Below, one piece after another: positions 1 to 64,000 of a stretch of DNA of 64,000 nt (position 1 is the stretch's first letter; the number at the start of each line of letters is the position of its first letter). The notes under the pieces are model-generated. The model did not search any database, was not told the origin of the DNA, and saw only the letters and a list, made by a program, of their open reading frames with translations. The translations under genes and the position numbers were made by a program. The stretch comes from an uncultured Alphaproteobacteria bacterium (GTDB taxonomy: Bacteria; Pseudomonadota; Alphaproteobacteria; Rs-D84): positions 20,106 through 84,105 of the forward strand of contig CALXXV010000006.1 of NCBI GenBank assembly GCA_944392775.1. Reading direction: 5' to 3'.

Positions 1-1405
1 CACGTAACAAACGGTCAACCAAAATTTCCAAGTGCAATTCACCTACACCCGCCAAAATTGTCTGACCAGATTCTTCATCAACAGATACACGGAAAGAAGG
101 ATCTTCTTTTGCCAAAGCTTGTAAACCCAAAGACATCTTTTCAATATCTGCTTTTGTTTTTGGCTCAACTGCAATGCTCATAACCGGCTCTGGAATGTGA
201 ATGTTTTCCAAAATAATTGGGTTCGCCTCATCACACAAAGTATCACCAGTAATTGTTTCTTTCATACCAACCAAAGTAACAATATCTCCAGCTGATGCCT
301 CTTTGATTTCTTCACGTTGATTAGAATGCATTAGCAACATACGACCAACACGTTCACGTTTATCACGATTAGAGTTATAAATATAAGAACCAGATGTCAA
401 TTTACCAGAATATATACGAATGAACATCAAGTTACCAACGAACGGGTCATTTGCAACTTTAAATGCCAACGCAGCGAAAGGTTCTTTCGCATCAGGTTTA
501 CGTTCTGCAACCGTTTCACCATCCATCTTTGTACCCTTAATAGCAGGTATATCCAATGGTGATGGCAAGTAATCAACAATCGCATCCAATAATGGTTGAA
601 CACCCTTATTCTTAAATGCTGTACCACACAAAACAGGATTAAAGTTTTGATTAATAGTACCTTTACGAATTAATTGCTTAATAGTGGCAACATCTGGTTT
701 TTTTCCTTCCATATAAGCTTCCATGATATCGTCATCTAATGTAACAACTTCTTCAATCAGCTTATTGTGCAATTCTTCTGCTTTTTCTTTTAAATCTTCT
801 GGTATTTCGATAACATGAGGCTCCTTACCCAAATCATCTTCCCAAACTATCCCGCGCATTTCAACAACATCAACAACACCACGAAAATCTGATTCTGCGC
901 CAATCGGAAAATTTACAACCAATGGATTAGCCCCCAAACGTTCACGGATCATATCAACGCAACGGAAGAAATTACCGCCAATACGATCCATCTTATTTAC
1001 AAAGCAAATACGAGGAACATTATAACGATCAGCCTGACGCCATACAGTTTCTGTCTGAGGCTGTACACCAGATACAGATTCAAAAACAGCAACAGCACCA
1101 TCCAAAACGCGCAACGAGCGTTCTACTTCCATAGTAAAATCAACGTGTCCTGGGGTATCAATTAAATTGATACGATGATCACGCCAGAAGCATGTTGTTG
1201 CAGCAGAAGTAATTGTGATACCACGTTCTTGTTCTTGTTCCATCCAGTCCATAGTGGCGCCACCGTCGTGAACTTCGCCAATCTTATATGTTTTACCGGT
1301 ATAGAAAAGAATACGTTCCGATGTAGTTGTTTTACCTGCGTCAATATGGGCCATAATGCCAATATTACGATACATATTCAAAGGTGCGGTTTTTCCGACT
1401 GACAT
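1..1405 (-). CDS. fusA: Elongation factor G (5' portion; runs off the window start)
   Basis: The reverse strand from ATG at 1405 reads [37 protein letters not shown]...DTPGHVDF. It lies downstream of rpsL-rpsG. Confidence 0.97.
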
Positions 1406-1467
1406 GTTATTCTTTCCTTATTTTCTTTTTGTTATTCGCCTGTTTTATTTAATCGTTCTTTAAAAGA

Positions 1468-1941
1468 TTACCAACGGAAGTGAGCAAACGCTTTATTTGC
1501 TTCTGCCATCTTATGAGTATCAATTTTTTTCTTGAACGCACCACCCTGACCATTCAAGGCATCGCGCAATTCACCGAACAATCTATCTTCCATAGAACGT
1601 TCACCACGTTTACGTGCGAACATAACCAACCAACGCAAAGCCAATGTCTGCTGACGTGCAGGTCTTACTTCGACCGGAACCTGATAAGTAGCACCGCCAA
1701 CACGACGACCTTTTACTTCAACAGAAGGTTTTAATGCATCAACAGCCTCCAAGAAAGCTGTCAACTCATCACCGTCTTTTGCTATCTTTTTCAGTTTATC
1801 CAATGCACCATAAACGATATTTTCGGCAACTTCTTTTTTGCCGTCCCACATAACAACATTAATACATTTAGCAACAACCAGATTATTATACTTAGAATCT
1901 GGTAAAATTTCACGTTTTGCTGCACTTTTACGTCTTGACAT
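1468..1941 (-). CDS. rpsG: 30S ribosomal protein S7
   Basis: [14 protein letters not shown] and [15 protein letters not shown] motifs; str operon position. Confidence 0.98.
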
Positions 1942-2014
1942 TTTATTTCCTTTTTATTTCTTCATCTGGGATTACCCCAAATTACTCACACAGCACCGCT
2001 GCGTGTACAATTAA

Positions 2015-2386
2015 TTATTTTCCAGCTTTTGCACCGTACAAAGAACGCCCCTGCTTTCTGCTTTCAACGCCCTTGGTATCCAAAACACCACGAATAATAT
2101 GATATTTAACACCTGGCAAGTCCTTTACACGACCACCACGTATCATAACAACACTGTGTTCCTGCAAGTTATGACCTTCACCTGGGATATAAGCCGTAAC
2201 TTCACGACCATTAGCCAGTTTAACACGTGCAACCTTACGTTGCGCAGAGTTAGGTTTCTTAGGCGTGGTTGTATACACACGTGTGCAAACACCACGTTTT
2301 TGCGGACATTCCACCATATCAGGTGCCGTACTTTTTACAACGACCTTTTTACGTGGTTTCCGAATCAGTTGATTTACTGTTGGCAT
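2015..2386 (-). CDS. rpsL: 30S ribosomal protein S12
   Basis: [20 protein letters not shown] and [10 protein letters not shown] motifs. Confidence 0.99.
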
Positions 2387-2534
2387 TCAAAATCTCTTTA
2401 TTTTTTACTACTTTTTATCTGCACAAAAATAGCCTATCAGACTTATTTCAACGGAATTCCCGCGATTATAAATCTGCCAATATATGCCATTTTCTGTGTT
2501 TTTTTCTTTCCTTGTTTACACGGAAAGCGAACAT

Positions 2535-2563
2535 ACTATAATCACGAACCCTAACATTGTCAA
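2535..2563 (-). promoter_or_regulatory. Sigma70-type promoter of the str operon
   Basis: The minus strand reads TTGACA-17 nt-TATAGT about 150 nt upstream of rpsL. Confidence 0.7.
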
Positions 2564-2708
2564 GAAAAATCTAGGTTTTTATATTAAAAAATCTAATAAA
2601 AAACCAATAAAAACAAGCAATCTATCAACAGATAAAAAATGACTTTTTTTTATTTTGTACAACAAAAAAGAATTTTTCACAAAAAAAACTAATACCTCAA
2701 CACTTTAA

Positions 2709-3488
2709 TTAAAACACAACCGCAAACTCTGCGCCAAATTTCCAGTCATCATCAGGTAGTATTTCGCTATGATCACTATTTTTCGTTTTAAAATGATATT
2801 TAATATACGGATGAACAGAAGCATTATCAGACATATTATAAACAAGCCCTAATTTTATTGACCTATCATACAAAGTTACAGGCGCTTCTATTTCTTTAAA
2901 CTTAAAATTAAATTCTGCCTTAGTAGCCAGCGCATCAGAAAAATAATACATACCTTCAAGAGTCAAACCGACATTCCAAAAATTTTTAGGTTCTGCAAAA
3001 ACAAATTGTCCCGTCACTTTTGCTGCCCATTGAAAAGCATCACCTGCTATACCATGAATACGAATACCTGCATCAAAATTATTATTCCCTATTCTTTCAT
3101 CTGTTTTTGCATTTTTAGTCCAAGCAATTCCGTAATCAGCAGACAAATCCAATTTAAAACCGTCGTAAGTTAAAACCTTGTAACTAAGTCCGACTTGAGA
3201 ATCAGCATAATCGTTTCCTGTGCTAAAAGACACAGTCCAGTCATTTAAGAACGTATAATCAATCTCTACCCCCAACTCATCTACTGTTCCAGAAGGAATG
3301 TCATCATGCCCTGTACCAGACCTATTAGCCCCTGTTTTAAACTCTGCCCCAAAAGTTGCCGAAAATTCTTTATCTTCGGTTAATCTACTAACATCAGAAA
3401 TACCATTTGCTTTTGAAAAATCTGGGTAAAGAATTAACGAAGCAAAAATAACTATAAGAAATTTTTTATTCAGCATGCATAACACCAT
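2709..3488 (-). CDS. Putative outer-membrane beta-barrel protein
   Basis: Signal peptide, alternating amphipathic strands and C-terminal FGAEFAVVF beta-signal. Resembles the neighbour at 3610-4377. Confidence 0.7.
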   Translation of the reverse strand: MVLCMLNKKFLIVIFASLILYPDFSKANGISDVSRLTEDKEFSATFGAEFKTGANRSGTGHDDIPSGTVDELGVEIDYTFLNDWTVSFSTGNDYADSQVGLSYKVLTYDGFKLDLSADYGIAWTKNAKTDERIGNNNFDAGIRIHGIAGDAFQWAAKVTGQFVFAEPKNFWNVGLTLEGMYYFSDALATKAEFNFKFKEIEAPVTLYDRSIKLGLVYNMSDNASVHPYIKYHFKTKNSDHSEILPDDDWKFGAEFAVVF

Positions 3489-3563
3489 AAGTTGTCAAAT
3501 AAAATGTTGCCATAACTACTTATAAAAATTCCACAGGAAGTAAATCACACATCAAAAAAATAA

Positions 3564-3589
3564 ATAACCCGACCACAAAGTCGGGTTAT
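3564..3589 (-). terminator. Intrinsic terminator
   Basis: ATAACCCGAC-N6-GTCGGGTTAT hairpin followed by a T-rich tract on the minus strand. Confidence 0.7.
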
Positions 3590-3609
3590 ATTATTCCATT
3601 TTCATAAAT

Positions 3610-4377
3610 TTAGAACTGGATACCAAATTTAGCACCAAAACCGAAACCGTCAGCAATTGTCCACTGACCTGCGCCAGTATGAGTCATTTCTTTTGTCATA
3701 TAAATGCCAAGGAATTTGTTATCGTCAATATTATAATTGGCACCTAACTTACCTTCCCATGTACCAGCATTTTCTACTCTATCGTCCATAATGCCTGTAT
3801 ATTCAGCACCCGCCAATAAAGACCAATTGTCATTCAAAGCAAAGAATGCATCTAGCCCCATGCTAATTAGATGAAGACCGTCATCACCCCAATTGAAAGA
3901 TTCAGTATTTACATAATCAAATGCTACATGTCCTGCAACAGTCCATGTTTCTGTCATATAACCAGCACGAACGCCGATATTCCAATTATACCAAGTTAAG
4001 TCTTTGTCCATAAAACTTGCGTCATATGCCCAAACAGGTCCTACACCATAACTGCCATAAACATCTGCTTTCCAATTAGCCATATCAAGCAAACGATAAT
4101 TTACACCAATTCCCAATGTACCCCAATCTGATTGATCAAACCAATTATTTTCGGACATGGTCATTGCAATACCAACCGCCAATCTATCTGTAATACCATA
4201 ACCGAACTCTTCTGACAAACCAACAGTTGTTGTAGAATTTGTATCAGAAGACAATCCTGTCATGCTATAAAAATTTCCCTGGTCTGGACGATACAAAGGA
4301 TTATCATTAATAACAGCAGCATTTGCGCCCGACACAGCAAAAACAGCTAACAAAGATGTTAAAAATATTTTTTTCAT
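3610..4377 (-). CDS. Putative outer-membrane beta-barrel protein (possibly a major OMP)
   Basis: MKKIFLTSLLAVFAVSGANA signal peptide, aromatic amphipathic strands and C-terminal FGAKFGIQF. Confidence 0.75.
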   Translation of the reverse strand: MKKIFLTSLLAVFAVSGANAAVINDNPLYRPDQGNFYSMTGLSSDTNSTTTVGLSEEFGYGITDRLAVGIAMTMSENNWFDQSDWGTLGIGVNYRLLDMANWKADVYGSYGVGPVWAYDASFMDKDLTWYNWNIGVRAGYMTETWTVAGHVAFDYVNTESFNWGDDGLHLISMGLDAFFALNDNWSLLAGAEYTGIMDDRVENAGTWEGKLGANYNIDDNKFLGIYMTKEMTHTGAGQWTIADGFGFGAKFGIQF

Positions 4378-4629
4378 TCTCTATCCTTTCGTTGAGTTTA
4401 ATAAAACTAGAAAATAATTTATCTAGCTAGGAATATTTTAGCTTGTAAAACTAGCCATTTTCAAGCTAAAAGATTTTTGCAAAAAGCCCGAAAATATGCT
4501 ATAATTAGGCAAATTTGGTTTCGGTTTTCATTCCTATTGACACATAAAAAGCGCGGATTTTCTAACAATAAATTACACAAAAAAAAATTATTACGCTAAA
4601 AAAATGATTAAATATTTTAATAAACGCTT

Positions 4630-5643
4630 TTAATTATCGTTTTTCATCTTTTTTATTACACGCCAATCAGCATGATTTTTCATATGTTCTTTATAAGATT
4701 TTGCAAACTTATGCCCTCCATTTCCATCAGCAACAAAAAATAAATAATTTGTATCTGCTGGCTGCAACACCGCTTTTATTGCATCCATACCTACATTAGC
4801 AATAGGTGCTGGCGGTAATCCATAATTTATATAAGTATTATAAGGACTTTTTATCTTTAAATGCCCACGTAACAACGGTGCCCCCCGCATATCACCCAAA
4901 CCTTTTGTAACTGCATAAACAACTGTTGGATCTGCTTGCAATCTCATATTTTTCTTTAATCTATTTAAATAAACACTTGAAACTATAGGCATCTCTGAAG
5001 TTTTCGGTGTTTCTTTTTGAACAATTGAAGCCAAGGTAATTATTTCATTCCAGCTTTTTAATGGTACAGGCATTATTTGACCTGATCGGCGCCAATTATT
5101 TTCTATCTCTTGCATTTTTTTTCTCATCAAATCTAACAAGGCTAATCTAGAAGTACCCTTTGCAACCGTATAAGTATCCGGAAACAAATCACCATCATGT
5201 AAATCACAAACAGGTAAAACAGTCCCTTTTCCACACTCCACATCACCTATTAAAAAATTATTTTCAGCTAATAAAGCTTTTATTTGTTTAACGGTTAAAC
5301 CTTCCGGAACAACTATTGTTATCGTCGCAACATCACCGTCAGCAAACATTCTAGCGATTTTCCACACACTACTTCCAACAGAAATATCATATTTACCGGT
5401 CTGAATTTTACCCCCGTTACCACGTACAGCCAACTTAAATAAAGGAATCGAATCGATTATTTTATTTTCATATAATTGCTTTGCTATTGCGGACACGGTT
5501 TCTCCACGTCCGATTTCAAAAGTCACATCCCTTTTTATCGGAGATTTTATACCGAATAAAAAAATAAAAACGAACGCCAAGACAGCGGCAAACACACAAA
5601 AAAACCGAATTAAATTATTTCTGGGAATATTTCTTTTTTTCAT
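4630..5643 (-). CDS. mltG: Endolytic transglycosylase MltG
   Basis: LASIVQKET, LQADPTVVY and SPYNTY..GLPPAPIAN motifs; N-terminal TM. Confidence 0.95.
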   Translation of the reverse strand: MKKRNIPRNNLIRFFCVFAAVLAFVFIFLFGIKSPIKRDVTFEIGRGETVSAIAKQLYENKIIDSIPLFKLAVRGNGGKIQTGKYDISVGSSVWKIARMFADGDVATITIVVPEGLTVKQIKALLAENNFLIGDVECGKGTVLPVCDLHDGDLFPDTYTVAKGTSRLALLDLMRKKMQEIENNWRRSGQIMPVPLKSWNEIITLASIVQKETPKTSEMPIVSSVYLNRLKKNMRLQADPTVVYAVTKGLGDMRGAPLLRGHLKIKSPYNTYINYGLPPAPIANVGMDAIKAVLQPADTNYLFFVADGNGGHKFAKSYKEHMKNHADWRVIKKMKNDN

Positions 5644-5718
5644 TTCTTTTTAATTATTACAAATTAAAAAAAATTTGCAAAATAATAAATCATTGTTTTG
5701 CTAAATACAAAAAAAACA

Positions 5719-5795
<77 letters not shown>

Positions 5796-5915
5796 AATTT
5801 GTGGTCAAATTATGCACTTGCCGGAACAAAAAATCAACATTTTTATGTTTTATTTTTCTTTTACTTATGAAAATTATCTGCAATACTTTCCTTCAAACAA
5901 GTAAAAAGGTATAAA

Positions 5916-7598
5916 ATGTTTGCTTTAAAATTTCTTAAAAAAAATAAATTTGATAATTATGAAGACTATAAAACCAATGGGGTTCCGCAAATACCGGATA
6001 ATTTTAATTTCTCTTACGACGTAATAGACGTACTTGCAAAAGAAGACCCGAACAAAGTCGCATTAATATGGACAAATGATAACAATGAAAAAAAATCTTT
6101 TACATTTAAAGACTTGTCAGAAATGTCAAATGCAGTTGCAAATTTTCTGACATCCAAAGGATTAAAAAAAGGAGATACTGTACTTTTGTTTTTACGTCGT
6201 CGTTGGGAATATTGGATTCTTATGCTGGCCATGCATAAACTTGGCGTAATTCCAATTCCATCAACTAATCAACTAAAAGCAGAAGATATTGAATACAGAA
6301 TTCAGCAAGCCGATGTAAAAGCTATAATTGCCTTTGACGATGGACATATTATCAACGAAATAAAGAATGCGATAAAAGATAAAAATATACAACTAATAAA
6401 CAATGACGAAGTTGCAAACTCTATATTGATAATGCCCAAAACAATCGAAAGAATACCGAATGATAACACAGATACAATGGTGATTTATTTTACTAGTGGA
6501 ACAACTGACTTACCGAAAATGGTTGCCCATAATTTCACATATCCACTAGGCCATATAAATACGGCTGTTTTTTGGCAAAGGTTACGCGAAAACGATATTC
6601 ATTTTACTTTATCTGAATCCGGTTGGGCAAAATGTTCTTGGGGGAAAATGTATGGTCAGTGGTTAGCTGGGGCAACGGTTTTTGTTTTTGACTTTGCAGG
6701 TATTGCAACCGCACACGATTTATTAAAAGCAATTTCAGAGAATCATATAACATCTTTTTGTGCTCCGCCAACAGTATATAAGATGCTAATTCATGCTGAC
6801 TTTTCAAAATACGACTTATCTTCTTTAAAAAAAGCAGATATTGCAGGCGAAGCATTAAATCCAGAAGTTTTTGAACGCTTCCTTGAACTTACAGGTATAA
6901 AACTCCACGAAGGCTTCGGACAAACAGAAACATGTGTTATGCTATTTTGCAATGAATGGATTGAACCCAAACCCGGCAGTATGGGAGTGCCTGCTGCAGG
7001 ATGGGATATACAACTATTAGACGAAAGTGGTCGCCCTGTCCCAGACGGTACAGTTGGAGAAATATGTGTTTCATTAAAAAAAGAACGACCGACTGGGCTT
7101 TTCCAAGGCTATCATAAAAACGACAAACTTACATCACAAGTATTTCGTGACGGATATTATCATACTGGTGACGTCGCATATCGCGATTCGGATGGTTATT
7201 ATTGGTTTGTAGGAAGAAACGATGATTTAATAAAAACATCTGGTTATCGCGTAAGCCCGTTTGAAGTAGAAAGTGTATTACTGGAACATCCTGCTGTTCG
7301 CGAAGTTGCTGTAACTGGTATACCGGACCCATCACGTGGAATGGCAGTAAAAGCAACAATCGTTTTAAACAAATATTTTCAACCAACCGATGTTTTAACA
7401 CGCCAATTACAAGATCATGTAAGAAGTCGTACTGCTTCATATAAGTATCCACGAGTAATAGAATTCGTAGATAGTTTACCAATGACAATTAGTGGTAAGA
7501 TTCGTCGCGCTTTAATTCGTACATTAGATAGTGCCAAAAACACTATTATTGAACCTATAAAAAGCACAATAGGACTTAGCAAAGAAGACGAAAAATAA
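5916..7598 (+). CDS. AMP-forming acyl-CoA (acetyl-CoA-like) synthetase
   Basis: YFTSGTTDLPK AMP-binding motif, EGFGQTE, YHTGD, GRNDD and TISGKIRR. Confidence 0.92.
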   Translation: MFALKFLKKNKFDNYEDYKTNGVPQIPDNFNFSYDVIDVLAKEDPNKVALIWTNDNNEKKSFTFKDLSEMSNAVANFLTSKGLKKGDTVLLFLRRRWEYWILMLAMHKLGVIPIPSTNQLKAEDIEYRIQQADVKAIIAFDDGHIINEIKNAIKDKNIQLINNDEVANSILIMPKTIERIPNDNTDTMVIYFTSGTTDLPKMVAHNFTYPLGHINTAVFWQRLRENDIHFTLSESGWAKCSWGKMYGQWLAGATVFVFDFAGIATAHDLLKAISENHITSFCAPPTVYKMLIHADFSKYDLSSLKKADIAGEALNPEVFERFLELTGIKLHEGFGQTETCVMLFCNEWIEPKPGSMGVPAAGWDIQLLDESGRPVPDGTVGEICVSLKKERPTGLFQGYHKNDKLTSQVFRDGYYHTGDVAYRDSDGYYWFVGRNDDLIKTSGYRVSPFEVESVLLEHPAVREVAVTGIPDPSRGMAVKATIVLNKYFQPTDVLTRQLQDHVRSRTASYKYPRVIEFVDSLPMTISGKIRRALIRTLDSAKNTIIEPIKSTIGLSKEDEK

Positions 7599-7610
7599 AA
7601 TAAACATCAT

Positions 7611-7642
7611 ATAAAAATGCGGGATAAATCCCGCATTTTTAT
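7611..7642. terminator. Bidirectional intrinsic terminator
   Basis: ATAAAAATGCGGGA-TAAA-TCCCGCATTTTTAT between convergent genes. Confidence 0.85.
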
Positions 7643-7660
7643 TAAAAACAAATATTATTT

Positions 7661-8914
7661 TTACTTTTCAAACTTTTTCAAAATTAAACTCGCATTTGTT
7701 CCACCGAAACCGAATGAATTGCTTAACGCAACATTTACTTCACGTTTCTGTGCTTTATTAGGTACCAAATTAAAATCACCAACTTCGTCTTCTGGATCTT
7801 GCAAATTAATCGTTGGCGGTACAATACCGTCACGAATCGCCAGAACACAGAATATAGCTTCTACAGCCCCAGCAGCCCCTAACAAATGTCCTGTCATAGA
7901 TTTTGTTGAAGACATACATACATCTGTACCATCAAAAAGCTTTTTTACCGCGGCTAATTCACCGATATCACCAAGTCCCGTAGATGTACCATGAGCATTT
8001 ATATAATCAACATCTTTCGATTCCATACCTGCATCTTTTAAAGCGGCCTGCATCGCTCTCATTCCTCCTTCTCCTTCTGGGGCTGGCGCAGTAATATGAT
8101 ACGCATCACCAGACAAACCATACCCCGCAACTTCTGCATAAATTTTCGCACCACGTGCAACCGCATGTTCATATTCTTCCAGCACTAAAATACCAGCCCC
8201 TTCTGCCATAACGAAACCGTCACGATTTTTATCCCAAGGGCGAGATGCACCGGCAGGGTCGTCATTACGAGTACTTAAAGCCTTCATCGCACAGAATCCA
8301 GCGACACCGATTTTACCGACAGCACCTTCTGCCCCACCAGCTAACATAATATCAGCATCGCCATGTTGAATAAGCCGAACCGCTTCTCCAATAGAATGAG
8401 CTGCCGATGCACATGCAGTTACAACAGATAAATTTGGTCCTTTTAATCCGTATCTTATGGATATATGACCGGCAGTCATATTTATAATGGCCTTAGGAAT
8501 AAAGAAAGGACTTATACGACGCGGTCCACCAGTATAAAGCTCTACACAATTATCATAAATCGTATTTAATCCGCCGATTCCGGCACCAACGGAAACGCCT
8601 ATTCGATTTTTATCACCGTCATAATCTATTAATCCCGCATCACGAATAGCTTCATCTGCCGCAACAACACCGTATAAAATGGATTTGTCCATTTTACGTT
8701 GTTCTCTTGCATCAACAATACTATCAGGATTATATTGCCCTGGTTCTGTACCAATTACCGGCAACCCCGCAATCTGAGAATTCAAATCTGACACATCAAA
8801 CGTATCTATTTTACGAACGCCAGAAACACCATTTATAATATTATTCCATGCATATTCAAGCCCAGTTCCCACAGGAGATACAATACCCATACCGGTAATA
8901 ACGACTCTTTTCAT
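7661..8914 (-). CDS. fabF: Beta-ketoacyl-ACP synthase II
   Basis: TACAS catalytic Cys, NAHGTST, GHLLGAAG and SNSFGFGGTN. Confidence 0.97.
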   Translation of the reverse strand: MKRVVITGMGIVSPVGTGLEYAWNNIINGVSGVRKIDTFDVSDLNSQIAGLPVIGTEPGQYNPDSIVDAREQRKMDKSILYGVVAADEAIRDAGLIDYDGDKNRIGVSVGAGIGGLNTIYDNCVELYTGGPRRISPFFIPKAIINMTAGHISIRYGLKGPNLSVVTACASAAHSIGEAVRLIQHGDADIMLAGGAEGAVGKIGVAGFCAMKALSTRNDDPAGASRPWDKNRDGFVMAEGAGILVLEEYEHAVARGAKIYAEVAGYGLSGDAYHITAPAPEGEGGMRAMQAALKDAGMESKDVDYINAHGTSTGLGDIGELAAVKKLFDGTDVCMSSTKSMTGHLLGAAGAVEAIFCVLAIRDGIVPPTINLQDPEDEVGDFNLVPNKAQKREVNVALSNSFGFGGTNASLILKKFEK

Positions 8915-9048
8915 ACTATTCTTCCTTTATAAAAATTCAACATTGCTACAATATATAATAAAATGTTTTACCTTAAACGTACAGAAAAAAATCCGCCATT
9001 ACAAAAAATGCTATGACGGATTCATTTGATTAAAGATTCACCATAAAA

Positions 9049-9282
9049 TTATTTCTGATGTTCTTCAATATATTTAACAGCATCACCAACTGTAGCCAAC
9101 TTAGCAGCTTCTTCATCAGGAATAGTGATATCAAATTCTTTTTCTACTTCCATAACGAATTCTACAACATCCAAAGAATCCGCACCCAAATCGTTTACGA
9201 AAGAAGCTTCTTCTGTAACTTTTGCTTCTGGAACACCCAATTTTTCAGCAACGATTTTTTTTACTTTTTCAAAAGTTGTCAT
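9049..9282 (-). CDS. acpP: Acyl carrier protein
   Basis: [11 protein letters not shown] phosphopantetheine site; adjacent to fabF. Confidence 0.98.
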
Positions 9283-9405
9283 ATTTTATCCTTTGTTTCA
9301 GTTAAATTTTTGGCTCAAACACGAGCGTCATTATTAAAACCTATCATTTTATGCAGACAGTGTCAAGAATTTATAACAAATTATAACAGAAGTTAAAATT
9401 TTTTC

Positions 9406-10404
9406 TTATGCTAAAACATCTTCTAACAGCGTGTTCATATTCATTCTGACTTCTTCCTTATCAGACGCCCAAACAAGTTTACGCATTAAAAATTTATATA
9501 CATCATCCATTGTTAAATTATCAATACCGACCTTTTTTACCAAATGTTTCCATGCCAGTCTAGGATCCGTTAAATGTCCTCTTCCTCTTCCGGGGAACAC
9601 CCACTTTCCATCTTGGGGTAAATTTTCTAATACAACAACCGCAGCATCAGTAAGTGGCTTATTTTTCCACATATAATGATTAAAATCTAAATCCCCCCAT
9701 TGCATAGAAAAAATTTTTGATTTTGGTGCAAAACCATAAACCAACATTAAGAAAGCAGATCTAACCGTTTGATTTTCTTCTTTTTCTATGGCGCGGACCA
9801 ATTTTTGCAATCCGGCTTTATTCAAGGGTCGAACACGACGATTCTGTTCTATTTTTGGCAAATTAACAATTGGATTTTGTTTTATATAACCTAAATCAAC
9901 AGCATATTTAAAAATACTTTGTAATAATTCCTGCATACGCCCTGCTATTGCCTTACCTTCTATATTATTTATTACCGAAACAACATCTTGTGACATAATT
10001 TCTGAAAGGTTTCTATCCAATAAAATTTTTAAATGTCTTTGTATTGCCCGTTCCAATTTATCTTTCGAATATCCTTTACGCTTTACCCGATTCGCCATAT
10101 ATATATTCAAAAACTTTTCAAAAGATATTTTTTTATTACGAACAACCCTTTTCTTAATCGCATTTTCTAAAATTTCCTGTACAGCATTTCTTGCTGTTTC
10201 AATATCAACATCAGGATAATTACCTATTATTATTCTTTTATCTTTACCGTTTATACGCTTTCTGACAAAGAAACTTTTTACACCATGACTAGTTATATAC
10301 AAGCGCAATCTTGGTTCTGATATATCTTGCACGACATCAAATCCAGAACTTGGTACCGGCAAGTTATCTAATATAAACGGGTTAAAAAAGAATTGATGCG
10401 CCAT
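9406..10404 (-). CDS. P4-type integrase-like protein (arm-binding and core-binding domains, degenerate catalytic domain)
   Basis: N-terminal LRLYITSHGVKSF..R.RING...IG.YPDV.I..AR arm-DNA-binding motif, FKYAV..GYI..NP, W.DLDF and WVFP motifs. Catalytic motifs are altered. Confidence 0.75.
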   Translation of the reverse strand: MAHQFFFNPFILDNLPVPSSGFDVVQDISEPRLRLYITSHGVKSFFVRKRINGKDKRIIIGNYPDVDIETARNAVQEILENAIKKRVVRNKKISFEKFLNIYMANRVKRKGYSKDKLERAIQRHLKILLDRNLSEIMSQDVVSVINNIEGKAIAGRMQELLQSIFKYAVDLGYIKQNPIVNLPKIEQNRRVRPLNKAGLQKLVRAIEKEENQTVRSAFLMLVYGFAPKSKIFSMQWGDLDFNHYMWKNKPLTDAAVVVLENLPQDGKWVFPGRGRGHLTDPRLAWKHLVKKVGIDNLTMDDVYKFLMRKLVWASDKEEVRMNMNTLLEDVLA

Positions 10405-10414
10405 TTTAATATTT

Positions 10415-10828
10415 TTATTTTTTTGCTTCTTTCAATTTATTTTCCCAAAAATGATTTTTCATATTTTTTAAGCGTTTATACTTATCTCTAGCTTCATAAT
10501 AAGCTAAATTTTTATTAAAATTCTTACAATTTTTATTTTCACAAACTTCGCTTGTAAAAAATTTAGGGCAAAAATGCCTATAGAAATAAAAAATGAAAAT
10601 ATCGCTATCATCATTACTTTTACTATACTCAACCCATGTTACAACGCAGCCATTTGAAGGCATAAAATCAGAATCTTTTCCACCGCAATCAACAACCAAA
10701 TCATCATATTTTATTTTACAAATTTTATACATATCGTGACATAACTTATTTAAATTCCTATATTCCTCTAAAGATTTTTCTACTTTCAGCGGGAATTTAA
10801 TAAAATATCTAAAAAAATCTACAAACAT
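10415..10828 (-). CDS. Hypothetical Cys/Lys-rich protein
   Basis: 137-aa ORF packed between lepA and the integrase-like gene, with an AAGGGG RBS. Confidence 0.6.
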   Translation of the reverse strand: MFVDFFRYFIKFPLKVEKSLEEYRNLNKLCHDMYKICKIKYDDLVVDCGGKDSDFMPSNGCVVTWVEYSKSNDDSDIFIFYFYRHFCPKFFTSEVCENKNCKNFNKNLAYYEARDKYKRLKNMKNHFWENKLKEAKK

Positions 10829-10850
10829 AAAAAACCCCTTAAAATTACAA

Positions 10851-12641
10851 CTAAACTTTTAATGCATTTATAAATGCGGACTGTGGAATTTCTACATTTC
10901 CGAAAGTACGCATACGTTTTTTCCCTTCTTTTTGCTTTTCTAAAAGCTTCCTTTTACGAGTAATGTCACCGCCATAACATTTCGCGGTCACATCTTTACG
11001 GTACGCAGCAATGGTTTCACGTGCAATAATTTTTCCACCGATTGCGGCCTGTAATGGAATTTTAAATTGGTGTCTGGGTATTAGATCTTTTAACTTTTCA
11101 ACTATTTGTCGACCGCGTTTTTCTGCAAAACTTCTATGGCACATGAATGACAAAGGTTCTACATTTTCATCGTTTACCAAAATAGAAACTTTTACTAAAT
11201 CAGAGGTCTGATATCCATGCAACACATAATCAAACGACGCATAACCTGACGACAAAGATTTTACTCTGTCATAAAAATCAAATACGATTTCTGCCAAAGG
11301 TAACAAATATACCAACACCGCCCGATTACCTATATAAGAAATATTTTCTTGCACCCCCCGCCGTTCTGAACACAACGACATTATTCCCCCCATATATTTA
11401 TCAGGCATCATAATTGTAGCCCGAACCCAAGGCTCTTCTATAGAGGCTATTTTTGTTAAATCAGGCATATCTGCAGGATTTTCTAAATCCATTATACTTC
11501 CGTCACGCATATGAACTTTATATAAAACGCTTGGGACCGTATTTATTAAGCTTAAATTAAATTCTCTGCGCAAACGTTCGCTTATGATTTCCATATGTAA
11601 AAGCCCAAGGAATCCGCAACGAAGTCCGAACCCCAACGCCGAAGATTTTTCCGTTGTAAAAATAAAAGAAGCATCATTTAAAGCCAGCTTTTCTGCCCCA
11701 TCGCGCAAATTTGGATAATCATCTGCTTCCACAGGAAAGAAAGAAGAAAAAACGACCGGTACAGACGGTTTAAACCCTGGTAAAGGTAAATCTGCAGGAT
11801 TTTTTGCATCTACAATCGTATCACCAACTTTACAATCGTGAATAGTTTTCATACCAGTAATAATGAAACCGATTTCTCCGGCATGCAAAACATCTGAATC
11901 CACCATTTTAGGTGTAAAATAGCCTATTTTTTCTATTGCATATTCTGCACCCGTAGCCATAAATCTTATTTTTTGCCCTCGCTGTAACCGTCCGTCAACA
12001 ACACGCACTAAAATAACAACGCCTAAATAAGAATCATACCATGAATCGACCAACAAAGCACGTGTAGGCGAATTTTCATTTCCCCTTGGCGCGGGTAATT
12101 TTTTTACAATTTCTTCTAATAATTCTGGAACACCTACTCCTGTCTTTCCGGATACACATATTGCATTTTTCGCGTCCAAGCCTATTACATCTGCGATCTG
12201 TTCACGTGTACCTTCTACATCACTGGACGGCAAATCAATTTTATTTAACACAGGTAACATCTCTAAATCATTATCCAAAGCTAAATAAGCATTAGCTAAC
12301 GTTTGCGCCTGAACTCCCTGAGTTGCATCGACAAGAATCAATGCCCCTTCACAAGCTGCTAAGCTACGAGATACTTCATAAGAAAAATCGACATGCCCCG
12401 GTGTATCCATCAAATTCAATTGATAGACTTGCCCATCTTTAGCTTTGTAATTTAAACGAACGGTCTGCGCTTTTATTGTTATGCCCCGTTCACGCTCTAT
12501 ATCCATAGAATCTAATACTTGCGCCTTCATTTCACGTGCTTGCAAACCACCGGTAAATTCGATAAGCCTATCAGATAAAGTTGATTTACCATGATCAATA
12601 TGCGCAACTATTGCAAAATTCCTGATATTTTTCTGATTCAT
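10851..12641 (-). CDS. lepA: Translation factor LepA (EF-4)
   Basis: [24 protein letters not shown] and [18 protein letters not shown]. Confidence 0.98.
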
Positions 12642-12723
12642 TATCAAACCTTAGATATGCGGCAATAATAAACCAGTATATCAGAATTTGCAAATACTTT
12701 CTAAAAACAAATATTCTTATTTA

Positions 12724-13146
12724 TTAACGAGTAAGATTTTTTGTCATCAAAAAGCTGTTTCCCATAGAAAAATACCCGTTTTTAGTATAAAAATTACGTG
12801 CTTCTGCAGTAGGAGCCCTAAATAAATTTATATTTTTAACAGATTTTCCGATACAATATTTTTCGTATTCTTTAAGTAAAGCCGTTCCGATTCCAGATTT
12901 TTTATAAGGTCTATCAACGTATAAATAGTTAATTTCTGACGTTGCACCGTTTATAACACCTTTGATAAAACCCAAAGGGAAATGTTCACCATTAAAAACG
13001 AACATTATATGTCCACGTCTTTCGACCTCTTCACGTAATGTATGAAATAGTTTTTCCGCTTCATTTGGTCTTGTTTGATCAACGATATAAAAGCAATCAC
13101 TTAATAAAGAAACCGAAATATCATAAACTTGTTTTATTCCTGCCAT
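12724..13146 (-). CDS. GNAT family N-acetyltransferase
   Basis: LYVDRPYKKSGIGTALL (motif A) and ARNFYTKNGY. Confidence 0.85.
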   Translation of the reverse strand: MAGIKQVYDISVSLLSDCFYIVDQTRPNEAEKLFHTLREEVERRGHIMFVFNGEHFPLGFIKGVINGATSEINYLYVDRPYKKSGIGTALLKEYEKYCIGKSVKNINLFRAPTAEARNFYTKNGYFSMGNSFLMTKNLTR

Positions 13147-13502
13147 TATTCTAACTCCAAATTATTTATTATTTTATCTATACGCTCTGCCCGCTCTAAT
13201 GTATCATCATACTCAAAACGTATATCAGGGACGTATTTTTGTTTCATTTTTGCAGCCAATTCATAACGAATAGATTTGGTAACCTCGTCTAAACGTTTTT
13301 GCACCGAATCGACATTTTCACTTCTGGAATAATAAAATAATCTAACAAATTGTAAACCACCATGAGCCACAGCCCCCACTAAAGAAACGCCAGACAGCAA
13401 GATATCATCACCGAAATTATCGCGTAAAATTTCAGCGACCAAAGTCTGTACTTTACTAGCCACGCGGGCCGCTCTATTAGATTCACCTTGTTTTTTTATC
13501 AT
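13146..13502 (-). CDS. rbfA: Ribosome-binding factor A
   Basis: R..RVAS.V...AEIL N-terminus and IRYELA..M..KYVPDIRFEYD.TLERAERI. Confidence 0.88.
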   Translation of the reverse strand: MIKKQGESNRAARVASKVQTLVAEILRDNFGDDILLSGVSLVGAVAHGGLQFVRLFYYSRSENVDSVQKRLDEVTKSIRYELAAKMKQKYVPDIRFEYDDTLERAERIDKIINNLELE

Positions 13503-13581
13503 ATTTATTCCTGTAAAATATTTATGTATTGTAAATTAGTAAATATTTAATTACAATCAAGTAAATTTTTTATTATGGAAG

Positions 13582-14163
13582 GTGAAAATGAAATTTGCTG
13601 AATATATTTTAAAAAAATCAGAAAGTCGCGCTTATTCGTGGATCGTTTTTATTTTAACAATATGTGAATCTATATTTCTTTTTATACCACCAGAAGTTTT
13701 TATGACCCCACCAATAATTGCGAATAAAAAGCGCGCTGTTCCAATTGCTGTTGCGACATCCCTAGGATCTATCGTAGGTGGTGCAATTGCATATATGATC
13801 GGTGCATGGCTTTGGGATTCTATCGGTGTTTGGCTAATAAACACATTTTCAAATCCAGAATTAATAGAAACAGCTATAAAACCGATGTTCAGCAAATATG
13901 GGATTTTGATAATAGTATTGACAGCGGTTACCCCTATTCCATATAAATTACTTGCGATATGGCTTGGGTTCATAGGGTACCCCATTTGGGTATTTTTGGC
14001 GGTATCTGCGATATTCCGCACTGGTCGTTTTGGTATAATTGCTGCGCTACTGTATTTTTTCCAAGAACGAGCAAACGCGATTGTAAAAAAATATTTCTGG
14101 CCCCTAACCATCGGCGCAATCATTGCTGCCGGACTTGGTGTATGTTTAATATCTTTATTTTAA
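13582..14163 (+). CDS. DedA/YqaA (VTT domain) membrane protein
   Basis: ESIF.FIPPE, GSIVGG..AY.IG, TPIPYK and R.GRF motifs. The start may be ATG at 13588. Confidence 0.9.
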   Translation: MKMKFAEYILKKSESRAYSWIVFILTICESIFLFIPPEVFMTPPIIANKKRAVPIAVATSLGSIVGGAIAYMIGAWLWDSIGVWLINTFSNPELIETAIKPMFSKYGILIIVLTAVTPIPYKLLAIWLGFIGYPIWVFLAVSAIFRTGRFGIIAALLYFFQERANAIVKKYFWPLTIGAIIAAGLGVCLISLF

Positions 14164-14222
14164 TTTTTTATAAAAAACGCTAAAAAGTATTTTATTAAAT
14201 ATAAGCTAAAAAATTATTATTA

Positions 14223-14248
14223 AAAAAACCACCATATGGTGGTTTTTT
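14223..14248. terminator. Bidirectional terminator ending the fibre operon
   Basis: AAAAAACCACCA-TA-TGGTGGTTTTTT between convergent genes. Confidence 0.8.
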
Positions 14249-15656
14249 ATTCAACCCAGATGGTTGCATAAGTCGTGGCATTTTCACTGCCGACCGGAAT
14301 TTTAACATTACCTTTTGTGACAGAAACCTTACCATCTGCCTGTGAAACCGCTGTGACAACTGCGCCCGTTCCAGAAGAAGTACTATCCAAAGCAGTAATC
14401 TGAGACTTCGTAGCATAAGTATTAACTATGTTATTCCCGTTTGCATCTGCGGTTGCTTTTGCAGCCGTACCAGATGTACTTAACTTACCTGCCAAAGCAG
14501 AATTTATAACCTTATTCTGAACAGGGTTTGTACTTGTACTGCTTAAAGCGCTATCTACTGTTATTGCTGCCGGGATAGAAGGCTTATCAGTTAAATCATT
14601 ATAAGAACCTGATGTCGCAACTTCTGCCAAATCTGCAGTATTAGCCTTTGCATTCAATGAAGTTGTCAAGCCAGATATCTTTGACTGTGCAATTGCTGCC
14701 GAAGAAGAAATATCTGCATTTGTTATTGTACCGTCTGTTATCATAGCACTGCTGACAGTACCTGTCATAACATTACCCGAACCATCCGTAATTAAAACTT
14801 TATTTGCATTCGTAGAGCCCTGTGCTTTTGCAACCTTTGTATTTGCAGCAGATTGCGCAGCGGACGCAACAGACGCAGCGGAATTAGCCGTACTCTGTGC
14901 AGTTTCTACCGCGCTTTCCACAGTTCCCAATTCTGTTTTTGTTGCATAAGTTGTTGTAATAACATTACCCGATGCGTCTTGTGTTGCTTTTGTAGCATTC
15001 GTTGCATTTGTAGCATTAGTCGCACTAGTTGCGGTTGTTGCAGTATCTGCACTTGCTGCACTATTTACTGTGACAATACCGTCTGTTCCGACAGTTATAT
15101 CACCACCACTTTTTACACCACCCAACTTATCAGATGTAGCCGCAGTTAAGACATAACCTTCTGGCAAATCATCAGCGGTAATAAAACCACTATTATTAGT
15201 CAACTGTGAAGTAGTTGTAGGTACAGTAATATTGATAGTGGCCGGTGATGCCGCATTTGCGGTAAACGTACCGACATTGGAACCATTTTTTTGGATTGTA
15301 AGAGTTGCATTATTTACAGTTGGAATATCCGCAGAATCCGCCTTACCTGCCAAAGCAGTTGCGACTGCTTTTTCAGAAGGGTAAGCCGTATCTGTTGCAG
15401 ATGCAGTTGCACGAACAGTTGTAACTTTATTTTTTGTTTCTTCTGCTGTTATACCTTTTGTTGCAGAAACAGTGCTACCACTAGCAGAAACGGAAGTAAC
15501 AACATTACCTGTTCCACTGGTAGAACCACTAATGCTAGACAAACGTCCATCAACCTGTACATCAACATAGTTTTTGGATGCGATATCTGCATTAGCTGTT
15601 CCCATAGCAAGCATTGCTATTAAAGAAACTGCAAAAAGACCTTTTGTATTCATCAT
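14247..15656 (-). CDS. Secreted fibre-like protein D (phage tail-fibre-type modules)
   Basis: Signal peptide ending ANA; DIASKNYVD; tail-fibre-like motifs IPTVNNATLTIQKNG, SQLTNNSGFIT, ATSDKLGGVK, VATSGSYNDLTDKP and VDSALSSTSTNPVQNKVI. The start at MMNTKG is inferred (the track ORF extends to 15689). Confidence 0.75.
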   Translation of the reverse strand: MMNTKGLFAVSLIAMLAMGTANADIASKNYVDVQVDGRLSSISGSTSGTGNVVTSVSASGSTVSATKGITAEETKNKVTTVRATASATDTAYPSEKAVATALAGKADSADIPTVNNATLTIQKNGSNVGTFTANAASPATINITVPTTTSQLTNNSGFITADDLPEGYVLTAATSDKLGGVKSGGDITVGTDGIVTVNSAASADTATTATSATNATNATNATKATQDASGNVITTTYATKTELGTVESAVETAQSTANSAASVASAAQSAANTKVAKAQGSTNANKVLITDGSGNVMTGTVSSAMITDGTITNADISSSAAIAQSKISGLTTSLNAKANTADLAEVATSGSYNDLTDKPSIPAAITVDSALSSTSTNPVQNKVINSALAGKLSTSGTAAKATADANGNNIVNTYATKSQITALDSTSSGTGAVVTAVSQADGKVSVTKGNVKIPVGSENATTYATIWVE

Positions 15657-15769
15657 TTTTATTCTACCTAAAAAACTGTTTCGTTTCACTATCTAAATCG
15701 CAACTCACACAAACTTTTTTTGATGTGCGATATATTTATGAAATACCGCACATCAAGATACCAACAAGA

Positions 15770-16960
15770 TTATCTTGCAACAACTTCCCATTCATAAACA
15801 GAGTTATTATAAGTCAAAACACACTTATTTGTTGGGTTGTCACAATTAGGATCTGTTGGTTTTGGTATTGCTGCCAAAGCCGCTGTCTTTGCTTCTGTTG
15901 CAGTTTGACTTGCTGTATCAGCAGTAGTCTTTGCCTGTGTTGCAGTCTGACTTGCTGTCTCAGCAGTACTCTTTGCCTGTGTTGCAGTCTCTGTTGCAGT
16001 TGTCGCAGCAGTTGTTGCTTCTTCTGCTGCAGCCGTTGCTGCTGCTGCATCAGACTTCGCCTGTGTTGCATCTGTTTTTGCCTGTGCTGCATCAGATTTT
16101 GCTTGTGTTGCATCTGTCGCTGCAGTTCCTGCTTTAGTATTTACTTCATTAATAGCACCAACAACTGTTTTTGCTGTAGTTGCAAGAGTATTATCTGTTT
16201 TATCTTGCTTCAACGCCAAATCTGCATCAACATCTGCAGTTTTTGCATAATCTGCCAAAGCAGCCTGTTGCAAAGCAGAATCTGCCTTACCCAAAGACGC
16301 CTGAACGTCATCTGCCAATTTTGCTTTTGTTACATTTTTATCTGCAATTTTTGCCGTTGTGACAGCGTTTGCATCAATCTCTGCTGCACTTACTGTGTTT
16401 TTTGCTGCCAAAGCGCCCAAATCTGCTGTATTTGCTTTTGCATCCAAAGCAGAATCTACTTCTGTTTTTGTATAAGCATCTGTGATACCATAACCTTGTA
16501 ATGTTGTGGCTTTATCTGCTTTACCTGTTTGTAAACCAGCAACAGTTCCCTGTAATTCTGTAACATCTTCTTGAACGCCAGACACATTACCAGTTACACT
16601 ATCGATAGCATCTGCAACTGCTTTTACAGATGGATATGACGTATCGTTGGTCGTATTATCACTATACTGTGCAGATTGAATCAATGCCTTATCCTGCTTA
16701 CCTGCCAATCCTTCTGTTAATGCAGTCGTTGTCGCATGTGTTGCAGAAGCAGTTTGCAAAGCATCAATTTCACCTTCTGCAGTTGTTAAACGTTCTCCCT
16801 GACCTGTAACAGTTGAAGTCAAAGCAGTTACGCTTTCTGTTGTTGCTCTTGTACCGACCTGATCGTCAACATAAGTTTTTGATGCGATTTCTGCATTTGC
16901 AGCCCCGACAGTGACAACTGTCAATAATGTTGCAAATATACCTGCTGTTAGTTTTTTCAT
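15770..16960 (-). CDS. Secreted fibre-like protein C (coiled coil, tail-fibre repeats)
   Basis: Signal peptide ending ANA; EIASKTYVDD; TTLQGYGITDAYTKTEVD; VTTAKIADKNVTKAKLA; LATTAKTVVGAINEV; Ala/Thr heptads; strong AGGAAGGA RBS. Confidence 0.8.
   Translation of the reverse strand: MKKLTAGIFATLLTVVTVGAANAEIASKTYVDDQVGTRATTESVTALTSTVTGQGERLTTAEGEIDALQTASATHATTTALTEGLAGKQDKALIQSAQYSDNTTNDTSYPSVKAVADAIDSVTGNVSGVQEDVTELQGTVAGLQTGKADKATTLQGYGITDAYTKTEVDSALDAKANTADLGALAAKNTVSAAEIDANAVTTAKIADKNVTKAKLADDVQASLGKADSALQQAALADYAKTADVDADLALKQDKTDNTLATTAKTVVGAINEVNTKAGTAATDATQAKSDAAQAKTDATQAKSDAAAATAAAEEATTAATTATETATQAKSTAETASQTATQAKTTADTASQTATEAKTAALAAIPKPTDPNCDNPTNKCVLTYNNSVYEWEVVAR
15880..16125 (-). repeat. 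Degenerate 21-bp (heptad) repeats within fibre protein C
   Basis: ATQAKSD/AAQAKTD/ATQAKSD...ATQAKST/AETASQT/ATQAKTT/ADTASQT. Boundaries are approximate. Confidence 0.7.
16704..16793. repeat. 90-bp perfect direct repeat, copy 1 (copy 2 at 17439-17528)
   Basis: Nucleotide-identical segment encoding RLTTAEGEIDALQTASATHATTTALTEGLA in two different genes. Confidence 0.9.
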
Positions 16961-16990
16961 TTTCCTTCCTTTTTTAGTTTAGTTAGTTTT

Positions 16991-18919
16991 TTATTGTGCC
17001 GGCTCTGTTACATTTACCCATTTGAACTGCCCGTCTGTTCCAACAGACAACACACACAAACCGGAATCCGCCATACATTCACCTTCTGGTTGAGGCACCG
17101 CCAGTTCCACAATCTTTTCATTTGTTTCCAGTTTTGTATAAACGTCAGACACGTTTGCTTTACCGGAAATTTCACTAACTAAATCGTCACTTAACTTTTC
17201 TTGCGTCACCGCATTATCAGCAATTTTATCAGTTGTTACCGCACCATTTTCTAACTTGCTGCCGGCAATTGAATTATCATTTATATTGTCTGGATTAACT
17301 GGTAAGCCAGTATCTGATAATTCTGTTATTTTCTTATTTGTCCATTCTACGATTGCACCAACAGATGGGTATACAGTCGGCGAACTTTGATTATCAGCAC
17401 CAATGGTTGTTGCCTTATTTGCAACATTTTCTTTCAACGCCAATCCTTCTGTTAATGCAGTCGTTGTCGCATGTGTTGCAGAAGCAGTTTGCAAAGCATC
17501 AATTTCACCTTCTGCAGTTGTTAAACGTGTACCCTGACTTGTAACTGTTCCTTCCAATGTTGCAACAGATTCTGCACTTGCTTTGTCTGCAATATCTGCC
17601 TGTAATTGTTCAACATCTGCTGCCAAACCTGTTTCTGGGTCAGTAATTTGTTCTACTTGCTGTGTTATATTCGTTATATTTTCTGTAATACTTTCAACAG
17701 CACTTGCATCCGCTTTTGCACCTAAAGCAGTACGAACTGCAACCGCAGACGGGTATTGATCCGCAGTAGATTCTGCCGTTATTTCTTGTATTTTATTATC
17801 TTTATCTTCTTTTTTCGCCAAGTCTGCCGCATCTGCTTTTTGACTTACAGTTTCTGCCAAAGATGATACAGAACTCTCCAAACCGATAACGGCTTCTTGT
17901 GCAGCCGCCACATCTGTAACAGCCTGTTCTACCTGTGCGCCAAGACCAGTTTCTTCGTTATTAATTGTATCACCTAACTGCGTCACCTGTTGTGTCACAT
18001 TTGTAATATTCTGATTTATTTCTTCGATATCAGTTGTTGTGACATAATTTTCCAACGCACTTGTATCTGCCTTACCCTGCAACGCCGTATGAACTGCTGC
18101 CGCAGACGGATATTGTTCTGATGTAGATGATGCATCAATAGTCTGCGTTTTATTATTTTTGTCTTCTTTGCCTGCAATAGTTGTACTTAAATCTTGGCTC
18201 AACTTATCTTCTGTTACCGCCTCATCAGCGATCTTATCAGTTGTCACTGCGCCATTTTCCAACTTACTACCTGCAATAGAATTATCATTTATATTATCTG
18301 GATTAACTGGTAAGCCCGTATCCGATAATTCTGTTATTTTCTTATTTGTCCATTCTACGATTGCACCAACTGATGGGTATGCGGTAGAAGAGCTTTGATT
18401 ATCCGCACCAATAGTTGTCGCCTTATTATCTTTATCTTCTTTTGTTGCAAGGTCTGCCGCATCTGCTTTCTGTTGGACCGATGTTGATAAAGAAGAAACC
18501 GATCCCTGTAATGTATCTATTTCACCTTCTGCTGTTGTCAAACGTTGAGCTTGGCTTGCAACATCGCCCCCCAATGTCGTTACGGTCTCTTGTATCGTAT
18601 CAACAGCATCCTTTGCACTGGAAGCATCTGTAACCGCTTTATCAACCTGTGCACCAAGACCTGTTTCTTCATTATTAATCGTATTACCTAACTGCGTCAC
18701 CTGCTGTGTCACAGTAGTAACATTTTCTGTTATTTGATTAACAGTTTCCTGTTTGGCATAATTCTGTTCTACATTTTCTAATATAGTTGTTTCTTTATCA
18801 TCAACATATTTTTGACTAGCAATTCTAACAGGGTCACCGCTGGTTGCAGCATTGACATTGCCAACCCCCAGCAACAATGATGCTAAAAAACCAGAAAAAA
18901 CTAAATTCATTTTCTTCAT
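16991..18919 (-). CDS. Secreted fibre-like protein B with internal duplications
   Basis: Signal peptide ending VNA; RIASQKYVDD; repeated KEDKxNK...YPS modules; NGAVTTDKIAD repeats; Cys-pair C-terminus. Confidence 0.8.
   Translation of the reverse strand: MKKMNLVFSGFLASLLLGVGNVNAATSGDPVRIASQKYVDDKETTILENVEQNYAKQETVNQITENVTTVTQQVTQLGNTINNEETGLGAQVDKAVTDASSAKDAVDTIQETVTTLGGDVASQAQRLTTAEGEIDTLQGSVSSLSTSVQQKADAADLATKEDKDNKATTIGADNQSSSTAYPSVGAIVEWTNKKITELSDTGLPVNPDNINDNSIAGSKLENGAVTTDKIADEAVTEDKLSQDLSTTIAGKEDKNNKTQTIDASSTSEQYPSAAAVHTALQGKADTSALENYVTTTDIEEINQNITNVTQQVTQLGDTINNEETGLGAQVEQAVTDVAAAQEAVIGLESSVSSLAETVSQKADAADLAKKEDKDNKIQEITAESTADQYPSAVAVRTALGAKADASAVESITENITNITQQVEQITDPETGLAADVEQLQADIADKASAESVATLEGTVTSQGTRLTTAEGEIDALQTASATHATTTALTEGLALKENVANKATTIGADNQSSPTVYPSVGAIVEWTNKKITELSDTGLPVNPDNINDNSIAGSKLENGAVTTDKIADNAVTQEKLSDDLVSEISGKANVSDVYTKLETNEKIVELAVPQPEGECMADSGLCVLSVGTDGQFKWVNVTEPAQ
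17439..17528. repeat. 90-bp perfect direct repeat, copy 2
   Basis: Identical to 16704-16793. Confidence 0.9.
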
Positions 18920-18931
18920 TGTTTAAACCCC

Positions 18932-21028
18932 TTAAAACACTATCTCATACCAAACTTTGTCACCGTTACTATCAACACCTAAAACTGCATCCGTTCCTGC
19001 ACCAACCATGCTTACGGCAGCATCTGCTTTATCCAAAGACGCTTGTACATCTGCCGCTAATTTTGTACGAGCAATAGCCGCATCATCTGCAACATCGTCA
19101 TTTGAAATCTTTGATTTAGTAGCCAAAGTACCTAAATCTGCTGTATTTGCTTTTGTTGCCAACTGTTCATCAACATAAGTTGTATCAGCCTTACCTTCTA
19201 TAGCCCCAACCGCAGTATTAACCGTCTGTTCCATCTGAGTAATTTTGTTATTCATTTCTTCAAAATTACCATCAGTTGCCATACCATCAGTCTTGGTTTT
19301 TAATTCATTAACCGCACCAACCAAGTTTTGTGCAGTAGTTGTCAAAGCACCTTCCCCAACAGTTGTTTTTAATGTACTTATATTTGAAGTATTTGTTTGA
19401 ACTTTTCCTTCTAACTCGGTCAAATCTGCATCCGTCGCCAAGCCTTCTACTTTGGAATCAACTTCTGTTTTTGTATAAGCATCAGTAATACCATATCCAG
19501 CAAGAGTAGTGGCCTTATCTGCTTTCGAAGCCACATCCAATGCAGCAGAATCCGCTTTTTCTTGTGCCGCAGTCGCAGCCGCTTGCGCTGCTTGCGCTGC
19601 ATCACTTGCACCACTTGCCAATTCTTTCGCTTCATCCGCCGCTGTCTTTGCTGCATCAGCCGTGGTTTTAGCCGTATCAGCAGTAGTTTTAACAGTTTCT
19701 ACTTCACCCGAAACAGCATTTGCAATTGCTTGCGCCGCCTCCGCAGTTGTTTTTGCAGCACCAGCAGTTTCCACTGCCGCCGTCGCCGCAAGACCTGCAT
19801 TATCCGCAGCCACCCCAATCGTATCTACTTTTGAAGAAAGCGCATCTACAACTGTTGCGTCAGCCTTTGAATCCAATGCAGTCTTATCTGCTTTTTCAGC
19901 CAACCCAGCTTCTACATCAACAGTTTTCGCATAATCCTTTAAAGCTTCTTGCATATCACCGGCAGCAACATCGGCAACAAGGTCATTTACTTCTGTTTTA
20001 TTATAAACTTCGGATTTAGTATAAACATCAGCAACATTTGCCTTACCCGCCAAACCCGTGGTTAATTCTGCGCTTGTAGCCAAACCATCAGTTGCTTCAC
20101 TAATAGCAGTTTGCACACCAACTGTTGTGGCATAACCTGCCAAAGCATCACTATCCAACTTTCCTGACAATTCTTCTTTTGTCGCATAAGTCGCATTTGC
20201 AGCTTCTGTTTTTACATAATCCGCCAACTCTGCCTTTGTAGCATAAACATCCGCCAAATCACTTACAGCCTGTATTATACTATCTTCCATATCATCCTTT
20301 GTCGGATAATTGGTCAGATCAACTTCAGCTACATCCCCCTGCTCACCTTGCGGCCCTTGAGGCCCTGTAATATCTTCAATAGAAATCAAATTATTCCAAC
20401 TAGAATCCCCAACATGACGCCAAGCTATATAACCATCAACATTCCCCATTTCAATCCCCAGCTCGCCTTCGCCAACAATTTCGGCCAAAGCCTCACCCAA
20501 CGGATTAAGATTTACAAAGATTTCATCATTTTCAATAGATATATAATCATCCCCCGTTCCAAGAATATTTTGCTTATTATCCTGAACGTCTTTAACATCA
20601 TCACCCAATCTTGTAACATCTTCACGAACAGCTTCAATCTGCTTTTCTAAATCACTAGCAACCCCCGGATCCATAGAACCATCAGAAGAACCACCAGACG
20701 TATTGCCCCCAGGTTTCTGAGAAATTATTGTACTACCACCACTAACAGATGTACCACCACCCAAATATTTTCCGATAGACAAACGAGGCGTAGTAGTAGT
20801 TACACGTCCGGAAGACGACGAAGAAGAACTGGCTGTAGGCGAAATACGAACAGTACCACCGCGCGCAGTTGCACTTGAGGCACCACTACTAGAACTAGCA
20901 CTTGAAACACTGTCATAAGTACCCGCCCCACCCAAAGTACGAACCGTAGATGCTGCATAAGCACCCGAAACGGTTGTGCATAACACACAAATTATCGCAA
21001 GTCTTGAAATTTTAAAATCTTTTTTCAT
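18932..21028 (-). CDS. Secreted fibre-like protein A (Ser/Gly linker, short collagen triplet run, tail-fibre repeats)
   Basis: Signal peptide ending AYA; IAWRHVGDSSWNNLISIEDITGPQGPQGEQG; YATKAEL repeats; TTLAGYGITDAYTKTEVD; LTTTAQNLVGAVNELK. Confidence 0.8.
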   Translation of the reverse strand: MKKDFKISRLAIICVLCTTVSGAYAASTVRTLGGAGTYDSVSSASSSSGASSATARGGTVRISPTASSSSSSSGRVTTTTPRLSIGKYLGGGTSVSGGSTIISQKPGGNTSGGSSDGSMDPGVASDLEKQIEAVREDVTRLGDDVKDVQDNKQNILGTGDDYISIENDEIFVNLNPLGEALAEIVGEGELGIEMGNVDGYIAWRHVGDSSWNNLISIEDITGPQGPQGEQGDVAEVDLTNYPTKDDMEDSIIQAVSDLADVYATKAELADYVKTEAANATYATKEELSGKLDSDALAGYATTVGVQTAISEATDGLATSAELTTGLAGKANVADVYTKSEVYNKTEVNDLVADVAAGDMQEALKDYAKTVDVEAGLAEKADKTALDSKADATVVDALSSKVDTIGVAADNAGLAATAAVETAGAAKTTAEAAQAIANAVSGEVETVKTTADTAKTTADAAKTAADEAKELASGASDAAQAAQAAATAAQEKADSAALDVASKADKATTLAGYGITDAYTKTEVDSKVEGLATDADLTELEGKVQTNTSNISTLKTTVGEGALTTTAQNLVGAVNELKTKTDGMATDGNFEEMNNKITQMEQTVNTAVGAIEGKADTTYVDEQLATKANTADLGTLATKSKISNDDVADDAAIARTKLAADVQASLDKADAAVSMVGAGTDAVLGVDSNGDKVWYEIVF

Positions 21029-21049
21029 AAATTCTCTCTACGTAATCAA

Positions 21050-21079
21050 ATAATATCACATTTATGCGAATCGGGTCAA
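21050..21079 (-). promoter_or_regulatory. Promoter of the fibre operon with embedded GANTC
   Basis: The minus strand reads TTGACC-CGATTCG-CATAAATGTGA-TATTAT (18-nt spacer, TG extension). Confidence 0.55.
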
Positions 21080-21092
21080 TAGTTTTCCTATG

Positions 21093-21824
21093 CTAAAATT
21101 CATACCTTAAACCAATTGATATGGAATTGTCTAAAATCAAACCGATATCATTTTCTATATACGCTTCATATATAGTTGGATCACCTGTATTTTTATATTG
21201 GAAATATCTTGTTTGTTTTGTTCCATTAAAACCAGACAAACGATATCGAAGGTCTAAAACAAAATTATCATCTAACTTATAAGAATACCCCAACATTACA
21301 CCAACCATCGGAGAAATACCTTCTTCTGTTCTACCACCACTAAGGAAAATATCCGAATCATATTTTGTAATAGGCATCGCAGCACCAACACCAAGCCCCA
21401 AATACACACCATTTGTAAAATCATAATAACCGTTTACCAACGCATAAGGAGCAGATAAAGAAAACTCTATTCCTGCATCTTTATCAACGAATTGACCGAT
21501 ATACCCAACTTCTATTTCACCGCGCCAAAAATAACCAAATTTATGCCCTACAGATAAATTACCACCAAAAACGGGCTCAAAAGAAAATTTATCAGACTCA
21601 AATTCAGAAAGCACACCAAGATAGTCCGAATCGTACTTATTTTCCCAATTTAAAAAACTAAGCTCTGCCCGACCAGTTAAATACCAACCAGTTTTTGCTT
21701 TATCTGTATAATCATAAGTAACAACGTACCCACCATTAGCATCACGAGTAAGATAACTAGGTGCAGCTATCGCCCCCGTTGAAACCATTCCTAACAATAA
21801 AAATAAAGAAAAAATTTTTTTCAT
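21093..21824 (-). CDS. Outer-membrane beta-barrel protein (8-stranded opacity/OmpW-like superfamily)
   Basis: Signal peptide; RGEIEVGY, LVNGYYDF, YLGLGVG, LDLRYR; C-terminal IGLRYEF. Confidence 0.85.
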   Translation of the reverse strand: MKKIFSLFLLLGMVSTGAIAAPSYLTRDANGGYVVTYDYTDKAKTGWYLTGRAELSFLNWENKYDSDYLGVLSEFESDKFSFEPVFGGNLSVGHKFGYFWRGEIEVGYIGQFVDKDAGIEFSLSAPYALVNGYYDFTNGVYLGLGVGAAMPITKYDSDIFLSGGRTEEGISPMVGVMLGYSYKLDDNFVLDLRYRLSGFNGTKQTRYFQYKNTGDPTIYEAYIENDIGLILDNSISIGLRYEF

Positions 21825-21969
21825 ATAATCCCCCTAATGCTTTTTATATTTTTTTGTATTTTATCACAAAAGCACCACCTTATAAAAGACAAAAAAACAA
21901 AATATTGACATCTTTTTATAAAATTTGCTAAATTTTTAATAAATAAGTTTTTATATTGAGAGGAAGGAT

Positions 21970-22368
21970 ATGAAAAAAACATTAACAATACTTACACTTA
22001 TAACATTATCTGCATGCAGCAGCATCCCAGACAAAATTAACGACGATAAAGTCTTTTTTGCATTTGATTCTGCCGTCATTTCTAATGCAGCAAGCGAAAA
22101 TTTAGAAGAACAATCACTGTACATGAAGAAAAATCCTGAAATAGGAGTTATTCTAGAAGGTCATTGTGATGAAAGAGGTTCGACAGAATATAACTTGGCC
22201 TTAGGAGCGATGCGCGCAGGAAACGCAGCACAAGTCATGATAAAAGATGGCATAGAACCAGAAAGAATAAAAACAATTTCTTACGGCAAAGAACGTCCAC
22301 AATATCCTGGAACAGGCGAAGCTGTTTGGGCCAAGAACAGAAATGTAACAACCAAAGTAATAGAATAA
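21970..22368 (+). CDS. pal: Peptidoglycan-associated lipoprotein (OmpA domain)
   Basis: Lipobox LSAC; FAFDS, EGHCDERGSTEYNLALG and SYGKERP. Confidence 0.92.
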   Translation: MKKTLTILTLITLSACSSIPDKINDDKVFFAFDSAVISNAASENLEEQSLYMKKNPEIGVILEGHCDERGSTEYNLALGAMRAGNAAQVMIKDGIEPERIKTISYGKERPQYPGTGEAVWAKNRNVTTKVIE

Positions 22369-22394
22369 AAAACGCGTTATATACGCGTTTTTTT
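22367..22394 (+). terminator. Intrinsic terminator
   Basis: AAAAAACGCGT-TATAT-ACGCGTTTTTTT after pal. Confidence 0.75.
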
Positions 22395-22414
22395 ATAAAA
22401 TTCTTGGTTGAAAC

Positions 22415-22443
22415 TTGACCCAAGAGTCTTTTTTTATTACCAT
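22415..22443 (+). promoter_or_regulatory. Putative ftsE promoter containing GANTC
   Basis: TTGACC-17 nt (includes GAGTC)-TACCAT just upstream of ATG 22451. Confidence 0.45.
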
Positions 22444-22450
22444 TTTTTTT

Positions 22451-23251
22451 ATGGAAGAAAATACCGCCATATCTTTTACAAACGTAGGTGCAAAGTATGA
22501 TAACGCTCGTGAAGTATTATCAGACGTTTCTTTTAATATCAGCAATGGTTCTTTTTACTTTTTATCCGGTGCATCAGGTGCAGGCAAAACCACATTACTA
22601 CGTTTAATATATCAATTACACAAACCCTGCAGAGGACAAATAAAATTATTCGGTCAGATTACAAATAATATGACACGGGACGACACCGCAAAATTACGAC
22701 ATAAAATGGCGATAGTTTTTCAAGAATATTCCCTATTATCACATATGACAGTATTTGATAATATTGCATTACCTTTACGCGTTCGAGGAATTCCGGAACA
22801 AAAAATAAAAAAACTTGTTTCAAAAACTTTAGAATGGGTAGGCTTAGGCAAATATGCAGACGCAAACCCAAAGGCTTTATCGGGCGGTCAACAACAACGC
22901 GTATCTGTTGCAAGGGCAATAATTATTCAACCGTCTCTTCTGCTAGCTGACGAGCCTACAGGAAATCTAGACGACGAGAATGCATCAAGATTAATGGAAT
23001 TATTCATACAAATGAATAAAATTTTCGGTACAACGATAATCTTAGCAACACACAGTACCAAACTTATGGAAACCTATAATTTTCCAATAATTCGCGTAGA
23101 AAATCACAAAGTTAGCTTTTTAGAGGCTAACAAAAAAACAACTAAAAACACAGAAGATATAAAAGATATCAAAAAAATATGGAAAGGTCCCAAACCTCAA
23201 AATTATTTTACAGAGTTATCGAAACAATTTGACGACATCGGAAACGCATGA
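22451..23251 (+). CDS. ftsE: Cell division ATP-binding protein FtsE
   Basis: GASGAGKT, LSGGQQQRV and LADEPTGNLD; followed by ftsX. ATG 22451 is preferred over TTG 22415. Confidence 0.92.
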   Translation: MEENTAISFTNVGAKYDNAREVLSDVSFNISNGSFYFLSGASGAGKTTLLRLIYQLHKPCRGQIKLFGQITNNMTRDDTAKLRHKMAIVFQEYSLLSHMTVFDNIALPLRVRGIPEQKIKKLVSKTLEWVGLGKYADANPKALSGGQQQRVSVARAIIIQPSLLLADEPTGNLDDENASRLMELFIQMNKIFGTTIILATHSTKLMETYNFPIIRVENHKVSFLEANKKTTKNTEDIKDIKKIWKGPKPQNYFTELSKQFDDIGNA

Positions 23252-24090
23252 AAAGTAAATCTATTGTTTTTTCTTTAATTCACGAACAATCCGTTTTTAT
23301 GACGGCAATTATGGCAATGTTAACCTTTTTATCCGTCTTGGCATTGGGCATAGCTCTATCTATTGGGACAGGTGTAATACGTTGGAATTCACAATGGGAT
23401 TTAATTGCTACCGTTCAAATAACTAATTCGTCCAAAACGACAGAAACAGAAAAAATATTAAATTCGCATAAAAACGAAATAACAGAAATAAATAAAATCT
23501 CAAATGAAAAAATGAAAGATTTGATGCAACCATGGATTTCTGGTGGCACCAACACCCTAGAAAGATACTTACCCATAATGTACGAAATAAAATTTAACAG
23601 CAAACAATCACTAGAAAAAATAGGTAAAGAACTTTCTAAACACTCTAGATTTTTAACACACGCAGATGCTTTAAAAACATCTACATCTGCGGGTTGGAAA
23701 ATGATTATACTATCTTCATTTGTATTAATTTTAATACTTGCGACAATAGGAATTTGCATATCATATATAGCAAAAAATACCGCTCTATTACATCGAAGAG
23801 AACTAGAAATATTAAATCAAATAGGCGCTAGTGACAATTTTATTGCAAAACAAATGCAAATAATTACGGGAAAAATCTGTATGATTGCATGCTTTTCCGG
23901 TTTTATAATAGCAATACCCATTTTATTACTAATATTATCAACTGCACATAGTACACGCGTAGGCCTAATGTCTATGCTAGCTATATCTAATACAGGTTGG
24001 ATATTACTTATTTTATTGCCGATTCTAATAATAATTTTTTCTATATACATAACTAAACGAACTACTTTAAATATATTAAAAAATACCTGA
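23248..24090 (+). CDS. ftsX: Cell division permease FtsX
   Basis: Four TMs, HRRELEILNQIGASDNFIA motif, overlaps ftsE. Confidence 0.88.
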   Translation: MKSKSIVFSLIHEQSVFMTAIMAMLTFLSVLALGIALSIGTGVIRWNSQWDLIATVQITNSSKTTETEKILNSHKNEITEINKISNEKMKDLMQPWISGGTNTLERYLPIMYEIKFNSKQSLEKIGKELSKHSRFLTHADALKTSTSAGWKMIILSSFVLILILATIGICISYIAKNTALLHRRELEILNQIGASDNFIAKQMQIITGKICMIACFSGFIIAIPILLLILSTAHSTRVGLMSMLAISNTGWILLILLPILIIIFSIYITKRTTLNILKNT

Positions 24091-24599
24091 TGAAGTTCTT
24101 AACGCCATCTTTATTATTATTCAGTTGTTTTGTATTAGGCGGAATGATGTTTAAAACCATGGCCCCCAGTCGTTGTGCAACAATATTACCAAACGACAGT
24201 ATATTCGTGCTTACCGGCGATATTCGCAGAATTCCCTTTGCAATGAGACAACTAAGACAACACCCAAACACAGATTTATATATAATAGGCGCAGGGGCAA
24301 AAGGCTCTTATGAGCTAGCCCAAAAAGTAACAATAGAATCCAAATCTAAATCAACATACCAAAATGCATTAGCAATTAAAGAAATAGCAAAAAAAGAAGG
24401 ACTTGACCGTATTGTAATAATAACAACCGAAGACCATATGAATAGAGCCCAATATTTAATTACGCAAGAGTTGCCAGAAACAGAAATCGTGACATGCCCT
24501 GTTCCGTTAACTGGCATGCCCGCTGCAAAAAGACTTGAAAGATGGACAATAGAATATATAAAATATATCGTAACAATGTTAGGAATAAAAGAAGGTTAA
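24090..24599 (+). CDS. YdcF/ElyC (DUF218) family protein
   Basis: IFVLTG..RRI, STYQNA and ITTEDHMNRA; conserved position after ftsX in alphaproteobacteria. Confidence 0.85.
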   Translation: MKFLTPSLLLFSCFVLGGMMFKTMAPSRCATILPNDSIFVLTGDIRRIPFAMRQLRQHPNTDLYIIGAGAKGSYELAQKVTIESKSKSTYQNALAIKEIAKKEGLDRIVIITTEDHMNRAQYLITQELPETEIVTCPVPLTGMPAAKRLERWTIEYIKYIVTMLGIKEG

Positions 24600-24611
24600 A
24601 AAGGAAGAAAA

Positions 24612-25322
24612 ATGTTTAGAACAATAATTTTTAAAATTTTACTTGGAATATATTTTACTTTATGGTCTCCGATACTTTTAATAGGTTTGATATCAAAAAA
24701 ATTAAATACTTTTTTGGTATTAAAATGCGCTGCTGGCGTTTTATTATTGGCAAGATTAATTGCCGGAATAAAATATAAAGTGCACTATCCGGCAACAGAT
24801 AAAGAAATAAAACCGTACAACAAATCAAATCGCACAATTCGACTGGACGGGAAAGCAATAATTGCAGCAAAACACATGTCAATTTTAGAAATAGCCGTTT
24901 TATCAAATATAATTCCACAATCGTTTTTTATAATTAAACGTGAATTATTATGGATACCTATATACGGTTGGGCATTTTGGCGAATGGGTTTACAACCGGT
25001 AAATAGAGCACGTGGCGCAACAAATATGCAAAAGCTAACGAATGATGTCGCAGAAAAAATAACTTCAGGAAAAAACTTGATAATCTTTCCGGAAGGCACA
25101 CGCACAAAACCAGGACAACACATACCGTTAAAAAGAGGTTTGTTATTTTTAGCTCATACACTAAAACTGCCTATTCTCCCTGTAGGTACAGATGCAGGTC
25201 TATATTGGCCAAAGCGTGGGAAAATGCACAGTGGTACAGCAAATATATGGTTTGAACCATTACTACCAAGCACCGCTTCTTTAGAAGAAATAAGCGAAGC
25301 AATAAATCGTCATAGCGCATAA
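24612..25322 (+). CDS. plsC: 1-acyl-sn-glycerol-3-phosphate acyltransferase family
   Basis: KHMSILE, IKRELLWIP and IFPEGTR. Confidence 0.88.
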   Translation: MFRTIIFKILLGIYFTLWSPILLIGLISKKLNTFLVLKCAAGVLLLARLIAGIKYKVHYPATDKEIKPYNKSNRTIRLDGKAIIAAKHMSILEIAVLSNIIPQSFFIIKRELLWIPIYGWAFWRMGLQPVNRARGATNMQKLTNDVAEKITSGKNLIIFPEGTRTKPGQHIPLKRGLLFLAHTLKLPILPVGTDAGLYWPKRGKMHSGTANIWFEPLLPSTASLEEISEAINRHSA

Positions 25323-25341
25323 AACATATCAAAGAACAAAA

Positions 25342-25584
25342 TTAACGCTCGTCATCTTCATTTTCTAAAAAACGTGCAAATTCAGAAGGCGTCGTTGATG
25401 TAGATTCCAATATTTTAGAGATACTTTGCATAGAAGGCCAACGAGGTTTTCCAAAAACAGAGTATCTTTTACTTTTATTAAAAGTGGTTGCATCCAAACC
25501 ACTTGAAACAGCCAATTTTGAACAAGACAACTTGTTTTTACGAGCAAGCTTATCTATTGCCAACCAAACATCTTTATGCGTCAT
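25342..25584 (-). CDS. Helix-turn-helix transcriptional regulator (HTH domain only)
   Basis: WLAIDKLA...LAVSSGLDATTFNKSKR...PRWPS..SISKIL, a conserved alphaproteobacterial HTH. Confidence 0.85.
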   Translation of the reverse strand: MTHKDVWLAIDKLARKNKLSCSKLAVSSGLDATTFNKSKRYSVFGKPRWPSMQSISKILESTSTTPSEFARFLENEDDER

Positions 25585-25689
25585 AGTATTCTCTTTAAAA
25601 AATCATAAATCCTGCACAAACACAAGACATGATTCTAATAATACTAGACTTACAAACATTGCTCAATTATTTTTTACAAGTAAATATTC

Positions 25690-26100
25690 CTATTTACACC
25701 ACCCAATGCGACGCCCACCATCATAAGGCCGGCCTAAATTCTCTTTTATCAAAATTTCTCCTACATCTTTCCCATCACCGGTAAAAACAAATGCATCTAT
25801 TCTGCCAAGATATTTATCGTCTTTTATATTTATAAGCTCAACCAAACTTCCTATTGGCAATAATTCAGCCAATCTATTTTTAGCGATTATTGCCTTTTCT
25901 ATTTCATCGGGACATCGACCATTAATTTCTGGGGTATCAACGTTAATCAACCTAACACGCACAGAAACATTTACTTCTTCATTCAAATGAACAGAAGCCG
26001 AAAAAGTATCTCCATCAAAAATATAATTAACTGTTGCAGGAACACCACGCGCATTAGTACACAACAATAAACCTACCCAAAACACAAAAAATCTTTTCAT
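25690..26100 (-). CDS. Secreted thermonuclease (SNase) family protein
   Basis: DGDT, VRLINVDTPE and DKYLGR; signal peptide. Confidence 0.88.
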   Translation of the reverse strand: MKRFFVFWVGLLLCTNARGVPATVNYIFDGDTFSASVHLNEEVNVSVRVRLINVDTPEINGRCPDEIEKAIIAKNRLAELLPIGSLVELINIKDDKYLGRIDAFVFTGDGKDVGEILIKENLGRPYDGGRRIGWCK

Positions 26101-26109
26101 ACTAAAAAA

Positions 26110-27429
26110 CTAGGGCAATTTAGGAGACCAAGTAGGTTCTACTCCATTTATATCATCAGGCAAATCGATATCATAAACGTTTTGCCCCGTTATATCCACG
26201 CTACGAATATGGCTTATACGTTCTATACCATCTATAGCCTTTTCCGTTTCATAATAAACCAATCTTCTTGACCCAGGAGCCCAAGAAGGCGCCTCCATAT
26301 ACCATCCCCCCGCAAGAATTTTTTCATTTCTACCGCGCGGATCCATTATACCGATATAAAAAGTATCATCTGCCATTTTAGTAAAAGCAATAAATTGTCC
26401 ATCTGGAGACCATGCAGGTGTAGCATAACGCCCTGCTCCATAAGTCAACCTTTCAACTTTACCGGTTTCTAAATCTAAAACATAAATTTGTTGATTACCG
26501 CTACGATCAGAATTAAATGCTATCTTTTTACCATCCGGCGAATACGAAGGACTTGTATTTAAAGAATTTCCAAACGTTAATTGTTTCAAGGCCTTTGTTT
26601 CTATATCATATTCATAAATATGAGTTATACCTTTTTTAACCAAAGACAAAGCTATTTTCGTACCATCTGGTGAAAAACGTGGTGCAAAATTCATTCCGCC
26701 AAATTGACCTAATCTACGTTGTTCCCCTGTATCTAGATCCAAAGTCCAAACCATAGGATCATCATCACGAAATGATAAAAACACAATTGTTTGCATATTC
26801 GGTGAAAAATGTGGTGACATAACAAAAGTTTTTTTATCAGATAAAAAGCGCATTCCATACCCATCTTGATCCATTATAGCCATACGTTTTGTACGATTAT
26901 GAACCGGTCCTGTTTCCGCAATAAAAACGATTTGGGTATCAAAATAACCAATTTCTCCTGTCAATCTTTCATAAATAGCATCTGCCATTATATGTGCCAA
27001 ACGTCGAACCGATTTCTTTGAAGCGACTAAACTTTGCGCCTCTATCTGTTCTTTACCAGTTACATCCCATACATAAAATTCTAAATTATATTTGCCCCCA
27101 GATTCCGCCGTTATTTTAGCCTGCACCAAAACCTGAGCCTTTATAGCCGCCCATAATTTAAAATCTGGCAAATGTCCCATTTCAACAAACTCTGGCAATG
27201 CGTCTCTAGAAACAATTCTGAATAACCCCGTAGACTTTAAATCCGCGTCAACAACATCTCTTATCATTGCGGCATCTTCAGAATCCACATTACCAACCGT
27301 CTCAAACTTTTGTACTGCAATGGATATCGGTTCCGTTGCACCAGCAACTATATCAACTTTTAGCTCCGCAAAAGCCGCACCAAAAGAAAAAAACACAAAT
27401 GCCATAAAAATAAAAAATTTTTTTATCAT
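26110..27429 (-). CDS. tolB: Tol-Pal beta-propeller protein TolB
   Basis: AH.MADAIYERLTGE.GYFDT, AIMDQDG and repeated P.(W/F)SPDG (PD40). Confidence 0.95.
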   Translation of the reverse strand: MIKKFFIFMAFVFFSFGAAFAELKVDIVAGATEPISIAVQKFETVGNVDSEDAAMIRDVVDADLKSTGLFRIVSRDALPEFVEMGHLPDFKLWAAIKAQVLVQAKITAESGGKYNLEFYVWDVTGKEQIEAQSLVASKKSVRRLAHIMADAIYERLTGEIGYFDTQIVFIAETGPVHNRTKRMAIMDQDGYGMRFLSDKKTFVMSPHFSPNMQTIVFLSFRDDDPMVWTLDLDTGEQRRLGQFGGMNFAPRFSPDGTKIALSLVKKGITHIYEYDIETKALKQLTFGNSLNTSPSYSPDGKKIAFNSDRSGNQQIYVLDLETGKVERLTYGAGRYATPAWSPDGQFIAFTKMADDTFYIGIMDPRGRNEKILAGGWYMEAPSWAPGSRRLVYYETEKAIDGIERISHIRSVDITGQNVYDIDLPDDINGVEPTWSPKLP

Positions 27430-27582
27430 ACAAAAATCCTTATCAAAAATACTTCATATAATTTTATATGCATCTTAAAGGAAAAGCAAGATAACCCCAA
27501 CTAAAAAAAGCAAAAACACAACAACACAAACAACAACACAAAAGTACACACCACAGCCATTACAGACGTAGACACAAATGTA

Positions 27583-27626
27583 TTGACAAATGTCAACACA
27601 ATGATATAGTCTTTTGTAAAGACTAT
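27583..27626 (+). promoter_or_regulatory. Promoter with two overlapping palindromic operators
   Basis: TTGACA-16-TATAGT; inverted repeats TTGACA-AA-TGTCAA (27583-27596) and ATAGTCTTT-TGT-AAAGACTAT (27606-27626). Confidence 0.65.
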
Positions 27627-27657
27627 GGTATTGAGGTTCGTATAGGAGATTGTATAT

Positions 27658-27882
27658 ATGCCAAATGTTATGCAACAACTGTTCGTTATGAACATGGAAA
27701 CCTTATTAAAAGAGTACGCAGCATATAAAACGTTTAACAAATCAGACTGCGTTATAAACATGCGAATTCCACGCCCTGTTTTAGAAAGCATAAAACAGCT
27801 GGCAGAAAAACAACACGTTCCATACCAGTCATTAATTTCCTCTGTCTTGTTTTCACTTGCCAATATAGAAGAAGCGAAATAA
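27658..27882 (+). CDS. CopG/BrnA-antitoxin-like ribbon-helix-helix protein
   Basis: INMRIPRPVLESIKQLAEKQHVPYQSLISSVL matches the CopG-antitoxin pattern; AGGAG RBS. Confidence 0.75.
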   Translation: MPNVMQQLFVMNMETLLKEYAAYKTFNKSDCVINMRIPRPVLESIKQLAEKQHVPYQSLISSVLFSLANIEEAK

Positions 27883-27895
27883 AAAAAGGTATAAA

Positions 27896-28828
27896 ATGCC
27901 GTATCAAAACCCAGAAAAAATTTTTACATTTCTTGAAAACAGAAAACATTTTGTAAAACAAGAATTGTTTTCTTATGCAACCGACACCCAATTTAATAAT
28001 TACTGGTTTTTTTCTGACCTATACAATTTATTTGGGCCAGAATACGTTGGCGAACACAAAAACATAAAAAGCACGACCCACTCTGCTTTAAAGCCTTTTG
28101 AACTACAAAAATCTTTACGGGGTAAGAAAAAAGAAATTTTACAACCAGAAAACATAAAAGATTTTTATACAAAGCACATAATTCCTATAACGAACAAATA
28201 CCAAATTTCATCAGGCAACACAATTTTACATGCAAAGGGACCCGATGCAAAATTAAGCAGATTTATATGTTGGTTAATTTTTAAACGGCATCCACATTTA
28301 ATTTTTACACAATTATATTTTATGAATCCAAATATTGAATATGAAGACTTGTACGAACAAGCCTACAAATTTTCAAGAATATATCTTCGAAAAAACTTAG
28401 CTCATACAGGCAGAATAATACACGGAATAACATCCAGAAAAAAATCCAACATAAAAATGTTCAATCATCTAATACACGAAACATTTTTTTATAACATTTC
28501 ACAACCTGAACTAAAAAGAATATACGGAATAAAAGAAAATATAGAAGACCCAATATTAAATTATATGGGTTCAGATTCTTTGCTAGCACTTCAAAAAGCT
28601 TTCAGTTCTGCAATAAAACGTAACGATGCAAGACCAGACATGCGCTTTTCTACTTTTTCAGAATTACTTCTTAGCGAAGTAAACACTCAAAGAATCAAAC
28701 TATTTCAACAAACTGGAAAATACCCCGAACAAGACATAAATACACTTTCTATACAAAAACTAGAAACTGAACTAAATAGAAAGGAACGCGAATTCATAAA
28801 TAAATTCGCATTTCAATCAATTAGATAA
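27896..28828 (+). CDS. Divergent DinD (DNA-damage-inducible protein D)-like protein
   Basis: LSRFICWLIF..F.QLYF (compare LSRYACYLI..AQTYF), ILNYMGS..L and G.YPEQ...SIQKLE.E resemble DinD motifs. Confidence 0.6.
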   Translation: MPYQNPEKIFTFLENRKHFVKQELFSYATDTQFNNYWFFSDLYNLFGPEYVGEHKNIKSTTHSALKPFELQKSLRGKKKEILQPENIKDFYTKHIIPITNKYQISSGNTILHAKGPDAKLSRFICWLIFKRHPHLIFTQLYFMNPNIEYEDLYEQAYKFSRIYLRKNLAHTGRIIHGITSRKKSNIKMFNHLIHETFFYNISQPELKRIYGIKENIEDPILNYMGSDSLLALQKAFSSAIKRNDARPDMRFSTFSELLLSEVNTQRIKLFQQTGKYPEQDINTLSIQKLETELNRKEREFINKFAFQSIR

Positions 28829-28836
28829 AACTAAAT

Positions 28837-28864
28837 AAAAAAGCGACCAAACGGTCGCTTTTTT
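28837..28864. terminator. Bidirectional intrinsic terminator
   Basis: AAAAAAGCGACC-AAAC-GGTCGCTTTTTT. Confidence 0.85.
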
Positions 28865-28869
28865 GTTTA

Positions 28870-29250
28870 TTACATTTGTCCCCAACTCAATATAACTTCC
28901 CGACAACCAATGGCATCCAAACCAGTAGAACTTAAGAAGAAAGACAATACTATACCGATACCAAACAGTAAAATAAAACCAACTAACATACCGGTACCCT
29001 TTTTTCTCAGGTCTTCCATATCAACACCCTTACCGTCTTTGATATACCCCCAGGCCCAACCTGCTATAATAAATGCGGCACCAACAAACGCCAAAGTACG
29101 CAGAATTTTAAATACGCCATACATCTGACTAATCAACACACACAAACCATTATTGCTAACCCCAGCTGCCGCAGGCGCCGCAACAGCAGCAGCCGCACCA
29201 GACAAAACAACAACACTGGCAAAACCAATTTTTTTCAATATATTTTTCAT
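28870..29250 (-). CDS. VirB2/TrbC-like pilin-type membrane protein
   Basis: Ala-rich leader, then LC..., two hydrophobic helices separated by a short charged loop. Start at ATG 29250 after an AGGGG RBS. Confidence 0.5.
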   Translation of the reverse strand: MKNILKKIGFASVVVLSGAAAAVAAPAAAGVSNNGLCVLISQMYGVFKILRTLAFVGAAFIIAGWAWGYIKDGKGVDMEDLRKKGTGMLVGFILLFGIGIVLSFFLSSTGLDAIGCREVILSWGQM

Positions 29251-29316
29251 ATAAATCCCCTTTTCTTTTTCTATAATTTTACCATAAAAAAACAAGTCTT
29301 TCAAGAAAGATGCAAA

Positions 29317-29346
29317 ATAAAAAGCGTTCTTAACGAACGCTTTTAT
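29317..29346 (-). terminator. Intrinsic terminator
   Basis: ATAAAAAGCGTTC-TTAAC-GAACGCTTTTAT. Confidence 0.75.
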
Positions 29347-29348
29347 AT

Positions 29349-29729
29349 TTACATAATAACATACCTACGTTTTAGAACTGCCTGACCGCAAGTTTTACAA
29401 CCACACGATACCTTTTCAACATTGGCACCACACAGGTTACACGAAACCTCTTGTGCTGCCGGTACTAAAATCTTACGTTCTTGACGACGCTCTTGTCCAA
29501 AAGTATCACGCGCATACAAATCTTCACAACGAGTATTCCGATAAACAATCTTTTTATCATTATCGACACCGCCTACATACTGCGAGAAATTACGTCCATG
29601 TTCACCAGCATAATAAATACAATCTTGACCGTCTTGGGTATATCTTACCCCACCTTTATAATAATCGTAATAACCACCACAACCAGCCAAAGCAGCCAAA
29701 GCAACTACAGGAATCAGAACTTTTTTCAT
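29349..29729 (-). CDS. Cys-rich lipoprotein of unknown function
   Basis: Lipobox LAGC; C-terminal CxxC...CxCxxC. Confidence 0.75.
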   Translation of the reverse strand: MKKVLIPVVALAALAGCGGYYDYYKGGVRYTQDGQDCIYYAGEHGRNFSQYVGGVDNDKKIVYRNTRCEDLYARDTFGQERRQERKILVPAAQEVSCNLCGANVEKVSCGCKTCGQAVLKRRYVIM

Positions 29730-29896
29730 AACATACCCTTTTAGACTTCTATTTAATCTCTACCCACCCCCGATTCGTATTATAATTGTTACACAAAAGA
29801 GTCAGTTGTCAAGCATTGACACTCCACAAAACGTTCTATTATTTCTTTAAAACTCATTTGTTTTTATATATGATATAATTTGAAAAAGGGTAAAAA

Positions 29897-30844
29897 ATGG
29901 ACTATAAAGATTTCGGCCTAATAAACACAAAAGATATTTTTTCTGACGCACTTTCTCGGCGTTATGCTGTACCTGCATTTAATTTTTATAACATGGAAAC
30001 GCTATCCGCAATAGTATCTGCCGCCCGCGAAAAGAAAAGTCCTGTAATACTAGCTGTATCAGAATCTGCCTTACAATATATGGGCAAAGATTTATTAATG
30101 GGAATGATTTGGGGCTTAAAAATAAAACCAACCGAAAGGATCGCATTACATTTAGACCACGGTTCGTCACTAGAATCTTGTACTGATGCAATAAAGATGG
30201 GCTTCTCTAGCATAATGATAGACGGATCAAAATTACCGTTTAAAGAAAATATAGATTTAACTAAAGACGTAGTAAATATCGCAAAAAAATTTAATGTTAG
30301 TGTAGAAGCAGAACTTGGCACATTGTCCGGCATAGAAGACGAAAATATTTCTAGCGAAGACTCTAGTTATACCAATCCTAATGATGTCGTAACATTTGTA
30401 AATGCTACAAATGCGGATTCTCTAGCCATAGCAATCGGAACAAGTCACGGTGCACACAAAAGAAAATCCGACAAAGAGGAATTACGTTTTGATATACTAG
30501 AAGAAATATCAAAAGAGCTGCCAAACTTTCCCCTTGTACTACATGGAGCATCTAGTATTCCACAAAAATATATAAATACCATAAATGAATTTGGTGGCAA
30601 CATCTCAAATGCTTTGGGGATTCCACAAGAACAAATTAAAAAAGCAGTTGAAATGAACGTATGCAAAATAAATGTAGATAGCGATTCCAGACTTGCTTTT
30701 ACTGCCGGCGTAAGAAAAAGTTTATTTGAAACGCCCGAAAACTTTAATCCCAGAACTTATCTAGACGCAGGCATGGAAAACATAAAAAATAACTGTATAG
30801 AAGAAATAGAAAAAATTATGAATTCATCAAATAAAATACAATAA
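29897..30844 (+). CDS. fba: Class II fructose-bisphosphate aldolase
   Basis: LHLDHG, VEAELG, AIGTSHG, LVLHGAS and KINVDSD. Confidence 0.93.
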   Translation: MDYKDFGLINTKDIFSDALSRRYAVPAFNFYNMETLSAIVSAAREKKSPVILAVSESALQYMGKDLLMGMIWGLKIKPTERIALHLDHGSSLESCTDAIKMGFSSIMIDGSKLPFKENIDLTKDVVNIAKKFNVSVEAELGTLSGIEDENISSEDSSYTNPNDVVTFVNATNADSLAIAIGTSHGAHKRKSDKEELRFDILEEISKELPNFPLVLHGASSIPQKYINTINEFGGNISNALGIPQEQIKKAVEMNVCKINVDSDSRLAFTAGVRKSLFETPENFNPRTYLDAGMENIKNNCIEEIEKIMNSSNKIQ

Positions 30845-30874
30845 AAAAATTCCACAAAAGTGGAATTTTTTTAT
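30841..30874. terminator. Bidirectional intrinsic terminator
   Basis: ATAAAAAAATTCCAC-AAAA-GTGGAATTTTTTTAT between fba and efp. Confidence 0.8.
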
Positions 30875-31440
30875 TTAGCCCTTTCTACATATTCCAAGGT
30901 TTCCGTATTAACAACAATCTTTTCACCTTGCTCAATAAATAAAGGAACCTGAACACGAACACCATTATCCAAAATAGCAGGTTTTCCACCACTACTAGAA
31001 ACAGTCTGCCCCTTTAAAGCAGGTTCTGTTTCCTCAACTGTGGCAACAACTGTTTTTGGCAAAGAAATTGATACAGGTTGTCCTTCAACAAAATTTGCCT
31101 TTACCTGCATTTCTGGTGCCAAAAATTTCATCTGTTCACCCAAAGAATCAACCGGCATTGTAAATTGCTCATAATCAGACAAATTCATAAAGAACGCATC
31201 AGATCCATCAGAATACAAATATTGACAATCAAAATCTTCAACCATCAATTTTTCAACTTTATCTTCTGCGCGCCAACGATCTCCCCCTTTATTACCAGAA
31301 TCAATATCACGAAGATCCGCCTGAACAAAAGCCCCACCTTTTCCAGGTTTTACTTTTGTAATAGACATCACAGAATACCGTTTACCGTTATGAGCAATTA
31401 CCCAACCAACACGCATATCATTAGCAATATAAGACGCCAT
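30871..31440 (-). CDS. efp: Elongation factor P
   Basis: KPGKGGAF, KPA.LDNG..V.VPLFI and Y.ERA. Confidence 0.97.
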   Translation of the reverse strand: MASYIANDMRVGWVIAHNGKRYSVMSITKVKPGKGGAFVQADLRDIDSGNKGGDRWRAEDKVEKLMVEDFDCQYLYSDGSDAFFMNLSDYEQFTMPVDSLGEQMKFLAPEMQVKANFVEGQPVSISLPKTVVATVEETEPALKGQTVSSSGGKPAILDNGVRVQVPLFIEQGEKIVVNTETLEYVERAK

Positions 31441-31499
31441 TTTTACCTCTTTTTTTATTTTTCATAAATTATAAATTATACCGAAGCAAACGCAAGCAT

Positions 31500-32042
31500 T
31501 TATTGAACTTCACGTTTATGCATCCAATATCTATCTATACTATCCATAATTAACTTATCAGCAGTTTCACGATCTGCCCACCCCGTTACTTTTGACCAAG
31601 AATTAGGTTGTAAATCTTTATAGTGTTGAAAGAAATATTCTATTTTTGATCTTAATATAGCAGGCAACTGTTCAATATATTCTGTATTCGTATAAAAAGG
31701 ATCTATTTTATCACGAGGAACACATATAATTTTTTCATCACCCCCAGCTTGATCTTCCATCAACAGTGCCCCGATAGGTCTTACTTCTATCAAAACACCG
31801 GGACGCAAAGGCGCATTACAAACAACGACACAATCTAATGGATCCCCATCATCCCCAAGCGTTCCAGGAAAATAGCCATAGTTTGCAGGATACGCCATCG
31901 GAGTATGCAAAATTCTATCCACACGCGGTAAACCTGTTTCTTTATCTATTTCATATTTAACAAAACCGTTTTCCGGCACTTCTATTATAGCATTCATTTT
32001 TTTTGGCGGCATTTGTCCCGCGGATATTTCTTCTATTTTCAT
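31500..32042 (-). CDS. ppa: Inorganic pyrophosphatase (family I)
   Basis: VKYE.DK, YP.NYG, DGDPLD and FF.HYKDL. Start at MKIEE is inferred. Confidence 0.95.
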   Translation of the reverse strand: MKIEEISAGQMPPKKMNAIIEVPENGFVKYEIDKETGLPRVDRILHTPMAYPANYGYFPGTLGDDGDPLDCVVVCNAPLRPGVLIEVRPIGALLMEDQAGGDEKIICVPRDKIDPFYTNTEYIEQLPAILRSKIEYFFQHYKDLQPNSWSKVTGWADRETADKLIMDSIDRYWMHKREVQ

Positions 32043-32102
32043 AAAAAACCTTTTTTTGCCGGGCAATGCTAGCATAAAAATTACACTTTGCAATTATAAA
32101 AC

Positions 32103-32130
32103 AAAAAAACTGCCTATCGGCAGTTTTTTT
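32103..32130 (-). terminator. Intrinsic terminator after dnaN
   Basis: AAAAAAACTGCC-TATC-GGCAGTTTTTTT. Confidence 0.8.
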
Positions 32131-33248
32131 TACATTCTCATCGGCATCAATATAAACAATGCATCTGTATTCTTATCCGTAGACTTTATAATAGTTGGAG
32201 ACAAAGGATCTTGCATTTCCATCTGGAAAGAATCACCTTCTACTTGTCCTGCAACGTCCATTAAGAACTTCACATTAAAGGTAACTGTAAACGACGCATC
32301 CGCATTATATTCAATATCTAATTCCTGTGTTGCAGTCCCTGCATCTGGACTTGAAGCATTTACAACTAATTTATTCATAGAAAACGTCAATTGTACAGAC
32401 TTTGTTTTATCAACACTGGCGACAGAAACCAAATCAACAGAATTTAAAAACTGCTTTCTATCCAGAATCGCGATTTTATCATTACCTTTTGGTATAACAA
32501 CACGATAATTAGGATATTGCGCGTCAACTAATTTACTTGTTAAGGTTGCCGGTCCAACAGTAAATCTTGCTTTTGTATCAGACAATTCAACAAGAACATC
32601 ATCAACCGTAGCGTCTTCTAACAATTTAGACAATTCACCAATTACTCTACGTGGCAAAATTACAGCAGGCATTTCTTCACTTCCTGCAGGCGCAGGCATT
32701 GCGCACAACGCCATACGCTGAGCATCCGTTGCAACAGCCGTCAATTTTTTTTCACCGTCATCTTCGGAAAGATGAAAATAAATTCCGCCTAAATGATATC
32801 TAACATCATCTGTTGGTATTGCAAATTTTGTTTGATTTATTAAATGCGCTAAATCCCCTGTTGTCATTTGAAACTTCGTCGTCAAATTACTACCCGCCAT
32901 AGCCGGGAAATTTTCAGCCGGCAAAGTTGGCAAATGAAATATAGCCCGTCCACTAGACACAACCAATTGGTCACCAGACTGTTTAAAAGAAATCTCTGAA
33001 TCATCAGGTAACTTACGAACAATATCGTACAACATCTGAACAGGGACAGTTGTTTTTCCGCCCAACGTAATATCCGCAGCCACATGTTCTACTAATTCTA
33101 AATCAACATTTGTTGCCGACAAGACTAAATCATCCGCAACTTCTAATTTTACATTCATTAATATCGGCAATGTTGCGCGCTTTTCTACGATGGATTGCAT
33201 ATGTCCCAGCGCACGGATCAAAACCTGACGAAATACCGAAAATTCCAT
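32130..33248 (-). CDS. dnaN: DNA polymerase III beta sliding clamp
   Basis: VEKR.TLPIL.NV, VATD..R, YPNY.RVIP and C-terminal LMPMRM. Confidence 0.97.
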   Translation of the reverse strand: MEFSVFRQVLIRALGHMQSIVEKRATLPILMNVKLEVADDLVLSATNVDLELVEHVAADITLGGKTTVPVQMLYDIVRKLPDDSEISFKQSGDQLVVSSGRAIFHLPTLPAENFPAMAGSNLTTKFQMTTGDLAHLINQTKFAIPTDDVRYHLGGIYFHLSEDDGEKKLTAVATDAQRMALCAMPAPAGSEEMPAVILPRRVIGELSKLLEDATVDDVLVELSDTKARFTVGPATLTSKLVDAQYPNYRVVIPKGNDKIAILDRKQFLNSVDLVSVASVDKTKSVQLTFSMNKLVVNASSPDAGTATQELDIEYNADASFTVTFNVKFLMDVAGQVEGDSFQMEMQDPLSPTIIKSTDKNTDALFILMPMRM

Positions 33249-33301
33249 GTATACACTCCTGTTTAATATAAAAAATCTTTTATCCTACATTCTTTTTTTT
33301 T

Positions 33302-33331
33302 AGTTTATCAAAAAATCTCGATTCGGTGCAA
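33302..33331 (-). promoter_or_regulatory. dnaN promoter with embedded GANTC
   Basis: The minus strand reads TTGCAC-CGAATCG-AGATTTTTTGA-TAAACT. Confidence 0.55.
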
Positions 33332-33423
33332 GAGTAAAAGAACTTTATTTAAGCCACAAAATATAATAAATACACGACTTGTTTTATAGTAAAAACAAAC
33401 TTTTTAACAAAATTTATAAAAGG

Positions 33424-35514
33424 TTACATATTATCAAAAACGCTCGCCATCAAATCTTTTAAAGGAACTTTAAACCATTCAGGGTCATTATTCTTAATGG
33501 GCGCACCTTTTTCCAAAGCTGTTGAGCAAGGGTTATCGTCAGCCAACCAATTTTCTAATAAATCTCCTGCTAAAAGCCCCACGCCTGCCCCAGCGACCAA
33601 ACCTATTCCTCCAGTAAATGGTGCCAACAATAAACCTATACCAGTTGCAGAAGCTACTTTGCCAGCCACAGCAGCACCACTAATTTTTATATCTGGTTCT
33701 GCTAGACTACCAGTAAATTCCATAGAATTTACTACATTCCCCGTTAAGGATAATTTCAATCCTCTAACAGGAACGGTTGCCAAAGAAAGTTTCATATTTT
33801 CATTTCCTAAATCTAGCTTTCCTGCAAACCGTATATTTATAGCATTAGTTTCAACCGCAGCCCCATTTTGTGTTTCAATTAAACCATTTCTAAGCTTTGT
33901 ATTTAAAGCCACGCAAGATATTTTTATTTGATTATATTTTTTTTCTGTTCTAAAAAGATCTTGAATGCTATGACGTAATGTCGTTAAAAAATCTGTGCCA
34001 TACATATTTGCAACCAATGCCGAGTGTGCATATCCTGGTGCAGTAGAGTAAATCTTCACCGGTCCAGTCATGGTTTTCATCCATTCTGACAAATTTTTCC
34101 CATTAGCTTCTACATAAAATTCTACATTTACAGGAAGATCAGATATAATATCCGTTACCTGAATTTGCGACAAAATTTCACCAACCGCAATAGAGTTTCC
34201 AATTCCTGCAGATATTAAATGCATATTACCCGTTTGATCTATATCTATATTTCCGGCTACATGTACATTTCCGCCTGCTATAACACCAGTTGTATCAACA
34301 CGTGCTTTACCGTCAAGCAAATTTAACGACAAATCAATATCTTGAATATCAAAATTTCTATATATTACGAATCTATCAGCCATTATATGAAGATCTAAGT
34401 TAAATTTTAAAAAATCTTCTCCGAACAAAGGAATATCTTTAAAAACATTCAAAGGCCTATTTAAATTAATTTTATTTCTGGAATACAAATTAGGGAATAA
34501 ATCAACTAAATTTATATACTTAGAATCTACAGACATATTTATCAAAGGTAGCTGTTTTGACCAATCAATATACCCGGAAAAAGCAGCATCATTTCCACTG
34601 ATTTTAATTGAAGAATTGCGAAAAGTCAGACGTTTTCTATCAAAACCACCCATTATATTTACTTTCATCAAAGAAAATTCTGGTAAATTTAAATTAAAAA
34701 CTTTACCTATTTCAGAAACATCTGGAACATCTCCCTTGATTATAAAATCTATTGGTGCTTTACTTGTTCCCTCTAATGCAATATTAGCAATCAATGCATC
34801 TCCACCAGTTGCCATTGCAACACGCACAGGATAAACCTTTCTTTCAGCATTATATTCTGAAAAAGAAACTATAAACGGAAAAACATCTTCCCTAGACTTT
34901 ACCCAGCCATTATACTCTCTTCTATTTTCCCTTGACACATAATTTACTTGAAAGCCTACGAAAGAATAATTTCTTCCTAAGAAATCTAATTCAAGATTTT
35001 TTACTTCAAGACCGCCCAACCCCAAATCTTCAAAAGGATATTTATTTTTCTCTACAACCGACATTTCTGTTTTTACTGTTTCCGTATCTTCCAATTTTTT
35101 TTCTGGTTGTACTGAAAAATCACCTTTTTCATTTTGTTCTACACAAACTTTCACATCATAAATTTTCACATTCTGAATAGTCGGTCGATCTCTAAATAAA
35201 GACACAAGATTCAAAGTAACATCTATTTTTTCCGCACTAAAAGCATCTTTATGTACAGCCCACTCTGCATTAGGTATACGAACTTTATTCAATTCGATTT
35301 GTGGTCTTAAAGAAAGTTTCCAAGACACTTTACCTTCTATTTGTACTGGAAGCCCTGTAGCATTTTCTAATATAGAAACGATTTCTCCACGCAAAGTATC
35401 CAGATTAATCTGGTATATTGCGATACCAACTGCCACCCCCAACCCCATAAAAAACAGGACTAATACACGTGTAACCGCAAAAAAAACACTTTTCTTTTTT
35501 CTTTTTTTTACCAT
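33424..35514 (-). CDS. AsmA family protein
   Basis: N-terminal TM; TG..V.I.G.VSWKL..RPQ..L..V.I.NA.W; C-terminal C......L.NG and GSL..P.I motifs. Confidence 0.8.
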   Translation of the reverse strand: MVKKRKKKSVFFAVTRVLVLFFMGLGVAVGIAIYQINLDTLRGEIVSILENATGLPVQIEGKVSWKLSLRPQIELNKVRIPNAEWAVHKDAFSAEKIDVTLNLVSLFRDRPTIQNVKIYDVKVCVEQNEKGDFSVQPEKKLEDTETVKTEMSVVEKNKYPFEDLGLGGLEVKNLELDFLGRNYSFVGFQVNYVSRENRREYNGWVKSREDVFPFIVSFSEYNAERKVYPVRVAMATGGDALIANIALEGTSKAPIDFIIKGDVPDVSEIGKVFNLNLPEFSLMKVNIMGGFDRKRLTFRNSSIKISGNDAAFSGYIDWSKQLPLINMSVDSKYINLVDLFPNLYSRNKINLNRPLNVFKDIPLFGEDFLKFNLDLHIMADRFVIYRNFDIQDIDLSLNLLDGKARVDTTGVIAGGNVHVAGNIDIDQTGNMHLISAGIGNSIAVGEILSQIQVTDIISDLPVNVEFYVEANGKNLSEWMKTMTGPVKIYSTAPGYAHSALVANMYGTDFLTTLRHSIQDLFRTEKKYNQIKISCVALNTKLRNGLIETQNGAAVETNAINIRFAGKLDLGNENMKLSLATVPVRGLKLSLTGNVVNSMEFTGSLAEPDIKISGAAVAGKVASATGIGLLLAPFTGGIGLVAGAGVGLLAGDLLENWLADDNPCSTALEKGAPIKNNDPEWFKVPLKDLMASVFDNM

Positions 35515-35530
35515 TTTCTATCACACATTT

Positions 35531-36502
35531 TCAGGGCAGCTTAAACTCTAAAAATGAAAGTACCGGCTTCATAAAATCTGGTACCCCTGCCTGCAAAGTC
35601 AGCATTTTTTTTGTAGTCGGATGTTGAAATGTTATCTTATATGCTAACAAAAACAAGTTATTTGTGTTGATCATCGATGCCAAAGCCCCGTCAAGTCGCT
35701 TTTCAACACCATATATAGAATCCCCAACTATTGGCGCATGCAAAGATAACGCACTATGAACACGTAGCTGATGCGTTCTACCTGTTTTAGGCGAAAAAAG
35801 AACCCACGACAATTTTCCACCTACCTCAGACATCACCTCATATTCAGTAATCGCCCTAAGAGGCCTTTGCCCTGCCCCATCATTTAAACGTTCCGGCCCA
35901 TCAAATATTTGCCCTTTTACCATATAATTATCGATTAAGCCTTTTTTAGGTTTTACCGAACCATTTAATAAGGCAAGATATTCTTTATGAGCACTTTTTG
36001 TCTGAAAAGCATTAGCTAAAACTTGTGCAGCATATTGATTTTTTGCGACAACCAGTATCCCACTAGTTTCTTTATCTAAACGATGAACCAAAGAGATTTT
36101 ATTATACGGAAACAATGCTGCCGCCATTTTATCCACAGACTTACGAATACCTGTTCCTCCTTGAACGGCAAGCCCAGCCGGTTTATCAAAAACTACAATA
36201 TCGTCATCATCATGAATTATACAGTTACGTAATTTTTCTAAATCTGATAAAGAAAAATTTTCACCAGATTCTGTTTTTTTATTTTTAACAACAGAATAAC
36301 TATTTAATGTGGGTGGAATTCTAACTATATCTCCAGAATGCAGAATTTCTTGCCCATGTCTCCGTGAAGAATTTACCCTTATCTGACCGCCACGGCATAA
36401 CTTATAAAATTCCCTTTGTGGCATATTAGGATACCGTCGCAAAAACCAGCGCAATAACCGCGTACCATCTTCTGTTTTAGAAACTTCTACAAATTCTGCC
36501 AT
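35531..36502 (-). CDS. RluA/RluC family pseudouridine synthase
   Basis: S4-like N-terminus; KPAGLAVQGG, VHRLDKETSG and TGRTHQLRVH. Confidence 0.93.
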   Translation of the reverse strand: MAEFVEVSKTEDGTRLLRWFLRRYPNMPQREFYKLCRGGQIRVNSSRRHGQEILHSGDIVRIPPTLNSYSVVKNKKTESGENFSLSDLEKLRNCIIHDDDDIVVFDKPAGLAVQGGTGIRKSVDKMAAALFPYNKISLVHRLDKETSGILVVAKNQYAAQVLANAFQTKSAHKEYLALLNGSVKPKKGLIDNYMVKGQIFDGPERLNDGAGQRPLRAITEYEVMSEVGGKLSWVLFSPKTGRTHQLRVHSALSLHAPIVGDSIYGVEKRLDGALASMINTNNLFLLAYKITFQHPTTKKMLTLQAGVPDFMKPVLSFLEFKLP

Positions 36503-36518
36503 ATATAAATACCGACTA

Positions 36519-36983
36519 TTATTCACCATACGTTATCTGAACTACATTCTGACCATTTGGGCTATCACATGTTCCCGAAGCCCCGCTAGCAGTATGTCCT
36601 GATAACTCATAACCAATTGAACCGCTCCAAACCTTTGTAACAAAATATTCACAATCGGATTGAGTCAAACCATTTATTGAAACTATAAACTGTCTTGAAT
36701 TAGACGGGTTTACAGACAACTCGTACGTTCCGCCATAAGGATTTTTATTAGACATACCTATAGCACCAAAAACCGTAGAATTGTTTATATTAGAAAAATC
36801 ATCATATTCTCCGAATAATTGTCTTACTTGGGTTACCATCTGCAAAACTTCGTCATTTACAGTATTTCTTTTTTGCAAATTCATCGCGCTAGAAATTGCT
36901 GCAACTGCACCAACTGTAATAACCCCCATTATAGCTAACACACCCATCATTTCTATCATTGAACGCCCAGATTCTTGAATCAT
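36519..36983 (-). CDS. Type IV pilin (PilS/type IVb-like globular domain)
   Basis: Prepilin motif ESG|RSMIEMMGVLAIMG (E at +5); NPYGG...F.V...GL...DC as in PilS-type pilins. Confidence 0.8.
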   Translation of the reverse strand: MIQESGRSMIEMMGVLAIMGVITVGAVAAISSAMNLQKRNTVNDEVLQMVTQVRQLFGEYDDFSNINNSTVFGAIGMSNKNPYGGTYELSVNPSNSRQFIVSINGLTQSDCEYFVTKVWSGSIGYELSGHTASGASGTCDSPNGQNVVQITYGE

Positions 36984-37033
36984 GACAATAACCCCCATTG
37001 CTATTTATTTTTTTATATTCTATCATAATTAGT

Positions 37034-38458
37034 ATGAATATTCAATTTTCTGATTTAATAGAAAACAGTCCTAATGCTCCCGGCATATATAAAATGTATG
37101 ACGCCGAAGGTAACTTGTTATACGTAGGGAAAGCCAAAAATCTATCCAAACGCTTAAAACAATACTTAGACATATCAAAACTGGAACCTCACAAACAAGT
37201 TATGCGATCTTTAGTAAATCGTATAGAATGGGATATTACTCAAACAGAATCGGACGCGCTACTTTTAGAACAAAAACTTATAAAGACCCAGAAACCAAAA
37301 TATAATATTATGCTAACAGACGGTAAAATGTACCCGATGATAGCCCTAACAAAACACGAATTTCCACGTTTATTAAAATTTCGTGGTCGCATTTCTCAGC
37401 GCAAGGACGTATATGGTCCTTATCCATCGGTATCTGCACTAAACAAAACGATAAAAACAATACAAAAAGTATGCCAATTAAGAACGTGCACTGACACATT
37501 TATGAGAAACAGAACACGACCTTGTTTATTGCATCAAATAGGAAGATGTAGTGCACCATGCGTTCTACAACAAACCCATTATGATGAAAATGTACGACTT
37601 GCCAGAAAAATATTAACTGGGGATAGCGAACCCATAATAGCCGACCTTACGAAAGAAATGAAAAAATATTCTGACAAAATGGACTTTGAATCTGCAGCAA
37701 TATGTCGCGACAAAATAGCAGAATTAACACATACATCAAATCGCGGTATACGCCAGAATCATGCACATAGAGAGAATTTTAATTGGAATAAAAATGTTAC
37801 AGATTTAGAAAATTGGTTGGGCATTAAAATAAATTATGCCGGCGTATTTGATAATTCACATCTTTTCGGAAAAAGCCCCGTAGGCGCAATGATAACGTTC
37901 GGTCATGAAGGTTTTATAAAATCTGGTTATAGACATTTTAAGTTAAGAGATAATTCAAGGGCAGGAAATGATATTGCTATGATGGAGGAATTTATAAACC
38001 GGGCAATTTCACGAGAGCCTAAATTAGATCTTATAATCGTTGATGGTGGAATCGCACAATGGAATATAGCAAAAAAAACCGCCCCGAATATCCCTGTTCT
38101 TGGGGTAACCAAAGGCGAAGTTCGCAATGGTGACGAACACTTCATATTACCGAACGGTGAAACATCAAAAGACTTACCAAAAGACTCACAATTATTTCTT
38201 TTATTACGCGCAGTTCGTGATGAAGCACATAGGTTTGTAATAACATTTCATCGTACCATCCGTGCAAAGACTTTAACTTCATCTGTATTAGATGAAATAG
38301 ACGGTATTGGTCCAACCAGAAAAAAATCGCTTTTAACGCATTTTGGTTCTGTTCGTGCAATATCTGATGCCGACTTAAATGCTTTATTACGCGTTCCCGG
38401 TTTAGGCAAATCCGCAGCAAAAAAAATATATGCCTACTTCCATTCAGAAGTGATATAA
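37034..38458 (+). CDS. uvrC: Excinuclease ABC subunit C (compact)
   Basis: PGIY.M...LYVGKAKNL, CL..QIGRCSAPC, FDNSH, VDGG..Q, RDEAHRF and HhH motifs. Confidence 0.95.
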   Translation: MNIQFSDLIENSPNAPGIYKMYDAEGNLLYVGKAKNLSKRLKQYLDISKLEPHKQVMRSLVNRIEWDITQTESDALLLEQKLIKTQKPKYNIMLTDGKMYPMIALTKHEFPRLLKFRGRISQRKDVYGPYPSVSALNKTIKTIQKVCQLRTCTDTFMRNRTRPCLLHQIGRCSAPCVLQQTHYDENVRLARKILTGDSEPIIADLTKEMKKYSDKMDFESAAICRDKIAELTHTSNRGIRQNHAHRENFNWNKNVTDLENWLGIKINYAGVFDNSHLFGKSPVGAMITFGHEGFIKSGYRHFKLRDNSRAGNDIAMMEEFINRAISREPKLDLIIVDGGIAQWNIAKKTAPNIPVLGVTKGEVRNGDEHFILPNGETSKDLPKDSQLFLLLRAVRDEAHRFVITFHRTIRAKTLTSSVLDEIDGIGPTRKKSLLTHFGSVRAISDADLNALLRVPGLGKSAAKKIYAYFHSEVI

Positions 38459-38489
38459 TTATTTTATATACTTAATAAAGGAGAAAAAT

Positions 38490-39089
38490 ATGAAATTCTT
38501 TGTAAACTTTTTGTCGGCATTTCGTATTGCAGCCGCATTTGCAATAATACCCACAATGATGTTTGGGCTATATTGGACAACTTTTGTTTTATATGTACTG
38601 GCAGCAATATCGGATTGGTTTGACGGTTTCCTTGCCAGAAAATATAAAGTATGTTCTAAAATAGGTGGTGTAATGGATCACATAGGCGACAAACTTTTAG
38701 TAGTAAATACATTCATAATGTTGATTGTAATGATGCCTGTTTGGTTTATTGTTGTTCCTGTAATAATAATGATCGCAAGAGAATTATATATAAGCGGATT
38801 ACGTGAATTTTTGGGCACACAAAAAATAGAAATGCCTGTTCCCAAGGCTCGCTTTTCTATGGGAAAAATCAAAACAACCTTACAAATGATAACGATCGGT
38901 GCCTTTTTATTATTATTTGCCATAGGAGCAATTATTACCCCAGAAACCAACAGCAAAACAGTAATGTTTTTAATTTACATTTTGCCACAAATCGGTATAT
39001 GGGGAACTTGGCTATCTCTTATCGCATCACTATGGTCTGCGACACAATATACAAATACTTTTATAAAAAAACTAAAAGAAATACGATAA
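38490..39089 (+). CDS. pgsA: CDP-diacylglycerol-glycerol-3-phosphate phosphatidyltransferase
   Basis: D.FDG.LAR...G..D..DKLL, RE..ISGLRE and GK.KT..QM; follows uvrC. Confidence 0.92.
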   Translation: MKFFVNFLSAFRIAAAFAIIPTMMFGLYWTTFVLYVLAAISDWFDGFLARKYKVCSKIGGVMDHIGDKLLVVNTFIMLIVMMPVWFIVVPVIIMIARELYISGLREFLGTQKIEMPVPKARFSMGKIKTTLQMITIGAFLLLFAIGAIITPETNSKTVMFLIYILPQIGIWGTWLSLIASLWSATQYTNTFIKKLKEIR

Positions 39090-39116
39090 AAAAGCCGGTG
39101 TTTACCGGCTCTTTTT
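39088..39116. terminator. Bidirectional terminator
   Basis: AAAAAAGCCGGT-GTTT-ACCGGCTCTTTTT. Confidence 0.75.
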
Positions 39117-39124
39117 ATAAGCTA

Positions 39125-40258
39125 TTAAAACCAACCCCTTTTTTCTGACTTTATACTAGCAAATTCATTTAGCAACTTCTTTTGCTTTTCCGTAAGCTTT
39201 GTTGGAACCTTCATATTTATATCTATATACAAATCGCCGAAATTACCTGCGCGACGTCCCGGCATACCATGCCCACGGACACGTAATTTTTCACCAATCT
39301 GTGTACCGGCAGGAACTTTAACAGATAATTTTTTATCGTCTATTGTAGATATTTCTATTTCACCGCCCAATGCAAGAGTAGTGAAAGGAACATCTAACTT
39401 CAAAATTAAATCTGTTCCTTGTCTTTCGAATACTTTATCCGGACGAATGCGTACGTCTAAATAAAAATCTCCAGCGGGGGCACCATTTTGTCCTGCCTCT
39501 CCCTGACCGGCCAAACGCAATCTTGTTCCATCTTCAACACCGGCAGGAATATTTACTTCTAATGTACGTGTTTTATGGATCGTTCCCGTTCCATCACACT
39601 GAGAGCATTTCTTTTCTATCTTATGTCCTAAACCATTACAATCTGGGCAAGGCGTTTCTACAGCAAAGAACCCCCGACTTGTATGAACATACCCTGTTCC
39701 ACCACATCTTGAGCAAATGGGTGCTTCTTTACCATCTGCGGTACCAAGTCCATTACACTTATCACATTTCACTTCGCTAGAAAACTTAACTGTATGTTTT
39801 TTACCGAAATAAGCATCTTTTAAGTCAATTACTACTTCATCTAACAAATCGCGCCCACTTCTGCGATTTTCTCCGCGCGAAGATCCGCTACCGAAACCGT
39901 CAAAACCGAATCCACGCATAGCCTCTCGGAGAATATCTTCCATACCAGCTCCGCCACCCATGTTAAAATGGAAAGCACCATTACCGAACGGATTTCCCCC
40001 TGCGCCAAAAGGGTTTGCTCCAGACGCATTTCCACCAGCAAATGCAGCATCTCCAAACCTATCATATGCGGCCCGCTTTTGCGGATCTTTTAAAATATCA
40101 AAAGCATTATTAACTTCTTTAAATTTTTCTTCTGCGTTTTTATCGCCTGGATTTTTATCAGGATGATACTTCAAAACTAATTTATGATACGCCTTTTTTA
40201 TATCCGCCTCGGATGCATCACGAGCAACGCCCAAAACTTCATAAGGATTTTTATTCAT
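39125..40258 (-). CDS. dnaJ: Chaperone DnaJ
   Basis: HPD J-domain, G/F-rich linker and four CxxCxGxG repeats. Confidence 0.97.
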
Positions 40259-40410
40259 ATTTTTAAGCCTGTAAGTTATTTCTCAAAATATATAAGCTCT
40301 TTATTAAAAAAATCAAGGGTATAAAAACATAAAAATGCGAAAACGTAAAAACAAGACAAGAATTCTTTCTCTTGCACAAAATCAAATAATGTTATAATAA
40401 TAAATGTATT

Positions 40411-42390
40411 ATGACAGAAAAAAACACACATTCTTATGATGCATCTGATATTCAAGTACTAGAAGGTCTAGAACCTGTTCGTTTACGTCCTGGTATGTAC
40501 ATTGGTGGGACAGACGAAAAAGCATGGCATCATCTTCCAGTTGAAATAATGGATAATTCAATTGACGAAGCAGTTGCAGGCTTTGCAAAGAAAATTATTG
40601 TTACCTTAATTGATGCTAAAACTATCGAAATTACAGATGACGGTCGTGGTATTCCTGTAGACGAACATCCTAAATATCCGGGTAAATCTGCTCTGGAAGT
40701 TATTTTAACGACCTTACATTCTGGTGGTAAATTTAATAACAATGTATATAAAACAAGTGGTGGCTTACATGGTGTCGGAAGTTCTGTTGTGAACGCATTG
40801 ACATCAGAAATGATAGTTACAATATCACGTGACGGTTATGAATGGAAACAGACTTTTTCACGTGGCAAACCAACCAGTAAAATGATTCGCGGTGAACCGA
40901 CAAAAAACCACGGAACAAAAATCAGATTTACCATTGATGATGAAATTTTTGGCGAAAGCGCGGTATTCAAACCCATAAAAATTTATAGAATGGCACGTGC
41001 CAAGTCATTTTTGTCGAAAGGTGTCCGTATTGAATGGCACTGTAACCCAAGTCTTCTAACAGAAGATATGAACATACCTGCAGACACGACATTTTATTAT
41101 CCGAATGGGGTTGCAGACTTTTTAGAAGAAAAAACCAAGGACAAGCCGCGTATTCTTCCTAAAATATTTAGTGGTTGCGTTGATTTTCCTGATGATGTAG
41201 GACGCATAGAATGGGCATTAACATTTTTAACAGATGAAAATGGCGCTGCATCTGACGATGGGTTCTTTTCATCTTATTGTAACACAATTGCAACAATAGA
41301 CGGTGGGACACATGAAACAGGTTTTAAATCAGCCATAACCAAAGGAATAAAAGCATACGGAGAAAAAGTAAACAATAAAGCAGCAACATCTATAATCGGG
41401 GACGACGTATTTGACTCTGTTGCAGCGATAGTATCTATATTTTACAAAACGCCACAATTTTTAGGTCAAACCAAAGAAAAGTTATCTAATCCGGAAATTG
41501 CAAGATATACAGAAAATGCCCTACGTGATCCATGGGATATATTTTTAGCTTCAGATCCCAAAACGGCAAACGCTTTACTTGATTTTGTTATAAATCTTGC
41601 AAACGCCAGAATTAAAACCAAGCAAGTAAAAGATATTGCAAGGAAAACCCCGACTAAACGTATAAGAATGCCTGCTAAACTTGCCGATTGTTCTAAACAC
41701 GGTGTCGAAGGTACGGAATTATTTATTGTAGAAGGTGAATCTGCTGGTGGCACTGCGAAACAAGCACGTGACCGTGCAACCCAAGCAATTATGCCACTAC
41801 GTGGTAAAGTATTAAACGTAATATCAAATTCAGATGAACGATTTGGCGCTAATAAAGAATTAAATGAATTGATTGATATAATTGGTGCAGGAACAGCAAA
41901 AGATTGGGATGAAAGTAAATTAAGATATGAAAAAATAATTGTAATGACAGATGCTGATGTTGACGGCAGTCATATTGCATCGTTACTAATGGCATTTTTC
42001 TATCAGCACATGCCACAATTAATTTATGGCGGTCATTTATATTTGTCTTGTCCACCATTATATAAATTGACATGTGGTACAGAATCTATTTATGTTGATA
42101 CAGATGAAGAACTAGAAGAACTAAAAAATAATAAATATAAAAATAAAAAAATAGAAATATCACGTTTCAAAGGACTTGGTGAAATGATGCCGAATCAGTT
42201 AAAAGAAACGACAATGTCACCCAAGACACGTCGTTTGATTCGTGTTGATCTGCCACCACGAACGGACGAAGGTGCAGAAGATACTGAAAAGACTCGTACA
42301 ATTGTATCTGAATTGATGGGCAAGAAACCAGAATTCAGATTTAAGTTCATAACAGAACACGCCCAGTTTGTGAAAGATTTATTTGTATAA
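40411..42390 (+). CDS. parE: DNA topoisomerase IV subunit B
   Basis: GGLHGVG, VEGESA, PLRGK, DADVDG and KGLGEMMP.QLKETTM; 659 aa with no gyrase-B insert. Confidence 0.88.
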   Translation: MTEKNTHSYDASDIQVLEGLEPVRLRPGMYIGGTDEKAWHHLPVEIMDNSIDEAVAGFAKKIIVTLIDAKTIEITDDGRGIPVDEHPKYPGKSALEVILTTLHSGGKFNNNVYKTSGGLHGVGSSVVNALTSEMIVTISRDGYEWKQTFSRGKPTSKMIRGEPTKNHGTKIRFTIDDEIFGESAVFKPIKIYRMARAKSFLSKGVRIEWHCNPSLLTEDMNIPADTTFYYPNGVADFLEEKTKDKPRILPKIFSGCVDFPDDVGRIEWALTFLTDENGAASDDGFFSSYCNTIATIDGGTHETGFKSAITKGIKAYGEKVNNKAATSIIGDDVFDSVAAIVSIFYKTPQFLGQTKEKLSNPEIARYTENALRDPWDIFLASDPKTANALLDFVINLANARIKTKQVKDIARKTPTKRIRMPAKLADCSKHGVEGTELFIVEGESAGGTAKQARDRATQAIMPLRGKVLNVISNSDERFGANKELNELIDIIGAGTAKDWDESKLRYEKIIVMTDADVDGSHIASLLMAFFYQHMPQLIYGGHLYLSCPPLYKLTCGTESIYVDTDEELEELKNNKYKNKKIEISRFKGLGEMMPNQLKETTMSPKTRRLIRVDLPPRTDEGAEDTEKTRTIVSELMGKKPEFRFKFITEHAQFVKDLFV

Positions 42391-42540
42391 TAAAAATTTT
42401 TTTAAACATAATTCGCAAAATTTCTATTACACAAACATATAATAGAATTTATTCCGTCTGTACAAAACAATAAAAACATGGCAAAATCCTTACCCCAAAA
42501 TTTGATATATTTGATATAAATTAATAGAGGAAAGAAAAAT

Positions 42541-42972
42541 ATGAAACCAACAAAAAAAAGAAAAAACACATACGTAATTCAACAAAATGTTTTTGGAGGA
42601 TATTCTGTATTTGAATTATGCCAAAGCACCCCACTTGCAGTTGTAGAAATAAATGGCAAAAGCCTAGAGCAAAAGACAGGATGGTTAAACAGCCTAGATT
42701 TTCCAAATCCTGGGGCTATTGATATGATAAAATCATTTAAGGTTCTGGAACCGGTAATGGGAAAGAAATTAGCCAGCACAATAGTTGAATATTTGGACAA
42801 AGAAACAGGTGAACCAGTAGCAATGTTGTTTCCTACAAATGATATTATGTATCGCGAAGATTTACCGGATTTTTTAAATCGTTTAAACCACATGTCAAGG
42901 AAAGACTTACATTATCAGATGATGAAACGGGCAAGATATTTAAACCTTTTACAAAAAAATAAACAAAAATAA
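42541..42972 (+). CDS. Hypothetical protein
   Basis: 143-aa ORF with a GAGGA RBS and downstream terminator. Confidence 0.65.
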   Translation: MKPTKKRKNTYVIQQNVFGGYSVFELCQSTPLAVVEINGKSLEQKTGWLNSLDFPNPGAIDMIKSFKVLEPVMGKKLASTIVEYLDKETGEPVAMLFPTNDIMYREDLPDFLNRLNHMSRKDLHYQMMKRARYLNLLQKNKQK

Positions 42973-42998
42973 AAAATACCGGTAAAACCGGTATTTTT
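42972..42998. terminator. Bidirectional terminator
   Basis: AAAAATACCGG-TAAAA-CCGGTATTTTT. Confidence 0.8.
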
Positions 42999-43014
42999 GT
43001 TTTCCTCATCTAGT

Positions 43015-44379
43015 TTAATGGATACCGACTTGGAACTGGTCACCCCACCCTGCTACGACTTGACCGCCGACAGTGCATTGGATATCTTCAAAGCCATTTT
43101 CTACCTGATTCTTTTTTACTACGCTACTAGTTATCAAACCACCGGCAGTACCTAAAACAACCCCTGCTACAGAATCAGAAATCAAACGAGCTGTATTAAA
43201 CTTTCCTTCTTCCGTTTTCCAATTACTTTTTTCAAAGCCAGAAGAAATTTTATCTAATTCTGCAACAGCAGAACTTATTTTTGTTTTAGATTCATTGTTT
43301 GCAATTCTTTCTGCATCTAATTTTTGTATTTCATTAATAATATTTTGCAGTTCTTCAAACATTGCATTAAAAGTAGTACCATTTTTTTGATCACCTTCAC
43401 AATAATCCAGTATACTAATTATCAAAGCAACGATTTTTTCATTTGAAGCATAAGTATTTTGCCATACTTTAACCTTAGCAATTTTTGTTGCATCACACTC
43501 GTATTGATCTTGCGTTACATTTACAACATCCTCACATTGTGAAGTAGCAGGATTAAATTTTTGGTCAGGATTTTGCTGACATTTACATACCCCATTTTCC
43601 CATTTTGCAAGAGATGCAGGGACATAACAGCAAGCCTCACATTCAGATTTCTGACTGCCAGTCAACCCACCGCATCTTTGTTGTACACAAGATAACTTTG
43701 GTTGTTCTGCAATAATTTCTTCTTTATTTTCTATTTGTTTACTTTCTTCGTTAACTACTTCTACACAGGTTTTGCCGTTCCATTCACGTTCTTTACCATC
43801 AGAAGACTTTACACAACTACATTTATCTTGGAACCATACCGTTCCTTCTCCTTTTAAACAAGCTAATTTTTCTGGATTTATATAACAGAACCATCTATTT
43901 CTACCATTATTTTCAGACCTTTGATATACAGGCTTATTAAAAGTGTCATTCATATCAACAGCTAAATTTTCCAATGCGGGAGTTCGTTTCAAATCTTCAT
44001 AAAAATTATCTTCACATTCTATGAAAGAAAAAGCTTCCCATTTATCACCAAAGTATGCCGTACACCAATAAAGCGTCTCTGGTTTATTTTGCTGTTCATC
44101 CCATGCATGACCACTAGGTGCAAGTATAGCCGTATTGTGCTTACACCCTTGTTCTTCGTCACATTCCCACATCAAATTATCTAACGGGAAACTTCTTTCT
44201 CCATTATTTTCTCTTTCAACAGCATTTAAATAATCAGATGTACTCTGATATACGAATTCGTCATCTCCTGGGGCCTGAATACCTTGAAAAGAAATCTGCC
44301 TTTCTCCACACATCGCCAAACAAAAATCTGGAATCATACCTAACATAAAAAAGATAGGAAACAATAAAAACTTTTTCAT
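43015..44379 (-). CDS. Secreted Cys-rich protein with C-terminal glycine-zipper-like segment
   Basis: Signal peptide, many Cys, coiled coil and SVAGVVLGTAGGLIT. Confidence 0.7.
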   Translation of the reverse strand: MKKFLLFPIFFMLGMIPDFCLAMCGERQISFQGIQAPGDDEFVYQSTSDYLNAVERENNGERSFPLDNLMWECDEEQGCKHNTAILAPSGHAWDEQQNKPETLYWCTAYFGDKWEAFSFIECEDNFYEDLKRTPALENLAVDMNDTFNKPVYQRSENNGRNRWFCYINPEKLACLKGEGTVWFQDKCSCVKSSDGKEREWNGKTCVEVVNEESKQIENKEEIIAEQPKLSCVQQRCGGLTGSQKSECEACCYVPASLAKWENGVCKCQQNPDQKFNPATSQCEDVVNVTQDQYECDATKIAKVKVWQNTYASNEKIVALIISILDYCEGDQKNGTTFNAMFEELQNIINEIQKLDAERIANNESKTKISSAVAELDKISSGFEKSNWKTEEGKFNTARLISDSVAGVVLGTAGGLITSSVVKKNQVENGFEDIQCTVGGQVVAGWGDQFQVGIH

Positions 44380-44493
44380 TTCTCCCCCATTTGGCTGATG
44401 TCAGTCTTTTAATTAAGCAAAATTGCCTACACCATTTTTCTTTATTTTATCATATTTCGCGGGGACTGCCAATAACTAAATATTTAAATCAGC

Positions 44494-45777
44494 TTATCTG
44501 CATTCTTCTATCATTTGATTTATCTGTGCAGCCAAGACCAAATCTGTTTGTTTCATTTTTTCAACTTGTGATATCGCATACAAAACTGTTGCATGATCAC
44601 GATCACCACACACGCGACCAATTTCTGTCAAAGACATATTTGTTGCAACTTTTAATACAGCCATCATCATCTGACGTGCTAATACAACACCACGGCTACG
44701 CCCCTTACCGCATACTGCATCATATGCTACACCCAACTTTTCACACATAGATTTTACCATTGCAATTGGCGTTTTAGCTTTCTGCAAAGTATCAGCCAAT
44801 AAACGTTGTGCAATTTCTAATGTTACTTTTTCGCCCATCAATTCAGAATAAGCTTTTATTTTTGTTGCGACACCAGACAACAAATGACCATCTCCTGCAA
44901 TGCGCATAGATAAAGACAATGCAACATCTTCTGCAACACCTGCACGTGTTAACATTACGCGTTTTACATTTGCGGTTGGCGCAACAACATCTGCAACCAA
45001 ACCAGAAGCGAATAAAGACTGCATACGACGATCAAATCCGGATAAATTACTTGGTGCCACATTCGCCGTTAAAACAACATTTTTTCCTGCCGCACGCAAA
45101 TCTACAATCAATTGCATAAATTCTTCACATGTTGCACGTTTACCAGCCAAAGTTTGAACATCATCTAAAATAAATGTATCACAATTACGGCAGAAGTCTT
45201 TAAAAGCAAAAATTGATTTATCGTGCAAACTACGTGTAAATTCTGCAACGAACTGCCCACCAGACATTTTAATTGTGCGGCCATTTGCACTTGCTTCAAT
45301 GCAATCTGCCAGCAAAGATTTCCCGCATCCTGCTGGTCCATAAATAAACAGCGGAGAAAAAGAAACCTGACCCGCTGCTATTTTTTTACATGCAGATAAT
45401 ACAAACGCATTTTCTTCACAAGATATAAAAGCATCAAAAACATTTTTATCTGCTTCTACAACAGTTTGCGCAACTGGTGCATATACCTGAACATTATTAT
45501 CATTTGCAACTGGTCCAGAACAAATATTTGCACCACGAACAGATATTTTTAAATTCAATCCGAAATCAGCTGCAACAGCCGATAAAACATTTTTGTGAAC
45601 ACTACCGATAAAATCAGCAGAGAACTGATTTTGTGCAACCAAAACTAAAGTATCACCACAAATATCAAATTGTAAAGGAGCAATCCAAGAAGAATAATTT
45701 GCGACATCCATTTTTGCGGCTATGGCCCCCTTGATTTGTTCCAAGTCAGTCATCATTTTTTTCGCCGCTACCTGCAT
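44494..45777 (-). CDS. dnaA: DnaA-family replication initiator (divergent)
   Basis: Domain I (Y.SWI..L), PLFIYGPAGCGKS, DDVQ and domain IV SLTEIG...RDHATVLYA. Strong RBS before ATG 45777. Confidence 0.85.
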   Translation of the reverse strand: MQVAAKKMMTDLEQIKGAIAAKMDVANYSSWIAPLQFDICGDTLVLVAQNQFSADFIGSVHKNVLSAVAADFGLNLKISVRGANICSGPVANDNNVQVYAPVAQTVVEADKNVFDAFISCEENAFVLSACKKIAAGQVSFSPLFIYGPAGCGKSLLADCIEASANGRTIKMSGGQFVAEFTRSLHDKSIFAFKDFCRNCDTFILDDVQTLAGKRATCEEFMQLIVDLRAAGKNVVLTANVAPSNLSGFDRRMQSLFASGLVADVVAPTANVKRVMLTRAGVAEDVALSLSMRIAGDGHLLSGVATKIKAYSELMGEKVTLEIAQRLLADTLQKAKTPIAMVKSMCEKLGVAYDAVCGKGRSRGVVLARQMMMAVLKVATNMSLTEIGRVCGDRDHATVLYAISQVEKMKQTDLVLAAQINQMIEECR

Positions 45778-46098
45778 GTCGTTTCTCCTTTCCTTCCTTA
45801 AAAGAGTTTCCTGCCCGCGCAAGAGTATAAAAAACACCTGCACATAAATGCTAAACATTATTTTATCTTAAACAGATTTAATAATGATTCAGTTTTTATG
45901 TTTACCTACTTTAATACTCTCTCGCTTTGGTGATTGAGTGTTTCCTCAATCGTTTTGGATACGTCTGTAAAGTTATAAGATAAATTAAACTTTGCAACTA
46001 ATTGTTAAACGATTTTTTAAGATTTATTTTTTGACAACGATTCGTTTTTTTACTAGTTTTCTGCGCATTGTATATACACTGTATATACATATATTTTT

Positions 46099-47121
46099 TC
46101 ATATTCTGATGTAACCTGCGTCAACTTTTTTTATTAAACCTTGTAATTCTAAGATCACTAAATCAGATTTAATTTCCGAAATATTTTTTTTGACAATGTC
46201 TGCCAATACAGATTCGGAAACTGGAATAGTTCCTATTGCATCTAACAAAGAATTTTCTTTTAAATTTTTTTCTAATTTTTTTTCTTCGTTTTTATATTTT
46301 TCTTTTTTCATAAAAAAGTCTTCTATACCCGAGCATAATTTTGCAGCACCAGACTTTATCAAGAAATTCGGCCCGGCAGCTCTTGGATCAGAAGGATGCG
46401 AAGGAATCGCATAAATTTCTTTACCATACTCAATAGCGAATCGCGCAGTTGTCATGCTACCAGATTTCAGATCAGCTTCGCCAAGTATTAATTTGTCACA
46501 AATTCCCGCAACCCATTTATTACGCTGAACAAAATTTGTTGCGACGGGGACAAAACCAACAGGCATTTCACTGATTACAGCCCCTCTTTCAACTATTTCC
46601 CAATATAACGATTCGTTTTCTAGTGGCCATATATAATCAACCCCACCAGCAACAATCGCAATGGTTTGCGAATTTCCAGAAGAATGTAAAGCACCATAAT
46701 GAGCCGCCGAATCGGTACCTATAGCCATACCGGAAGCAACGGCATATCCATTTTGTGCAAAAGCTGCCGCTAAATTTTTAGAAAAATTTATTCCTGCAAC
46801 AGTTGCATGACGCGTACCAACAATACTTACAATCGATTTTCTTAAAGTATTTATATTTCCACGCACAGATATAACAGGCGGATGATTTTTTACTTCTTTC
46901 AAAGAACAAGGATAATCATCCTCGTCATCACATACATAATATATGTTATGTTTTTTAGCCGCCTCAAGCTCACGCAAAACCGATTCCTTAACAACATCAT
47001 TATTTATCAAAGATTGTGCCGCAGCTTCTAAGCCACCGAATCGTTTTATTAAATCATTATACTTAGCCGGTCCAATTCCGGGGGTACGAAGAATTAATAA
47101 TCTATTGAATAAGTCCGACAT
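46099..47121 (-). CDS. dprA: DNA-processing protein DprA
   Basis: IVGTR, SGMAIG.D..AH, F..RN, SGS..TA and G.N.LIK.GA. Confidence 0.95.
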   Translation of the reverse strand: MSDLFNRLLILRTPGIGPAKYNDLIKRFGGLEAAAQSLINNDVVKESVLRELEAAKKHNIYYVCDDEDDYPCSLKEVKNHPPVISVRGNINTLRKSIVSIVGTRHATVAGINFSKNLAAAFAQNGYAVASGMAIGTDSAAHYGALHSSGNSQTIAIVAGGVDYIWPLENESLYWEIVERGAVISEMPVGFVPVATNFVQRNKWVAGICDKLILGEADLKSGSMTTARFAIEYGKEIYAIPSHPSDPRAAGPNFLIKSGAAKLCSGIEDFFMKKEKYKNEEKKLEKNLKENSLLDAIGTIPVSESVLADIVKKNISEIKSDLVILELQGLIKKVDAGYIRI

Positions 47122-47210
47122 ATCATTACTATAAAAATATAAAGATAATAATAAAAGTAATATTTATATAATAAATTTACTAAATAATTAAAGTCCTTTT
47201 ACATAGGACT

Positions 47211-48038
47211 TTAATTATTTGCATTCAACAAATATTCATAATTATACTTGCTACATTCTTCGGGTACCTCCCCGCCGGATTTTTGAAGCTTTGCACACTC
47301 TTCTTTTACTATCTTTAATTGAGCAATAAATTTATCAAAATCTGGGTCTTTATCATTTTTTAAAACCAATAACTGGGACAACAAAACTTCATCATTTGAT
47401 AAATTTTCATTATTTTGCCCTTCTACTTTTCCTCCGATCAAAGAATTTCCAAACAGTTCCATCGCGCCTACACCGATTGCTGCACCGCCAACGGCAGCAC
47501 CGACGCTACCCCAAACACGTGCATTTTTTCTGGCATCTAAAATTCTTTGTCGAACCGTATCTTCATTTGCCCATTCACCACAAGTTATTATTCTGCCCAT
47601 CTCAAAATAACGAGCGGGAATATCCGACAAACTTATCTTTGAATCATTAGACTTTAATTCCACCCTTACAAAACAAACATTATTATCTGGTTCTATTACA
47701 TCCTCTATCATAGACATATAATTATTGCTATCGCTATATCTAGACGCCCACACAAAGGTATTACCTAGCCCCACATTATTATTTACACACGCTTCTTTTT
47801 CTTTATCTCTGTTATTTTCAATTGGTTCGGAAGGCTTTTCTTCAAGATCTATTTTATTTATTGTAGGCTGCGAATTAGATGCAGACATTGCCTCTAATTG
47901 ATTAGTAGAAGCAGTTGCACGTGGCGCACTCATTACCATTTGAGAAGTAACAGATCTTCGCGCCTGCGAACTTGAAGAAGCCGCAAAGGCGGGCAAAGCT
48001 ACAAAAAAAGCCATAAAAATCGGTAACGATCTGAACAT
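47211..48038 (-). CDS. Secreted hypothetical protein with glycine-zipper-like segment
   Basis: Signal peptide (PAFA), several Cys and WGSVGAAVGGAAIGVGAMELFG. Confidence 0.7.
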   Translation of the reverse strand: MFRSLPIFMAFFVALPAFAASSSSQARRSVTSQMVMSAPRATASTNQLEAMSASNSQPTINKIDLEEKPSEPIENNRDKEKEACVNNNVGLGNTFVWASRYSDSNNYMSMIEDVIEPDNNVCFVRVELKSNDSKISLSDIPARYFEMGRIITCGEWANEDTVRQRILDARKNARVWGSVGAAVGGAAIGVGAMELFGNSLIGGKVEGQNNENLSNDEVLLSQLLVLKNDKDPDFDKFIAQLKIVKEECAKLQKSGGEVPEECSKYNYEYLLNANN

Positions 48039-48126
48039 TTTCTACATTTCTCTTTATTATTTTATATTATATCATAAAAATGATATAAAATAAAGACCTT
48101 AAAAAATAATCTGCTAAAAAAGCAGA

Positions 48127-48714
48127 TTATTTTTTCCATTTCCATTCAATTTTACTTTCTGTTCCATTGAACAAACGTTTTATATTTTCACGATGTCTCC
48201 ATAAACATAACAAAGCAATTGCCAAGAACGGTAAACCTATTTGCCACCCCATAAAGAATCCTAATACAAACATTACACAGAAAGCGACAACCGCACCAAG
48301 TGAAGAATAACCAGAAGACAGAGCAACAATTAACCATTCTATACCACAAATAATAAAAGAAACTGGACTTACTGCTAAAAGAACACCAAACAAAGAAGAA
48401 ATCCCTTTTCCACCATGAAAATTCAACCAAACAGGATAACAATGTCCAACGATAGCAACAAATCCGCACCAAGCGCCAAAGATTTCACCCCCTATTGCAA
48501 CCCCTACAAACACAGCAGCAATTGCTTTTAGCATATCTAAAATCCACGTAATCGCCGCCATTCTAAGCCCGCCAACACGCATAACATTAGTTGCACCGAT
48601 ATTACCACTACCAACCTTACGTAAATCACCTTTCCCCATAAAACGAGTTAACAACAACCCCATTGGTACAGACCCTAAAAAATAAGCAATAACAATTCCT
48701 ATTACATACATCAT
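48127..48714 (-). CDS. plsY: Glycerol-3-phosphate acyltransferase PlsY
   Basis: YFLGS.P.G, GSGNIGATN..R, GH.YP...F.GGKG and RH.ENI.RL. Confidence 0.96.
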   Translation of the reverse strand: MMYVIGIVIAYFLGSVPMGLLLTRFMGKGDLRKVGSGNIGATNVMRVGGLRMAAITWILDMLKAIAAVFVGVAIGGEIFGAWCGFVAIVGHCYPVWLNFHGGKGISSLFGVLLAVSPVSFIICGIEWLIVALSSGYSSLGAVVAFCVMFVLGFFMGWQIGLPFLAIALLCLWRHRENIKRLFNGTESKIEWKWKK

Positions 48715-48787
48715 TTTATTTTTCCTTGATTTTATGTTTGTTTTTTATAAAATAGCAGAAAACGTGATTAAATAAAAGGAAAATAAA

Positions 48788-49048
48788 GTGGCAAATCACA
48801 AATCATCTGAAAAAAGAATTTTAGTAACGATAAAAAAGAATGCTATAAATACAGCGCGTCGTAGTGCGGTAAAAACAGCAACAAAAAAGGCTTTGGCCGC
48901 AATTGAAACGGGCGACAAAACAGCAGCAATTAGCGCAAGTCGTGCAGCAGAAAGTAAAATTATGAAATCGGCTGGAAAAATTATGCCGAAAAAACGCGCT
49001 GCTAGAAAGATATCTCGCTTAACAAAAAAAGTTGCTAAAATAGCATAA
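48788..49048 (+). CDS. rpsT: 30S ribosomal protein S20
   Basis: MANHKSSEKR...N..RRS..KT..KK...AARKISRL. Confidence 0.93.
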   Translation: MANHKSSEKRILVTIKKNAINTARRSAVKTATKKALAAIETGDKTAAISASRAAESKIMKSAGKIMPKKRAARKISRLTKKVAKIA

Positions 49049-49067
49049 CTTTCAATCATAAAAATTT

Positions 49068-49096
49068 TAAAAAGCCCTTAAAACAAGGGCTTTTTA
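49068..49096. terminator. Bidirectional terminator
   Basis: TAAAAAGCCCTT-AAAAC-AAGGGCTTTTTA. Confidence 0.8.
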
Positions 49097-49123
49097 TACT
49101 ACCATATTTATAGTTACAATTTT

Positions 49124-50752
49124 TTAATTCAAGGGTGCGCCCCAATGCTGCTGAATATTACGTTCCGCATCCATTGGGCTGATTAATACTTGTGGTGTTA
49201 AAATTACAACCAATACATCTCTTGTAGCAGCAGTTTCACGAGATCCGGACAACGCCATAAAATCGGGATCACCTAAACCATAACGCGTATCATTATTTGT
49301 CTGTTTTTCAAAACCTGAAACGACTAACATCTGACCAGACTCCATAATAACTTCTTGCATAAAACTACGTTCTTCTACTTCTGGTAATTGTAACGTTACT
49401 TCACCAATCGTCTGAGTAGACATCTTTAACAATTCACGAATGGACATTCTAAACAACAATAAAATCTTGCCATTTTCTAAAACATTAGGCAATAATTGCA
49501 TAGAAAATCCAGTTTCTAAATCATCTTGATCAACAGTACTTGATTCAACCGTTGTAAAGTTACGCGATTCAAAACGTTTAATATAACCAGTCGACTTCGT
49601 GTTATTTACAGGTGCAACACGATTACTACGTGTTGTAACCCCAACATTTGTAACCAAAGAAACCTTACCCTGTTTTGCCAAAGCCTGAATCAAAGCATTA
49701 CTACCTGCCGCACCAGACAAAGAACCATTCTTAATTTGATCTTGAGTATAAGCCCCGGCAATTTCTTCACCATTTTCATAATGCGTAGCTCCGGTAAGAG
49801 CAGATACAGTATTTGATAAAACCGCAATATTCATAGAACTAGCTTCCGTTGTAGCTAAATTATTTTTAGGATTAGCAACAATATTTAATCCAGATGCAGA
49901 GTTTATAGCTGCTGCTAAATTTAAACCGAAAGCCGAATCATTAGAAATAGAAACTTGCAAAACTTTTACATCAATTGTTACCAACTGAGATAAACGTTTA
50001 TTTTGACGTGCAATATAATCACCAACACGAGCCAAAACGGATGGCGGTGCAGTAACAGTTATTGTTCCCAAGCTACGCGATACAGTAAAATCAGAATTAT
50101 CATTATCTCCGATTATTGTCGCTATAGCATTTTCAATTTCATCCCATTCTTTTAACGTAGATTCTAATGAAACCTGATTACCGTCATCTGTATTTACTGC
50201 CGTCTGATAAGACACATCTGTTCCTAATGCATATAAAGTAAATGTTTTCGTTTCTGTTTCATAAAAAACAATAGCTTTTTTATCGTAATACCACAACAAA
50301 TCTAAATCTGTTGCTATTTGAGATAACAATCCAGATAATTTTCCTGTATAAGCAATATTTATCGTTTTTTTCAATTTATCTGCATCAACTTGGCTATCTA
50401 TCTTTACAGGTATATTTGTAATAGATGTTATATTGTTTGCTAAAACCTGCAAAGTAACGGGTTCGTCTAAAAGAATTGTAATACCTGTATCTGTTTCAAA
50501 CTGAGAAGGCAGATTATTTCTATGTTCTAAAAGTGTAGAAGATGCCCCTAACCAAACCCCCTCAGACATAGAAACAGTATCGCCACTTGCAACTTTTGCT
50601 CTTGGATTTTTTGCCATTTCAAATGCATCATAAGCATTTATAAAATCTTGATCGACAGACGCTGCAACCTTTGCCGACTCTTCTTTTGCACATCCCGTTA
50701 TTAAAACAGAAGAAATTCCGCATAAAACAAAAAATTTAAATGGGTTCATCAT
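49124..50752 (-). CDS. Type IVb pilus lipoprotein secretin (PilN/BfpB/TcpC-like)
   Basis: Lipobox ITGC; Y.G.LSGLL..IA, G.ITVTA.PS.L..V..YI, ALAKQGKV, TGFSM.LLP, SGQ.LV.SGFE and LV..LTP. Confidence 0.85.
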   Translation of the reverse strand: MMNPFKFFVLCGISSVLITGCAKEESAKVAASVDQDFINAYDAFEMAKNPRAKVASGDTVSMSEGVWLGASSTLLEHRNNLPSQFETDTGITILLDEPVTLQVLANNITSITNIPVKIDSQVDADKLKKTINIAYTGKLSGLLSQIATDLDLLWYYDKKAIVFYETETKTFTLYALGTDVSYQTAVNTDDGNQVSLESTLKEWDEIENAIATIIGDNDNSDFTVSRSLGTITVTAPPSVLARVGDYIARQNKRLSQLVTIDVKVLQVSISNDSAFGLNLAAAINSASGLNIVANPKNNLATTEASSMNIAVLSNTVSALTGATHYENGEEIAGAYTQDQIKNGSLSGAAGSNALIQALAKQGKVSLVTNVGVTTRSNRVAPVNNTKSTGYIKRFESRNFTTVESSTVDQDDLETGFSMQLLPNVLENGKILLLFRMSIRELLKMSTQTIGEVTLQLPEVEERSFMQEVIMESGQMLVVSGFEKQTNNDTRYGLGDPDFMALSGSRETAATRDVLVVILTPQVLISPMDAERNIQQHWGAPLN

Positions 50753-50786
50753 CTATCTTCTCCTCTGGCACAAAAATATTTAAGCC

Positions 50787-51713
50787 TTATTCTTCAGATG
50801 TAGAAATCACTAAAACTCTGTTACCTTTATAAAATTTTGCATATGGTATCGGGGTAGCACGTGAAAAGTTCCTAACCAACGCAGAAGCCACATCTACAAA
50901 CCGCCCTTTAAAAACTGCACTTGCTTCTATCGGATATTCACGAGAAGTAGCCCAAACTAAATCCCACCCCTCTTTATTACACCAATCTTGCAAAACCTCG
51001 CGCAAGGTCTGACCATTTGCGACAACCCAAGAGCGCACTTGATCCGTAAGCGTTTTTGGAGCCTCTGCGTCAGCAGAAATATCTACAGAAATTTCTGTTT
51101 CTGACGTTGTACTTTCCATCTCATTCACAGTTGCTATTTCACTTTCTGTCATACCAACCTTTGCAGCGAACGCATCATATTCATCCCTATAACTATTACA
51201 ATTTTTTCTTCCACTACGAGAAACCGTCAAAATAGCCCCGCCATCATCTTCCAACATCTCTCTGTGCAAAAGAGGCATTTCCGAACCATTATTACACTCA
51301 TCATCAAAACCAACAGGTATCTGGGTTCCATGTAGCATATTTGCCCCACCGGACCAACCACCAAAACCATCCGTATCAAAACCACCCAAATTAAAATTAT
51401 TTTCAACGACTAAATCTGCACCAATTTTAGAAACTATACGAATATTTTCTGTTTGCTTATTTTTATTACATGCAGCATCTTCACACGCAATTTCTACATC
51501 AGCATCTGAACCAGCTATGGGCCAAACAGGAACCGACGCCTGCTGAACGATAGAATTTTGATTTACATCATATTGAACTTGTTGATTTTCATTTACTATC
51601 TTATCAGTAGTATAAAAAACTTCTGACGTAACAACCTGCGGCAAAGATTCTGCGGCAAAACAATATCCAGCAGCTGTTGCAAACATTGTAACAATCAAAA
51701 TCTTGCGAAACAT
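50787..51713 (-). CDS. TcpQ/PilL-like domain protein
   Basis: Signal peptide; C-terminal W....GQTLREVL..W....GW.LVW....YPI..SA.F.G.F...L; directly upstream of the secretin. Confidence 0.75.
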   Translation of the reverse strand: MFRKILIVTMFATAAGYCFAAESLPQVVTSEVFYTTDKIVNENQQVQYDVNQNSIVQQASVPVWPIAGSDADVEIACEDAACNKNKQTENIRIVSKIGADLVVENNFNLGGFDTDGFGGWSGGANMLHGTQIPVGFDDECNNGSEMPLLHREMLEDDGGAILTVSRSGRKNCNSYRDEYDAFAAKVGMTESEIATVNEMESTTSETEISVDISADAEAPKTLTDQVRSWVVANGQTLREVLQDWCNKEGWDLVWATSREYPIEASAVFKGRFVDVASALVRNFSRATPIPYAKFYKGNRVLVISTSEE

Positions 51714-51756
51714 AAAAACTTCCTTTCCTAAAAAGTTTCATAATCTAATTATAATT

Positions 51757-51785
51757 ATTATATCAATTTGACCGAATCTGTGCAA
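51757..51785 (-). promoter_or_regulatory. Promoter of the TcpQ-secretin operon with embedded GANTC
   Basis: The minus strand reads TTGCAC-AGATTCG-GTCAAATTGA-TATAAT (17-nt spacer). Confidence 0.6.
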
Positions 51786-51832
51786 GACCAAAACGCATTG
51801 AAAATGGTAATTAAAAAACTTCCAAGATAAAA

Positions 51833-51861
51833 TCGCACGAATCGCTAAAAAATGCTATACT
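51833..51861 (+). promoter_or_regulatory. Promoter of the 51895-sufBC operon with embedded GANTC
   Basis: TCGCA-CGAATCG-CTAAAAAATGC-TATACT. Confidence 0.5.
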
Positions 51862-51894
51862 AAATCGAACAAATTTGTTGATTAGGAGTTTTTT

Positions 51895-52440
51895 ATGTAT
51901 AACACATTATTATTACTAAGTTTTATACTTTTAATATTAATAAACTGTGGCCTTATTTACTTTATGTTTTCAATATACGCAAATATTCGCGATATGAGAA
52001 AAACTCTTACCCATCAATATAATTTGATAGTAAAGATCCAATCAACATTAAAAAGTAAATCAGCAACAAACGCTGTTGCCGAAAACGCCGAGATGATATA
52101 TCAAGATTTATTACAAAATTTAATTCCTATAATGGCTGCAATAGATATAATGCCCCGAACAACTTCTGAACATCCTTTATGGCGAGCTTTAGGTGGCATA
52201 ATGGATGAATATGCAAAAAATCCTTTCGCTTTAGAAAAATTACGCAGATGCATAAAGTTAGATTCCGAAGTAGCCCGTAGCGTAGAAAACTATATGAATC
52301 GAGCAGACAGTTTTTTACACCATCTAACAACAACAGATCCAGACGGAATATTATCTGCGACATTTACAGATGGTTTACTAGGTCAATCTTTAACATTTTT
52401 TGCACAAGCAAAACAACTTGCCAATCAAACTAATGAATAA
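51895..52440 (+). CDS. Hypothetical protein with N-terminal TM
   Basis: AGGAG RBS, one TM, helical C-terminus; 6 bp upstream of sufB. Confidence 0.7.
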   Translation: MYNTLLLLSFILLILINCGLIYFMFSIYANIRDMRKTLTHQYNLIVKIQSTLKSKSATNAVAENAEMIYQDLLQNLIPIMAAIDIMPRTTSEHPLWRALGGIMDEYAKNPFALEKLRRCIKLDSEVARSVENYMNRADSFLHHLTTTDPDGILSATFTDGLLGQSLTFFAQAKQLANQTNE

Positions 52441-52446
52441 CACATA

Positions 52447-53784
52447 ATGCCGAAAATATCAGAAAATCTTATAAAAAAAATATCGTCTCTTCGTGATGAA
52501 CCTGAATGGTTATTAGCATGGCGATTAAAAGCCTTTAATTTTTGGAAAACGATGAACGAACCACATTGGGCGGAATTAAATTACGAACCGATAGATTATA
52601 ATAAATTAAATTATTATAACGAAGTTGGACAAATTAATAATTCTGATCTTATAAAAGTTTATGAACAAATGGGGTTACCAGAACACGAACAAAAAGCTTT
52701 ACTAGGTATGGCAACCGACACAGTTATTGATAGTAAATCAGTTCACACATCATATACAGAAGAATTAAATAAACTTGGAATAATATTTCTACCATTTTCT
52801 GATGCGGTAAAAAAGCATCCAGAATTAATAAAAAAATACCTTGGAACAGTGGTTCCTGCTACTGACAATTTTTTTGCAGCACTAAACGCTTCTGTATTTT
52901 CAGATGGAACATTTGTATACATTCCCCCTAAAACAAAATGTCCGATCGATTTAGCAAGCTATTTTAGAATAGAAACGGCCAAAATAAGCCAATTTGAAAG
53001 AACGCTGATAATAGCAGATGAAGGATCAGAAGTTAGTTACATGGAAGGTTGCAGCGCACCAAGACGCCCCAATCACCAATTACATAGTGGTGTCGTTGAA
53101 ATAATTGCTAATAATAATGCCATTGTAAAATATGCAACCGTACAAAATTGGTATGCGGGGTCAACCGCAACTGAAACAAATAAAAAAAATTCTGGTGGAA
53201 TATTAAATTTTGTAACCAAACGAGGCATTTGCCATAATAATGCCCGATTAGACTGGACCCAGGTAGAAATAGGTTCCGCAATAACTTGGAAATACCCTTC
53301 CACAATTTTAAAAGGCGACGGATCAAAAAGTGACTTTTATTCTCTTACAATAACTCGTGGTATACAGCAAGCGGACACAGGTACGAAAATGATACATATT
53401 GGGAATGAAACGATTTCCAACATTGTTTCTTACGGTGTGGCTTTAGATAAATCCCGTCAAACATTTCGAAGCATGGTAAGTTTTTCAGGAACAGGCAGTA
53501 AAAATGCATCAAAATGCGATACACGCATAATAGGATCAGAAGCCACAGCAAATACATTACCCACAATAATTCATTCGAACGGGAAAAACATACAAAGCCA
53601 CGAAGCATCAACAGGTACAATTGATGCAAAACAGTTACTTTTTATAATGCAAGCCGGAATTTCTGAAGATGAAGCAATAAGTTTAATAATAGGTGCCGCG
53701 GCATCACCCATAATTTCTCGTCTACCGATGGAATTTCTAGTAGAATCAAAACAATTAATACAAATGGCAATTTCTAGAAAATAA
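52447..53784 (+). CDS. sufB: Fe-S cluster assembly protein SufB
   Basis: EPEWLLAWRL.AF, QFERTLIIA, EGCSAP, GSAITWKYPS, QADTGTKM and HEAS. Confidence 0.95.
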   Translation: MPKISENLIKKISSLRDEPEWLLAWRLKAFNFWKTMNEPHWAELNYEPIDYNKLNYYNEVGQINNSDLIKVYEQMGLPEHEQKALLGMATDTVIDSKSVHTSYTEELNKLGIIFLPFSDAVKKHPELIKKYLGTVVPATDNFFAALNASVFSDGTFVYIPPKTKCPIDLASYFRIETAKISQFERTLIIADEGSEVSYMEGCSAPRRPNHQLHSGVVEIIANNNAIVKYATVQNWYAGSTATETNKKNSGGILNFVTKRGICHNNARLDWTQVEIGSAITWKYPSTILKGDGSKSDFYSLTITRGIQQADTGTKMIHIGNETISNIVSYGVALDKSRQTFRSMVSFSGTGSKNASKCDTRIIGSEATANTLPTIIHSNGKNIQSHEASTGTIDAKQLLFIMQAGISEDEAISLIIGAAASPIISRLPMEFLVESKQLIQMAISRK

Positions 53785-53844
53785 ATTTAAATTAGATAAA
53801 GAAATTTTTATTATGTTATAATTCTAAGGACATAGGGAAAAAAT

Positions 53845-54525
53845 ATGATATTAGAAATAAAAGACCTTTCTGTATCTTTAAACGACAAACAGTTATTATC
53901 AGATATAAATATGAAAATCAAATCTGGTGAAAGACATCTATTAGCAGGTCATAATGGCTCTGGCAAAAGTACGCTTGTTAATACAATTGCTGGTAACCCA
54001 GATTATACAATTAATAAAGGTCAAATCATATTTGAAGGCCGTGATATAACTAATGAATCTGCAACGACACGCGCTTTGCTAGGGATATTTCTTGCATCTC
54101 AAAATGTTCCGGAAATTCCGGGCTTAAGTGTACTAAGTTTTCTAAAGCACTCTCTTACCGCCCATATTCATTTTCAAACAGGGAAAGATATTTCCATGGG
54201 CGAATTTTTATATCGTTTAGAAACTGTACGCAACATACTAGATATACCAAAAGAATGGTTAAATCGAAGCATAAATGTCGGATTTTCTGGTGGTGAAAGA
54301 AAACGTTTAATGCTATTACGATTACTTTTAATTCAACCAAAATTTGCTATATTAGACGAGCCAGATTCCGGAGCAGATAAAGATGTCCAAAAACAAATAA
54401 TACAAACCATAGGAAGTATGAAAAAAACAACTTTTTTATTTATAAGCCACCAACAAGATTTTACTAACAAAATAAACCCGAACGGTATAACTACTTTGTC
54501 TAATGGTAAACTTATGATAAAATAA
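53845..54525 (+). CDS. sufC: Fe-S cluster assembly ATPase SufC
   Basis: GHNGSGKSTL, P.EIPG and LNRS.NVGFSGGE.KR; LDEPDSG. Confidence 0.92.
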   Translation: MILEIKDLSVSLNDKQLLSDINMKIKSGERHLLAGHNGSGKSTLVNTIAGNPDYTINKGQIIFEGRDITNESATTRALLGIFLASQNVPEIPGLSVLSFLKHSLTAHIHFQTGKDISMGEFLYRLETVRNILDIPKEWLNRSINVGFSGGERKRLMLLRLLLIQPKFAILDEPDSGADKDVQKQIIQTIGSMKKTTFLFISHQQDFTNKINPNGITTLSNGKLMIK

Positions 54526-54544
54526 AAAAAATAAAGAGGAAAAA

Positions 54545-55477
54545 ATGGCACAAAAACCAATAAAAAAGGCAACAACTTTATCATCTTGGCTTTTATGGAA
54601 ACCTATGCAGTTTGCGCTGACATCCTTTTTACTAATAATCGCAACAATTTTTATATATATACTGATATGTTCTTTGTTCTTCGATAACTATACATCAAAA
54701 AGTACTTTAACTATATTTTTATCCTTAGCTATTGCTGCAAGCACATATTTAAGTCTAAAAAAAATGCCTAAAGATAATATTAATAGAAAAAGTTTTGTTG
54801 CAATAAACAACGCACAATTATTTCTTATCTCTTCTATATTTATTTTATCAACGATAACAATAATCGCAAATGCCGAAAAAATTATATTAAAAATGTTATG
54901 GCTATCATCACACAACAACATTGGTTTAGTCTTTATATTTATGGTAATTTCATTATTTTATTTATATTTATGCGGTTTATTTTTATCTAATGTATATGCA
55001 AAATATCGTCGCTGTAGATCATTAGGTCTATCACCAATAAAAATACTATGCACAATGCCATTTGGTTTTGGTCTTTTATGGATTCCTGGATATATTCTAC
55101 CGGAACAACAAAAAAAGAATGAAACATTACACATTCATACAAAATGGTATAATAAACTTACAGATTGGATATTGTATAAAAAAATAAATACGATCATATC
55201 TTTTACTATAATTACAATATTTTCTGGTTTTTTCTTTGGCTTTAATATGACGTTAATAACATTTGTTCTTGCGATAATGTTTGCTATATGGTCAAACATA
55301 TTAGGACAACAAAAATTTCAGAATCAAATTTCGCAAAAATATACATCTTTTGCAATTATAGTAAATATCATTTTACTAATAACAATAATTCTAACAGTAA
55401 GTATTTCATCTGCTCCTGGAACAGCAAACATAAACATGCACATAAACGATATATCTAACACACTTTCAATAAAATGA
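54545..55477 (+). CDS. Polytopic membrane protein of unknown function
   Basis: About seven hydrophobic segments; GAGGA RBS. Confidence 0.7.
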   Translation: MAQKPIKKATTLSSWLLWKPMQFALTSFLLIIATIFIYILICSLFFDNYTSKSTLTIFLSLAIAASTYLSLKKMPKDNINRKSFVAINNAQLFLISSIFILSTITIIANAEKIILKMLWLSSHNNIGLVFIFMVISLFYLYLCGLFLSNVYAKYRRCRSLGLSPIKILCTMPFGFGLLWIPGYILPEQQKKNETLHIHTKWYNKLTDWILYKKINTIISFTIITIFSGFFFGFNMTLITFVLAIMFAIWSNILGQQKFQNQISQKYTSFAIIVNIILLITIILTVSISSAPGTANINMHINDISNTLSIK

Positions 55478-55519
55478 TAAAGTCGCTATATACAAGATTT
55501 TAAGGCATAGGAGATTTTC

Positions 55520-56569
55520 ATGAATGGGTTAATTTTATTTGCAGCTTTAATTTTCTTTTTATGGATAGGTCGCTCTATATTAATACCTTTACTTGTTGCA
55601 ACATTTTTGTGGTATTTAATAAATGCTATATCTTCTTATTTTAGATTAATATTGCCATTAAATTCTGCCCAAGAAAGAAAACTTAGACCTATTTTTTCTC
55701 GTGTTCTTGATTGGACCTCTAACATAACAGCTACAATCATATTATGTGGTGTGATATATTTGTTCTTAACACAAATACAACCGATGTTTAAAGAACTTGT
55801 TGCGGCTTTACCTGCTTTACAAACGAAATTGATAACATTCGGGAACTATTTATCTGAATCTTTAGGCTTACGTTTTGATGCCAGCATGATTCCTAACATT
55901 GCAAATATTGCAACTAATATAGGCGCATCTGCAGCAAATCTAGTAACATCTGCTGGCATGATATTAGTTTACATGCTATTCATGTTTATTGAACAAAGTA
56001 CTTTTAATAAAAAATTTTCTGTATTATTTCCGAATAAAAACCGTTTAAAGAAGATGCGCTATATATTAGCCAGTATTGATGAAAACATGAAAAAATATTT
56101 ATTTATGAAAACTCTTATATCAGGAATAACAGGAATATTATCTTATTTTTGGTTACAAATGATAGGTGTTGATTTTGCTGGCATATGGGCATTCGTAGTA
56201 TTCATAACTAGCTACATACCAACAATTGGTGCAATAGTTGCATGTGCATTACCAATACTTTATTCATTAATAACCGCCCCTTCATTACACCAACCCCTAT
56301 TAACAGCTTTAGGTTTAATAAGCTTACAAATAATTTTTGGCAACATCCTAGAACCAAAATTAACTGGAAAAACTCTAAATCTATCTACTCTTGCAATTTT
56401 AATAAATTTGGTATTTTGGGGTATGATTTGGGGTATAGCAGGAATGTTCTTTAGCGTACCATTATTAGTAGCAACATTTATTATAACAGCGCAATTTGAT
56501 TCAACACGTTGGATTGCGGTACTATTATCAGCAGACGGGAAAATTCCTGATAAAAGCGAAGAAGAATAA
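55520..56569 (+). CDS. AI-2E family transporter
   Basis: YIPTIGAI, GN.LEPKL.G..LNLS and FWG..WG.AGM..SVPL. Confidence 0.92.
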   Translation: MNGLILFAALIFFLWIGRSILIPLLVATFLWYLINAISSYFRLILPLNSAQERKLRPIFSRVLDWTSNITATIILCGVIYLFLTQIQPMFKELVAALPALQTKLITFGNYLSESLGLRFDASMIPNIANIATNIGASAANLVTSAGMILVYMLFMFIEQSTFNKKFSVLFPNKNRLKKMRYILASIDENMKKYLFMKTLISGITGILSYFWLQMIGVDFAGIWAFVVFITSYIPTIGAIVACALPILYSLITAPSLHQPLLTALGLISLQIIFGNILEPKLTGKTLNLSTLAILINLVFWGMIWGIAGMFFSVPLLVATFIITAQFDSTRWIAVLLSADGKIPDKSEEE

Positions 56570-56621
56570 AATAAAAAACGGTGCTATATGCACCGTTTCT
56601 GCGTTTTTTATTTAAAATAAA

Positions 56622-57074
56622 CTACTTTAATCTGTTTAACAAAGCAATCGCATTTTCAAGAATTAGTCGTGCAGATTCCGAATCTAACTTCTGTTTTATA
56701 TCAGAAATGCGCACTTTTCCCATTTCTTCCTGTGCAAAAACACTTGTTAAATTTTCTTCTATAAAAGCGACCGGCAAATCTATGTATGTGCACGTTTCTG
56801 TGGCACACGCACGAACCAACTTAGTTGTTTCAGACTCATTTCCGTCTGAATATAAAGGTAATCCAAAAATAATTCCAACTACATTTTCTGATTTTGCTAA
56901 TTCAGCAATTTGCTTTGCAATTGAAGTCCCTGTCTTAGAAGCAATAATAGGTTCTCTTGCGAAAAAGAAATTACGCGCTTCATCAGAAACCGCGATTCCC
57001 GTTCTTTTTGCACCCCAGTCAACCCCTAAAACGCGTCCCGTACGCGGAAAAGCCTTGAATTCTGGCAAAATCAT
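56622..57074 (-). CDS. ruvX: Holliday junction resolvase-like RuvX/YqgF
   Basis: LGVDWG.KRTGIAVSD, G.PL..DG, E.LTS and DS.SA..IL. The real start is ATG 57074; the longer track ORF overlaps gatC. Confidence 0.9.
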   Translation of the reverse strand: MILPEFKAFPRTGRVLGVDWGAKRTGIAVSDEARNFFFAREPIIASKTGTSIAKQIAELAKSENVVGIIFGLPLYSDGNESETTKLVRACATETCTYIDLPVAFIEENLTSVFAQEEMGKVRISDIKQKLDSESARLILENAIALLNRLK

Positions 57075-57123
57075 TGTATAATTTCCTCTGTTTGTAAAAT
57101 ATATAGATAGAATAGGATTAGAA

Positions 57124-57417
57124 ATGGCTTTTAGCAAGCAACAATTAAAAAAATTTGCAGATTTAATAAGAATTGATATTTCAGAAGAAAAACTGGAAAA
57201 AATGAATATTGATTCTGTAATTGAATGGCTGGATAAATTGCAAAAGATTGATACCACAGGTGTTGAACCTATGCTAAATCCAGCAGAACATAAATTACCA
57301 AGACGCGCTGATATTGTCACAGATGGAAATATCAGGGATTTAGTTTTAGCAAACGCCCCAGACAATACAGGCGTTTCACGTGGCTACTTTGCAGTTCCTA
57401 AAGTTATGGATGAATAA
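57124..57417 (+). CDS. gatC: Asp/Glu-tRNA amidotransferase subunit C
   Basis: L..IDT.GVEP, R.D.V and NAP....GYF.VPKV. Confidence 0.93.
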   Translation: MAFSKQQLKKFADLIRIDISEEKLEKMNIDSVIEWLDKLQKIDTTGVEPMLNPAEHKLPRRADIVTDGNIRDLVLANAPDNTGVSRGYFAVPKVMDE

Positions 57418-57442
57418 TTAATAAAAATTGAAAGTGATACAA

Positions 57443-58909
57443 ATGATAGACTTAACAATTACAGAAGCATTACAGAAATTGAAATCAGGCGAAATAAGCG
57501 CGGTTGAGCTAACTCGCGCTTATTTGGACAGAATAGAAAAATATGGCAAGGAATTGAATTGCTATATAACAGTCACACCAGAACGCGCAATGGCCGATGC
57601 TGCTGCATCTGATGCACGTTATGCAGCAGGTACTGCCCTGCCATTAGACGGCATTCCTATTGAAATGAAGGATTTATTCGCAACACGTGGCATCAGAACA
57701 ACTGCTGCGTCAAGAATGCTCGAAAACTTTGTACCAGAATACGAATCGACTGTATCCCAGAAATTTATAGATGCAGGAACTGTATTATTGGGGAAAACAA
57801 ACCTTGATGAATTTGCTATGGGAACTTTCAGCAAGACAAGTTATTTTGGTGCCCCAGTAAACCCATGGCAAATGGAAAAAAGATTAACTGCTGGTGGTTC
57901 TTCTGGCGGTGCAACAAGTGCAATTGCAAGTGGTTTAGCAATTGGCGGCACAGGCACAGACACAGGTGGTTCGATTCGTTTTCCTTCTGCAATAACAGGG
58001 TTGGTTGGAATGAAACCAACATACGGTCTATGCAGTCGTTGGGGATGCGTCGCATTTGCATCTAGTTTAGATACCCCCGGTCCTATTGCAAGAACGGTCG
58101 ATGACGCTGCATTATTATTATCTGCCATGGCTGGACACGACCCAAAAGATTCCACAAGCAGCGATAAAGGCTTTAATGCAACAGTACCCCTATCTTCTAT
58201 ATTAGGTGACGGGAAAACACTGCGTGTCGGTATAATAAAAGAATTTGCAGATGTAGAAATATCTGCAGACATGAAACGTTTATTTAACGCACGCGTTGCA
58301 GACTTAAAATCTATTGGCGCAGAAATTGTTGATGTTTCTATTCCAAATATATTAGACGCGTTGGCTGCATATTATATAATTGCTCCGGCAGAAGCGTCTT
58401 CTAACCTGGCGCGCTATGACGGCATGAAATACGGTTTGCGTGTAGAAGGAGAAGATTTAATAGACACATACAAAAAGACACGCGCCGCAGGTTTTGGTGA
58501 AGAAGTACAACGTCGTATGATAGTGGGTACCGCTGTATTATCCAGCGAATCGTATGAAGTCTATTTCATGCAAGCAGCACGGGTACGTCGTATGATTGCA
58601 GATAGTTTCAATAAAGCATTTGAACAATGCGACTTAATACTATGCCCATCGGGTGCAGGTACGGCTATGCCGCTTGATTCGGATTTAACGCCACTTGAAT
58701 ACTATGCACTTGATTTATTTACAGTAGCGATGAATCTGGCTGGTATTCCTGCATGCAGCGTACCCTGTGGATTGGCAGGAAATGGTTTACCACTTGGAAT
58801 GCAAGTTGTCGGAAAACGCTTTGATGATTTGAAGGTTCTGCAATTAGCAAAGCATATCGAACAATTTGCGGGTATAGATAATAGGCCAACAAAAATAATG
58901 GGGAAATAA
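57443..58909 (+). CDS. gatA: Asp/Glu-tRNA amidotransferase subunit A
   Basis: GKTNLDEFAMG, GGSSGG, DTGGSIR and EASSNLARYDG. Confidence 0.97.
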   Translation: MIDLTITEALQKLKSGEISAVELTRAYLDRIEKYGKELNCYITVTPERAMADAAASDARYAAGTALPLDGIPIEMKDLFATRGIRTTAASRMLENFVPEYESTVSQKFIDAGTVLLGKTNLDEFAMGTFSKTSYFGAPVNPWQMEKRLTAGGSSGGATSAIASGLAIGGTGTDTGGSIRFPSAITGLVGMKPTYGLCSRWGCVAFASSLDTPGPIARTVDDAALLLSAMAGHDPKDSTSSDKGFNATVPLSSILGDGKTLRVGIIKEFADVEISADMKRLFNARVADLKSIGAEIVDVSIPNILDALAAYYIIAPAEASSNLARYDGMKYGLRVEGEDLIDTYKKTRAAGFGEEVQRRMIVGTAVLSSESYEVYFMQAARVRRMIADSFNKAFEQCDLILCPSGAGTAMPLDSDLTPLEYYALDLFTVAMNLAGIPACSVPCGLAGNGLPLGMQVVGKRFDDLKVLQLAKHIEQFAGIDNRPTKIMGK

Positions 58910-58934
58910 AAAAAGACCCGAAGGTCTAAAAAAG

Positions 58935-59010
58935 TGGTGGCTAGAAGTGGAATCGAACCACTGACACAGGGATTTTCAGTCCCTTGCTCTACCAACTGAG
59001 CTATCTAGCC
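58935..59010 (-). tRNA. tRNA-Phe(GAA)
   Basis: Reverse complement GGCTAGATAGCTCAGTTGGTAGAGCAAGGGACTGAAAATCCCT...GGTTCGATTCC...TAGCCACCA. Confidence 0.97.
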
Positions 59011-59063
59011 AACATGAAACGAATAATAAAATACTAAAAAACAAAAAGCAAGGAAAAATAAAA

Positions 59064-60584
59064 ATGTTTACGATAAAAGGCAAAACAACAGATTGGGAAT
59101 TGGTTATCGGGTTAGAAACGCATATAGAAGTTTTATCTAAAAGTAAACTTTTTAGCGGTGCATCTGCAGATTATAACCCCAGTATTGCCCCAAACACTCA
59201 AGTTTCTATGGTTGATGTTGCGATGCCAGGTATGCTTCCTGTATTAAATGAATTCTGCGTGGAACAAGCTATTAAAATGGGTTTAGGGTTAAATGCAGAA
59301 ATATCTAGAAAAAGTAAGTTTGCACGTAAACAATATTTTTACCCTGACCTACCCCAAGGTTATCAGATTTCACAACCTGCCGAAGAACCGCCAATTGTTG
59401 GGCGCGGTTGGGTTGAAATTATGGGGGACGACGGAAAACCTAAAAAGATTTTAATTGAACGTGCACATTTGGAACAAGATGCAGGTAAATTAAAACATGA
59501 TGTACATCCAACTAAGTCATTTGCGGATTACAACCGAACAGGTGTAGCATTACTAGAAATTGTCACATTTTTAGACACAAAAAATCCTGAAAAAAATTCT
59601 TATATAACCTCTCCCGATGAAGCAGAGCGCTATCTACGTGAAATTCGTGAAATTGCACGTGCACTAGGTGTATCAAAAGCAAACATGGAAGAAGGTTCTA
59701 TGCGTGCAGACGTAAATGTATCTGTCAGACCAGTTGGTTCAAAAGAATTTCGCACACGTACAGAAACTAAAAACATGGTTTCATTTAAGTTCATAAAGTC
59801 TGCAATTGAATACGAAGCACGTCGCCAGATAGAAATATATGAAAATGGTGGCACAGTATCACAAGACACAATGAGATATAGCCAATCCGAAGGCACAACA
59901 TCAGTTATGCGCAGCAAAGAAGATGCTTTAGACTATCGCTATTTTCCAGACCCAGACTTATTGCCTTTGGAAATCAGCGAAGAAACGATTGAACGCATAA
60001 AGCAAACGATGCCAGAATTACCTGCTGCAACACGTGCAAGATATATAAGCATGGGTTTAAATGAATATGATGCAGCACGTTTAACAGAAACAACAGATAT
60101 ATCAAAATGGTTTGATTCTGCTGTTAATGGAAAAACAGAACGCGCAAAACCGATTGCAAACTGGATGATAAGCGAACTATTCGCACACCCAGAAAATTGG
60201 GATGCAAAAAACGCTGTGGATACAGCTGAGCAAGGCGAAGCGCGGATTATTACACCTGAAAATTTAGCAGAATTAGTTGATATGATTTCCGCAAACGAAG
60301 TTAACGGTAAACAAGCAAAAGAAATCTTTATAAAAATGTTAGACGGCGAATCGGGGACCCCAAAAGAAATTGCAGATCGATTCGGTATGAAGCAAATTAC
60401 AGACACCAGCGCAATAGAAAAAGCTGTTGATGATGTAATTGCTGCGAACCCTGCACAAGTTGAACAATATAAATCTGGCAAAGTCGGATTACTAGGCTTC
60501 TTTGTGGGAAGTGTGATGAAAGCAACCGGAGGAAAAGCAAATCCTGCGATTGTAAACGAACTACTAAAAAAGAAACTAGCATAA
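59064..60584 (+). CDS. gatB: Asp/Glu-tRNA amidotransferase subunit B
   Basis: IGLE.H, YFYPDLPQGYQISQ, MEEGS.R.D.N.S, YRYFP.PDL and GGKANP. Confidence 0.97.
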   Translation: MFTIKGKTTDWELVIGLETHIEVLSKSKLFSGASADYNPSIAPNTQVSMVDVAMPGMLPVLNEFCVEQAIKMGLGLNAEISRKSKFARKQYFYPDLPQGYQISQPAEEPPIVGRGWVEIMGDDGKPKKILIERAHLEQDAGKLKHDVHPTKSFADYNRTGVALLEIVTFLDTKNPEKNSYITSPDEAERYLREIREIARALGVSKANMEEGSMRADVNVSVRPVGSKEFRTRTETKNMVSFKFIKSAIEYEARRQIEIYENGGTVSQDTMRYSQSEGTTSVMRSKEDALDYRYFPDPDLLPLEISEETIERIKQTMPELPAATRARYISMGLNEYDAARLTETTDISKWFDSAVNGKTERAKPIANWMISELFAHPENWDAKNAVDTAEQGEARIITPENLAELVDMISANEVNGKQAKEIFIKMLDGESGTPKEIADRFGMKQITDTSAIEKAVDDVIAANPAQVEQYKSGKVGLLGFFVGSVMKATGGKANPAIVNELLKKKLA

Positions 60585-60599
60585 AGAAAGGGGAAAAGA

Positions 60600-60770
60600 A
60601 TGAAAGTTGTTGGGATAATAAAAGACGACAAAATAACGGGTGTTCAATATGGGATTATTGAACTACCAGATCCAGAAGACAAGAAAGTAGCTTCTATAAA
60701 AATGGCTTTGAAAAAGATTCAAGAAATAAAAAACCAAAAACTTCGCACAGAAAGAACAAAATATAAATAA
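60600..60770 (+). CDS. Small hypothetical protein (56 aa, below the track cut-off)
   Basis: AAGGGG RBS; MKVVGIIKDDKITGVQYGIIELPDPEDKKVASIKMALKKIQEIKNQKLRTERTKYK* fills the gatB-miaB gap. Confidence 0.55.
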   Translation: MKVVGIIKDDKITGVQYGIIELPDPEDKKVASIKMALKKIQEIKNQKLRTERTKYK

Positions 60771-60775
60771 AAACC

Positions 60776-62083
60776 ATGAAAAAATTCTTTATTCAAACTT
60801 TTGGTTGTCAGATGAATGTTTATGACGGTCAACGAATCGCCGCCATGTTAGAAAAGCACGGTTTTGAACAAACTGATGCCTTATCGGATGCAGATATAAT
60901 TATATTAAATACTTGCGCGGTTCGTGAAAAAGCTACGAATAAAGTATTTTCCGCATTGGGACGTATTCGGCGTGCAAAAAAGCCAGATGCGTTATTTGGA
61001 ATAGTTGGTTGCGTTGCACGCGAAGCGGGCGCAACCGCTTTTCAAAGAATACCCGATTTAAATTTTGTTTTAGGTCCACAAAGTTATCATAAACTGCCTG
61101 AAATTTTAAAAAATCCTGACACTAAATTATTAAACATAGATTTAACAGGGCTTGAAAAATTTGATGAATTGCCCCAAATGGAAAAATCCCCTGCTGTCGC
61201 ATACATCCCCATTCAAGAAGGATGTAATCATTGTTGCACATATTGCATTGTTCCTTACACTCGTGGTCGCGAACTATCACGTCCTTTTAAAGATATCTTG
61301 CGCGATACCGAACTTGCTGCAAATACAGGCGCAATAGAAATATGCTTCTTAGGTCAAAATGTAAATGGTTATAAATACACAGATGAAGCAACAGGTAAAA
61401 CATATCGTTTATCTGACTTAATAAAGGAAACCGCAAAACTGAACAATATTAAAAGAATTCGTTTTACATCCAGTTATCCAACAGAAATGACAGATGACTT
61501 GATAGACATGTTCAGGACAGAACCTAAATTATTACCTTTTTTAAACATGCCTATACAAAGCGGATCACAAAATGTATTGACAAGAATGAATCGTCCATAC
61601 ACCCTTAATCTATATATAGATATAGTTGACAAATTAAAGGCAGCGCGTCCTGACATTCAGATATCCAGCGACTTTATTGTTGGCTTCCCAGGCGAAACAG
61701 ATTCTGACTTTGAACAAACAATGGAAATAGCAAAAAAAATAAAATATATAAATTCTTATTCTTTTAAATATTCGCCCCGCCCTCATACAGCGGCCGCATT
61801 AATGAAAGACCAGATCCCAGAATCTATTAAATCAGAGCGTTTAGCAAAACTAGATTCTTACCTAAATGAATTACAAAGAAGCTTTAACGAATCGTGCATT
61901 GGGAAGACTATGGAATGTTTATGCGAAGGCCCGGACAAAACCGGAAAACATTTGGTATATCGCACGCCATACATGCAACAATGTATTGTTAACGCAACAT
62001 CCAAGACCTGCGAAAAACAACTTGCAAATATTCGTATAACCGCTGCTAACAAAGCATCTCTACGAGGTGAAGTACAAGATTAA
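60776..62083 (+). CDS. miaB: tRNA methylthiotransferase MiaB
   Basis: TFGCQMN, NTC.VREKA, EGCNHCCTYCIVPYTRG and DFIVGFPGE. Confidence 0.95.
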   Translation: MKKFFIQTFGCQMNVYDGQRIAAMLEKHGFEQTDALSDADIIILNTCAVREKATNKVFSALGRIRRAKKPDALFGIVGCVAREAGATAFQRIPDLNFVLGPQSYHKLPEILKNPDTKLLNIDLTGLEKFDELPQMEKSPAVAYIPIQEGCNHCCTYCIVPYTRGRELSRPFKDILRDTELAANTGAIEICFLGQNVNGYKYTDEATGKTYRLSDLIKETAKLNNIKRIRFTSSYPTEMTDDLIDMFRTEPKLLPFLNMPIQSGSQNVLTRMNRPYTLNLYIDIVDKLKAARPDIQISSDFIVGFPGETDSDFEQTMEIAKKIKYINSYSFKYSPRPHTAAALMKDQIPESIKSERLAKLDSYLNELQRSFNESCIGKTMECLCEGPDKTGKHLVYRTPYMQQCIVNATSKTCEKQLANIRITAANKASLRGEVQD

Positions 62084-63654
62084 AAACGTACGTCTATTCC
62101 GATCCTTATACTATACGAAAAACTATTATCATCATAAATAATGCCTGTTTCTAGTACGCCACCTACTCCATCAAATGGCGAAGAAAAATCTGTATGAAGG
62201 ACACTTTTGAAAGCTCCATCTGTAAACAAATTAAATCTAATTCCATAATTATACTTTATGTCAAAATCTCTAACAGCAAAGTTTAAGTCTGTTCCGAAAC
62301 CAGCTACAAAATTTATTTCAGATTGATTCAAAATATTTATATAATCGCCATTAACTATTACAAAAGGTAAAACGACAAAATTTTCATAAACTTGAAATTC
62401 TTTTCCTAATCTGGTCGACGAATAATAAGAAAGCCCTTCTGGATTATAAAATATTTTTTCACCGTCAAATACATTGCCAGAATTAAATTTAGCAAAAGTT
62501 ATACCAGCAACAGAATCAAGCTCAAAAAATTCGCTACTAAATCTGACGCGTAAATTTCCGCCGCTCAATTTTGCATAAAAATCGTTTATAAAATCAGAAT
62601 AATTACTTATAGCAGAATATAAAGAAAAATGTACTGTAAAGGCATCTGAAAAAGCCGTACCCCCTTTTATAGAAATACCAGAAATATAAAAATTATCGTC
62701 AACAATAAACTGTGGCGAAAGGCTAAAACATGTCGCATCTGTTTTGAAACCATGTAGCATTTCAAAATCATTGAAACGACTGATCGGTTTCATCAAATTT
62801 ATAGGATTTAATTTTACAGACTTTTTCATCAATCTTTTTAGTTCATCCATATCAGTTGCAGAATCCATTGCTAATAGTAATTTATCATTCGGATTATCGT
62901 TACGTATACTATTTAAAAAATTACCAATTTCATTTTTCAAAATTTTTGAATAATCTGTTTCTCTACTTAATATGGCATATAAATTACCGGATTTTATGTA
63001 CGAATTAAGTACATACAATGGATTTACATTATCCGCAATCATACGAACAGTCCCATCACCGGAAACATTTGATAACAAAACCTTATCAAGCACACCATTA
63101 ACATCATCTATTTTTATAGAAGTATTTCCAACAAGCTTTACTTTGGGTAAAATTTTAGCATCAGAATCATCTATTACCGAAACATTATCTATTTTCAATA
63201 AAGCATCTTTTAAAACTATACTATCTGCACTTTTGCCACTTTCAATAATAGAATATAAAGAAATAAGATCCGTATTATTTATAAATAATTCATAATTACC
63301 ATTATTTACAATAATCGGACTAAGATCTTTTTCTGTATAAACAATTTGAACTAAATTTGATTTATTTCCAAGATTTACAGAACCTTTTATCGTTCCAGAA
63401 TTTTGTATTTTAACTTCATAACCGTCACGAACATTTATATCTGCTTCTATTATACCGTTATTAGTGATAATTATTGGCTTATCCACATAAATATTATCAT
63501 AAAACATATAACCCGTAGGTAAAACATCCAAATCTTCTAAAAGAGATAATTCCGTTCCTGCATAATAACCACTTACTACACGCGCCACAGCTGCATTGTT
63601 GTAAACAAGCAGGAATACAAAAAACACCGAAAGAAAAATCTTTCTAATCTCCAC
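62080..63654 (-). CDS. Putative autotransporter-like outer-membrane protein
   Basis: Signal peptide; N-terminal N.G.I beta-helix-like region; helical linker; amphipathic C-terminal strands ending IGIDVRF. Confidence 0.55.
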   Translation of the reverse strand: MEIRKIFLSVFFVFLLVYNNAAVARVVSGYYAGTELSLLEDLDVLPTGYMFYDNIYVDKPIIITNNGIIEADINVRDGYEVKIQNSGTIKGSVNLGNKSNLVQIVYTEKDLSPIIVNNGNYELFINNTDLISLYSIIESGKSADSIVLKDALLKIDNVSVIDDSDAKILPKVKLVGNTSIKIDDVNGVLDKVLLSNVSGDGTVRMIADNVNPLYVLNSYIKSGNLYAILSRETDYSKILKNEIGNFLNSIRNDNPNDKLLLAMDSATDMDELKRLMKKSVKLNPINLMKPISRFNDFEMLHGFKTDATCFSLSPQFIVDDNFYISGISIKGGTAFSDAFTVHFSLYSAISNYSDFINDFYAKLSGGNLRVRFSSEFFELDSVAGITFAKFNSGNVFDGEKIFYNPEGLSYYSSTRLGKEFQVYENFVVLPFVIVNGDYINILNQSEINFVAGFGTDLNFAVRDFDIKYNYGIRFNLFTDGAFKSVLHTDFSSPFDGVGGVLETGIIYDDNSFSYSIRIGIDVRF

Positions 63655-63746
63655 AACATGAAGAGATTAGCATATAAGATTTTTTTCTTAAAGAAAATTA
63701 TAAAAAAATCCTCGAACAATCGAGGATTTAATAGACCAGCAACCTA

Positions 63747-64000
63747 TTACAACATCATGCCTTTTTCCAAAGTACCCCAAGCGGCTTTATATCCACCATC
63801 TCTTTCCAAATATATTTTTGCGTTATTCAGTTGTTCTGCCGTCATTCCACGCAAAATGAAAGACTCTTCTAATCTACCGGGTTTTTCTATACGTAACGTA
63901 GGCAAATTTGTTGCCAAGCTGTTATTGCTACAACACATTCCTGTTGAACATTTATTACATTGATAAATTTTCATATTATATGTCACCCCTGGACGCAAAT
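63747..64000 (-). CDS. 3' end of a hypothetical Cys-containing protein (probably continues beyond the window)
   Basis: Open frame to the window edge, followed by a hairpin (AATCCTCG...CGAGGATT). Confidence 0.45.
   Translation of the reverse strand, partial: LRPGVTYNMKIYQCNKCSTGMCCSNNSLATNLPTLRIEKPGRLEESFILRGMTAEQLNNAKIYLERDGGYKAAWGTLEKGMML

Follow-up and report, generated by a model that had tools for sequence, protein, structure and literature searches.

A row of four genes in the window (the whole 64,000-nucleotide stretch of DNA analysed, from an uncultured alphaproteobacterium) appears to be a chromosomal operon specific to one lineage of gut Alphaproteobacteria with small genomes, which would encode a segmented surface fibre composed of a base, extenders and a cap. 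We give this reading a probability of about one half. The middles of the proteins are shuffled coiled-coil, collagen-like and phage-fibre-like modules, and their conserved ends would join the rods head to tail. We found no description of the operon in the literature searched.

The ORF list confirms the four co-oriented genes that an earlier note on this DNA had placed in one row. They lie on the minus strand and encode FibA (18932-21028; 698 residues), FibB (16991-18919; 642 residues), FibC (15770-16960; 396 residues) and FibD (14247-15656; 469 residues). The longest reading frame of FibD (14247-15689) gives 480 residues from a GTG start; because an identical 469-residue database protein (P0003) begins at the ATG at 15656, FibD most likely has 469 residues, and with this start the intergenic gaps are 12, 30 and 113 bp. 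Directly upstream of FibA lies the gene of a small outer-membrane β-barrel protein (21093-21824, minus strand) of 243 residues with a signal peptide and the C-terminal residues RYEF. The promoter that had been placed between these two genes (21050-21079, minus strand; TTGACC, 18 nt, TATTAT, with TG) is indeed the best match in the region, with 10 of 12 consensus positions, but promoter-like sites are not enriched over shuffled sequence (22 found, 21.2 expected), so that it stands as a consensus match only. Likewise, the proposed terminator (14223-14248, minus strand) can be read directly in the sequence as a hairpin followed by a T-run just past the FibD stop codon, but does not appear in the list of an automated terminator scanner. 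As for the flanks, Pfam identifies LepA, GNAT, RbfA, DedA/VTT, Pal/OmpA and FtsE, with no prophage, which upholds the cellular setting claimed before except at the FtsX position, where the ORF has no Pfam match. Relatives keep the fibre genes at this position, between the barrel gene and dedA/rbfA/lepA, and together with the housekeeping flanks this agrees with a locus outside any prophage. An integrase-like gene is found about 4 kb from the fibre operon, in relatives at the same place beside lepA. A shufflon or invertible segment, suggested by this gene, was rejected as the operon contains no inverted repeats.

Export was judged by a heuristic analysis of the n-, h- and c-regions (K/R n-region, hydrophobic core and AxA-type site). 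FibA to FibD and the upstream barrel protein all show a K/R n-region and a hydrophobic core with a 10-residue Kyte-Doolittle maximum of 2.2-2.8, and the AxA-type cleavage sites among them read AYA↓A, VNA↓A, ANA↓E and ANA↓D. This pattern fits the AxA signal peptides attributed earlier to all four fibre proteins, and the signal peptide is kept in 113 of 120 FibD homologues. Export of FibA to FibD via Sec is thus supported by these features. The sole cysteines of mature FibB- and FibC-type proteins are one C-x5-7-C pair ahead of the C-terminal hairpin, which in combination with the signal peptides suggests folding outside the cytoplasm. Neither the Pfam search nor the signal-peptide analysis revealed a membrane anchor, a lipobox or an autotransporter domain in any of the four proteins. 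The YadA-type C-terminal anchor (PF03895), already said to be absent, has no match in the four proteins at E ≤ 1 and none in the whole genome, while a control genome did match. A linkage to peptidoglycan through an N-terminal Ala-Asp motif, as reportedly described in work on Brucella, was rejected, being at odds with the mature N-termini predicted here.

By their sequences, the fibre proteins have conserved ends and mosaic middles. FibB, FibC and FibD start right after the cleavage site with the motif IASxxYVD (I motif; 18800-18823, 16865-16891 and 15561-15587, respectively). The C-termini of FibA, FibB and FibC are Trp hairpins, which in FibB (16994-17131) and FibC (15773-15910) come after a putative disulfide loop with the only two mature cysteines, and FibD has a conserved, phage-like ending (IPVGSxxATTYATIWVE; 14250-14309). 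Between these ends, the FibB shaft is internally duplicated (residues 111-253 versus 443-589) and the FibC shaft is an Ala/Thr-rich coiled coil. Among 267 proteins, the I motif was found 205 times at the N-terminus and the strict Trp hairpin 46 times at the C-terminus, with no internal occurrence of either. The I motif is kept in 116 of 120 FibD homologues, and the N-terminal conservation of FibD orthologues stops after about 12 residues, where unrelated variable shafts begin. FibD-type proteins without the motif are seen in L017, L023, L025 and L130, which speaks against the docking proposed below. A motif scan of this genome confines the end motifs to the four fibre genes, and the same scan and tblastn found no paralogues of FibA to FibD elsewhere in it. 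The foldon of T4 fibritin is a C-terminal trimerisation cap, and its likeness to the hairpin is an analogy; with a hairpin-domain profile as query, no chain in the PDB scored below E 2.2.

FibA consists of a signal peptide, an Arg-motif region, a coiled coil, a small α/β domain, a short collagen-like run, a mosaic shaft and the Trp hairpin. Its N-terminus lacks the I motif. Mature residues 1-90 (20684-20953) are rich in Ser, Thr and Gly and carry three conserved Arg motifs (SVRxLGGxGTY, RGGSxRVxP and PRLSIGxYL), a region unique to FibA among the four proteins, in whose alignment V4, R5, R31, R57, L58, S59, G61 and L64 are invariant. AlphaFold2 models residues 1-59 and 61-90 as disordered (pLDDT < 50). 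A profile of this region matches 45 of 48 other genomes of the genus, mostly once per genome, and none of 298 genomes from other families of Alphaproteobacteria. Further downstream, residues 188-233 match phrog_19976, a tail assembly protein (E 2.1e-10), and the collagen-like run (20330-20365) comprises four Gly-X-Y triplets with a W...W motif before them. Foldseek gave no match of the N-terminal model to viral structures at E ≤ 0.001; the highest of the weak rows belonged to collagen-like or tail-fibre proteins.

As judged by profile and database matches, the phage likeness of the fibre proteins is genuine yet local. Every phage-fibre motif listed in the earlier note can be read in the ORF translations. 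FibA, FibB and FibC have PHROGs matches of 40-130 residues (E 2e-10 to 7e-3). FibD has none, and its parts occur in 170 IMG/VR stretches, with the best segments being 60-88% identical over about 50-80 residues; in deposited phage genomes, FibD gave three weak records and FibC gave none. The sampled viral genes that share FibD modules lie beside baseplate genes and have no signal peptides, and four of the seven match tail or tail-fibre PHROGs. In the ESM Atlas the clusters nearest to FibD are viral, with scores of 0.83-0.85 that are under the 0.9 level and count as leads only. A cluster look-up gave no named cluster. Against Pfam and NCBIfam, none of the four proteins reaches the cut-off of any family; Peptidase_S74 has no match, and no PDB chain is matched by sequence at E ≤ 0.01. 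Taken together, the claim of phage tail-fibre modules holds for short stretches, but the conserved ends other than that of FibD were not found in the viral loci scanned.

The fibre proteins are probably three-stranded, a state that the earlier note had proposed. Collagen-like runs of at least four Gly-X-Y triplets, which imply trimeric rods, are present in 20 of 136 fibre proteins and reach up to 38 triplets in orthologues; FibA of the window has four consecutive triplets. We predicted a complex of the last 77 residues of FibC with the first 77 mature residues of FibD, each in three copies. The runs scored 0.65, 0.52 and 0.65 (median 0.65) and the best of three controls 0.41, a margin of +0.24 that is thin against the +0.20 needed. 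Among solved complexes, 58 of 80 attain this mark, as do 2 of 110 mismatched pairs, a calibration that is only rough for own alignments and multi-copy jobs. The partners reach pLDDT values of 90 or more, and agreement between the runs covers 94% of contacts or more. Three FibD N-termini are predicted to be seated on the FibC C-terminal hairpins, with FibD residues 1-7 facing residues 60, 62, 64 and 73-77 of the FibC segment. On the FibC side, this predicted interface contains E73, which is invariant, and R77, which is nearly so; on the FibD side it contains the conserved I2, A3, S4 and Y7. Replacing the hairpin partner lowers the score to 0.00, and the control at 0.41 had an unrelated partner; the predictor may stack two trimeric rods end to end by default. 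Overall, this single prediction lends support to the multi-subunit appendage that had been offered as one option.

The modelled fold, the signal peptide and the C-terminal aromatic residue indicate that the protein encoded upstream of FibA is a small OmpA-TM/OmpW/Opa-like outer-membrane β-barrel. Its AlphaFold2 model has a mean pLDDT of 89.5, and the best Foldseek matches in the PDB are the OmpA transmembrane domain, OprG/OmpW, NspA and Ail (E 1.6e-8 to 1e-6; probability 1.00; TM 0.52-0.66 by target length), with no Pfam family found at E ≤ 1. The barrel is present in 45 of 46 other genomes of the genus that were searched. One relative (G002, 96% complete) keeps the barrel, although fibre genes are absent from the site and its genome gives no match to FibA, which shows that the barrel is independent of the fibres. 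The barrel protein is small, separate from the fibre proteins and not a translocator; no translocation route across the outer membrane, nor an anchor in it, was identified.

The first gene after the barrel is of the FibA type in 37 of 41 loci. Among the 29 loci that reach dedA/rbfA/lepA, 16 have four fibre genes and 20 end in a FibD-type gene, a conservation of order that could be simple orthology. Contigs of related strains skip or replace blocks within the fibre genes, e.g. from 14648 to 14929 in three runs; these contigs come from four sequencing runs, which probably represent DNA and are silent on transcription. Dispersed genes in another genome (G019) were considered as alternative tips and proved to be several extender-type copies.

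We propose that FibA would be the base, in view of its unique N-terminal region with three Arg motifs that is present once per genome. FibB and FibC, which combine a docking motif at the N-terminus with a disulfide-stapled Trp hairpin at the C-terminus, would be extenders, and FibD, which has the docking motif and a different, phage-like C-terminus, would be the cap. The N-terminal motif, freed by signal-peptide cleavage, would dock on the hairpin cap at the C-terminus of the trimer before it. We infer surface display, anchoring and an adhesive function, by which the fibre would mediate contact with partner cells, and the variable middles may change specificity or antigenicity. More tentatively, and at less than even odds, the operon may represent a new kind of appendage that is neither pilus nor autotransporter, in which Sec-exported trimeric rods dock head to tail outside the cytoplasm, the base is tethered by the Arg motifs of its disordered region, possibly to the barrel, and the extenders, which carry both ends, may also polymerise, so that fibre length and composition could vary.

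Alternatively, the four proteins might be independent surface fibres, each a homotrimer anchored by its N-terminus to a common element, with the hairpin and the FibD ending as trimerisation caps, a reading that we consider possible although doubtful. Its model would be the mosaic adhesive trimer (MAT) fibres of Bdellovibrio bacteriovorus (Caulton et al. 2024, PMC10769870). According to that paper, these have a conserved N-terminus and a shuffled, variable remainder, as do the Fib proteins, and both are chromosomal, signal-peptide-bearing, phage-tail-fibre-like mosaics in a contact-dependent bacterium. The Trp-hairpin domain also ends P0207, a phage-like giant of 3352 residues without signal peptide, which fits a plain trimerisation cap, and the dispersed extender-type genes of G019 and the control score of 0.41 point the same way. 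However, in MATs the signal peptide is followed at once by a conserved β-rich domain of about 130 residues (PMC10769870, section 10), whereas the Fib N-termini, compared with this domain by description only, are a 9-14-residue motif (FibB to FibD) or a disordered region (FibA). The MAT tip is C-terminal, variable and often behind an S74 chaperone-protease, while the Fib C-termini are conserved, no S74 domain was found in the Fib proteins, and the fibre genes here form one ordered operon. A short motif followed by a variable shaft leaves no folded anchor domain, FibA has no such motif at all, and the motif is predicted to sit on the hairpin cap, with the score lost upon exchange of the hairpin partner.

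Release of the proteins from the cell, for example as phage decoys or loose extracellular matrix, would agree with the negative searches for an anchor, lipobox or autotransporter domain and with modules common to phage fibres. We regard it as improbable, since a conserved single-copy N-terminal region of FibA beside the gene of an outer-membrane protein is then hard to explain and terminus-specific motifs indicate assembly. Even less probable are structural coiled coils of the envelope, i.e. Lpp-like spacers confined to the periplasm, for which speak a weak alanine-zipper similarity (PF11839, E 0.0015, below cut-off), Sec export that by itself gets only to the periplasm and the fact that no dedicated outer-membrane translocator was identified. 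At the usual rise per residue of rod-like sequence, 373-673 mature residues would be far longer than the width of the periplasm, strain-level module swapping and phage receptor-binding-type modules fit an exposed structure, and the relative that lost all fibre genes makes an essential envelope role unlikely. Least likely are fibres of a phage-derived particle (prophage remnant or domesticated particle), which would account for the phage-fibre-like modules and the integrase-like gene nearby, but phage particles assemble within the cytoplasm whereas signal peptides and the disulfide pair imply folding outside it, and the housekeeping flanks, the empty tblastn search with the four proteins elsewhere in the genome, the constant place of the integrase-like gene beside lepA and the lack of inverted repeats all stand against it.

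The segmented fibre has parallels in known systems. The long tail fibre of phage T4 is built from gp34, gp35, gp36 and gp37, trimeric rods in which the distal N-terminus joins the proximal C-terminus, and here too four gene products encoded in order would give a segmented fibre. T4 fibres, however, are built in the cytoplasm with chaperones and on a baseplate, whereas the Fib proteins are Sec-exported, have a disulfide loop and would attach to a cell; no sequence similarity between them and T4 proteins was seen. From phage tail fibres in general the Fib genes differ by their signal peptides and their place outside a virion module. Type Vc autotransporters (YadA, BadA, SadA) similarly combine long trimeric coiled-coil stalks with inserted modules, Sec export and recombining repeats, but the Fib proteins and their genome lack the YadA-type anchor, and the barrel is a separate protein, OmpA-TM/OmpW-like by fold. 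Chaperone-usher and type V pili consist of anchor, stalk and tip subunits joined by docking of terminal peptides. As in the proposed fibre, one subunit has no donor end, another no acceptor end, and the extenders have both; in contrast to trimeric rods, pilus subunits are monomeric Ig-like folds that use strand exchange and an usher or lipoprotein pathway.

The bacteria concerned are common in animal and human guts and have genomes of less than 1 Mb. According to one genomic study, they lack both a respiratory chain and standard nutrient transporters (PMC12306168). They therefore probably rely on contact with other cells, and the fibre operon is the leading candidate for the contact organ. It would be a case in which a cell has put parts of phage fibres to use on its own surface, which is otherwise documented, as far as we found, only for Bdellovibrio. 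If the docking is true, it would represent a simple new way of building a long extracellular fibre from exported trimers, and would yield a pair of small, testable and reusable docking modules.

The operon comprises four co-oriented genes on the reverse strand that we named FibA (698 aa, 18932-21028), FibB (642 aa, 16991-18919), FibC (396 aa, 15770-16960) and FibD (open reading frame at 14247-15689); the proposed roles are base, two extenders and cap. An identical protein of 469 aa on record (P0003) makes the ATG at 15656 the most likely start of FibD. Sizes, orientation and intergenic gaps (12, 30 and 113 bp) agree with the earlier note. On the same strand and 64 bp upstream of FibA lies a gene for a small outer-membrane β-barrel protein of 243 aa (21093-21824), hereafter the barrel. 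By a heuristic signal-peptide analysis, all five proteins have a K/R-containing n-region, then a hydrophobic core and a site of the AxA type, which supports the signal peptides claimed for the four fibre proteins. A hairpin and a T-run are visible 3' of FibD, as expected from the terminator noted there. The proposed promoter fared less well: the site at 21079-21050 on the reverse strand is the best consensus match of the region, but such promoter-like sites are as frequent in the region as in shuffles (22 versus 21.2).

Pfam identified LepA, GNAT, RbfA, DedA/VTT, Pal/OmpA and FtsE in the near flanks, and FabF-like, YceG, TolB, aldolase, AsmA-family and integrase-like genes lie farther out. With these housekeeping genes and no virion gene among the flanking genes examined, the surroundings are cellular rather than phage, as the earlier note had stated. 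The integrase-like gene (9406-10404, reverse strand) carries Arm DNA-binding and Phage_int_M domains, and no catalytic domain was matched at the threshold used. Since several relatives have a similar open reading frame starting MAHQFFFNP next to lepA or close by (e.g. loci L016, L018, L020, L034 and L035), this gene looks fixed, not mobile. Between the integrase-like gene and lepA, three relatives' loci (L017:1-1969, L018 and L020) carry one to five tandem small open reading frames of about 115-160 aa that end in ...FW.KF...K. The genes gyrB and dnaA lie at 40411-45858, about 20-25 kb from the operon, which places the locus near a probable replication origin.

The source genome (860 kb, 13 contigs) is 96% complete. 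Of 46 other genus genomes, 45 have the barrel gene, as do three of five genomes from other genera of the family. Synteny in relatives, which the earlier note had named as a check, is conserved: in a table of 41 loci (the window and 40 loci of relatives), a FibA-type gene directly follows the barrel in 37. In 29 of the 41 loci dedA/rbfA/lepA is reached; 16 of these contain four fibre genes, while one locus each contains none, one and seven, two contain two, three contain three, two contain five and three contain six. The last fibre gene is of the FibD type in 20 of the 29. The barrel of one genus member, which is 96% complete (G002, locus L034), directly adjoins dedA; fibre genes are missing at the site, and no FibA-type match was found anywhere in that assembly.

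The fibre proteins are conserved at their ends and mosaic in between. FibB, FibC and FibD share the motif (I/V)(A/P)SxxYV(D/N) within 1-9 residues after the cleavage site (the I motif). The C-terminus of FibA, FibB and FibC is a short hairpin in which a Leu, a Trp and a Glu are invariant (the Trp hairpin). A C-x5-7-C pair precedes the hairpin in FibB/FibC-type proteins, and as these are the sole cysteines of the mature protein, the pair would fit a disulfide formed outside the cytoplasm. Among 267 proteins the I motif was N-terminal 205 times and the strict Trp hairpin C-terminal 46 times, and neither occurred internally. A motif scan of this genome confined the end motifs to the four Fib genes, and tblastn found no Fib paralogues elsewhere in it. 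Among 8000 candidates scored, 3509 are homologues of FibD at E<=1e-3; the 120 listed are 284-718 aa long, and 113 of them keep the signal peptide, 116 the N-terminal motif and all but a few the ending …IPVGSxxATxYAxIWV(E/Q). Beyond about 12 conserved N-terminal residues, orthologues split into unrelated shafts, collagen-like ones among them.

The N-terminus of FibA, unlike that of FibB-D, carries three conserved Arg-containing motifs across about 90 Ser/Thr/Gly-rich residues. AlphaFold2 predicts this region to be disordered (pLDDT below 50); a helix and a small α/β domain come next. A profile of the FibA N-terminus matched 45 of 48 other genus genomes, nearly always once each. Outside the genus it matched 5 of 17 further genera of this family, and it had no match in 298 genomes of other alphaproteobacterial families.

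A search of 1.84 billion proteins with a profile of the hairpin domain gave 360 cluster representatives at E<=1e-3, and nearly all of the matches lie at the very end of the protein. The best 150 of these include 93 proteins with both the I motif and a signal peptide, a further 18 whose signal peptide goes with a variant I motif as judged by eye, and four of the FibA type; the remaining 35 are devoid of a signal-peptide-like start, most being fragment-like and four probable false positives. One genome (G019, loci L170-L174) has four or more nearly identical genes of the extender type, whose products carry a variant motif at the N-terminus (SIVSSGFLDEKL) and end in the Trp hairpin. Their spread over separate short contigs suggests either that they expanded recently or that repeats broke the assembly.

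The earlier note had described the protein bodies as mosaics of phage tail-fibre motifs, a claim that stands for short stretches only. Every Pfam and NCBIfam family stayed below its cut-off on the fibre proteins. In PHROGs, short stretches of FibA (residues 188-233; phrog_19976, E 2.1e-10), FibB (phrog_28766, E 2.2e-7) and FibC (phrog_2012, E 2.3e-5) match tail or tail-fibre families, and FibD matches none. FibD has modules in common with 170 IMG/VR stretches, mainly at its residues 325-415 (best segments 60-88% identity over about 50-80 residues), and FibB with one; deposited phage genomes yielded only three weak records for FibD and zero for FibC. The module-bearing genes of six inspected viral loci lack a signal peptide and are set among tail genes, one neighbour being a baseplate wedge subunit, and four of seven viral module-bearing genes match tail or tail-fibre PHROGs. 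Across 81 viral loci scanned, the FibD-type ending occurs in five open reading frames, and the I motif and the Trp hairpin are absent. The phage likeness is thus genuine, yet modular and local.

Variation was also evident within the operon. Direct DNA repeats occur within FibB (282 nt, 82% identity), between FibC and FibB (144 nt, 85%) and between FibC and FibA (71 nt, 83%), and no inverted repeats were found in the operon. In contigs of related strains from four public runs, blocks inside the fibre genes are skipped or replaced. Contigs from other metagenomes show this for 14648-14929 in FibD (three runs) and 17861-18624 in FibB (one run), which amounts to cassette differences at the strain level.

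Of 136 fibre proteins from the 41 loci, 20 contain collagen-like runs of four or more Gly-X-Y triplets; a FibA orthologue has as many as 38 triplets and a FibD orthologue 24. As collagen helices are three-stranded, the proteins of this family are very probably trimers. The I motif is missing from the first protein and the hairpin from the last, and the proteins between them carry both, which suggested head-to-tail docking. We therefore predicted a complex of three C-terminal FibC segments and three N-terminal segments of mature FibD, all 77 residues long, using separate alignments. The scores were 0.65, 0.52 and 0.65, versus 0.41 and 0.00 when the partner of the FibC segment was replaced and 0.00 when the FibC segment was replaced; in the calibration, 58 of 80 solved complexes but just 2 of 110 mismatched pairs attained this mark, counts that are only roughly valid for such a job. 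In the model, the partner has a pLDDT of 90 or more, and contacts agree to at least 94% between runs. FibD residues 1-7 pack on residues 60, 62, 64 and 73-77 of the FibC segment, i.e. the two hairpin strands with the invariant Glu and a near-invariant Arg. The prediction supports a junction between the FibC C-terminus and the FibD N-terminus by a thin margin, and the coaxial stacking of the two rods may be a model default.

The hairpin also terminates a phage-like protein of 3352 aa (P0207, phrog_26249) with CHAP and Peptidase_C39-like domains and without a signal peptide, whose C-terminus consists of an alanine zipper and a Cys-loop Trp hairpin as in FibB and FibC. Its source may be a phage that infects these bacteria, and its ending indicates that the domain can also act as a plain C-terminal cap. 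The main rival explanation, that the four proteins form four independent fibres, seems less likely to us. We consider a segmented surface fibre the best reading of the operon, with a probability of roughly one half.

The barrel model (pLDDT 89.5) resembles 8-stranded barrels, among them OprG/OmpW, NspA, Ail and the transmembrane domain of OmpA; its likeness to autotransporter translocators is lower. Judged from this fold, the barrel could serve as an anchor and is unlikely to be a channel. The genome encodes BamA, two TolC-like proteins and classical autotransporter barrels, and a genome search found no YadA anchor. A single secretin (542 aa, PF00263) was found in it; its gene and that of a TcpQ-like protein just upstream lie at 49124-51713 on the reverse strand, near plsY and dprA; a PilB/GspE-like ATPase adjoining a PilC/GspF-like platform protein is encoded elsewhere on the same contig. 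The genome thus encodes a type of channel through which folded proteins pass in other bacteria.

The mosaic adhesive trimer (MAT) family of Bdellovibrio bacteriovorus is the closest described system and shares its idea with the Fib operon, whereas two defining MAT features, an N-domain of ~130 aa rich in β-structure and a variable C-terminal tip, are not those of the Fib proteins (PMC10769870). We found no description of the operon in the literature on Enterousia/Rs-D84, on "mosaic adhesive trimer" (by title all on predatory bacteria) or on tail fiber-like proteins with signal peptide and outer membrane; the genomic description among the first of these makes no mention of adhesin, fiber, tail or secretion in its main text (PMC12306168). 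Taken together, this is a genuine, conserved and undescribed operon of predicted exported, very probably trimeric fibre proteins, and this analysis contributes the logic of the termini, a putative disulfide pair, collagen-like runs as evidence of trimers, a proposed base region present in single copy and the prediction of a junction.
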